From Folioceros fuciformis (lineage: Eukaryota): a stretch of DNA of 32,676 bases. A program made the translations under genes and the position numbers. The notes under the pieces were generated by a model. The model did not search any database. It was not told the origin of the DNA and was given only the letters and a program-made list of their open reading frames with translations. This document shows, piece by piece, positions 1 to 32,676 of the stretch. The stretch is taken from positions 560,983 through 593,658 of the forward strand of contig JBNGIO010006316.1 of assembly GCA_049999805.1 (NCBI GenBank), in the 5' to 3' direction. The number at the start of each line of letters is the position of its first letter. The stretch's first letter is position 1.

Positions 1-709
1 CATATGGATCAGGCTTCGTTAACCCTAAACCATGGAGATCGTAATTCAATCTATTAAGGATTTTCGGCATACTAGATGGATGTGGGACAGAGATCGTTGC
101 GAGTGCCCCTTTTGCGGCAAACCAAGAAGTAGTAAAAGCCCAACTAGCTATTTGCATGTTTGCTGCTGAATTCGAGTTTGTGCCTTTCTTCACGATTACA
201 TGATGTCCACACAAGGTCCATGGGTTGAAGAGAATGTGCTAGAGACGGGCATAGATAAAGACAATTGCTCTTGTGGGCACAAAGAAAGTTGTCCATTGAA
301 AGCGGCTCATCCATCTCTAGGACAAGAGCTGCAGTAGAAACTAATTGCATCATCATCAGCCGACAAGCTGGCTTCGACCACGACGCGCTCGACCTCGGAG
401 GCATTAGAGACAGTAGGTTTCAGTGATAGGCACCGTCCCAATCACAGTTTTATTGCGTGTCAAAATTCGGCTGCTTGCAACACAACAAACTCACTAGGAA
501 TGAGCACGCATTCCAGAAGTGGATCCAGCAACAATGCGACAGCATTCAAAAGACTGCGGCGTGCTGGGGCAAAGGGGAAGAAGAAATGTAGGGAACACTG
601 AATTTAGAGTACAAAGTCCCGCAGGCCAAGGGTGGCAGGCTGTACACGGGACGGACAGCAGAGGATGGACCCCGAAGATTTAGAGAGGACCTAGCCTGAG
701 GCCATTAAC

Positions 710-1321
710 CTACAGCTCGTAGGCGGGCTTGCCGGTGAACTTCACAGTGGCAGGGTTGGCATTCTTGCCGATGCTTCGGCTGTTGATGTTGGTGCCCTTC
801 CTGCCAGCATTCACCTTCTCCGGGTAAACGCCGTCCTTGGGATGCAGGTACTGCACCTCACCGTTAGGGAACACTCGATAGAACTGGTACTGGATCTTGA
901 ACTTGGTGCGGAGTTTGGTACCGAGCGCCAAACACTGCTCCTTCCGAGCCAACTTCAGCAAGTTGGGGCCAGACCGCATGATGGCCGCCCCGCCGGTCGG
1001 CAACTCGAAGATCTGCTCCTTAGGGGACTCCCAGGTGATGACATAAAACTCCTCCACCTGCGCTTTGCGCAGGAGTCCGCCAGTGCTGCCTCCGAAGATG
1101 GGAGATGGCGTGTCTGGCTTCAGCTCCGGAGGAGTAAACCCTGCAGGTGCCTCAGTTGCTGCGGTCATGCACAGGCGGGCGCCGGCGCACGCTGCGTTCA
1201 GCCTCTGTCCGAAAAGGGCCGAGCTCCTGGCGAAGGAAGAGGAGGAGGCAGGCTTGCAGGAAGCTTCCTTCGCTGGCGCAGCCGCCACCAGGGCTGCTGA
1301 GGCTGATGCAATGGCCGCCAT
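710..1321 (-). CDS. psaD: Photosystem I reaction centre subunit II (PsaD), nuclear-encoded, intronless, with chloroplast transit peptide
   Basis: Translation contains [37 protein letters not shown] and [20 protein letters not shown]. The likely start is the ATG at 1321 ([11 protein letters not shown]..., Ala/Ser-rich transit peptide), not the ORF-track start at 1429. Confidence 0.97.
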
Positions 1322-1479
1322 TCCTGCTGTCGTCCTGGTCGTGTCCTGTGCACGGAACGCTGTGCGGGGAGGAAGCGTGAGGAAGATGGTGGAAACACCG
1401 TGGTTGCCTTGTGGTGATCTGCAAGACAAGCCGGTTTGGATGCGGAAGCGGAGGGCGGGAGCGCGGCCAGCACGCGGGC

Positions 1480-1552
1480 TCTCGGGGATAGACCGCGAGC
1501 TCGTCTGCCAATCCGCGCCCTGTGCGAGCGGATATAGTGCCGGCCAATCAGA
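1480..1552. promoter_or_regulatory. Probable psaD promoter elements (two CCAAT and two GGATA motifs)
   Basis: GCCAATC at ~1507 and ~1543, and GGATA at ~1486 and ~1530, lie 160-230 bp upstream of the psaD ATG. These motifs are typical of light-regulated photosynthesis genes. Motif match only. Confidence 0.35.
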
Positions 1553-1671
1553 GTGCGTCGAACAAGGAGAGGTGAAGGAGGGTGAACGAAGGTGAAACCG
1601 AGTTAGGGCTGAGGTAAAAACATCAGTGTTGAGGTAAGAAAGTCAGTGTACAGCGCTGCAGAGCAAAGTCA

Positions 1672-3885
1672 TCAGAGGGTCCGTGGCACCGTAGTGGTGC
1701 GGCCCCCGTTGGCGCCCGACTCCAGCAGGGCTTCGATGACGGCAAGGTCGTGGAGGCTCTCCGCTACCGAGCTGCGGGGTTCTGCGTCCTCTGTCGCGCA
1801 CTCTTCAATCACGTCCCGCACGAAGCACTTCACCTCTTCTTGCAGTCCCTCGAATGGATAGAACACGGTTGTGGTGATCTCTGTCTCCTTTTTCGCCTCT
1901 GTCGAAGATAGGTGAGTGACCTATGCCATGGGAATGAGTACGAGAGGGTCAGGTAACCGCTGAAACAACTGAGCGGTAGGAAGCGATTCTTGGTTGTTGA
2001 CTTACTAGGTAGCCCGGACGTGAGTCTCTGGTCCCTCGTGAAACCTCCACAGTTCCTTCAGTTCCTACTACTCGCCAGAGGACCTGCGTCAGTTGACATG
2101 GTAAGCCTCATGTGAGAAATGCTATGGTGCAGCAACAGGTAGATGACTGGGAGGTGGAGACAGAACAGGTGGATGGGTACCTGGCGGGAAGTGGAAGCCC
2201 ATGACATGACGAGTACCCCTGGGCAGCCGTTTTCGAGTGTACTGCAAGCGCCATCACAGGGTTCAGCTCAGACTATGAAACTGATCAGCAATGACGTAGA
2301 GGAGTGGCTGCAGCGATTGCACCCTACAAGATTGCAGATACAGTGTCAGGAGGTGGCAAGCTCGGATCAGCGTGTGTTGTGATGGCGTTGACTGATATGA
2401 CGTCAAGCCCTGTGATCTGCAAACCACGAGACTCATATCAGGGGGAAAGGCACCTGAAGGGCCTTGCAGAGTAATACACACGAGCCGAAATACTGCTTCT
2501 CGATATTACCAGTCGGAGGCCTGCTACGAAGTGGACACCCCCATCCTTGATAAATGCTCCCTGCAAAACGATGAGGCAACACTATTTCACAGCTTCCAAG
2601 GATGCCTACCTACCGATGTCCCCATGCCGACACCACGCCTGCTCCAGGGATTTGGATGCCTCTCACAAACTGGATGCGCTTACTCCTCACACCTGAAAGG
2701 CAGGGTCCCTGCGCCACGCGCTTTTGTAGTAGGGATTTGAAGACTGCATGGGGGATTCAACGATGACTTGCACGTTCACATAACGCCCAATATCCTCTGC
2801 AACAATCACGGCCCCCTGCAGGAATGTGGAATTGCCGCAACTTCCGATTACCAACATGCTCAGCAGGCTTACTTTGACAAACGCAAGCGCTGAATCATTC
2901 CCACATACCGCGATCAGCCCAGGTTCGAAGCGGTAATTTTCTCCCACTGCCCAGATGGGTGCACTGATGCGAGGCGCGAGCACTTCGTCGTACATTCGGA
3001 TCACATCAAGTACTTCTTGCACACCTGCGGACACCAAGTAATAGCAAACTCGGCAGTGATTACCTGCTCAGTCTTAAAATGAAAAGGTCGTGCGCTACAA
3101 CATGATCATCGGTACAGCAAACTGAAACAGCTAAGAAAACAACACAAGTAGCTTTCTGGAATGAACTTACTTGAACCCACAGGCTTCTCTGCAACCATCA
3201 ATCATGTAACCACGGAAACGACTTAGAAAGGATGTTGAACATTTCAACCGGACAAGGAAGTTGAGAGCAGTACAGGAAAGCAAGATCAGTGCTGGCGAAG
3301 TCCTGTCTTGTAAGAGAGTTGGTTACCACCTTGGAGCACATGTTTTCCTGCCTGCAATGCTCGGGAGACAATCTGCAACTGCAAGGCAAAAGAGAGGACG
3401 ATGGAGAAAACGTGCAAACATTTGCTCCTACAAAGCAGGCACTGTGTAATTGCGGTGGAGGATCCGAAATTTGTGCTAACAAATGCCTCAGTCAACCTTC
3501 TGAGGTAAGGAGAGTGAGGCCCTACCTGGACTTGAGGAGGCAAAACAACAAAGACCCCGCGCACACTAGGATCCTGCAAAATCTCCTCCAATCCTTCTTC
3601 CCCCCACTTAGGTTCTGCATTCGGATAAACAGCTTGTGCTTGCGAGAACACTTCCACAGCTGCTTCCTGTTCAATTACGGTGAAGGTTCATCTCCCACAG
3701 GTTTGGAGTGTGGAATGGCGACAATGACAGCGAAGAAAGAACTTCCGGCCAAGGAGATATACCTGAGATCGGCTCCACACAGCTTTGAGGTTAACGGGAA
3801 GGACATTAAGCAAGGGCAAATAGTGCAACCGAGCGAAGGTGCCCGCTCCGAGCAATGCAAATCCAAGATCTGCTCCCTCCCCCAT
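1672..3885 (-). CDS. Gfo/Idh/MocA-family NAD(P)-dependent oxidoreductase, multi-exon
   Basis: Exon 1 reads MGEGADLGFALLGAGTFARLHYLP (Rossmann motif). Later exons give GLEEILQDPSVRGVFVVLPPQVQ, RALQAGKHVLQ, IWAVGENYRFEPG and NPYYKSAWRRD. The C-terminal exon reads SLHDLAVIEALLESG, with stop at 1672. Short GT-AG introns; not all exon borders were resolved. Confidence 0.88.
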
Positions 3886-4200
3886 GATTTGGTATCAGCT
3901 AGCCCTCGCACCGAGAGAGTCTCGGACCAGTAGTGCGTACCAGACTATTTGTTCAAAACTATGAAGACAAGTGCTCCGTTCGATGTCGGGACCGACGAGA
4001 AACAAAATTAGGGTGTCGTCCTTCGACACCAATAGGCATCAGCATCGCAACAAGGACATATCCGTACTCTGGCGTGGGCTGGCGAACACAGTACCGAACC
4101 GGCACGCTGCCATCGCATGGATGCCAGCGGGAATCAACGACACCAATGATCTTGCTGGAACGGTTCGAATGCCCCAGCTGCCTGTCTCCAGGATCAAATC

Positions 4201-4949
4201 ATGGTAGCGGGATTTACGCTGTGGTTAATTTCGTTCTTCGGTGTGGCTGGACAGTTGATGCTTCTTGTTTACCAAGTGAGTCGCATCTTTCACTACCGCA
4301 ATTTCAAAGTTCCAGCACCATGTGTGAGTCGTCGGAATTGTTGTTGCTGACCCTATGCGGGATTGCTTTCTGAGTTACTGACTGAATTGAGGCTATGTTC
4401 TGTGCAATTTTGGCAGCTAATGAGTCTATCCGATTTGGAGTTTGACTACATCAACCCCTACGACTCGGCAAGCAGGATCAACAGAGTTGTTCTTTGGGAT
4501 TTTGGTTTGCATGCTGCCTTGTCTGTCTTTTTTTTGCTCACTGGACACTGGATCATGTTTCTGGTGAATACCCCCCTGATATATTTCCACGGAAGATTGT
4601 AAGTGGATTCTGCTGTTGCTTTGAAGGCTTAGACTGTATTGAAACTTTATCTTCCCTGGACATTTTGTGTCACCGAGCTCTTATTCGACCGTTCCTATCC
4701 CTACTTGATCAGGTACCAGAGAAAACAGTATTTACTAGACGTGACGGAGATTTTTAATCAGTTAGATTATGAGAAGAAGTACAGGCTCGTGAAGCTAGGA
4801 TTCACTCTAGCCATCTTCTTCGTCGTTATTTTCAGGTAAGGTGTTGTGGAATATTTGAACATTCCTTGTTGCTCCAGGTGGTCAGTCAACTGAATTCCTT
4901 CTGGTTACGTTTTTGCAGGATGCTCTTGGTAATCATCGAAGACAGCTGA
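4201..4949 (+). CDS. CNIH: Cornichon-family ER cargo receptor (4 exons: ~4201-4275, 4417-4598, 4712-4835, 4919-4949)
   Basis: Spliced translation: MVAGFTLWLISFFGVAGQLMLLVYQ|LMSLSDLEFDYINPYDSASRIN...FLLTGHWIMFLVNTP...|YLLDVTEIFNQLDYEKKYRLVKLGF... The LxDLExDYINP motif is the cornichon signature. Donors gtgagt/gtaag and acceptors cag are visible. Confidence 0.93.
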
Positions 4950-5660
4950 GAGGCTCAGGCATCAGATGCGGCACTGAAGCCTTTGTCATATGTCTTCTTA
5001 GGAGCAAAGGTGCCACTGGCGAAGCCATGTACAAGCCGCAGCTGTTCCTGGGGCTGTTCAGAATTTGAGTAAGCACAGAGGGGCTTCGCATTCACGTGGT
5101 TGTCATACATGAAACGAGTTCAATGAAACGACAACTCTTGAAGGAAGGAATGCTGATGGATAATCTTGTCAAGAGGGTAAGCTTTGAAACTGACATGTGA
5201 TAAAGCAGACCTTTCCCATCTTGTCAAGACCATCCATCAGTATACCCTCGTAAGATTCAAGAGGGAACGAGTCCATATGATTGTCGAAGGACATGCTGAC
5301 TCCACTTTTCGCTTGAATTCAGGAAGGTGGCTGTGAGCACGTCAGGAAGATGATGAGCTGCTGCCAAAACGTAAAGATGTCTCGAGGACATCGATGATCA
5401 TATATACAAAGGCGATAATTTTGGGACCAGTTTCTAAACTAATTCGAACACCAGTGCTGCACCTCCCTGCAAAATTGTGAAAGAAGAGCTAGAAGCGAAC
5501 TGTCAAGCGCAATGAAGAAAAGCGCAGTACTTCTGGTTGTACAGACAGCAAGATGCAATCGACAGCGCCGAAAAGAAACAGAGTCGGATCAATCTAAAAC
5601 TGCCACTCCGAGTTCCATCCAAAATGCATTCTGCTCGACCGGGCGAGGCCATTTCAGTTC

Positions 5661-6359
5661 TCAACCAGAACGCTCAAGCCGGGCACTGCGCCTGAGAGGA
5701 ACGGCACCAGACTTGATCTTGGCCAGCAGCGACTCGATCGCAGCCTCCTCGTCCTCTTCTTCCTCCTCATCCTCGCTGCTGTCCGAGCCGTGTTCCGACA
5801 AGTCTTCCTCATCGATTTCCCGCTTCGCAGCCTTCCCACGCAGCCGTTTAGCATCAGGAGCGGCGGTCACAGTTGTCCCGCCTCTCTTTTTCGAAGCATC
5901 AGGCTCTAACCTGGCAGATCCCTGTTTGAGCTTCTCCATCAAGTCCCTCCCGGCAGTGAGCCGCAACGGAGCCTTCTTGCTGGAAGACCTTTTCCTGTGC
6001 GGCTTCCATCTGGAGGATCTGTGCGAGGACTGTCCTCCAAACCAGCCTCTCCGCTTCAAACTATTCACGGTGCTGGAAGACTTGGCCGTCCGCAACTCTG
6101 CGTCCTCCACAGGCTCGGGCTCTGAGTCTTCATCCATTTCTCTCAGCTTGCTGAGCCGGCCCTCAATCTTCCCCTGGAACCGCTTGGTCTGCCTGCAGAG
6201 TCCCCCCATCCTCCACGACGCATCGGCGGCCCATCGTAAGAGCGATCCATTCACAGACGGCAGCGGATCCACCCTCTCCTCATCCGGCACATTAGCCAGG
6301 ATCCGGGGACGAGGCAGGGAGCTGCCGTAGAACTTGCCAGGCTTCAACGCAATCACCAT
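5661..6359 (-). CDS. Conserved land-plant protein of unknown function with basic and acidic low-complexity C-terminus, intronless
   Basis: The N-terminus MVIALKPGKFYGSSLPRPR...RVDP...LLRWAADASWRMGGL...RFQGKIEG resembles, from memory, a conserved uncharacterised plant family. The C-terminus has K/R-rich NLS-like runs, an acidic tract and RRSARL. Confidence 0.75.
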   Translation of the reverse strand: MVIALKPGKFYGSSLPRPRILANVPDEERVDPLPSVNGSLLRWAADASWRMGGLCRQTKRFQGKIEGRLSKLREMDEDSEPEPVEDAELRTAKSSSTVNSLKRRGWFGGQSSHRSSRWKPHRKRSSSKKAPLRLTAGRDLMEKLKQGSARLEPDASKKRGGTTVTAAPDAKRLRGKAAKREIDEEDLSEHGSDSSEDEEEEEDEEAAIESLLAKIKSGAVPLRRSARLERSG

Positions 6360-7459
6360 CACGCCAACCCCGAAGCTCCGGCTGAGACCACGGCGCAGCG
6401 GAGAGTGGAGACGCGGGAGATGAAAGTCGACCGAGGCCCCAGGCAGACGGGGCGCAACCTTGCAGTGCAGGCGCTAGCCGCTTGCCCATGGCATCAAGGG
6501 AAGAAGCAGGCCGGGACGAAAGCTGGCGGGAAGGAGTGAAGACGCGGGAAAAGTTGGAATGAAAGCGGGAGCCGAATTGAAACCATACTGACCCGTCCTC
6601 CCCCGCCACTCGAACGAGACGAGTTTCACGACTCCACACAAGACAGTAAGGAGAGCGTCGTGCGGCACTTTCTTTTGCGCCGAAAGTGCATAACTTCAGC
6701 CTAGCTAGACTGCTAGAGCCAGAAGACCTAAAGTCATGGGTGACCTCGGGTTCCCTGGGCGTAATCGGTGTTGTGTTCGCCACTCTAGGCGCGTACCACA
6801 ACACCTCTAGAGCCTGTTAAACGCAGACAGACTTCCCACATTTCATATCCATCGAGGACAGGATTGGACAAACAGTGCTTTCCCATATTCCGTAACCCTG
6901 AAGATGACAAGATGCAAGCACAGGTGTGCGTGTGAAGGTGTCGACTTGCTCCCCAAGGGGATCAGGCAATGATCAACGCAGTAGACATGATAGCAGCAAG
7001 CTTAGGGGACGTCGCATTTTCAGCGCTAGGTATGTACAATGTCTAACAAATCAGACAGTAACATTGCTGAGCAACAGGTAGTTATGAGATGAGCAATCAC
7101 GCCCGTGGGTCTGGTGCTCCACAAGAAGTTCGCCCGTCCGCTCCGGAGAGTGGAGTTTCCCACACTTGTTTTACAATCTCCTCAGAGACTCTGAATACAT
7201 ATATGTACTCGCTCGCCCCGTGCCCTTAAAAAGGATGGATCTTCCATGTGCTGATGACCTGTCCTCTCCCTGATTGCATCCAGAAGAGTGTTCAATTCGC
7301 ATGTATCAAGAGTACGGCATTGCACGAGACACAGAGTAGGAGGTAGCTTTCCAGGCGAGCGCGGCAGGACATGAGGCACGACAAAAACTCACATCTTCGT
7401 CCAATAAATGTTCCTAGTACTACAATACCGGTGTCAAGCTGCAAAGAGGTTCACACCAG

Positions 7460-8878
7460 TCAGGCCGCCAATCCCAATTCTTTCCTTGTTTTGGGAATGA
7501 AGAGCGCTTTGCTCTTCATCGAGGAGAGGATTTTGCTCTGGAAAACGCCGAAGGGAAGATCTGCCACAGCGTTGTTCCGGCCCAGGCTGACGATGAATAT
7601 GGGCGGCCCTGACTTGTACAAGGCCGGCTTGGGGTTTTTCCCCGACTTGATGAGCGTCTTGATGTTCTTCGCCACCACCTCCGTATGCTTGATGGTGTAA
7701 TATCCTTGCTTGTTCTCCTGCAAAGCCCGCCACTCACACTATTGGTCCAGGGAAGGAGATGCGAACTCAGGAAATTTGTCCAGAGGAATTGTGGGCACCT
7801 TGATATTGGTAATGTCCCCGACGGCGAACACGTTCTCCTTGCCCTCAACGACCAGAGTCGAGGAGTTCACCTTCAACCTGCCGTCAGAGTCCACAGAACT
7901 CGCCAGAGACGAGTCCTGGAGCCAGCCGCTGCCCACCTTCTTCCCGATGGCCACGAACAGGGCATCGGCCGACAGAGACTTCCCTGAAGCGGTGGAGGAT
8001 GGTACCTCCGTTGAGCCGGGCTGGACTTCCACTCGGTCGTTCAGGATCACCTCCACCTTCCTCGACACCAACCAATCCAAGGCCTTCTTGCTCGCTTTCG
8101 GCCGGACAAACTCGATGAGCCTGTCCCCACCGTGCACCAGCGTCACCTTCTTGTCCGGGAAGTCGGTGACGATCTCGCCCGCCAGCTCCACGCCCACCGG
8201 GCCTCCTCCCACGATGAGCACGGAGTTGGCAGCAACCAGTCTCTTGTGCTCTGCCACACAGAAAGCCAGCCAGCCCAAGCGAGCCTCAGCACAAACGGCC
8301 AAGTCACCCATGGCCAGCCACCACAGCCAGCCCAGACGGATCCGTGTCGTATCCTACACGTCGACCCACCTGTCTCGAGGAAGGCGACGCGCTCCCCTCT
8401 AGTCGCAGGCCCCGAGAAGGTGGTGCCCGTGGCGATGATGAGGAAGTCGTAGGGCAAGGAGGAGCCATCGCTCAAGGCCACCTCCGTGTCCGTGACACTG
8501 GTGGCGCTGCTGTGCACCACGGTGCTCTTCTTCAGGTACTCGGAGTGCAGGAAGATGGCCTTTTCGGCAACCTTGGGCTCCACGATCAGCCGCAGGCCAG
8601 CGTAGGGGACCTCGAAGTAGTCCTTCCTGCGGGGAGGCCATCATCACACATCCACTATCCCCATCAGAGCCAGTTCCCCTGCTGCACCCAGAAAGGGTCC
8701 AGAAAAGAAAGCACAACGGCTCCCATTCCCAATCCGAATCCCAGCTCCCGCAGGCATAAACCAGGGGCACCTACGGATCCACGACAGTCACATTCGCCAC
8801 ATTCTCCAAGGCCTTGGCCGCATAGGCGCCTCCCACGCCTCCTCCAACAATCACCACGTTCTTCCTCGCATCCGCCAT
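7460..8878 (-). CDS. FAD/NAD(P)H oxidoreductase of the AIFM2/FSP1 (apoptosis-inducing factor homolog) family, multi-exon
   Basis: Exon 1 (ATG 8878) reads MADARKNVVIVGGGVGGAYAAKAL. Later motifs are LPYDFLIIATG, VLIVGGGPVGVELAGEIVTDFPDKKVTLVH, NVFAVGDIT and IVSLGRNNAVA. Stop at 7460. Confidence 0.9.
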
Positions 8879-9975
8879 GGATGGTTGCAGTGGCACGCTG
8901 CTGCGCTGCAGAAGCACAGACTCCAGGACACCGGCAGAGGAGAGGGCACGAGACGAGACGAGACGGCACAGCAGTAGCGATCCCTCAAGAGTCTAGATTT
9001 CACTCACGCAGGCTGACCGAGAGCGCATCACAAGCAGCAATTAATAGGCACGCCTCAGCCGCAGTCAGGGCTCGTCTTCCTCATGAACCGCCCCTAGAAG
9101 GCTCGCACAATTCGGCTATGCCGGACCCACCTTTGTATTTCATCTTTCCCTCCCTTGCCGTTGAGATTCACTTCCGGCCCACCTCCAACCAAGTTTTTGT
9201 AATCGACTGTCATTCACAGGACTGGAAGGAGAAGTGTATTTAACTTCTTGACATAAAGTCAGAGCAATGAAACAAGGGTTTACAGGGCTCGAGACCATAT
9301 GTAACTGTAACTTTCGAGGACTTTGTACTTCGGGAGTGAATTTTCACGATTCAAAAGTCTTCGATACGGGGAGTCAAGATGCTGAGCTGCCAGACAGCTA
9401 GACAAATAAAGCAAAGAGCAGGAGGACGGGGCTGGGCCATCGACCCACCGCACCCATCTCTGCTCTCTCCAGACATGAGCTTAGAGCGTCAGAGCACAGT
9501 GGAAATTGCAAAGCAAGTCCAGATTAGACTCACAAAAACCTGGTTCCACTCTGTCCACGTTCAATGCTCCCGATATTCATCAAGGAAGGGATCACTCCTA
9601 AAGTGGGCAAGTGTGCACCCTGTCCACAGCAACTGCTTCTGTAGAGTAGGTGCATACATGTAACATCCCAGAGCTACGCACCCTTTTAGGACAGGCCTAG
9701 AGCGGGATGTGGAATGTTCCCGAAAGCATGTGACGAGCGAGACCATGACTCACTACGAGTCCAGCTTGATGACGCTTTACAGCCTGCATTCAAGGCGGCA
9801 TGTGGGTGGGCCACCGCCCGCTTCCCTGACTAAGTGGCCATACAATGGAGACGGCACAGGCACAGTAACAGTAGCTGCGCCACACACAGCCGCATGACGT
9901 GCAGTTTGGCAGTTCCCACCTCCCTGCCGTCGGCCTTGTTCGTATCCCAGATTCTCCTCACGCTCCCCGAGCACG

Positions 9976-12800
9976 TCAGCCTTTGCCGTTGCCGAGACCG
10001 TGTCTCCTGCTCCTCGCTTTCATCGAAGCCCATTCGAAATGGTCACACCGGGCTGCTGAATTAGAAGCTGGGCCCTGTGCACACGGTTCACTATCGACGT
10101 TAGCACACTGCAACGGCCGATTATCAACACCGGCCGGTGCTTACAGGGAAGGATGCCATCACTGCACTCCCACAGGTCTCCGGGAGAAGAAAGAGCAACA
10201 CCCACCTGAGCTCGAGCGCAAACATAGAACCCACGCCCAATGTTGGGCCCCGCTTTCTTCACCTGCCTCACCACGCAGGGCTCCCCATGACCTCTGCAAA
10301 GAGGGACATTGGCTGCCATGAACTGTTGAATTCTCTGCCATTCGGTGGCTGCTGTTTCTTGCTTGCCTCCAGACGCAACACCACTGCCCACAACCTCTGC
10401 CCTATCTAACACGGTGCCCTGCTTCTGTTTCTCATTCCCACACAGAGACAAGGAATCCTCTGTGTTGAACGTGGTATCAGAGTCATAACTCGACATAACA
10501 GTACACCTAAACTCTGTGTCATTCCCCATATTCATGGGCCCCTGATATACGCCGGCCTTCTCCACAACTGCTTCCACAGGCCCAGCTCGAGCGAAGAAGG
10601 ACTGGAGGCTACTCTGAACAGCTCGCTGGCCATTCAAATTTCTATCACCGCTTGACTTCTTTCCTGCTTTCGCTATCTTTTGTGGATCAACGTTCACTGT
10701 TCCTTCTACTGTTGAACATTGGGACTTTCCAACATTAACGTTCCCCTGCAGTTGAAGATTGCCCTGCCGTAGGGTACAATCCGCACCCTCCATTTTCCCA
10801 TATTCTTGCACGCCCTCTACGTGCGATTCGTTCCCGCGCTCGGCATTGCAAAACTCAGGGGTTACACCATCTTGCCATGTATCATCATGCTTTCGCTTCA
10901 ATCTCTCATCCGACGGCCCTTGTGATTGCTTTTGAAATAAAGAGACTGCCGGTGCCAGCAACGACAAGAACAAGTTGAGTCAAGAGACACTATGTGCTCC
11001 CCTTTTCAAGCATCATGAAAACACGTCAATGCATTTGTACCTATGCTTTGCTGACGACCACGAAGCTCTGGCATGAAACGAGCTGCTAGAGGAGGAACAT
11101 CGTGGGCTGGCAGACAAGGCTGCTTCCTGAGCTTGACATAAACGGGTGCGTGGTCTGAGCCTTCAAGTTTAAGGCTCCTCCCTCCAGCCCATCTGACATC
11201 AGTGCAAAACCACACGTCAGCCTTAAACAGGGGCCTGCGTGAACGACCTACCTCACCGGTTCACTTGTACACAACATCGTGGGCTGCACGAATCCTGCAA
11301 ACTATATGGATAAAATGGACAAACCTAGGGATGGAATCTGGTTTGGCACGCTTGTGCGCCAGCAGAATATCCGACTCTTCTACCTCACATTCACCAAACA
11401 AGTGGGATCCTGAATAAAAAGGGCGATCTGAATGTGAACATGGTCCACCTACAAGGATGAGGTCAATGCGAGTTCCAAAATTGAACTCCTCGGCTCCAGA
11501 AGCCTGTGACCAGCATGTGTATGCTTCTCTTCTGCAAATTGAGGTGGGACAGAAGCACATAGCTCCTCGTCAGGTCTGGCATAAACAGTAACCCTCGGAA
11601 AGTGTACTTCCAGCATGATGACACACACGGAGTGATTTAAAAGATACGTTACCGGTGGGGATGCAGCTGCCGGAACACATCAACAAATGGGCCGCCACCA
11701 GATGACAGCATGCTCCTCAACCATATTCTGCAGCTGCAGGGACGGCAAAGCACAAACACATCATACGTACCTATAACCACTAGGCTGACGAAGCCAAGTT
11801 AAAATCAACGACAAACCACATACGGATTCTGTTCAAATTCTGGCCCAGGATCACAAGAATCAATGGGGAAAGGCGAAATATTGAAGTCCCCCACAGCTAT
11901 AACAGCTCTCCCTTCTCTCAAAAGCCCCCCCCACCTGCACTGCATTACAAGACACGAGAAAAACGGGTCACAAAAGAGCGGATTGAGCACAGACAAGGAA
12001 GCAACCACCACATGACGCCACCTGTAGGGCTCTGAAGAAGTCCAATTTGAACTGCAGCCGATCTGAGTCTCCAGCTTGGACCCGAGGACCATAGATGTTG
12101 AAAAGCACTGCAAGTAAATCCAGCCTGCCTGAGTAAACCCTGAAACCCTCTGCAACAAACAGCGGCTCGCCCTTACTTCTACTCACCAAAGGAACCATGG
12201 TCAGTGACCACACACCGACCCTCACTATCCAGCCGGAGCAACTCCTGCGCGCTCATATGCTCCATGTTCCAGACTTCCTGGTAGCAGCCAACACGTCCCC
12301 TCTCCTGTGTCAACTTGCCGTCCTTGGAACAATGCAAGAGGCCCGTAAACCCCTCATCCGCAGCCAGGGGCACAGCATCATTCGCATTCAGGTGGCTTGC
12401 AACGCGGCAAAAGGTTGCCACTCCTGCAGACCATTCACTGGGGTCACAAATGGGGCATCACACATGAAAGGTAGGCACAAAGACAAATCGGGGCTCACCT
12501 GAGTAGCCAATCCGGCCCTTCTTTGCTGTACGAGTACAAGAGAAGAAGGACTCGTAGCCAGCAGCTACCGCGATGTCGGAAGACAGTTCCTGTCTGGATA
12601 ATTTAGTCTCCTGCAACCAGTGGCCAGAGATGAATGAGATGGAATCCAAAACAGGTGTGTAGTCCGCATGGGATAGGGAGCTGGCATACCACCTGAATGC
12701 AAATTATGTCTGCATTCAAAGAGTCCAAAAACGTTGCTAGAGGGCGCCCATGGGAGACCCGAGCTCGCAGCCCATTCACATTGAACGTCACTATCCTCAT
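9976..12800 (-). CDS. APE2: DNA-(apurinic/apyrimidinic site) endonuclease 2 (ExoIII-type domain, PIP box, GRF zinc finger), multi-exon
   Basis: Motifs [51 protein letters not shown] and [11 protein letters not shown] box QSSLQSFF; zf-[38 protein letters not shown]...RCDHFEW. Stop TGA at 9976-9978. Confidence 0.95.
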
Positions 12801-12911
12801 GTGCGTTGTGCCAGTAGGTCTGGGCCAGTTTCACTTTGTGTTGGGTCTCTTCTTGGAATTTATTTAAAATTATAGTTTTATATTAAAAAAAACCCTTATT
12901 TGCGTATATCG

Positions 12912-12985
12912 GCTCTGATAGCTCAGATGGCTAGAGCACCCGTTTAGTAAGCGGGAGGTCCTGAGTTCAATTCTCAGTTAGAGCA
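12912..12985 (+). tRNA. trnT-AGU: tRNA-Thr, anticodon AGT
   Basis: Cloverleaf: acceptor GCTCTGA/TTAGAGC plus discriminator A, D-arm GCTC...GAGC, anticodon stem CCCGT/GCGGG with loop TTAGTAA, T-arm CTGAG-TTCAATT-CTCAG. Confidence 0.96.
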
Positions 12986-14199
12986 CGCTCACACTCCGTA
13001 TGTACTATCTTCAGTACTTTCTTATGCGTCGGCTGAATGATTTGGAGAATGTTTTCACAATTTTCTCAAATTTTGTGCTAAATCTTACCATGCCTAGAGT
13101 TTTGCATCTTGGTTTCTTCACAGCCAGCCTACTTTCACAATAGCAATTTTTGCAAGTTCTAAAATTAATGCCATAAACCTCTAAGTTTAGAGGGTCATGT
13201 GACCAAGCTTGTTCAACCTCGCATGTGGAGATGCGAGGAGCTTCTGTAGAGCTTCTGCCTTCAAGTCACTATGACACCAAACATAATCGAGGGGTCGTTC
13301 ACTATTTGTGTTACCTGGATTATCTTTGCTAACTTTGACCTGCAATGTACAGACAATCATCGGCGATGTCTTGAAATACAAGAGACGTTAAATGGCTAAC
13401 AAAAGTGATAGCTCAGATGAAAACTTACCAAGTACGGTGTCCTGTTCTCATGACGAGTTTGCATTCAAAAGCATACTTGTATTTCATAATGTAAATGATG
13501 GTGAGAAATATTGTAATCCAGTGTTAGTTAGCATAACATTTTACTAATTGAATCTTATGAAAGAGAGTGGACAAGCTCTTTGTTGACATTTTCCATCCTG
13601 ATGCCAGCAGCGCCACTAGAACATAACGCAGTGAAAGAAGGATTCTAGTTAGATCACAACAGGTCTGAGAGGATAAAGTATGATCACATTAGGTCTAAGA
13701 GGGTAAAGTATGTGTTCTGCTCATCATAGCATCCCCTGCTCCGTTGCGTTCTTTCAAGTCAATTGCTCTGCTCCCTACATGTGCTCATGTGAAGCAATTC
13801 TCACTATCTGGATTGACTATTCGCCTATCTAAGTTTCTACTTAACTGTGGCTTAGGCAGGATGTCCAGCCAGCCAGCCAGCCATGTGACAGTGATTCATT
13901 AGCTAATAATATTAAAGGCATCCAGAGTGCACGGTCCGATTGTCTCATTCGTGGAGTCCGTTGGGATAGAAACCACACCAGTTGATGGCCTACCAGAGTT
14001 AGTTAGTATACAATCCTCGAAGTTCCGAAGGTATTCCGGATCAACAACAATCCTTATTGGCTGGACAAGGACGACAAAGGCCTGAGGTCTGGCGCCATGC
14101 AGAGCTCAAGGGATTAGGTGTCCTTGTCGATGGCCGTGGACGGAATTAGGTGAGCAAAGCGAACCATCCTTGAAGCTTGCTTCTTCGAAAACAGAGCAA

Positions 14200-15320
14200 T
14201 GGACACAGCATGAAATGCAAAGCTTTGCTTGGAGGCTATGCCCTTCAAGACCAGGGGGAGGACGCTGTCCGACTCTTCACCCGAATGCAAGAGACTCGTG
14301 TCAGGCCAAATGATAGAACTTTTGCCAGTGTGTTCAAGGCATGTGGCAGCATGGTTGCCATGGAAAAAGCAACCTGGAGTGATGGGCAGTCATTCAAAGA
14401 AGCCTCGCTTGAGAAGGCTAATGTGTTACAAGAGGAAGCTGAGAATGCCTTGCAGCTTTACAATGACATGCAAGACGACGGAGTGACACCAGACGAAACC
14501 ACGTTCTTGTGCCTCCTAGAAGCCTGTAGCAAGTTGGCAGCTCTCAGTATGTGCAACAACATTGTGGGATCTGGATATGTGTGGAGTGTTACTGTCGCAA
14601 GTGCCATGGTACATGCATACGGCAGATGTGGGAGCATGGTGGAGGCTCCAAAAATCTTTGACTCGTACCCGCACCATAACGTTTTCACCTGTACTGCACT
14701 GATTGCCGGATACGCCCATTGGGGAGACACTGAGTTGAGCCTACAAGCCTTCCAGGAGATGCAGCGGATGGGCATGCGGCCAAACTCCGTTACATTTGTT
14801 CCCATTCTGTCTGCGTGTAGTCACACACGCATGTTGGCCCAAGGCATGGTGTACTTTGAATACATGAGTCGGGACTACGGTCTGATACCCACGACAGAAC
14901 ACTATGTCAGCATACAGCATAGTCCACCTCTCGGGCGTGCAGGCCTATTCGACGAGGCAGATTTCAACTATGCCCACGCAGCCTGGGTTGGCAGTGTGGT
15001 TGTCATTGCTTGGGGGCTGCACGAAGTATGGCAACGTGGAGTGTGGAAGACGTGCCTTCAAACAGGCAGTCGGTGTAGACCCCAAACACTGCGCTGCCTA
15101 CACCCTCATGCAGAACATCTATGCGCATGCCCGAATGTGGGATGAAGCAGAGGAGACAGAGGCCATGAGACTGCGTGCAGGCGCTTGGAAGAAGCCTGGT
15201 CGGAGTTGGATTGAGCATCAGAGCAAGGTGTACACGTTCTTATTGAGGCTGGACAATCAGCCCAACACCCAACCTGTTTCTGCAAAGCTATCAGAATTGA
15301 ACAATCAAATTGGACGTGAG
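14200..15320 (+). pseudogene. PLS-class PPR gene fragment with E motifs and PG box; frameshifted, no DYW domain visible
   Basis: PPR motifs AMVHAYGRCGS, TALIAGYAHWG and VTFVPILSACSH. A frameshift near 14910-14960 separates ORFs 14177 and 14904. The fragment ends WKKPGRSWIEHQSKVYTF. Confidence 0.85.
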
Positions 15321-15504
15321 GATCCCAGTTTGATTCACCTTTTCGTGACTACTGTGGAATCTCTTGTGTGGATTTCACGGCAACCTTCCAAAGGTTTTGG
15401 CCCTAACAGGGTCCACGGCTTCCACAACCTGAGTGAGTCCCTTGTATGGGTCTTGCTTGCAGTCGGGATGAGTGTGATCTTGAATTTCTGTTCGTACTCA
15501 CAGC

Positions 15505-16500
15505 TCAATTGTGGTCTCCACACGAACATACGCCACCACCCTTGAAGTGACGAACTCTGTGGGCGTCTCTAATTATGATCTCCCTATTCTCAATCTTGGC
15601 GATGATCTTCGTGCCTCTGTGGCAATGGTCACACATCCGCAGATTTTTCGTTACCAGCAAGGTGGAGCCTTCGGGCGTGTTGAGGAGACCATAAGCTAAT
15701 GCAAGCTTCTCGGCGTGTCCACCAAGAGCATCATCCTTGTTCGGATCTGGGTCCAACATCATGCCTGCATCATGCTCCATTCATAAGATTTAAGCTCCTT
15801 AGCTTTGCGCGAGTGTCCTCTGTCATGTCCCACGCAATGAATTCATGCATCTTGTGGTCCACTTGGATCGAGGCCTTTGCAGGCTTCTTACGAGCTCCTG
15901 CATTCTGTCGCATGCATGTTCTCTACTTTATCTGCGTCCTGCCACTGTCCGTCCTTGGCATATATATTGGACATGAGCACATAGACACCAGCCTGATTGG
16001 GTTCCAGTTTGACCACGCGATCAAAACATATCCTTCCTAGTTCTGCGTGACCATGCTGTCTACAGGCAGTCACCAGAGACATCCAACCCACAGTAGGATT
16101 TTCATAAGGCATTGTTCGAAGAAGTTCTGCCTCGTCCAGTTGTCCTGACCTTCCAAGAATATCAACCATGCTATTGTAGTGCTCAACTCTTGGTAAAATG
16201 CCATACTCCTCCTCCATCGTTCGAAAATAGTGACTGCCCATGCTCACCAGGCCCACATGGCTGCATGCAGCAAGGAGGCAAGAAGACGTAGCTCGCGGCA
16301 TCTGGGTCCACCCCCTGTTGCAGCATGTCCTCGAAACACTGCACATCCATTTCCCAGTCATTGGGCTGGCCATATGCATCAATGAGGGCAGTCCATGTCA
16401 CAGTGTCCCTGGTGGACAGTCTGCTAAACAGTGTCTGACAGTCATCCATGCTCCCACATTTTGCATACATATCCACAAGTGCATTTCCCATCACAGGCAA
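15505..16500 (-). pseudogene. PLS-class PPR-DYW:KP editing-factor pseudogene (several frameshifts, 5' truncated)
   Basis: Fragments NALVDMYAKCGS, LAACSHVGLV, HYNSMVDILGRSG, then KKPAKASIQVDHKMHEF (15860-15889 and onward), GHAEKLALAYG, KNLRMCDHCH and DAHRVRHFKGGGVCSCGD. These lie in at least three different frames. Confidence 0.9.
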
Positions 16501-16725
16501 CAGGCATGATGCAGTATGTGTATCCGAGGTACAGTGTAATGGTCGATTTGAAGGAACCCAAAAGGCCATTCTCATTCAATGCGCTTGGTCCAGACTGACC
16601 GCGTTTTTCTCCTGATGAGGCCAAAGGAAGAGATGACGACGAATGGGCTAGGAACCTAGCTGATCTGAGCTTAGGTGCTGGGTCCTACCGTCCACAAACC
16701 TACCTTCCAAGTAAAGGAAGGCATC
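16500..16725 (+). repeat. Dispersed repeat, copy 1 (related copies ~18585-18767, ~21617-21650, ~22522-22690, ~29393-29750)
   Basis: Shared blocks include caggcatgat...cgaggtac, ttgaag(g/c)aaccc, gatgac(g/a)a(c/t)gaatgggct(a/g)g, ctgggtcctac and ccttcca(a/t)gt(a/g)aaggaaggcatc. Confidence 0.85.
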
Positions 16726-17417
16726 AGCCGCAAGCAGAAGTGTAGCAAGAGTCATGTCGTGTTGACACAAGTAGGGGGCAGAGAATTCGAAAGAGAGTAA
16801 ATGTAAAAATCTTCAATGTATCAAAATATGGAAGTTTATATATATATATATACATAATACTCAAAGGTGTTTTTGCTTGATATAGATTTTGCATATGGTT
16901 AACATCGATGATCAGCACAAATTTGTGAATGCAGTACATCTAAATACTATGAGAGCTATAATATCTACTTGCTTTCACTGACAAACATCTTAACCTTGAC
17001 TACCCCATGTATGTCATGTTAGGCTGATTAGGGCCATAGCCATTGCCAAGTACTTAGTGGTGGTAGACCCACCCGCATGTTCCATCGGGCATAGGTATAG
17101 ATAGGGCAAGGATGATGTTAAAGGTTGGATGCGATATCCTGCTTAGCCCAAACCATCACTTCAATAGAAATAGATTCTAAAAATGAATAGGACATATTAC
17201 CACGGTAGAATGTCACTATCATTCCCTCTCCATATAGTTTCCTTACAGCAAGACTTGTGTAGAATAGAAAAACAGCAACAACGCCTATTGGGTGAAGAAG
17301 GCACACAACGCAGGTCAACAACCACGAAAATGGACATAGACATTCCGCTGACATAATCCACATCCTTGCACACCCGATAAGCTTGCTTAGTGCAGGGCAG
17401 GAACACACCTATCCCAT

Positions 17418-17780
17418 AAGAAATGATTCAGGAGGAGCAAGAGAGAAGGGGAGGTGAGAAGAGAAAGAAACACAACCATCCCAGAAGAAATGATTCAGGA
17501 GGAGCAAGAGAAAAGGGGAGGTGAGAAGAGAAAGAAAACAAATGCGCCATCCTGATGCCAACGAGATGCATCAACACAATGGATTTCAAGCAGAAAAAAG
17601 GTTTGTGGACCAAACGCTCACAATGTTACAACCTAGACAATGAATTCCAAGTAGATGGAGGACACCACATATTTAGAGGCCCATGGCCAGTTTGAAGAGT
17701 GAAGGCCATATGAATTCCAAGTAGGTGGAGGACGCCACATGTTTAGAGGCCCATGCCCAGTTTGAAGAGTGAAGGCCATA
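17418..17780. repeat. Two small tandem duplications (~67-bp unit x2 at 17418-17540; 70-bp unit x2 at 17641-17780)
   Basis: aaatgattcaggaggagcaagag starts at 17421 and 17488. tgaattccaagtag starts at 17641 and 17711. Confidence 0.85.
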
Positions 17781-17930
17781 GTCCAACCCCAAGAGGTATG
17801 GATCTGCAGATGGCACTGTAAAGAGCGTGACATAAACAATGCGGTTGAGAAGAGGAAATTTTGCACATCTACCAAGAATCACCATGGCTCTCATACCAAA
17901 TTTAATTTGTGTTTCGAAGTACCACATGTA

Positions 17931-18474
17931 CCTTAGATCCACATTCTCACATCCTTTAAGGCCAAGAATGGCATCATTCCTCTCCTCTGCCTTTCTTTCC
18001 TCTCCTCTAGTCCCCACAGTTTTGAGATCCACATTCTCACATCCTTTGAGGCCAAGAATGGCATCATTCTTCTCCTCTGCCTTTCTTTCCTCTCCTCCAG
18101 TCCCCACAGTTTTGAGATCCACATTCTCACATCCTTTGAGACCAAGAATGGCATCATTCCTCTCCTCTGCCTTTCTTTCCTCTCCTCTAGTCCCCACAGT
18201 TTTGAGATCCACATTCTCACATCCTTTGAGGCCAAGAATGGCATCATTCTTCTCCTCTGCCTTTCTTTTCTCTCCTCCAGTCCCCACAGTTTTGAGATCC
18301 ACATTCTCACATCCTTTGAGACCAAGAATGGCATCATTCCTCTCCTCCGCCTTTCTTTCCTTTGAGGCCAAGAATGACATCATTCCTCTCCTCCGCCTTC
18401 TTTCCTTTGAGGCCAAGAATGGATCATTCCTCTCCTTCGCCTTTCTTTCCTCTCCTCTAGTCCCCACAGTTTTG
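17931..18474. repeat. Minisatellite, 90-bp unit, ~5 near-identical copies plus rearranged partial copies
   Basis: tttgagatccacattctcacatccttt recurs at 18021, 18111, 18201 and 18291, with a variant at 17931. There are no unique spacers. Confidence 0.97.
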
Positions 18475-18584
18475 CGTACATGCCCACCAGGTAGGTGGCA
18501 GAGTCATTGAGGCAACATGTGTACCATAGATGAGCTAACCTGAGTAAAAATGGGAGGCCGACCTCTCTATGAACTCGAAGTTTA

Positions 18585-18767
18585 GAACAGCATATAGACT
18601 ATTTCTCATTCCAATACGCAGTCTGACTATTCGCCCTTTGGCAGGCATCATATATATTTTCGAGTTATGTAGATGCAATGTGGGATTGAAGCAACCCGGA
18701 AGGACAGTCCCATTCAGAGGAAAAAAGTCCAAAGGACGGGATGACAATGAATGGGCTAGGAGCCTAG
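18585..18767 (+). repeat. Dispersed repeat, copy 2, abutting the 5' breakpoint of a PPR fragment
   Basis: catatagactatttctcattccaatacgcagtctgact...tttggcaggcatcat...gatgacaatgaatgggctaggagcctag aligns with 29400-29573. Confidence 0.85.
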
Positions 18768-18776
18768 TCAGGGAGC

Positions 18777-19440
18777 ATGGCTGAGGCACACGTCGTCTTT
18801 GACGCGATGCCTGAAAGAGATGTTATCACGTGGAATGCGCTGATTGCAGGATACAGCCGGCCGGGGGACAGTGCAGAGGTCTTCGATTTGGTCGACAGAA
18901 TGAGAGTCGATGGCATACAACCAGATGGCATCACCTTTCTTAGTCTACTCACGGTATGCAGTCATACGGGTCTGGTGCGCAAGAGTCGCGAATATTTTGA
19001 CGGCATGAGCAGTGACTATGGCGTCGACCCAACTGTGGAGCACTACACATGCATGGTGGATGTCCTGGGCCGTGCAGGCCTACTGGACGAGGCCCTAGCT
19101 TTGGTAAAGGCAATGCCTGTACTCCCCGATGCTGCAGTTTGGCACTCTCCACTAGGTGCTTGTCAAAAGTGGCGGGACCTGGAGGTGGGACGTCATGCCT
19201 TGGACCAAGTACTGAAGCTGGACATGAAGGATGATGCAGCGTATGTGCTTATGTCGAACATATTCACCGGTACCGAGATGTGGGGGCAGGCGCAGGATAT
19301 GCAGGCAAGGAGAATAGGTGTCAGGGCCTGGAAGCAACCGGCCAGAGCTGGTGGACGGACCTGGATGGGCTGGTGCATAGTTTTCTGGTTGGGTTTGAAA
19401 GCATCCCCAAATTCGAGCCTGGCCGGTAGAGTGGCTCTCC
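18777..19440 (+). pseudogene. 5'-truncated PLS-class PPR fragment with E motifs and WW-type box
   Basis: Motifs RDVITWNALIAGY, ITFLSLLTVCSHTG and EHYTCMVDVLGRAG. After a 1-nt deletion at ~19341 the shifted frame reads WKQP(G)QSWWTDLDGLVHSFLVG. Confidence 0.85.
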
Positions 19441-20626
19441 AATAGCGTAGCCATGTCTGGTTAACAACGTTCGGGTACTTTGCTGTATTTCCTCAAATGG
19501 CACTCTCTATCCCCTGCATAGTTCCATGGGAGTCCTCCCATGAAGAGCTGCAAGCACATGATCATGAGAGGTCGCGTTTGAGGGCCAGGAGGTGGGATTT
19601 TCCGGCATCCTTAGTTTTCATTGTATGAAGCAGGCGCAGATAAAGCTGAAAGCGGAGAAGTCGGAGATCATGTTCCATCGAAGGCCAGGTTTCAGCCTGC
19701 AAGATGTATGGCGCCATTCCTGACCCAACCTTAAACCCTTGCAGGGTTGCCTCATGTGTGTATTGCGCTTCAGCACCCTCCAGGTATTCTATGATGGATC
19801 TTCATTGTCATCCTTGGAGGCAACCTTTTCTGTCAAATCTGATCGGTTGCTTGCTCAATCGCAGGAATGCCAATTTGGCCTTTTCGCCAGACCCCCGCGA
19901 TCCTGCTAACCAGCAGCAACGCAGCATGAAGTGCGCAATTTGACGCGTGTGTGCCTGTGCGGAATGTAGGGAGGCGTGACAAGTTGGGGACAGTAGTAGG
20001 AAGCATGCTTTCTCTGCTTTTGTACTGTTTCTGAACTTGAACTGAAGTGCGGCCTGGAATGTGTACCGGGCCAACAAGTGGATGTGCAGCAACAATGCGA
20101 CTGGTAAGGACATAAGTAGTGAGCGGAGCCTGGTTTCCTGGATGCGGGCAGGAAGTCGACTTTGTAATCAGCGTGAGCGGGAGATGGTCCAGCGGCTGTT
20201 CTTGTTTCCATGTCTGCAGAAAGAGGGTCACCATGCATGCGGGTGATATGCTTTGCATTCCCTTCCGTGAAACAACAGTGTATGGCCACCCGTTGTAAAT
20301 TACCCAAAAGAAACTAGCATGCGTCGCCCACAAACTCGGTTGAATTGAACTCAACGAGATTGGATGAAAACGTCGCCCCGCCCGTTTACTCAACCAGTGC
20401 GTTCCTACAGATGCATAGGTTGCCTATCCCACCTACAAGGCTGACATCAGATTCCCAGAATTAACTGGTGAACCAAGACTGCATGGGTTTTAGCTCCGAG
20501 AATCAATTTGAGTCACGTAGTTACTCCAGGTGTAGATTCTTCCATTTGATGCTCTGCGTTATCTGCCCGTCGTATAGCGTAGCCACGGATCAATGTCTCT
20601 CGCAATCGTAAGCGTAACGCGGGCCC

Positions 20627-21617
20627 ATGGCATTGCGGAAATCAGCAGGCACTTTTGGAAGGGCTCCTTCTCAATTGACTTCAAGGAGGCGAGCTTTGCC
20701 AAGCGAGCCAGCCGAAAGATGGGGGCCTTCAGTTGGACAGGCAGCTCATCCAACAGGATGGGTGGATAAAGGCGGAGCTGCCAGCCAGGTTCGTCAGCAG
20801 GAGCTATTGTGGGGACAGTTCTTTCGGGACCCAACACTGTGGTGGGATAGCAGGCATGCCAAGAAAAGTAATCGTTTGCCTGACTTCCAGCACAGAGAAT
20901 CCCATGAGGGGATCTGGCTGCACCACCTCTACAAGCCAGCCTGAGTGAAGTCGAAGCTTGCTGCTTGGGATGTGGATATGGGTCGTGAGGTCTCTAAGCC
21001 CAAACCTAGCTTGCCCGACGGTCGGGACAATCTCAGGCCTGCAGGATTGTGATGGCTGAAACTGTGAGCAAGCTATGTCATGAGGGCCTGCTCACTGAGG
21101 CTGCTGAGGCTCTGGAAGTTCTGGCGCAGACACACTCCTGTGTACCCAAGTCTCAGTTTTATACTGTACTTAAGCAATGTGTGTTGAAGAAGAATCTTGT
21201 TCTGGGTCGTCGGTCGGGTGCATGGTTTGACGATGGACAAGGGGTATCAGTCGGACACGTTCCTGAGCAATCACATTCTGCGAATGTATGCTTAGTTTGG
21301 CAGGTTGCAAGACGCGATAGATGTGTTCACCATGGTTGCTGAACCAGATGCCTTCATCTGGTCTTCCATAATCTCTGCACATGTTAGACATGGACAAGAC
21401 AAAAGCAAAGCAGGCCGTGCAGCTATATCCACGGATGCGCAGGTCCAGTGTGAAGCCAGATGGTCATCTGTTCGTGGCATCACTTCAGGCCTGTGCAAGG
21501 GGAAGGGACCTGAGAGCTGGGCAGCAGGTGCATGCTGATATCTTGGCCAGTGGGCTTGAGCCTGATTTGTTTGTTTGTAATTGCTTGGTGGACATGTATG
21601 CAAAGTGTGGCAACTTG
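20627..21617 (+). pseudogene. N-terminal part of a PLS-PPR gene carrying an OSB-type PDF motif; disrupted by stops and frameshifts
   Basis: An Arg/Ser-rich N-terminus precedes ELLWGQFFRDPTLWWDSRHAKKSNRLPDFQHRESHEGIWL (20801-20920), then PA*VKSKL with TGA at 20942. PPR motifs follow: FYTVLKQC, DAFIWSSIISAH, FVASLQAC and CNCLVDMYAKCGNL. Confidence 0.8.
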
Positions 21618-21668
21618 GTACAGTATAATGGCCGACTTGAAGGAACCCAACCCAACCCAACCCAACGC

Positions 21669-22165
21669 AATGCTTGTCGAGGCGCTGGGCGTCTTGTCAA
21701 AAGCATGAAAGCGCAGGAGTCAAGCACTGCCAACCCTACAGCAAAGCCAAGGTGCCAGCAGTGCTTGACTTTCACCTTGGCTTAACTTTACAGCAAAGCC
21801 AAGGTGTCAGAGTTTGAGGGAAGCCAAGCACAGGGGTCGGGCCCCGCCGACCTTGCCACTACCAGCAAAGCCGAGGGGTCAGACGTTCAGGAAAGCCAAG
21901 TTGTCAGAAACAGAGTGCGACTTTTGTCTTCTGTGAAAGACTGCCTCACAGTTTTCTCCACCAGTCCTGGAGATGCATCTTTGAGAGATGTCGAGGAAGG
22001 CACAAACCTCATCATAGCTTTGATGGACGCCATCATGGAGGGCTCTGAAACAGAAGATGTCTTGAGCATTCTGACAAGCTTCATTGGCATGGCGACGGAC
22101 GTGGAGGTCCAAGACAAAACCAAAGACGGGGACTATGAGAAGAAATATCAGTGTCCTGAGTTGCG
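21669..22165 (+). pseudogene. Caspase-domain fragment (catalytic-Cys motif, linker and p10 subunit), paralog of 26865-27623
   Basis: NACRGAGRLVKSMKAQ, then after a frame break PADLATTSKAEGS...KDCLTVFSTSPGDASLRDVEEGTNLI...TEDVLSILT...QCP. DNA similarity to 27249-27585 is obvious. Confidence 0.88.
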
Positions 22166-22395
22166 CGCAGCACACTTACCAAAACACTATACTGCTCTCG
22201 ACCACCCCCGACTCCTGTCATGCCTGGCTATAGTGAGTAGCATGTGGCCAGGGCCTGCAATGCCGTCAATCGAGAGTCAGGTATGCTCTTGAGCTACATG
22301 TTGTTGGTCTATTAAATACTGCCTCTGATAAGTCTTGTCACTTCTCCTTTGCCTGGCATTCTTTCCTGTTTGGCCAGAGAGACCTCTCACAGCAT

Positions 22396-22405
22396 NNNNN
22401 NNNNN
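22396..22405. other. Assembly gap (10 N) with a ~47-bp duplicated flank
   Basis: ttgcctggcattctttcctgtttggccagagagacctctcacagcat occurs immediately on both sides of the Ns. Confidence 0.95.
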
Positions 22406-22521
22406 TTGCCTGGCATTCTTTCCTGTTTGGCCAGAGAGACCTCTCACAGCATCCTGATGGGGATGAACAGAAGCCCCATGGACGCTATGCGTAGGGAAGG
22501 AAGAACTTGCGCGCATGTGCA

Positions 22522-22690
22522 CTAGGAACCTTGCTGAGCTGAGCTCAGGTGCTGGGTCCTACCACAAGCGTGCTGTACCTGCCTTCCATGTAAAGGAAGG
22601 CATCTTTGGTGCATGTCGTGTTGTAACAAGCAGGGGTAGGGGCGAGAGAATTGGAAGGAGGGTTGGAAGCAGCAGCTGAGAAAAGTTTAG
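22522..22690 (+). repeat. Dispersed repeat copy upstream of the ROCO-caspase gene
   Basis: ctaggaaccttgctgagctgagctcaggtgctgggtcctac...ccttccatgtaaaggaaggcatc...ggaagcagcagct matches the 16648-16725 and 29570-29740 regions. Confidence 0.85.
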
Positions 22691-22949
22691 CCTTTGGTGT
22701 CGTGTCTTGCCCACGATGCTGGCCGGCCCAGTGAGTTACAACACCAAGGTAGGTGTGCTTTGATAAAATACTGTGCGCGCACAAGTATGTATGGAGGAGG
22801 AATATCCTCTGGTCACAGGCACACAGAGAGAGAGCGTGGGAAGGGGAAAAGCCAAGCACAAGCACGTTCACGCGTTGATGAGTGGAGGGAGAGTGAGTGA
22901 GACCTGGCAGCTATATTGCCGGCTACCACACAATCCTCTCGTCTCGGAC

Positions 22950-23345
22950 ATTCAAGAGACCTTGTATGGTGTCCCTATCCTTACCCAGTGTGTGTGCTGT
23001 GAGGTTGTCGTCCCCTAGCCTATCCGTGTCTGGTGTTCCAACGGGATCTTCCTCAAGTGTGTATGATGTGAGGTTGTCGTCCCCTAACCCATCCGTGTCT
23101 GGTGTTCCAATCGGGATCTTCCTCAAGTGTATGTCCTGTGAGATTGATGTCACCGTCCCCTAGCCTATCCTTGTGTGGCCTGCCAATCCTCCTCGAGTGT
23201 GTTGTTGGGAGGTTGCTGGTTGCTGGCCTATCCTTGTCTGGTGTCTCAACCCTCCGCTCGTGTGTGCTTGTGAGTTGCCTGTCCCGTAGCCTGTCCTTGT
23301 CTGGTGTCGCAATCCTTGAGTATGTGCTATGAGGTTGCTGCCCCT
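22950..23345. repeat. Degenerate ~60-70-bp tandem array (~6 copies) immediately upstream of the ROCO-caspase TATA box
   Basis: gtgaggttgtcgtcccctagcctatccgtgtctggtgttcca at 22999 has a near-identical copy at 23068 (period 69). Diverged copies start at ~23138, ~23208, ~23269 and ~23329. Confidence 0.8.
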
Positions 23346-23347
23346 GC

Positions 23348-23354
23348 TATAAAA
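23348..23354 (+). promoter_or_regulatory. Candidate TATA box (CTATAAA) ~70 bp upstream of ATG 23418
   Basis: gctataaaac is followed ~25-30 bp later by a CA/pyrimidine-rich initiator-like tract. Position and motif only. Confidence 0.5.
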
Positions 23355-23417
23355 CGGATGATACATACAATCCATTCATCATATTTGCTTGCATTGGGAG
23401 GCGCAGCTTAGCACAGC

Positions 23418-26400
23418 ATGGCGGAGCAGGACGACTATCACTGGCTCTCTTTGCCGGGAATGCTGCCAGAGCTGCTGGCAGATCTGGAAGGGCACGCCTT
23501 GACCGAACTCCCCAACTTGGGCGGAACGGAGTATGGCGATTTCTTCAGAAGGAGAGCTTCAACGAGGATGGATGGCAGGTACTGGCGAGTGCGTAAGCAG
23601 GTATTGACAGCTGTTGGCCAGTGCCGCAGTCTCCGCCAGCTGAAGATATCTGAACGGTGGGAAATCGGCATCGGTCGGGAGGACGAATGCGCGGTTCTGT
23701 TGGAGGGCCTGGCATCCAACCCTTCCCTGGAATCTCTTGATCTGTGTGACTGCTCAGGTTTTGGAAGGCTGGCGGGTTGCAAGGCCCTAGGCCAGCTTAT
23801 TGCTTCTAGTCGCAGCTTGCGACAGCTGAAGGCATGGGACATTGGACTTGGTACCGCTGGACTTGGTGCCCTGGTCGATGGCTTCAACCAGGATTCTGTC
23901 CTGGAGCATTTGAGCCTAAACTTTAACAGAGTGGGAGATGGTGAAGGGGCACAGCACCTGGCTCGCATGCTGGCCACCGCTCCCCGTCTCAATGTCCTGG
24001 ACCTGTATGGGATCGGCATGGATGAGGAGGGAGTCCAGTGTATTGCGAACGCTCTTCCGCTCCATGCCTCGCTCCGGACACTTCAGTTGAGTGGTGATAA
24101 ATACCCGAGTGACAGTAGTACAATTAGGGGTTCCGTACAGGGCAGCCTGGGGCTAATGAGCACCTTGTGCAAACTGGCTTTCACCCGTGCTGATGCTGAG
24201 GCTGATGCTCCCATATCTGGGGTCACCAAGCTGACGTTGGATGTCGGGAAGGGAGACGAGCCAGGCCTGGCCGACGCCCTTGCCGGAATGTTGCGCACCA
24301 ACGATTGTATCACGGAGCTTCGGATCAGTTGTTGTGTTGTCAAGTTCGGCCTGGACGCCTGGCGCCACAACTCCACCCTCTCCACGCTTTTCTTGTCCGA
24401 CTATGAGCGTGACGGGTCGTTAAGTGAATTTTCGATGTCGTTTCTGGAGTGCAAATCATTACGCATCTTGGCTTTGTACAGGATAACGGGGCCCTCTTTC
24501 TTCAAAGCGGTGATGCAGTCTTTGGCGGAAAATACATCTTTGAATGAGTTCCGCATTGTGGATTGCAAGGGACTTGACGATGAGCTATTCAGAGAATTGA
24601 TGCAGTCGCTCCAAGTCAACACCACTTTGCAGGAGATCAGCGTACGGGCTACGAATTGGGAGACGGAGGGAAAGCAGGCCATCATCAACGCGACGTTGGC
24701 ACGCAATTTTAGTCACAGGGCCTACTGGCCTTTGCTTTTGGAGGGGCATGAGGCTGTGAAGCCCAGGGTCGGCCGCCTTTTCCTGTGCGGTGCACCTTAC
24801 GCAGGGAAGACCACTCTCCGAAACACCATGATCACCGCATGGCGCGCATGGCAACCACACACATCACATTGTACAGGAGCCGCTTCAGCCAAGCGAGTCC
24901 AATCGTGGGAACAACTGTTTCTAGGTTGGAATGGTTTCTGGTTCGGTAATGTTCCACTCATTGGAGCTGCATCATACAACCAGGTGGGAACTGTTCCCAG
25001 AACGGAAGGCATAGAAATCGATGTGCTGCGCAACGACGACGAGATGGAAGTTACCATTTGGGATCTGGCTGGACAAGCTCACTACCGTGCTCTGCAAGAC
25101 TACTTGTTCCCGAGCTTCAACCAGACATGTGTCTTCCTGTTCACATTCAACCCACTTGATGCCCACAAGCCTGGCGAACCCCTTCCGTCCGATGAAATGC
25201 TGCTGGACAAGTTCAGGAACGGCTTCAAGTTTTGGCTTAGATTTATCCACTCCAATTCTCGCAACGTGGGTTCCTGTTTGCCTCGGGTATTTGTGGTTGT
25301 CACTCATAAGGATCGGATGGAGGATTTGGACGCTAAATATCTGGTTGGTCTGCTGCAACCAGTCGTGGAAGAGTTGGCCAAGACTTTCGAGGAGGTACTT
25401 CTTATCAGGACAACGCCTTTCTTCATGGATGCTCGATCTGAACAGACTGTGCAGCCTTTGCTGGAGCAGCTATTCCAATCATTTCAAGAGCTATTTGCGC
25501 TTCCTTTGTTTTCGGTCCCGAAGGCGTGCAATCGATTGAGTGCTGCTTTGACTCACTGGGTATCTCAAAATCCAGGTCAGCCTCTGGTGACCAAGGAGAG
25601 GTGCAAAAACCTGTTTAACGCACATGATGAGCAACGCCTTCAAGCAATTCTTGCCTATCTGCACAACGCAGGCCGGGTCATCTGGTTCCAGGATGCAGAT
25701 GCAGATGCTGTGGTGGTAAATCCACACTGGATCAGTCATTCGTTCCTGGGCCATCTCACTGAGTGCCTAGCCGGACAGTCTTCCCTGGGGAGATCGCGAG
25801 ACCGTGGATTTGTTGCTGAAGACCTCCTCAACGACACCTTAGCCCGGATCCTCAAGGACACGCACGCGGCCGACAGGATTCGTGTCGAAGATTTGGTATC
25901 ATTGATGATGAGGCTAAACTTGTGCTATCGAGATGACGCGAATCCAAGGCCTGGATTCTTCGTTCCGTTCACCTTGGATGACGCCGAAGGTAAAGCTCTT
26001 CGTGGGGAACGACAGCTGCACTGGGACGGGGTAACGGCGGGCCAGTACAATTACGTGGGGAGGCGGCTACAATGCCGAGATGAAACCAAGACGTTTCTCG
26101 GTCCAGGATTCTTTCCAAGATTCCAAGTACGTTACCTTGTGAACTGTCTCTGTAGATCTGTCGCTAGTGATTTATCCTCTCTTGGGTTTCCTGACTATAT
26201 CGCCAACGGTTGTGCATTGCAGGTCAAATTACGACAGATCTTGTTCGATGGGCTCTCCGGTATGGAGTCTCATCAATATAGCATTGCCCGTAACTTGATA
26301 ACATTTAAGTATGGTGGTATGGATGTGTTCTTGGAGAGTAGCGGGGATATTGGGGAGGAGACCGGGGATATCGGGGATCGTGTTGACATTTTGATGAGGT

Positions 26401-27626
26401 CACTCAGGAGGAAGGACGAAACGATCCAGTTTCTCCAGAGGCATATTGTTGCAGAGCTGAGAGCATTTTGTGCTTCTCCTGAAGGTAGTCCTGGAGTTGA
26501 GCTTGTAGAAGGGATCATCAGGACCGAGTGTGTAGAGAAGCTCACACCTTGTATTCACCGACACAATCAATCAGTTCTCACACACAGGTTGATGGAGTCG
26601 TTTCTCAAAAGCCTGCAGACCTCTCAGATTTCCTCCGGTTCGGATCTGCCTCCTCACTTCCACGTCTGGCCAGCTGCAGAAAGGCCTGAAGCCAGTCTAC
26701 GCTGTGCACAAGAGGATGCCAGAAACTTCTTAAGTAGCGGTGAGGTTGAAAGTGTTTTGAAGACGTGGCGGACAGGGCTACCGCGCAATGCAACGAGTGG
26801 CCCTTCAGCTGGCTCAAGTCACTCACAGGGATCGCCTCACATCGAGTCAGTGCAGGAATTATCATATCCAAACCAAAGGGTGAAAGTAGGTGAGCGGAGA
26901 GGTCTGGCAATGATAGTCAGCATGGAAGACCACAGACATGGAGGACAGGTAGACAGAGGGCGACTTGAAGCTCTCTTCGAGATGTTGAATTTTGAAACAG
27001 ATATCGTGGTGAGCGGTCCTAAGGAAGGGAAATCAAGGTTGAAAGCTATTCTCAGGGTCCCTCACCTAGCAGAAGACGATTGCTTTCTGTTTTGCGTGAA
27101 CGCCCATGGTGGGACTGATGAAGACGGAAGGCAGTATGTTTTCTCAGGTGAAGCAGACAAGGCGGAGAAGCTTTATGTTGAAGAAGATATTTTGAAGCCC
27201 ATCGCTGAATGCCAGTATTTGGCACACAAGCCTAAGGTGGTCATCATAAATGCTTGTCGAGGAACTGGCCGTCTTGTCAAAAACATGAAAGCACAGGGGT
27301 CGAGCCCCGCCGACCTTGCCACTACCAGCAAAGCCGAGGGGTCAGAGGTTGAGGGAAGGCAGGGTCCCAACAAGAGAACTCGACCCTTGTATCAGGCGAA
27401 AGATATTCTCACCGTCTTCTCTACCAGTCCTGGAGATTTATCCTTCAGAAATGTGGAGGAAGGCACAAACTTCATCGTATCTTTCATGAGAGCCATCATT
27501 GACCACTCTCGTACCGAAGATGTGGTGAGCATTCTAACAAGAGTGACTCGCGAGGTCACCGAAATGCAGAACGTGCAGTGTCCCCAGTTCGTCAGCTCTC
27601 TCACTGGAAAGCTATACTGGTCTTAA
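23418..27626 (+). CDS. TORNADO1-like ROCO protein (RI-type LRRs, Roc GTPase, COR) with C-terminal caspase (peptidase C14A-like) domain; probable 96-nt in-frame intron 26127-26222
   Basis: LRRs: SLESLDLCDC, VLEHLSLNFNRVGD, RLNVLDLYGIGMD. Roc: P-loop GAPYAGKTT (24789), RTEGIEI, TIWDLAGQ, VVTHKD. COR/TRN1-like: VVVNPHW, YVGRRLQCRD..TFLGPGFFPRFQV. Caspase from ~26865: RHGGQVD, DDCFLFCVNAHG, KPKVVIINACRG, DILTVFSTSPGDLSFRN, QCPQFVSSLTGKLYW. The 1402-codon ORF is uninterrupted. Confidence 0.9.
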   Translation: MAEQDDYHWLSLPGMLPELLADLEGHALTELPNLGGTEYGDFFRRRASTRMDGRYWRVRKQVLTAVGQCRSLRQLKISERWEIGIGREDECAVLLEGLASNPSLESLDLCDCSGFGRLAGCKALGQLIASSRSLRQLKAWDIGLGTAGLGALVDGFNQDSVLEHLSLNFNRVGDGEGAQHLARMLATAPRLNVLDLYGIGMDEEGVQCIANALPLHASLRTLQLSGDKYPSDSSTIRGSVQGSLGLMSTLCKLAFTRADAEADAPISGVTKLTLDVGKGDEPGLADALAGMLRTNDCITELRISCCVVKFGLDAWRHNSTLSTLFLSDYERDGSLSEFSMSFLECKSLRILALYRITGPSFFKAVMQSLAENTSLNEFRIVDCKGLDDELFRELMQSLQVNTTLQEISVRATNWETEGKQAIINATLARNFSHRAYWPLLLEGHEAVKPRVGRLFLCGAPYAGKTTLRNTMITAWRAWQPHTSHCTGAASAKRVQSWEQLFLGWNGFWFGNVPLIGAASYNQVGTVPRTEGIEIDVLRNDDEMEVTIWDLAGQAHYRALQDYLFPSFNQTCVFLFTFNPLDAHKPGEPLPSDEMLLDKFRNGFKFWLRFIHSNSRNVGSCLPRVFVVVTHKDRMEDLDAKYLVGLLQPVVEELAKTFEEVLLIRTTPFFMDARSEQTVQPLLEQLFQSFQELFALPLFSVPKACNRLSAALTHWVSQNPGQPLVTKERCKNLFNAHDEQRLQAILAYLHNAGRVIWFQDADADAVVVNPHWISHSFLGHLTECLAGQSSLGRSRDRGFVAEDLLNDTLARILKDTHAADRIRVEDLVSLMMRLNLCYRDDANPRPGFFVPFTLDDAEGKALRGERQLHWDGVTAGQYNYVGRRLQCRDETKTFLGPGFFPRFQVRYLVNCLCRSVASDLSSLGFPDYIANGCALQVKLRQILFDGLSGMESHQYSIARNLITFKYGGMDVFLESSGDIGEETGDIGDRVDILMRSLRRKDETIQFLQRHIVAELRAFCASPEGSPGVELVEGIIRTECVEKLTPCIHRHNQSVLTHRLMESFLKSLQTSQISSGSDLPPHFHVWPAAERPEASLRCAQEDARNFLSSGEVESVLKTWRTGLPRNATSGPSAGSSHSQGSPHIESVQELSYPNQRVKVGERRGLAMIVSMEDHRHGGQVDRGRLEALFEMLNFETDIVVSGPKEGKSRLKAILRVPHLAEDDCFLFCVNAHGGTDEDGRQYVFSGEADKAEKLYVEEDILKPIAECQYLAHKPKVVIINACRGTGRLVKNMKAQGSSPADLATTSKAEGSEVEGRQGPNKRTRPLYQAKDILTVFSTSPGDLSFRNVEEGTNFIVSFMRAIIDHSRTEDVVSILTRVTREVTEMQNVQCPQFVSSLTGKLYWS

Positions 27627-29392
27627 ATCACTCCATTCTCTACACATGCCTGGTTGGCTAGCGTGAGGAACGTGTATTGCCTTCCCTCAAGTGTGAGGTA
27701 TCAAGTGTCTCTCTAGCTACATACTGTACTGCCTGTTTCTTGGTGTGACAAACTGCTTCTGATCTGACCTTCTCTCGTCTCCTCCCGTTCTCTGCCTGTT
27801 CGGCAAGAACGTTCTCTCACAGGGTCCTGTCCTGGTGTGGATCGACAGATGATCAGTCGTGGAGGCCATGTGTAGGGAGAGAAGATGGTGCTGTGTTCGT
27901 ACACACCTGGGAGGTGTTGGTTTCAAGAATGTCTCAAATTGAGAACGGTGAGACTGTAAATCGATCCTGTGTATTGTGAATATGAGAACTGTACAAGGAA
28001 ATGCTCAGAGAGCATATGAGAGATGAGTCACGAACAGTCACGACTGTTCATGAACTGGCTTGATCACTGAAGTCCTAATTCCACGGTCGGCTTATGTGTA
28101 TGTTTTCCTACATACTCACAAAGAAGCAAGTCCAAGTTTGGAGTCTGAACTTCTGGTGTGTACATTGTTCTGTACACCAGCGCGAGAATATATGTATCCT
28201 TCATCTTCCATTCCAGACCAGGCAAAAGCAAAGCTGGGACAGCATGCCCTGTCTGAACTGGCGTCGAGGCTTCTGCCTTCGTGTCACTGTGATACCAGGC
28301 AGCACGCAGCGGTAGCTCACGGCTTGTCACAACTGAATTATGGTTGGTAGCACGTTCTAGGTTTGGTGCTGTCGCCGTCGTTTATCCTGGTCTGGACCAC
28401 GCCTGTCTCTCTCTTCCTCTATTCATAAAGCCCGGGTTTTCTCCACTACACACTGACCGACGTATGTACATGTACTGCATGTAATATTCGTGTCCCGCTC
28501 AGCAGCAGCGAAGAACGTTCTCGATCGCGCAGGATGTCAAGGGGAATTGTGAACGGGGCGTATCTCGGTGTTGGTAGGCAGATGTTTCATTGGCCGGGCT
28601 GTGTGACTCGTTTCGGCTTGCTCAATAGTAATGCGTAAGGCGTTGCCCCACAAAATGCATATTCTCATCCCTGATGACTGGCTGCAGAAGTGAGACAACT
28701 TGGCCAGTCAGCAAGCCAACTTGTCTCTCCTTCTGAGTGATGTACCGGGCCAAAGGCGTAGTGCTGTGTTGTGTTGTGACTCGAGCTCTTGTAGGGCGGA
28801 GATGTGGAACATGGATGCCAGCCTTGCAACAGAACGGCCCATTCGTCCTGGCCTGTCTTGCACTGCCACCGCTCCAATCGGATACCTGACCCCTCCACTG
28901 ACGGCTAACATCAGTTCATGACCGGGCAAGGCGAATGGCATCATGATCAAATGAGGAGGTGTAGAAGGAATTTCTTCTACGCCCTACCATGACCAGCAGA
29001 CAATCTCAGGACGAAAGGTTCCAAACAGGCTGAAAGTGGAGAGGACTAGAGCTTATTCAGAACAGGACCCTTCCTAACTGGAGCATTCGGCGGACGGGGT
29101 CCACGAATTGAGGGTTTGTCTTCCGACAATGTGGAGGATGAGACTGTTTTTTCTCTCCTTGTTTGCTCCTTGTTTGGCACACACTGAATAGGATAATTGC
29201 ATAGTTTGTGTGAATGGGAGAATTGCATAGTTTGTATGGGTAGTGGACGGTAGTTTGTGTACTCCTTCCCTGCGCTCTGCCGACGAATCGCCCTCTACAT
29301 CCTTGAGCGTGCTCGCCTTTTATGTTTACGATAGCTGAGCTCACCTGAGTACAACGGGAGGCAGACCTTTTGATACACACACAATTCAGAAA

Positions 29393-29750
29393 GAAACCAC
29401 ATACAGACTGTTTCTGATTCGAATACGCAATCTGGCTTTTCTTCCTTTGGCAGGCATGATGTATATTTTCGAGGTACGTACAATGTGGGATTTGAAGCAA
29501 CCCAGACGGGCAGTCTCATTCAGAGGAAAATGCTCCAAAGGAGGGGATGACGATGAATGGGCTGGGAGCCTAGCTGAGCCGAGCTGAGCAGAACTCAGGT
29601 GGTGGGATCCTACGGTCCATAGACCCACCTTCCATGTGAAGGAAGGCATCTCTCCTGCAAGGTGCAGTGTAGCAACAGTCATGTTCTGTCCTCAGGTGAC
29701 AAGTGGGGGAGGGAAGGAAAGCTGGAAGCAGCAGCTTAGAAAACTTTTAC
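29393..29750 (+). repeat. Dispersed repeat, longest copy, upstream of the ROCO-caspase pseudogene
   Basis: Contains all the blocks shared with the 16500, 18585 and 22522 copies. Confidence 0.85.
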
Positions 29751-29844
29751 CTCAAAAGCTCCTCAAGCTCGCAACCTTGGACCAGGTCACCAGATCCTCA
29801 AAAGCACGGAAGCGGACGAGACTGGTGGTGAACATTTCGTATTA

Positions 29845-31270
29845 TTGATGGAGAGACTAAACTTGTGCTATGAAGATATGCGAACCCTAGCCCTGGATTC
29901 TTCGTTCCCTTCACCTTGGATGACACAGAAGGTAAAGATCTTCAAGGGAACGACAGTTGGTCTGGAAGGGTGGTACAGCACTCAAGTACACGTACTTAGG
30001 GAGGCGGCTACAATGCCGAGAGACTGGAAGGGTGGTACAGTGCACAAGTACAACTACTTAGAGAGGTGGCTACAATGCCGAGATAAACGAACACGTTTGT
30101 CGTCCAGGCTTCTTTCCAAGATTCTAGGTACGTTACCTTGTGAGGTCTGTGACACTTCGTTAGTGATATATGCTCTCTTTGGCTTTCATGACATGGCCAA
30201 TGGTTGTGCGTTGCAGGTCAAGTTACGACAGATCTTGTTTAATGGACCCTAGGGTATGAAGTGTCATCAGAATAGCATTGCCCGCAACTTGATCAAATTT
30301 AACTACTATGTTATGGAATTATTTTTGGAGAGCAGTGGGGATATTGGGGAGGAGACCGGGGACATTGGTGATCGTGTTGACATTTTGATGAGGTCACTCA
30401 AGAGCAAAGACAAAACGATCGAATTTCTCCAGCAGAGTTTGGTTGCGGAACTGAGAGCATTTTGTGCTTCTCCTGAAGGTAGTCCTGGAGTTGAACTAGT
30501 AGAAGGGATCATCAGGACTGAGTGTGTGGAGAACCTCAGGGAAGGAACCATCGTATCCAAAGTCAGTCACAGGGACCGCCTCTACTGAAGTCAGGGAAGG
30601 AACCGTCATATCCAAACGAAAGGGTGAAAGCAGGTCACGGGCGAGGTCTTGCAATGATAGTCAGTATAGAAAAAGGCAGAGATGGAGGACAGCTAGACAG
30701 AGGGCGACTCGACGTTCTTCTCCGTGGTCTGCCCTTGAAGTTTGAGATGAGTCTGTGTGGTGGACGATCTTAAGGAAGCGAAATCAACGTTGGAGCGCGT
30801 TGTCAGGCATCCTGACTTCGATAAGGACGATTGTTTTCTGTTTTACGTAAATGCCCATGGTGAGACTGAAGAAGATGGTAGAGAGTATGTTTGCTTAGGT
30901 GAAGCAGACAAGGCGGAGAAGCTTTATGTCGAGGAAGTTATTTTAAAGCCCATCGCTGAATGCGGGAATTTGGCAAACAAGCCGAAGGTGGTTGTCATAA
31001 ATGTTTGTCGAGGCACCGCCAGCCTTGCCACTAGCAGCAAAGCCATGGGCTCAGACGTTGAGGAAAGCCAGGGTCCCAGCAAGAGAATTCGACTCCTGTA
31101 TTATGCGAGCAACTTTCTCACCGTGTACTCCACCAGTCCTGGAGACTAATCTTTGAGAGATGTCAAGAAAGGCCCAAACTTCATCATAGCTTTCATGAAC
31201 GTCATCATAGCTTTTGTTTTTGTATGTTTGCTTTTGTTTGTAGGTGAAGCAGACAACGCCGAGAAGCTGC
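29845..31270 (+). pseudogene. Degenerate paralog of the ROCO-caspase gene (C-terminal COR plus caspase), with frameshifts, stops and internal duplications
   Basis: Retains MERLNLCY, WLQCRD, ESSGDIGEETGDIGDRVDILMRSL, ELRAFCASPEGSPGVELVEGIIRTECVE, GRGLAMIVS, DDCFLFYVNAHG, KPKVVVINVCRG and STSPGD. In-frame TAG at 30250 and TAA at 31147. Confidence 0.92.
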
Positions 31271-32129
31271 GGCGGAGTGCGGGAAGCCGCTGTGGGTGGG
31301 ATCATTCTGTACCTCGTTGCCCGTGGCTGAGGCCACCACGTGATCTCATCGTCACTTGCTTAACAGAGAGAGATATGAGTGATGGTCATGGAGAGCACCC
31401 CTCATGAAGTTAGGATGAGGTCTTCAAGAGTTCTGACCGTTAGGAACCTTTTTTCTGATCGAACTGGGCCCACTGCCGGAAGAGTGTCCGATCGATCATG
31501 GTGCATGCTAGTCCTCGGGACTGGAAATTTAATGCCAGAACCACAGCAGAAGGGAATAGTAGGATGAGGTTGATTGAGCGAAGCCGTGATGCAGACCAGA
31601 TTTAGTCCCCGCGGCCCGGTGACGGAAATGCGTCAGGTGCATTTCAAGCCTGGCGAGCTTGCCAGTGCCACACAAGTAAGGCAGTGGAAAGCGTGCGCAT
31701 CTGCCTGGTTTGAAGAACTGTCGCAGCCCTTGTGTTGCTTGTTCATGGTTTGATCTTTCGGCTTGCTTTCAGGTGGACCAAGGGCATGTCAGGCAGTGTG
31801 GAACAATTTCATTGCGGACAGCACTACTGGCAAGGTATGATGCTCTGGCGGCTGAGGATTAGCTGTTGAATTCGAGAGCACCCAGGCACGGACTGACTCG
31901 CACTTAGTGCACAGCAAAACGAGGAGAGCTGTTTGTTCTGAATCCTGGTCGAATCAGGTGCAGTGCAGATAAGCTGCCCTCAGCCGTTCATTCAGCCAGG
32001 GACTCTACCCTCAATCGGAGGAAAGAGTCCAGGGACAGCGGAAAGCTGAAGGAGCTCGTGCGAGTGTTGTAGATGTAACGATGTCCATGGATGCAGTGAC
32101 CTTTCCAACGATGGACTGGCTGGTGACAG

Positions 32130-32676
32130 GGAAATGTGTGGCATGGAATGCACTGATTCCTAGGAATGCAACGGAGGGGCTCGGCTGATCTGTATGGACG
32201 TTTGTTCTGTCTGGACAGAATGGATCAGGAGGGCCTGATTTTGGCGGACTCGTTGAGAAGGACGTTGTGACGTGGACTACCATGATATCCGGGTACTCCC
32301 AGCAGGGCACGGGGCAGTAAACGCTTCTTGTCTACAGTGCTATGCTGGAAGGACGGGTGGCTGTACCCAGCTCTGTGACTTATGTCTGCCTCCTGCGGGC
32401 ATGTGCAAGTGTGGGCTCCCCTGCTCTGGTGACGGGGAAGCAGCTCCATGAGCTAATCAGAGCACAAGGACATCTGCCTAATGTGTCTGTAGCCAATAGC
32501 TTGGTGAACATGTATGCGAAGTGTGGCAGCCTAGAGGATGCCCAAGGATTGTGTTGTGAAATGGGTCAGAAAGACGTGGTGACGTGGACTGCTCTAGTTG
32601 CAGGGTATTCCCAACAGGGCAAGGGCCAGGAGGCCCTTCAGCTCTACAGTGCCATGCAGGAAGAAGGCATCGCTGT
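32130..32676 (+). pseudogene. PLS-class PPR gene fragment with internal stop, running off the window end
   Basis: Hand translation gives EKDVVTWTTMISGYSQQGTGQ* (TAA ~32318), then VTYVCLLRACASV, VANSLVNMYAKCGSLEDA and KDVVTWTALVAGYSQQGKGQEALQLY. Confidence 0.82.

Follow-up and report, generated by a model that had tools for sequence, protein, structure and literature searches.

Organization of the locus

The window analyzed here comprises 32,676 nucleotides of Folioceros fuciformis DNA. At positions 23418..27626, its forward strand carries a single intact open frame (P0001), which starts with an ATG and runs for 1402 codons plus stop. An in-frame stop at 23409 lies 9 nt 5' of the ATG, and a stop-free run of this length has a chance of ~6e-30, assuming equal codon probabilities. 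On the same strand, positions 26127..26222 very probably represent a 96-nt GT-AG intron of the spliceosomal type (GTACGT...TTGCAG), which is itself in frame and would add residues 904-935 if retained. The mature protein would therefore be ~1370 aa long, 32 residues shorter than the frame, and residue C1280 would be numbered C1248 in the spliced product. Contigs of run X1, whose kind could only be guessed, show an intron-less junction of the ROCO-caspase family.

Among the neighboring genes are PsaD and PPR genes of the PLS type that bear E motifs, which identify the window as plant nuclear DNA. Two decayed copies flank the intact gene, two of the three copies within 11 kb being broken. A truncated decayed paralogue (29788..31209, + strand; 54 to 61% protein identity) extends from COR-B to the caspase only. 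It lacks the leucine-rich repeats (LRRs), Roc, COR-A, and the final ~40 caspase residues, and it is interrupted by stops at 30125, 30250, and 31147 as well as by frame changes. A flanking element (21648..22196, + strand) lies directly behind a PPR gene fragment, and caspase fragments adjoin PPR genes in the window. One gap of 10 Ns (22396-22405) is located 1 kb upstream of the gene. Since only one of three copies in the window has escaped decay, the family turns over, and the intact gene could itself be heading for loss. Numerous diverged look-alike contigs were also seen in run X1. We searched for the gene among the runs on record as RNA, and none of these contains it.

The frame encodes LRRs, a Roc-COR module, and a caspase domain

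The N-terminal part of the protein consists of LRRs of the ribonuclease inhibitor type (23595..24737, + strand; approximately residues 60-440). Repeats can be made out between about residues 70 and 415, with ~6 clean repeats of 28 to 29 residues and the remaining ones degenerate. This region matches the LRRs of ribonuclease inhibitor and NLRPs with an E value of 3.3e-6 when searched as a single sequence; with the family profile, the value is 1.3e-24.

The LRRs are followed by a Roc G-domain (24762..25490, + strand; approximately residues 449-691). All four motifs are present: G1 (GAPYAGKTT, residues 458-466), the G2 threonine in RTEG (528-531), G3 (DLAGQ, 549-553), and G4 (THKD, 629-632). The P-loop (G1) is encoded by 24789..24815 (+ strand), and its residues G463, K464, and T465 are invariant in all 12 sequences of our family alignment; these three together with D549, G552, H630, and D632 are invariant or nearly so, and each of the four motifs is conserved across the 12. 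Directly after Roc comes COR (COR-A plus COR-B; 25491..26672, + strand; approximately residues 692-1085). The protein is thus a ROCO protein, with a Roc G-domain bearing G1 to G4 and an adjoining COR. In Pfam, Roc scored 20.9 bits on this protein, below the cut-off of 27, and COR-A (residues 726-850) 34.9 bits, slightly below the cut-off of 35.3; across the 12 aligned family members, Roc was found in all 12 and COR-A in 9. The AlphaFold2 model of residues 435-1131 reached a pLDDT of 77.6 and a pTM of 0.82, a Roc insert at residues 482-527 being poorly modeled. Foldseek placed LRRK1, LRRK2, and Chlorobium tepidum RocCOR first (E values of 3.6e-18 to 1.6e-15). The alignment with LRRK1 RocCOR (3.6e-18) spanned ~700 columns, and the TM score on 3dpu_A was 0.69.

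Between COR and the caspase lies a linker (26673..26897, + strand; residues ~1086-1160), enriched in serine and glycine at its center (residues ~1121-1148); the start of the caspase model has low pLDDT. The caspase domain itself (26898..27617, + strand; residues 1161-1400) contains the large and small subunit parts in a single chain and covers the complete Pfam Peptidase_C14 profile (1-233 of 233; E value of 5.9e-26). Its catalytic residues, His1230 in NAHGG (codon 27105..27107, + strand) and Cys1280 in NACRG (codon 27255..27257, + strand), lie in motifs that single-sequence alignments place opposite the catalytic ones of caspase-8 and Dronc. In a single-sequence search of solved chains, the top matches were Dronc (1.7e-12), caspase-8 (4.4e-11), and caspase-9. 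A profile built from 15 related domains matched caspase-8, -6, -3, and -7 over the entire catalytic domain (3e-45 to 1e-42), and its best 60 rows were all caspases.

The AlphaFold2 model of the caspase domain (pLDDT 81.2, pTM 0.80) has six main strands, in line with the six-stranded central sheet of the caspase fold, and the Foldseek matches listed for it (ranks 1-50) were all caspases. In a representative-wide structure search, caspase-9, -8, and -3 scored Z values of 27.9 to 27.0 at 24 to 29% identity (caspase-9, 27.9 with an rmsd of 3.0 over 217 residues; caspase-8, 27.6 with an rmsd of 1.9 over 203 residues), and caspases overall 27.9 to 23.5 at 22 to 29% identity. MALT1 scored 21.9, Yca1 15.7, and metacaspases 18.9 to 12.9 at 9 to 12% identity. 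By sequence and predicted fold, the putative protease is nearer to animal caspases, of MEROPS type C14A, than to paracaspases or metacaspases. Assignment to the metacaspases (C14B) was considered and rejected, Arabidopsis metacaspases 4 and 9 reaching Z values of only 18.9 and 18.1 at 9 to 11% identity.

Residues R1173 and R1344 align with arginines of caspase-8 and Dronc, and N1278 aligns with the glutamine of their QACxG motif; we take these three positions to be the S1-pocket positions of caspases. Since an asparagine replaces the canonical glutamine, specificity of the predicted protease for aspartate is not assured. The catalytic histidine is present in 14 and the cysteine in 13 of the 15 related caspase domains. 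P0088 lacks the cysteine motif and P0157 has a tyrosine instead of the histidine, and some members of the family can therefore do without catalysis.

We are thus highly confident of the anatomy as such: LRRs, a Roc with its complete motif set, COR, a flexible Ser/Gly-rich linker, and a caspase with an intact His/Cys dyad. The earlier note had read the same parts from the letters, and its observation is confirmed: the repeats are visible and match ribonuclease inhibitor and NLRPs, the four Roc motifs are in place, the TRN1-like COR is borne out by the COR-A match, the RocCOR fold, and homology with bryophyte TORNADO1-like proteins, and linker and caspase are found with both catalytic residues. 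Its description of all parts in one open frame holds for the DNA but probably not for the mature protein, given the intron inside.

A TORNADO1-like backbone with a different C terminus

When the backbone was searched, the best 10 of 12 matches were ROCO proteins, from bryophytes where named, with a best E value of 1.6e-79. An all-against-all search yielded 1036 matches, 78 of them at E <= 1e-30 (best, 3.2e-118), and the named top matches among those looked up were all from Marchantia or Riccia. Identity to the nearest relatives was only 30 to 42%, and 24 to 30% across the whole length in the 12-sequence alignment. The nearest Atlas clusters, "Tornado 1" and "protein TORNADO 1" (scores of 0.97 and 0.96), are a lead only. 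By these comparisons, the LRR-Roc-COR part shares its ancestry with the TORNADO1-like ROCO proteins of bryophytes.

Homology with the 11 aligned relatives ends at about residue 1110, beyond which the C-terminal sequence is different. Like TORNADO1-like land-plant proteins, the protein has ribonuclease inhibitor-type LRRs followed by Roc and COR, homologous over residues ~60-1110 to the bryophyte members. Unlike them, it has no counterpart of their own C-terminal domain of ~300 residues in the 12-sequence alignment, and the caspase occupies its position; this comparison was made with bryophyte members. Peptidase_C14 was found in this protein alone among the 12 aligned members. Two of the 11 relatives, P0025 and P0029, bear a GHCLGG-type alpha/beta-hydrolase in the same slot. 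The gene therefore probably arose by a domain exchange on a TORNADO1-like backbone, whose C-terminal slot holds the usual TORNADO1-type domain or an alpha/beta-hydrolase in relatives.

Two other sequences carry the junction. P0088, from a contig, is collinear with residues ~980-1402, and P0170, a Trinity transcript of the hornwort Nothoceros aenigmaticus, with residues ~989-1311; both comprise the end of COR-B, the linker, and the caspase at ~30% identity. As judged from these sequences, the COR-to-caspase fusion is not unique to the F. fuciformis genome. A cluster represented by Marchantia polymorpha PTQ31690.1 (P0131, "Caspase family p20 domain-containing protein") has the same type of caspase (34% domain identity), likewise as the C terminus of a multidomain protein, but its N-terminal part is a SERAC1-like alpha/beta-hydrolase instead of LRR-Roc-COR.

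The earlier interpretation is partly supported by these results. The proposed swap of the TRN1 C-terminal region for a caspase agrees with the alignment, which places the protease where relatives carry another domain. As for novelty, we found no description of an LRR-Roc-COR-caspase protein in plants in the literature, as the earlier note had supposed, but the same COR-to-caspase junction is present in P0088 and in the N. aenigmaticus transcript.

Proposed mode of action and alternative explanations

On balance, we lean toward the view that this gene, which is intact and lies in the nuclear genome of a seed-free land plant, encodes a single-chain LRR-Roc-COR-linker-caspase protein that combines sensing, a switch, and a protease, with a role in defense or cell death. 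The mechanism and role can be proposed only tentatively, by analogy with better-known systems. The LRRs would bind a ligand or guard a partner, and Roc-COR would act as a nucleotide-dependent switch and dimerization device in the manner of other ROCO proteins, for which a nucleotide-dependent-dimer model with dimerization via the C-terminal half of COR has been presented (PMC4104024). Two caspase domains would thereby be brought together and activated, as in initiator caspases. The protease might then cut after aspartate (or glutamate), either in its own inter-subunit loop or in cellular targets, and the likeliest outcome would be defense signaling or cell death.

An immune or cell-death role is weakened by the fact that TORNADO1, described as the only characterized plant ROCO protein, acts in leaf patterning and not in immunity (PMC4104024). 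The protein could instead serve TORNADO1-like developmental or housekeeping signaling, its caspase processing a specific partner by limited proteolysis, with no part in pathogen sensing or cell death. The TORNADO1-like backbone fits such a role, and animal caspases also have non-death roles (PMC11615176). However, the decayed tandem copies, the many diverged look-alikes in run X1, and the exchangeable C-terminal enzymes are more suggestive of a receptor family with rapid turnover, and an identity of merely 30 to 42% to the nearest relatives is unlike that of a conserved single-copy developmental gene. We consider this explanation unlikely. Still less probable is that the gene is an unexpressed or dying member of a birth-and-death cluster, with an open frame but an inactive protein, as could be suspected from the two broken copies out of three in 11 kb and from the fact that no run on record as RNA contains the gene. 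A 4.2-kb frame has here stayed free of stops (chance, ~6e-30) beside copies that decayed quickly, and all G-motifs, the catalytic dyad, and the intact GT-AG intron ends have been kept. The X1 contigs with the family's intron-less junction also argue against a dying gene, the kind of that run being only guessed.

That the whole unit or its caspase part was acquired by horizontal transfer from bacteria, such as an associated cyanobacterium, appears quite improbable. Bacterial LRR-AP-GTPase(Roc)-COR proteins with a C-terminal caspase have been catalogued as predicted counter-invader systems (PMC8195603), and bacterial Roc clusters occur further down the Atlas list (0.94 and 0.92). Yet the backbone is nearest to bryophyte ROCO proteins (down to 3.2e-118), the nearest named non-bryophyte relatives of the caspase are animal caspases, and GSU0716, the sole bacterial structure listed, scored a Z value of 18.5 versus 27.9 for caspase-9. 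A spliceosomal-type intron in the gene and a pattern scan of 185,579 prokaryote genomes, a weak test that returned no relative, point the same way. The animal-like character of the caspase and the 10-N gap in the window could finally suggest an assembly chimera or contaminant, in which an animal caspase was misjoined to a plant ROCO gene. This we regard as scarcely credible, since the gap lies 1 kb upstream, the junction is within a continuous frame and recurs in two independent sequences (~30% identity) and in the downstream paralogue, and caspase fragments adjoin PPR genes.

Comparison with known systems

Plants are generally said to lack animal-type caspases, the published view being that they have metacaspases only. 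More tentatively still than the mechanism itself, it may be proposed that seed-free land plants have true caspases and that at least one lineage has wired one to a ROCO switch, giving a single-chain apoptosome-like receptor that would sense through LRRs and kill or signal by Asp-directed proteolysis. If so, either early streptophytes already had caspase-type enzymes, which seed plants later lost, or a receptor-executioner logic evolved separately from that of NLRs.

The domain order has a match in bacteria, where LRR-Roc-COR-caspase proteins have been catalogued computationally (Kaur, Iyer, Burroughs and Aravind 2021, PMC8195603). As presented in that survey, these predicted prokaryotic AP-GTPase counter-invader proteins have fast-evolving N-terminal LRRs, a Roc-type GTPase with COR, and at the C terminus a variable slot for an effector, which may be a caspase. 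The same order is seen here, and relatives of our protein hold other effectors in the slot. The AP-GTPase proteins are, however, bacterial and known from computation only (PMC8195603), whereas ours is encoded in the nuclear DNA of a plant, by a gene that contains an intron, and combines a TORNADO1-like backbone with a caspase nearest to those of animals.

With the animal initiator caspases (caspase-8, caspase-9, Dronc, and CED-3), the protein shares the predicted fold, the His/Cys dyad with its SHG-like and QACxG-like sequence context, two of three putative S1 residues, and large and small subunits in a single chain with a long inter-subunit loop. It differs from them in having an asparagine for the motif glutamine, in an identity of 22 to 29%, and in having no CARD or DED prodomain; a covalently attached LRR-Roc-COR stands in for the recruitment module. 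The apoptosome and NLR (STAND NTPase) receptors would be comparable in their logic, in which sensor repeats are coupled to a nucleotide switch and an effector is activated by proximity, and the LRRs resemble those of NLRPs and NLRCs. No Pfam match to NB-ARC or NACHT was found at E <= 1, and the central domain is predicted to fold as Roc-COR. Unlike in those receptors, a Ras-like GTPase with COR thus replaces the NB-ARC/NACHT ATPase, and the protease is carried on the same chain instead of being recruited.

Domain architecture of the gene

The gene (23418..27626, + strand) is one open frame of 1402 codons that starts with ATG, 9 nt downstream of an in-frame stop at 23409. Only short ORFs are found in the other frames and on the opposite strand, and, under equal codon use, the probability that so long a stretch contains no stop is about 6e-30. 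All the motifs listed in the earlier note were recovered, namely GAPYAGKTT (residues 458-466, numbered on the unspliced frame), RTEG (528), DLAGQ (549), THKD (629), NAHGG (His1230), and NACRG (Cys1280). The order LRR, Roc, COR, linker, and caspase on one chain, which the same note had proposed, was borne out by Pfam, motifs, and folds, and we consider this reading of the domain architecture supported. That everything lies in one open frame is true of the DNA, but this frame contains a probable intron of 96 nt.

The LRR region is made of repeats of 28 to 29 residues and, when searched with a family profile, matches the ribonuclease inhibitor and the LRRs of NLRP/NLRC4 (E 1.3e-24). COR-A (residues 726-850) scored 34.9 bits in Pfam, slightly below the cut-off of 35.3, and Roc gave a weak match (20.9 bits versus a cut-off of 27). 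An AF2 model of Roc-COR, computed on residues 435-1131 with 23 relatives as alignment, reached a pLDDT of 77.6 and a pTM of 0.82. Its best Foldseek matches were LRRK1 (8e05_A, 3.6e-18), LRRK2, and the RocCOR and LRR-Roc-COR structures of C. tepidum (3dpu_A, TM 0.69 on target, and 6hlu), with Rab and Arf GTPases ranking far lower. In Roc, G1 and switch I are separated by a long insert rich in Trp, Phe, and Gly (residues 482-527, window 24858-25016); it has a pLDDT below 50 in the model, and the inserts of relatives are shorter and unrelated. Because it lacks good splice signals, this insert is probably a real variable loop.

A word-index search matched 12 proteins, none with a precomputed Peptidase_C14 hit. 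The best 10 of these 12 are ROCO proteins with 26 to 30% identity, the named ones coming from Riccia, Marchantia, Sphagnum, and Calypogeia. When residues 445-1402 were searched exhaustively, 1036 matches reached E <= 1e-3; E was <= 1e-10 for 198 of them and <= 1e-30 for 78, with a best value of 3.2e-118. Every named protein among the top matches looked up belongs to Marchantia or Riccia, indicating that the ROCO family of liverworts is large and varied. For residues 1-1130, the nearest ESM Atlas clusters are 'Tornado 1' (0.97) and 'protein TORNADO 1' (0.96), taken as a lead only. In excerpts of a 2014 review (PMC4104024), TORNADO1 is described as having RI-like LRRs and Roc-COR and as acting in leaf patterning, and among plants ROCO genes are placed in flowering plants only. 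This last statement no longer holds, since many ROCO proteins are present in liverworts and a moss.

The protease domain is closer to caspases than to metacaspases

Residues 1161-1400 match the full 233-position profile of Peptidase_C14 (Pfam E 5.9e-26). As a single sequence, the caspase part matched the solved chains of Dronc (1.7e-12) and caspase-8 (4.4e-11), followed by caspase-9, caspase-3, and CED-3. A profile of 15 related domains matched caspase-8, -6, -3, and -7 over the whole catalytic domain (E 3e-45 to 1e-42), and the best 60 rows of this search were all caspases.

The AF2 model of the caspase domain (pLDDT 81.2, pTM 0.80) is built on six main strands, and its inter-subunit loop (model residues 154-191) is disordered. 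The best 50 Foldseek matches of the model were caspases without exception. In a structure search covering 48,161 representatives, the model matched caspase-9 with a Z score of 27.9, caspase-8 (4jj7_A) with 27.6, caspase-3 (4pry_A) with 27.0, caspase-4 with 24.4, CED-3 with 24.0, and Dronc with 23.5; the MALT1 paracaspase followed with 21.9, then Arabidopsis metacaspases 4 (18.9) and 9 (18.1), Yca1 (15.7), and Trypanosoma MCA2 (12.9). Identity in this search was 22 to 29% to caspases versus 9 to 12% to metacaspases. The Atlas clusters nearest to residues 1131-1402 are animal caspases, with PF00656 in 30 of 30 matches, likewise a lead only.

Single-sequence alignments to solved caspase chains pair R1173 and R1344 each with an Arg, and N1278 with the Gln preceding the catalytic Cys. 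We take these to be the three S1-pocket positions behind the Asp specificity of caspases, two of which appear to be kept in the protein, a putatively caspase-like pocket. A homodimer prediction for the caspase domain scored 0.72, but one control reached 0.54.

A probable in-frame intron

In a 12-sequence alignment, residues 904-935 of the protein stand out as an insertion, exactly 32 residues long, that follows the conserved FFPRFQ, precedes a basic stretch, and is missing from all 11 relatives. The corresponding DNA (26127..26222) is 96 nt long and reads GTACGT...TTGCAG. A truncated, decayed paralogue downstream of the gene has an equivalent of 89 nt, a length not divisible by three, with stops in it; the flanks of this segment can still be aligned. 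In addition, two contigs of X1, one of three sequencing runs of one study compared with the window, join 26126 or 26123 to 30217 or 30214, with GT..AG ends. These joints link the exon end of the gene to the exon start of the paralogue, whose first exon base is 30217. The joints extend over just 23 letters on their shorter side and the kind of run is no more than a guess, and we read them as a hint of splicing in the family but no proof of the gene's own expression. The AF2 model of Roc-COR has low confidence at residues 912-952.

Another 25 in-frame GT..AG candidates were considered. None matches an insertion relative to homologues, and those listed would remove conserved cores. The segment 26127..26222 is thus the probable intron, and from the 32-residue insertion, its GT-AG ends, the paralogue, and the X1 joints it follows that the mature protein probably has 1370 amino acids.

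Relatives of the caspase part and an exchangeable C-terminal position

Eighteen of 160 other proteins compared match the caspase part. They include Trinity transcripts of the hornwort Nothoceros aenigmaticus (P0135, P0170, P0140, and P0145), P0131 and its cluster from Marchantia polymorpha, which are named 'Caspase family p20 domain-containing protein' in UniRef and have an alpha/beta-hydrolase N-terminal part, and animal caspases from a mite, a mussel, an ostracod, and a katydid (P0141, P0143, P0146, and P0158). Two of the 18, P0088 and P0135, match the end of COR as well. Starting at the end of COR-B, P0088 and P0170 are collinear with the protein across the linker and into the caspase, indicating that the COR-to-caspase junction is conserved, at about 30% identity; in Nothoceros, this junction lies within one assembled transcript.

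The catalytic His is kept in 14 and the catalytic Cys in 13 of the 15 aligned domains. P0088 is without the Cys motif, P0135 ends short there, and in P0157 Tyr replaces the His. P0088 and P0157 indicate that protease-dead members of the family exist. By analogy with c-FLIP, a regulator of caspase-8, these two might perhaps act as regulators.

With the caspase part alone as the query, word-index searches found no match among long or short proteins. A metagenome scan with the single protein gave no match, and one with a four-sequence alignment gave nine distant loci (L001-L009; 27 to 43% identity). This four-sequence alignment yielded 152 pattern matches and no relatives in a scan of prokaryote genomes, which detects only close matches to two peptide patterns.

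Homology between the protein and its ROCO relatives ends at about residue 1110. Beyond this point, most relatives share a C-terminal domain, some 300 residues long, to which nothing in the protein corresponds, as expected from the earlier proposal that a TRN1-like C-terminal region had been exchanged for a caspase. P0025 of Marchantia paleacea and P0029 of Riccia sorocarpa have instead, as their C-terminal 350 residues or so, an alpha/beta-hydrolase of the GHCLGG type with weak DUF676 and Abhydrolase_6 matches. Since either the hydrolase or the 300-residue domain occupies the same position in relatives, this position behaves as an exchangeable effector slot, filled by a caspase in the gene. 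The type of hydrolase seen in P0025 and P0029 also stands before the caspase in Marchantia P0131. In bryophytes, the hydrolase and the caspase seem to be effector modules that can stand in for each other.

Neighboring genes and decayed copies

The window is plant nuclear DNA, a contaminant origin being ruled out by PsaD (713-1429, - strand, E 6.4e-68) and by the context of PLS-type PPR sequences. The latter, at least two genes with E motifs, lie within the first 20 kb at 14177-15545 and 18777-19445 on the + strand, and further PPR repeats occupy about 20900-21640 and the final part of the window, from about 31900 onward. An ORF with a GRF zinc finger is located at 10023-10973 (- strand). So many PPR-E genes are in keeping with a plant whose organellar RNAs are heavily edited, and the abundance of PPR sequence, like the short introns, agrees with a hornwort but equally with other seed-free plants.

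Two decayed pieces flank the gene. The paralogue (29788-31209, + strand) extends from COR-B to the caspase, with stops at 30125, 30250, and 31147, frame changes, and nothing upstream of COR-B. A caspase piece at 21648-22196 runs from NACRG onward, has a stop at 21783, and lies directly behind a PPR fragment. Together with the gene, the picture is that of a locally duplicating and decaying family. Both decayed pieces adjoin PPR gene sequence, and X1 contigs join 21610 to about 32500, PPR to PPR, which suggests that segmental duplication moved PPR and caspase sequence together. On either side of a gap of 10 N (22396-22405) within the region 22277-22522, a minus-strand ORF gives an identical translation of 15 residues, and one X1 contig skips 195 nt in this region; the gap probably arose when a short tandem duplication was misassembled.

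Run X1 contains 32% of the sampled window words and covers all 30 bins, including intergenic ones. Among its 1702 contigs, 916 are only 90 to 95% alike to the window and 246 are at >=99%. Because of this intergenic coverage and mostly 90 to 95% likeness, transcription of the gene cannot be read from X1. Runs X2 and X3 match only the PPR repeats of the window. Among runs recorded as RNA, none was found to contain the gene.

Proposed mechanism and comparison with known systems

On one chain, the protein joins sensor-type repeats to a complete GTPase switch that includes COR and, by way of a flexible linker, to a protease whose His/Cys dyad is intact. Initiator caspases are activated by induced proximity. 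COR mediates dimerization, and ROCO proteins have been proposed to be GTPases activated by nucleotide-dependent dimerization (PMC4104024, in excerpt). In the gene product, a ligand- or nucleotide-dependent change in LRR-Roc-COR would bring two caspase domains together and switch them on, and the activated enzyme might then cut itself or targets, with the Asp residues of the inter-subunit loop (residues about 1283-1330) as candidate sites of self-cleavage. Three features point to a possible role in immunity or cell death: the exchangeable effector slot, the local pattern of gene birth and death, and the resemblance to bacterial LRR-Roc-COR-effector proteins. By analogy, we regard both mechanism and role as plausible.

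For a long time, the 'caspase-like' activities seen in plant cell death have been ascribed to unrelated proteases. That 'plants lack caspases' (PMC12521494, in excerpt) is a view stated in reviews and research papers. A plant nuclear gene that encodes a caspase fold together with caspase motifs and apparently caspase-like residues at S1 challenges this widely repeated view, and its relatives from Marchantia and a hornwort transcriptome make the question of plant caspases directly testable in tractable bryophyte models. A protease on the same chain as Roc-COR also provides a simple means of asking whether dimerization of ROCO GTPases fires an attached effector, a question that stands for LRRK2 as well. 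Furthermore, the candidate intracellular immune receptors of non-flowering plants are widened beyond NLRs.

We found neither a bryophyte caspase-type protease nor a plant ROCO-caspase protein described in the literature, in keeping with the earlier note, which knew of no such architecture in plants; the supplementary tables of PMC8195603 and PMC11218826 may list such proteins. In excerpts of PMC8195603, bacterial AP-GTPase (Roc)-COR proteins are predicted counter-invader systems, in which the N-terminal LRRs evolve fast and the C-terminal domain is one of at least 24 alternatives, including caspase. Since LRR-Roc-COR-caspase proteins are known from bacteria, the architecture as such is not new to biology. 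The gene shares this AP-GTPase-COR-effector design and represents a plant version of it, with a TORNADO1 backbone and an animal-type caspase.

Follow-up and report, generated by a model that had tools for sequence, protein, structure and literature searches.

Plants display Asp-directed 'caspase-like' activities. Metacaspases carry their active-site Cys in a CHSG-type motif and have an acidic S1 pocket for Arg or Lys, an acidic S1 pocket being common to the C14B enzymes, and the paracaspase MALT1 has a six-stranded caspase-like fold, is activated by dimerization, cuts after Arg and is without the two S1 arginines. In the abstracts of two reports, caspases are said to be restricted to animals, with plants having metacaspases only (PMC10896300; PMC12521494), and that of a third calls the evidence limited that cysteine-dependent, Asp-specific proteases take part in plant immunity (PMC10403534). 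Prokaryotic conflict systems and bacterial NLR-like proteins in which a nucleotide-switch sensor is fused or linked to a caspase-superfamily peptidase are described in two further papers (PMC7159879; PMC10952240), and plant ROCO proteins appear in another as N-terminal ribonuclease-inhibitor-like LRRs together with ROC-COR (PMC4104024). Neither a plant caspase-type domain nor a ROCO-caspase fusion was found described in the literature searched, most subscription journals lying outside that search, and the horizontal-transfer lists of PMC12513842 (Supplementary Data 8-11) could include this family.

The window analyzed here is a stretch of 32,676 nucleotides from Folioceros fuciformis (contig JBNGIO010006316.1), in which a preliminary description had placed an animal-type caspase domain, and not a metacaspase, within a plant nuclear gene at 26865-27626. 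These coordinates correspond to residues 1150-1402 and lie inside the open frame 23418-27626 (+), in which the final ~260 of 1402 residues constitute a full-length Peptidase_C14 domain by Pfam. The features of the gene and its two neighboring copies are as follows.

23418..27626, + strand: whole gene, LRR-Roc-COR-caspase; a single uninterrupted ORF of 1402 codons plus stop, with Pfam domains
23418..24779, + strand: LRR region, ribonuclease-inhibitor/NLRP-like, residues 1-454; from homology to bryophyte ROCO proteins and NLRP3-like LRRs
24780..25337, + strand: Roc GTPase domain, residues ~455-640; from G motifs, a Roc match (E 4.5e-4) and bryophyte ROCO homology
25593..25967, + strand: COR-A domain, residues 726-850; PF16095, E 1.7e-8
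25968..26771, + strand: remaining ROCO body, COR-B-like, residues 851-1118; bryophyte ROCO homology stops at its end
26772..26840, + strand: low-complexity linker between ROCO body and caspase domain, residues 1119-1141; pLDDT 47-56, the profile envelope beginning at 1142
26841..27263, + strand: large-subunit (p20-like) half, residues 1142-1282; from Pfam, phmmer, a caspase profile and motifs
26934-26936, 27105-27107 and 27255-27257, + strand: codons of R1173, H1230 and C1280, respectively
27264..27404, + strand: intersubunit-type linker, residues 1283-1329; predicted disordered, pLDDT 47-59 (model residues ~170-200)
27405..27623, + strand: small-subunit (p10-like) half, residues 1330-1402; R1344 at 27447-27449, the C-terminal strand being the predicted dimer interface
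21648..22196, + strand: upstream partial copy with the linker and p10-like half only; tblastn E 7.8e-29, 40% identity to residues 1271-1402
29791..31209, + strand: downstream degenerate copy without LRR/Roc; residues 810-1361 matched at 54-61% identity

By homology, residues 1-1118 make up an LRR-Roc-COR (ROCO) protein in which Roc is followed directly by COR. Residues ~30-1118 match the best five bryophyte ROCO proteins at E 1.6e-79 to 5e-60; within this span, residues ~30-475 and 523-917 (the latter at E 1e-46 to 8.5e-54) align with bryophyte ROCO proteins, and the last homologous block pairs residues 954-1118 with 927-1100 of the relative P0002 (E 3.4e-20). Residues 63-233 also align with the LRRs of the NLRP3-like proteins P0011-P0013, and the Pfam LRR_4 match in this region is weak (E 0.019). 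The Roc match, at 20.9 bits, falls under the Pfam cut-off of 27, which three of the six bryophyte ROCO relatives scanned exceed; the G1 (GAPYAGKT, 458-465), G3 (DLAGQ, 549-553) and G4 (THKD, 629-632) motifs are present, and COR-A reaches 34.9 bits, just under its cut-off of 35.3. The name 'TRN1-type', given to the N-terminus in the preliminary description, may apply, as judged from the matches to bryophyte ROCO proteins. LRR-Roc-COR order and GTPase motifs are held in common with ROCO proteins in general (plant TORNADO1-type, DAPK1, LRRK2), of which others bear kinase or death domains. The bryophyte ROCO proteins are homologous through residue 1118 and end in a conserved ~300-residue C-terminal module of their own (in all six relatives scanned, none of which has a C14 domain by Pfam), whereas the Folioceros protein ends in the caspase domain. 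A degenerate caspase was considered for that module and rejected: with their filters switched off, phmmer and hmmsearch stayed at E>0.1, and profile comparison with caspases by hhalign gave a probability of 0.12%. An AF2 model of the module, at a pLDDT of 54.6, was of too low quality for fold comparison.

The Pfam match of the C-terminal domain to Peptidase_C14 (PF00656; residues 1161-1400, E 5.9e-26, 92 bits against a cut-off of 21.4) covers profile positions 1-233 of 233 and is well outside what chance would give; as this model spans caspases, metacaspases, paracaspases and orthocaspases alike, the match cannot separate C14A from C14B. In a phmmer search of the PDB, Dronc (E 1.8e-13) and caspase-8 (E 4e-12) led; 210 distinct sequences matched at E<=1, and the 60 matches listed were all caspases, MALT1 being absent from these 60 of 210. 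The representative library gave 1083 matches at E<=1e-3, with a best identity to any animal sequence of ~25-35%. Structure prediction and superposition on caspases, proposed in the preliminary description as a check, returned caspases as the folds closest to the AF2 model (pLDDT 85.8, pTM 0.82), which could, however, be drawn toward a caspase shape because its input alignment consisted mostly of animal caspases. The model begins at residue 1119, its first 20 residues having a mean pLDDT of 47-56, and places six main strands at model residues 44-50, 74-80, 104-110, 155-160, 212-216 and 272-275, with a disordered linker at 170-205. Compared with 48,161 chains by VIA-align, it matched eight entries of the caspase family, with Z from 28.9 down to 23.7 and identities of 17-28%; caspase-9 gave Z 28.9, the caspase-3/-8 peptide-complex entries 4jj7 and 4pry gave Z 28.7 and 27.8 (27-28% identity), and legumain gave Z 17.8. 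The metacaspases AtMC9 (Z 19.3), AtMC4 (19.1), Yca1 (16.1) and TbMCA2 (13.1) lay under all full-length caspases. The best Foldseek match was caspase-8 (E 1.4e-17), and the closest Atlas clusters were caspase-1-B-like, caspase-14-like and caspase-3, at 0.94-0.95. Sequence comparison and predicted fold support placing the domain closer to caspases than to other C14/CD-clan groups, and the assignment to the caspase type rather than to metacaspases was upheld by the listed PDB matches, the higher Z scores to caspases, the INACRG motif and an Arg at both S1 positions.

All motif strings and residue numbers of the preliminary description are present in the translation: HRHGGQVD at 1172-1179 (with R1173), VNAHGG at 1227-1232 (H1230), INACRG at 1277-1282 (C1280), STSPGDLSFRN at 1335-1345 (R1344) and the terminal QCPQFVSSLTGKLYWS at 1387-1402; the linker noted there as ~45 amino acids measures 47 residues (1283-1329), with Asp at 1299 and 1329. 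R1173, H1230, C1280 and R1344 occupy the columns of caspase R179, H237, C285 and R341, both in the HMMER alignment to caspase-8 and when aligned to a caspase profile with hmmalign (these numbers and Gln283 follow caspase-1). The hmmalign columns likewise agree with the claim that the His/Cys dyad and both S1 arginines are intact and that Gln283 is replaced by Asn, Asn1278 standing at that position. The catalytic His lies in NAHGG and the Cys in NACRG, a pentapeptide opening with Asn and not Gln, and because of this replacement the S1 pocket differs from that of classical caspases. The Q-x-P...L-Y-aromatic C-terminal end of metazoan caspases is present, and Pfam found no death-fold domain (CARD/DED) in the 1402-residue protein, the N-terminus of which is ROCO.

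When a dimer was predicted from two copies of the caspase domain, the score was 0.74 compared with 0.54 for the best of three controls. Of proteins solved as one-chain pairs, 21 of 30 attained this mark, against 0 of 23 solved as single chains; for eukaryotes the figure was 17 of 29, yet only 1 of 7 for those without an older solved relative. The runs showed at least 33% contact agreement and a partner pLDDT of at least 69. In the 284-residue piece, the interface is formed by residues 252-263 and 270-280, with 274 paired to 274, and is predicted to be the caspase-like last-strand dimer interface, a result that the predictor may owe to caspase dimers already solved. Metazoan initiator caspases (caspase-8, caspase-9 and Dronc; MEROPS C14A) are resembled in the dyad, the S1 arginines, the p20-linker-p10 layout, the C-terminal end motif, the predicted last-strand dimer and the best sequence and fold matches. 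In contrast to them, the plant protein is without a CARD/DED prodomain, carries its caspase domain C-terminal to a 1118-residue ROCO body, has Asn in place of Gln283, belongs to a separate clade and has a land-plant host; a death-fold prodomain and metazoan range are traits of the known caspases and not of the peptidase unit.

In trees, the plant sequences fall into a single group (SH-aLRT 99; FastTree 98), and on sequence grounds the protease domain is part of a separate plant clade with further members in liverworts and a hornwort; the trees were built without a paracaspase or metacaspase outgroup, and the position of the clade relative to animal caspases is accordingly an unrooted one. The designation 'animal-type' holds as a statement of family membership, but the plant sequences are a clade of their own and do not nest within the sampled set of animal caspases. 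Members with a named source are known from Marchantia polymorpha, M. paleacea, Riccia fluitans and R. sorocarpa, and from a transcriptome of Nothoceros. Some of the Marchantia and Riccia relatives already bear the automatic UniProt label 'Caspase family p20 domain-containing protein', so the domain is not wholly new to databases. A search of 90% clusters with a profile of the plant alignment gave three matches, and a word-index search with the caspase part found no match among proteins of 771-2454 residues, though phmmer finds an 807-residue Marchantia protein. In two other assemblies the ROCO-to-caspase junction is colinear (P0015, E 2e-43; P0022, E 5e-40), the alignments beginning at residues 982 and 980, respectively, with ~30% identity. 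The liverwort members include alpha/beta-hydrolase-caspase proteins (M. polymorpha Mp6g00860 and Mp6g00900, M. paleacea Mapa_003498, Riccia R1flu_002472), in which the caspase domain, at ~30% identity, is likewise C-terminal; ahead of it stand one to several alpha/beta-hydrolase units, or a short N-terminal part, where the Folioceros protein has ROCO. Within this liverwort group, R/H/C/R are retained in P0020, P0030 and P0057.

Computation shows how the protein is built, to which family its protease domain belongs, and that the His/Cys dyad is intact and two basic S1 arginines are present. The reading that we consider probable is that of a genuine land-plant nuclear gene whose product joins a ROCO GTP-switch module and a C14A-like protease in one polypeptide, as a one-chain sensor-executioner. 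From the conserved residues we infer Asp-directed activity: the domain would be an active protease cutting after an acidic residue, and the P1 residue may be Asp or possibly Glu because of the Gln283 replacement. By analogy with initiator caspases, activation would proceed by dimerization through the last beta-strand. The necessary proximity might be provided by COR-mediated dimerization of the ROCO body, with Roc GTPase and LRR sensor in control, and not by a CARD/DED adaptor, and the protein could then both sense and execute within a single chain, in immunity or in cell death.

It is less probable, though it deserves the most weight among the alternatives, that the domain has a true caspase fold but is a non-catalytic scaffold or a protease of other than Asp specificity, serving self-processing or recruitment and not as a cell-death executioner. 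The Asn at the Gln283 position would fit such a role, but three of the 10 non-plant sequences likewise have Asn there, one of them a named bivalve caspase-2. Among 13 full-length clade members, the R179 equivalent is present in 13, the His in 11, the Cys in 12 and the R341 equivalent in 11; some relatives are certainly not proteases, as 3 of the 13 have lost the His, the Cys or the second Arg, whereas all four residues are kept in the other 10 and in the copy described here. Fold similarity is compatible with inactivity, the inactive caspase homolog c-FLIP reaching Z 23.8 against the model, and in prokaryotic NTPase-linked conflict systems ~70% of the caspase domains at the effector position are reported as inactive in one study (PMC7159879).

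An improbable alternative is that the gene, as part of a tandem family, is decaying or silent and has no function at present. Both adjoining copies are truncated or frameshifted: the upstream one retains a Peptidase_C14 match in the ORF 21804-22292 (E 4.6e-7), and the downstream one, with a match at 30751-31149 (E 3e-10), is broken into three pieces across two reading frames. With two of the window's three copies degenerate, the family is turning over, and the intact copy could be on its way out. Three public sequencing runs, labelled as one organism and from two studies, carry 0.34-0.38 of the gene's sampled words, all in short Logan contigs, none of them shown to bridge the ROCO-caspase junction. 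Run unitigs over 21000-32676 cover 30 of 30 bins, the intergenic ones included, and this coverage bears on neither expression nor silence; they contain many 95-99% variants, which suggest a multi-copy family and would also suit decay. No RNA run is among the runs listed, which themselves bear on neither expression nor silence. Against decay stand the stop-free 4.2-kb frame with intact GTPase motifs and catalytic residues, unexpected in a dead gene, the same fusion at ~30% identity in two other assemblies, and one hornwort relative known from a transcriptome assembly.

Far less likely is a metacaspase, paracaspase or bacterial orthocaspase (C14B-like) with convergent caspase motifs. The Peptidase_C14 model is common to all of these groups, the family call was made from sequence matches and fold scores rather than dedicated C14A/C14B models, and MALT1 (Z 22.4 and 20.0, 18-19% identity) is similar in fold and comes close under the lowest caspases. 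The 60 listed PDB sequence matches of 210, all caspases, and the Arg at both S1 positions speak against it, as does structural-alignment identity, which is 22-28% to active caspases and 9-12% to metacaspases. Plant metacaspases (C14B; Arabidopsis MC4 and MC9) share the caspase-hemoglobinase fold (Z 19.1-19.3), PF00656 and the kingdom with the Folioceros protein, but structural identity to them is 9-10%, INACRG stands in place of the CHSG type, the S1 pocket is basic and not acidic, and the AF2 model, which may be alignment-biased, has six main strands compared with the metacaspases' eight-stranded sheet. None of the 15 organism-named matches (30 looked up) is prokaryotic. Pattern scans gave six weak loci in metagenomes and two in prokaryote genomes; the prokaryote genome scan yielded no close relative, its best hit being a Woesearchaeota genome-bin ORF that has an ACHSGG-type, orthocaspase-like site and is not matched by PF00656 at E 0.001. 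Prokaryotic NTPase-coupled caspase effectors and bacterial NLR-like proteins follow the same logic of a nucleotide-switch sensor with a caspase-superfamily peptidase, but, unlike the ROCO-caspase, they use STAND or other NTPases and distant members of the superfamily.

That an animal caspase was wrongly joined to plant DNA, as contamination or chimera, is scarcely credible: apart from plant-clade members, the domain is nearest to animal caspases, and a 10-N gap lies in the window at 22396-22405, but that gap is outside the gene, ~1 kb upstream, top identity to animal sequences is low, the caspase domain is in frame with a plant-type ROCO body in the same ORF, the junction recurs in two other assemblies, partial copies lie on either side among PPR genes, composition is uniform (GC 0.50 and GC3 0.51 in the caspase part, resembling the PPR genes, with no break), and the gene's sampled words recur, at 0.34-0.38, in contigs labelled as one organism from two studies. 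The neighbors on the contig are psaD with an N-terminal extension and several PLS-type PPR genes with E motifs, which puts the gene in land-plant nuclear DNA. The earlier arguments for a plant nuclear gene, and against contamination or chimerism, are thus borne out by these neighbors, the bryophyte-ROCO-homologous upstream part of the ORF, the even composition, the recurring junction and the flanking copies.

The ROCO-caspase gene and its liverwort and hornwort clade provide concrete, clonable candidates for plant caspase-like activity, with caspase-type domains, an intact dyad, a basic S1 pocket and fusion to a sensor module, and the Marchantia relatives are amenable to knock-out. They open the questions of whether true caspase activity exists in any plant, of how an effector domain might come under the control of ROCO GTPases, and of whether the caspase lineage is older than animals or has moved between kingdoms. 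A bolder and more doubtful proposition, which we regard as less likely than not, is that non-seed land plants own a working caspase system, made up of single-chain ROCO-caspases and liverwort hydrolase-caspases, in which LRR/GTPase sensing would lead to dimerization-induced Asp/Glu proteolysis. If true, it would represent a plant counterpart of the apoptosome or inflammasome within one polypeptide, and the 'animals only' view would underrate the age or the mobility of the caspase (C14A) lineage.

The gene at positions 23418-27626 (+) is a single open frame of 1402 codons, and every motif string quoted in the preliminary description was recovered from its protein (P0001) at the residues assigned to it.

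Motifs of P0001, by residue number
458-465: G1 motif of the Roc domain, GAPYAGKT
549-553: G3 motif, DLAGQ
629-632: G4 motif, THKD
1172-1179: HRHGGQVD
1227-1232: VNAHGG
1277-1282: INACRG
1283-1329: linker between the domain halves, 47 residues
1335-1345: STSPGDLSFRN
1387-1402: QCPQFVSSLTGKLYWS

The Pfam Peptidase_C14 profile is covered completely (positions 1-233 of 233) by residues 1161-1400, with an E-value of 5.9e-26 and a score of 92 bits (cut-off, 21.4); a chance resemblance to C14 was rejected on this full-length match, confirming that the caspase-like domain is real. Since this profile describes caspases, metacaspases, and paracaspases together, the type was assigned by other tests. A single-sequence phmmer search with residues 1119-1402 against all PDB chains gave 210 distinct sequences at E<=1, the best 60 of which were all caspases, led by Dronc (1.8e-13) and caspase-8 (4e-12), then caspase-3, CED-3, and caspase-9. 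In the caspase-8 alignment, R1173, H1230, C1280, and R1344 fall on what we take to be R179, H237, C285, and R341 of caspases (caspase-1 numbering), and hmmalign to the caspase profile placed them in the same columns; the His/Cys dyad and both S1 arginines are thus intact, as had been proposed.

An AlphaFold2 model of the domain (pLDDT 85.8, pTM 0.82) predicts six main strands, the two halves being separated by a disordered linker. The alignment behind this model (A1; 49 sequences, mostly animal caspases) may bias it, and the sequence evidence for the caspase type is independent of it. The model was aligned against 48,161 representative solved chains.

Structural matches to the predicted caspase domain
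Caspase family: 1jxq (caspase-9), Z 28.9; 4jj7, Z 28.7; 4pry, Z 27.8
Caspase family, remainder: Sf-caspase-1, caspase-4, CED-3, c-FLIP, and Dronc, Z down to 23.7 (all eight caspase-family entries, identity 17-28%)
Paracaspase: MALT1, two entries, Z 22.4 and 20.0, identity 18-19%
Metacaspases: AtMC9, Z 19.3; AtMC4, Z 19.1; Yca1, Z 16.1; TbMCA2, Z 13.1; identity 9-12%
Legumain: 4aw9, Z 17.8, identity 15%

The comparison with caspase-3, -8, and -9 suggested in the preliminary description thus gave its highest Z to caspase-9, and Foldseek put caspase-8 in first place (E 1.4e-17); an ESM Atlas feature search returned caspase-1-B-like, caspase-14-like, and caspase-3 clusters at 0.94-0.95. With caspases ranking above MALT1 and MALT1 above the metacaspases, and with the PDB sequence matches agreeing, the reading of the domain as a caspase and not a metacaspase is supported to the extent of sequence and predicted structure.

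Against 1.84 billion representative sequences, phmmer found 1083 matches at E<=1e-3, of which 60 reached E<=1e-10; no match reached E<=1e-30. Thirty matches were looked up and 15 carried an organism: five were bryophyte (two from Marchantia polymorpha and one each from M. paleacea, Riccia fluitans, and a Nothoceros aenigmaticus transcriptome), 10 were animal, and none of the 15 was prokaryotic. Further searching added a member from Riccia sorocarpa. In trees that were unrooted and contained neither paracaspases nor metacaspases, 14 rows grouped with P0001 among 150 domains (FastTree, support 98), and the 13 plant rows formed one group among 56 (IQ-TREE quick run, SH-aLRT 99), adjoined by the pair P0031 and P0055 (SH-aLRT 97). 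The IQ-TREE set comprised the 13 plant rows, two sister rows, and, of the other first-domain rows, every third, four long-branch rows and one near-duplicate having been removed beforehand. The liverwort proteins differ from the present gene in joining the caspase domain to alpha/beta-hydrolase units rather than to a ROCO body; P0020 (M. polymorpha) and P0030 (M. paleacea) have one or several such units in its place. Some of these hydrolase-caspase proteins are labeled 'protein SERAC1' at NCBI, and several liverwort relatives are 'Caspase family p20 domain-containing protein' in UniProt. A pattern scan also yielded, in a Woesearchaeota genome bin (locus L007, 4359-5438 (+)), a 359-residue protein whose C-terminal part is orthocaspase-like (NAHGN ... 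INACHSGG); it fell short of E 0.001 against PF00656.

Of the 13 clade members with both domain halves, all retain the first Arg, 12 the Cys, and 11 each the His and the second Arg; 10 retain all four. Asn occupies the Gln283 position in 11 of the 13, and also in three of 10 sequences from beyond the clade, including a named bivalve caspase-2, so this replacement alone does not disqualify the S1 pocket. The catalytic Cys is Gly in P0022, and P0029 and P0049 have Tyr for His and have lost the second Arg; judged from these substitutions, the three relatives are likely pseudo-proteases.

The remainder of P0001 is a ROCO body, in which Pfam recognizes COR-A at residues 726-850 (E 1.7e-8) and, weakly, Roc. 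Searched as a whole, P0001 matched 12 proteins. The top nine (E 1.6e-79 to 1e-15) have the LRR-Roc-COR architecture and are about 1260-1490 residues long; six of them have organisms assigned, from Riccia, Marchantia, Sphagnum, and Calypogeia. P0001 is homologous to these bryophyte proteins between about residue 30 and residue 1118 and no further, and no C14 domain was found in the six relatives scanned, their C-terminal ~300 residues forming a different conserved module. In this gene, therefore, a caspase domain follows the plant ROCO body at the place where the relatives carry another module. That module was rejected as a caspase relative (phmmer and hmmsearch E>0.1, hhalign probability 0.12%). 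In P0002-P0010 it comprises a long predicted helix followed by L-H-x-M-C-E ... H ... D-Q-x-G and W-x-C-x-x-C motifs, with no Pfam match and low model confidence (pLDDT 54.6). Plant ROCO genes (Tornado1) were described as LRR plus ROC-COR and restricted to flowering plants in a 2014 review (PMC4104024), a range that the bryophyte matches show to be outdated.

The setting of the gene bears on whether it belongs to the plant.

Other features of the window
710-1429 (-): psaD, encoding a PsaD domain (residues 107-237) and an N-terminal extension of about 100 residues
10020-10973 (-): ORF with GRF-type zinc finger (E 1e-7), without any other family match
14177-15545 (+), 15888-16382 (-), 18777-19445 (+), 21381-21785 (+), 32321-32674 (+): PPR genes or gene fragments of the PLS type, E motifs present in several
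21648-22196 (+): partial copy of the gene, linker and p10-like half only, matching residues 1271-1402 at 40% identity
29791-31209 (+): degenerate paralogue, matching residues 810-1361 at 54-61% identity, in three pieces and two reading frames

The N-terminal extension of psaD is what a nuclear gene encoding a transit peptide would show. The caspase part has GC 0.50 and GC3 0.51, compared with 0.52-0.55 and 0.54-0.58 for the PPR genes and GC 0.51 for the window. P0015 and P0022, from other assemblies, are colinear with P0001; their alignments start within the ROCO body, at residues 982 and 980, respectively, and continue across the caspase domain (E 2e-43 and 5e-40, 29-30% identity), so the junction is not an artifact of the present assembly. 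Together, the psaD and PPR neighbors, the matching GC, and the recurring junction bear out the earlier view of a plant gene rather than a contaminant or chimera. The GC3 of psaD (0.73) is much above that of the other genes. Reads pile up on the PPR genes, linking 21600 to about 32500, and these genes are therefore repeated in the genome. The partial copy follows directly on the PPR-like ORF at 21381-21785, and a 10-N gap (22396-22405) comes shortly after it; the degenerate paralogue is limited to the COR-B-like region and the greater part of the caspase domain, its active-site string retaining the Cys. Contigs of public runs labeled as one organism, from two studies, contain 0.34-0.38 of the gene's sampled words.

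A symmetric homodimer with its interface on the last strand and the helix before it was predicted with a score of 0.74 (best of three controls, 0.54; contact agreement at least 33%, pLDDT at least 69). Of proteins solved as one-chain pairs, 21 of 30 reached this mark, as did none of 23 solved as single chains; 17 of 29 eukaryotic proteins reached it, yet only one of the seven of those without an older solved relative, and the pass may reflect memory of solved caspase dimers. The architecture, family, intact catalytic and S1 residues, and predicted homodimer are results of computation; from them, we infer that the domain would cleave after an acidic residue and, by analogy with initiator caspases, would be activated by proximity, which the ROCO body may bring about under the control of GTP binding and the LRRs. 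Asp 1299 and Asp 1329 in the linker might, speculatively, be self-processing sites. Both the partial decay of the tandem copies and the signs of multiple copies among public reads would fit a fast-turning family of immunity or cell death.

The peptidase family itself and the automatic database labels on liverwort relatives were already known. The abstracts of two recent papers, PMC12521494 and PMC10896300, describe plants as without caspases, or caspases as animal-only, and a full-text literature search, limited to partial texts, found no paper on a plant caspase-type domain or a ROCO-caspase fusion; the horizontal-transfer lists of PMC12513842 could bear on origin. The ROCO-caspase is a surprising variant, and with it an old question becomes testable.

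Follow-up and report, generated by a model that had tools for sequence, protein, structure and literature searches.

A predicted clade of animal-type caspases in bryophytes, fused C-terminally to an expanded family of ROCO proteins in a hornwort and of plausibly ancient horizontal origin

The initiator caspases of animals (type C14A: caspase-8, caspase-9, Dronc and CED-3) are activated by dimerisation, and Arg87, Gln184 and Arg233 are the residues of aspartate specificity in caspase-7 (PMC4357240). That plants have no true caspase orthologues is given as an established fact in a 2026 review (PMC13272413). In the literature that we found, drawn mostly from outside the subscription journals, neither bryophyte caspases nor a fusion of a ROCO protein to a caspase is described.

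ROCO proteins with a protease tail occur in brown-algal and SAR lineages, where the peptidase is IPR009003, which we take to be trypsin-like. These group 3 ROCOs have been proposed as immune receptors, and the word caspase is absent from the main text of the paper that describes them (PMC11378527). The COR domain's C-terminal half dimerises, and a bacterial Roco protein alternates between a monomer with bound GTP and a dimer free of nucleotide (PMC6337361). Prokaryotes have modules that join a sensor, a caspase and an effector, the last being a hydrolase zymogen (PMC12642450), and in bryophytes the alpha/beta-hydrolase is an executioner domain of NLRs (PMC11218826).

We found a gene for a predicted LRR-Roc-COR-caspase protein in the hornwort Folioceros fuciformis. 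It lies in the window (the whole stretch of DNA that was analysed, 32,676 nucleotides long) together with two decayed relatives. The features, all on the + strand, are as follows.

21648 to 22292, +: decayed caspase fragment upstream of the gene, joined to a PPR fragment (open reading frame, Pfam)
23418 to 27626, +: LRR-Roc-COR-caspase gene, two exons, 1370 amino acids when spliced (open reading frame, splicing and translation, Pfam)
23418 to 24758, +: N-terminal LRR region, amino acids 1-447, predicted sensor (weak Pfam LRR_4 match, E 0.019)
24759 to 25496, +: Roc GTPase domain, amino acids 448-693 (Pfam Roc, E 4.5e-4, under the curated cut-off)
25497 to 26780, +: COR domain, amino acids 694-1089, split by an intron (Pfam COR-A, E 1.7e-8; homology to the caspase-less paralogue L042 as far as about 26780)
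26127 to 26222, +: intron in COR, 96 nt, phase 0, GT-AG (family pattern and read evidence)
26781 to 26864, +: Ser/Gly/Pro-rich linker of 28 residues at the fusion junction (end of homology, composition)
26865 to 27623, +: predicted caspase domain of C14A type, intronless, p20 and p10 in one chain (Pfam, alignments, model)
26934 to 26936, +: Arg1141, putative S1 arginine equivalent to caspase-7 Arg87 (alignments; role from PMC4357240)
27105 to 27107, +: His1198, putative catalytic histidine (alignments)
27249 to 27257, +: Asn1246-Ala-Cys1248, holding the putative catalytic cysteine and an Asn at the position of the S1 Gln (alignments)
27312 to 27314, +: aspartate of the disordered L4 linker and candidate site of self-cleavage (alignment; pLDDT below 50 at 136-164)
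27447 to 27449, +: Arg1312, putative second S1 arginine equivalent to caspase-7 Arg233 (alignments; role from PMC4357240)
29791 to 31209, +: decayed second COR-caspase copy with frameshifts and stops, having the same intron, here 89 nt long, at 30128-30216

The list of open reading frames shows 23418-27626 (+) as a single frame of 1402 codons, the COR intron being in-frame and stop-free in this gene. The intron is real. Its pattern recurs in 13 of the 30 family loci examined, with lengths of 85-96 nt that in seven of the 13 are not divisible by three. None of the sequencing runs is catalogued as RNA. An exact 96-nt skip occurs in a presumed-RNA run (on one contig, with 88% likeness allowed, and possibly from a paralogue) and is absent from two DNA runs of one sample. 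Thus the plant-type intron that an earlier note on this DNA had supposed in COR is confirmed. The features of a ROCO protein are also present, namely a Roc-COR tandem after LRRs, with the P-loop, DxxG and G4-like motifs retained in Roc. Pfam scores for these parts fall slightly below curated cut-offs, likewise for other bryophyte ROCOs, and in one caspase-less paralogue (L035) the LRRs match LRR_6. The COR domain is likely a dimerisation module.

The C-terminal domain matches Pfam Peptidase_C14 with an E-value of 5.9e-26 over profile positions 1-233 of 233, in one open frame, as the earlier note had described it. By sequence, its closest solved structures in the PDB are Dronc and caspase-8, and a profile made from 18 plant-like rows only matches caspase-8, caspase-6, caspase-7 and caspase-3 (up to 5e-34). 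A predicted model (pLDDT 86.9) has Z scores of 27-28 to caspase-8, caspase-9 and caspase-3, 22 to MALT1 and 13-19 to metacaspases, a ranking that is not independent of the sequence, as about 45 of the 63 rows in the folding alignment lie outside the plant clade and pull the model toward animal caspases. The Foldseek result agrees with this caspase-like ranking, and the model has a C-terminal strand at 236-239.

Arg1141, Asn1246 and Arg1312 align with Arg87, Gln184 and Arg233 of caspase-7, and His1198 and Cys1248 form the putative dyad. At the position of the S1 Gln (QACxG), Asn is found here and in most of the clade described below, as well as in several rows outside the plant clade, and Dronc has Phe. 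The domain thereby shares with animal initiator caspases the His-Cys dyad, the S1 arginines and the predicted fold. It is likewise one chain, whose L4 is long and disordered and whose large N-terminal part could cause it to dimerise. It differs from them in having no CARD or DED, in that its prodomain is an LRR-Roc-COR receptor, in the Asn that stands for the S1 Gln, and in belonging to a separate clade, at 24-35% identity, in a plant.

The host also has ordinary type I and type II metacaspases. Plant metacaspases (C14B) share Pfam family PF00656 and the His-Cys dyad with the new domain, but there is no pairwise similarity to the host type I metacaspase (E 0.48), the S1 residues here are basic whereas those of metacaspases are acidic, and the fold scores to metacaspases are lower. 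The PADLOC caspase model matches the host type I metacaspase (2e-14) and not the domain studied here, and none of the bacterial caspase models of NCBIfam and PADLOC that were tried on it gave a match; the sensor-fused protease logic shared with the prokaryotic modules is an analogy only. Sequence and predicted fold class the domain as a caspase of C14A type in which one pocket residue is substituted, and place it nearer to caspases than to paracaspases or metacaspases. The view that it is not of the type usual in plant proteomes is upheld. We predict from the sequence that it is an aspartate-cutting protease, switched on by the receptor part to which it is fused.

At E<=0.001, a HMMER search with the caspase domain matched 1104 proteins; 150 of these were listed and 30 were looked up by name. 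Among these 30, every plant-like protein with a species name comes from a bryophyte, and the remainder are Logan, IMG or ENA proteins; none of the 30 is from an alga or a vascular plant. The named relatives belong to Marchantia polymorpha, M. paleacea, Riccia fluitans and Nothoceros aenigmaticus. Many other members of the clade (P0006-P0011, P0020, P0021, P0038 and P0047) are such Logan, IMG or ENA proteins. A profile search limited to proteins of 789-2250 amino acids returned two Marchantia proteins and one millipede protein, and a word-index search with the caspase region had no match among proteins of 771-2454 amino acids; neither search is proof of absence. The ESM Atlas gave only chordate-rich caspase clusters, both for the caspase domain and for the environmental protein P0023, and the Atlas taxa were discarded as evidence of origin.

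In Marchantia and Riccia, the caspase is fused to alpha/beta-hydrolase domains (for example in Mp6g00860 and Mp6g00900). These proteins belong to the same caspase clade, and differ from the hornwort protein in this fusion partner, which is not a ROCO. UniProt labels the Marchantia proteins automatically as having a caspase family p20 domain, and we found no papers that mention the two Marchantia gene ids. Most members of the clade, in hornworts and liverworts, retain the dyad and both pocket arginines. One very divergent member, encoded at 2743-3816 (-) of locus L031, is stand-alone and intronless and has no catalytic His.

We built a caspase tree of 76 rows, comprising every full domain of the plant-like kind, 14 outsiders that were chosen and 38 rows picked at random from the 123 remaining. 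In it, a branch with support 97/93 sets the 22 plant-like rows apart from all 52 animal-type rows; in a tree of 30 rows the support is 100/98. Two environmental proteins, P0023 and P0045, stand next to the plant clade (89/91 in the 76-row tree and 99/96 in the 30-row tree). Nesting of the plant clade inside an animal subgroup is not seen in the 76-row tree, which is unrooted. Within the clade, four liverwort rows group at 100/100, and the data do not reject monophyly of the hornwort caspases (p-AU 0.32). P0023 carries, in duplicate, a Cys-rich C-terminal repeat that belongs to no Pfam family, and the hosts of P0023 and P0045 would bear on the identity of a donor.

The ROCO part was placed in a tree of its own, separate trees of the two parts having been proposed in the earlier note. 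All five matches of a Roc-COR search are Riccia or Sphagnum proteins, and the genome of Folioceros holds several ROCO genes that have no caspase. In a tree of COR ends (39 rows), the fused family is sister to one of these, L042 (95/93). Homology to L042, with 57% identity up to that point, stops at about window position 26780, which is within 20 nt of the fusion start (26760) that had been suggested. The C-terminal tail of caspase-less paralogues is missing from this gene. In those paralogues, homology also breaks at the very codon where the COR intron lies. With TRN1/TORNADO1-like plant ROCOs the gene has in common the LRR-Roc-COR order, an evident homology both to bryophyte ROCOs and to the caspase-less paralogues, and the break at this intron codon. 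Those plant ROCOs differ in that they lack the caspase tail and are put at one or two genes in plants (PMC11378527), as opposed to the large, decaying and fast-evolving family found here.

The linker at the junction consists to 50% of Ser, Gly and Pro, the highest share anywhere in the protein, but its entropy is just modestly low (rank 113 of 1342 windows). The linker postulated earlier exists. COR and caspase are in one exon across many contigs, and exon 1 extends for 2.7 kb without introns. These comparisons indicate that the ROCO part is native and that the caspase took the place of the tail usual for this type of gene.

The junction is not peculiar to Folioceros. The end of COR runs into a caspase in the Nothoceros transcript P0059 and also in P0007 and P0020. 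When the COR parts of the Folioceros family and of P0007 and P0020 were constrained to one clade, this was rejected (p-AU 0.02, in a test made after the tree had been seen). A single clade for the caspases of the fused and hornwort rows was not rejected (p-AU 0.26). Because the COR clade is rejected and the caspase clade is not, the sequences suggest that one caspase lineage was joined to ROCO proteins of more than one subfamily. That tails are swapped on the ROCOs of bryophytes is also evident in two Riccia fluitans proteins (P0001 and P0002), in which NB-ARC-LRR is followed by Roc-COR and an alpha/beta-hydrolase, making them NLR-ROCO hybrids.

Our preferred reading, to which we assign a probability of about 0.55, is that a native LRR-Roc-COR gene had its tail replaced by a caspase of a bryophyte lineage, which likely entered by transfer before hornworts and liverworts separated, and that the product is a one-chain sensor-protease. 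The element of this reading that concerns origin, a transfer in ancient times with a eukaryote as donor (either an animal or the lineage of P0023 and P0045), we regard as probable. It is favoured because a relic would require many losses and because bryophytes often take up genes (PMC12513842).

A viral or microbial donor, which the earlier note had considered, received no backing from our scans. Three scans of IMG/VR revealed no relative, and neither did scans of phages, of plasmids and of 300 further Bacteroidota genomes. A first scan of GTDB yielded nothing, and a second only one AT-rich, exon-like fragment. This match (L074, 2863-3189) is an animal-looking caspase exon in an 11.9-Mb bacterial bin and is likely contamination. 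JGI metagenomes contributed two loci, of which L051 falls among the animal-type rows of the 76-row tree and L052 is a short fragment. Pattern scans of this kind reach only fairly close relatives, and cyanobacteria were covered without a genome-wide profile search.

The strongest rival explanation of the origin involves no transfer: an animal-type caspase of an early eukaryote was passed down the green lineage, persisting in bryophytes and disappearing from algae and flowering plants. In agreement with such vertical descent, the plant clade is outside every animal subgroup, its nearest rows are the environmental proteins P0023 and P0045, and the composition of the caspase is host-like in GC3. 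For caspase-type proteins, which are reported from a foraminifer and from bacteria, an origin as early as the last eukaryotic ancestor has moreover been argued (PMC10565124). However, many losses have to be assumed, given that no algal or vascular protein is among the 30 looked up by name; reviews state that caspases are absent from plants (PMC10565124, PMC13272413), and foreign genes are often acquired by bryophytes (PMC12513842). The caspase tree does not separate the two histories, as it has no trustworthy root and lacks rows of known identity for paracaspases and for the C14A proteins of protists or bacteria. The earlier note had left the choice between transfer and relic open and had named a wide occurrence in streptophytes, with a species-congruent tree, as evidence against transfer. 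One of the two options must hold, and what has changed is the date, since the event likely predates the hornwort-liverwort split. The domain occurs in two bryophyte phyla, with the liverworts grouping together and hornwort monophyly compatible with the data, which agrees in part with that pattern; the spread seen here covers bryophytes and not the streptophytes at large. On balance, we consider a vertical relic rather unlikely.

Returning to the sensor-protease, we propose the following mechanism. A ligand would be detected by the variable LRRs, which would then shift the nucleotide state of Roc and the monomer-dimer balance of COR. Dimerisation of COR might then bring a pair of caspase domains into contact, in the manner of the platforms that recruit initiator caspases in animals. 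Tethered 28 residues after COR, the caspase could be switched by the state of Roc-COR, a proposal made because initiator caspases dimerise to become active (PMC4357240) and COR dimerises in a nucleotide-dependent manner (PMC6337361). The caspase dimer would cut after aspartate, possibly also within its own L4 loop, and so give rise to a defence or cell-death signal. Such an output is suggested by the evolutionary pattern of the family, by the partner domain in liverworts and, by way of analogy only, by the bacterial caspase-hydrolase modules. Catalytically dead paralogues may serve as regulators resembling cFLIP, which is an analogue for regulation of this type.

The family shows the pattern in question. 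Of 79 candidates in a scan of the genome, 73 were matches (figures that should not be read as copy numbers), in keeping with the earlier claim that the fusion was amplified, the fusion itself consisting of a tail replaced on a native ROCO. Twelve of the 30 family loci examined have an unbroken full-length caspase domain, and many further copies are broken, including two inside the window. Both arginines and the Asn are kept in all 12 full-length domains, and His and Cys together in eight. The four pseudo-enzymes among the 12, which have lost His or Cys, are L004, L008, L009 and L010; their changes are Cys to Ser, His to Phe (twice) and His to Arg, with the pocket arginines kept.

Between family copies, dS of the caspase domain is 0.06-0.2. 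Pooled over six copies, one of which has a stop and two of which are catalytically dead, dN/dS comes to 1.14 (0.95-1.37) in the LRR region, 0.57 in Roc, 0.40 in COR and 0.65 (0.47-0.95) in the caspase. As the interval of the LRRs spans 1, their value can be explained by relaxed constraint just as well as by positive selection. The variability of the LRRs suggests receptor-like evolution. The whole looks like birth-and-death evolution of a receptor family, in which purifying selection on the protease is weakly shown.

The main rival to the sensor-protease mechanism is that the caspase tail acts chiefly as a decoy or scaffold, that is, as bait for protease inhibitors or effectors of pathogens or as a dimerisation module, with catalysis being dispensable. 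The loss of His or Cys in four of 12 full-length domains fits this role, as do the catalytic alterations of P0020, P0021, P0038 and the L031 reading frame and a caspase dN/dS near 1 (0.62-1.04) among the three copies that are intact throughout. Nonetheless, most clade members have kept the dyad and both pocket arginines, and the L4 Asp is found in seven of the eight copies with an intact dyad versus one of the four dead copies, although these copies are related and not independent. We view a role confined to decoy or scaffold as improbable.

Far less probable still is a recent, lineage-specific graft of an animal, viral or microbial caspase, as cDNA or gene, into this ROCO. The sharp junction, with L042 being 57% identical up to it, the intronless domain and the young copies (as judged from dS) are what one would expect of such a graft. 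Yet the closest relatives are bryophyte or environmental proteins and not animal ones, the COR-caspase join exists in Nothoceros, the viral and prokaryotic collections named above contain no relative (bar the contamination in GTDB), and the identity of viral caspase folds does not exceed 16%. The name look-ups and the tree largely refute this idea, and a graft special to this gene, as the earlier note had envisaged, does not stand, given that the relatives in Nothoceros, Marchantia and Riccia form one clade.

The lack of introns, once taken as a sign of foreign origin, is uninformative because the native type I metacaspase is also one intronless open frame and exon 1 of the present gene is itself 2.7 kb long. 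A foreign base composition was considered as well and rejected, as the caspase has a GC3 of 0.52, compared with values of 0.54-0.55 for Roc-COR and 0.57 for the type I metacaspase, and hence one that is host-like and close to that of the rest of the gene. An assembly artefact or animal contamination has a negligible chance, despite a fragmented assembly (87 Mb in 7240 contigs) and the position of the window at a contig end, and contamination is ruled out, because the gene is on a 594-kb contig with PsaD, PPR, DYW and cornichon genes, the exon uniting COR and caspase is repeated in many contigs, and sequencing runs of two studies cover the caspase family.

Compared with the brown-algal ROCOs, the hornwort family thus appears to combine the same architecture, a ROCO with a protease tail, with a peptidase of another family. 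If our assignment is true, a clade of caspases with aspartate-pocket arginines in hornworts and liverworts overturns the statement that land plants have no true caspases. The ROCO-caspase layout would likewise be a new design of receptor and executioner, built on a GTPase dimer switch and not on an NLR. The matter is directly testable in Marchantia polymorpha, for which gene ids are in hand. More tentatively, and with odds that we place below even, bryophyte caspases as a whole might be Asp-specific immune executioners that derive from one acquisition from a eukaryote. In hornworts, a GTP-gated LRR-Roc-COR receptor would dimerise its own caspase and so constitute an inflammasome of one protein, with dead paralogues as regulators. 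This same caspase, in liverworts, may cleave and thereby activate the hydrolase effectors fused to it.

We now note some further observations on the genome and the window. Exons of LCIB score above the Pfam cut-off in the same genome; LCIB was reported from hornworts and from no other land plant genome known at the time (PMC8075897), so that these exons make a hornwort host very likely. The caspase copies in the window lie among PPR fragments, which hints at a shared mechanism of duplication. At 21372-22292 (+), one frame leads from a PPR fragment into a caspase fragment and then a p10-like piece. The region 15505-15780 (-) encodes a DYW deaminase domain with an HAE motif, which is typical of candidate U-to-C editing factors. 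About 15 kb upstream of the gene, at 7739-8640 (-), is a pyridine nucleotide-disulphide oxidoreductase, probably an ordinary neighbour, which presumably resembles AIF/FSP1-type proteins. Finally, a tandem repeat of about 96 nt at 17836-18510 has open frames on both strands.
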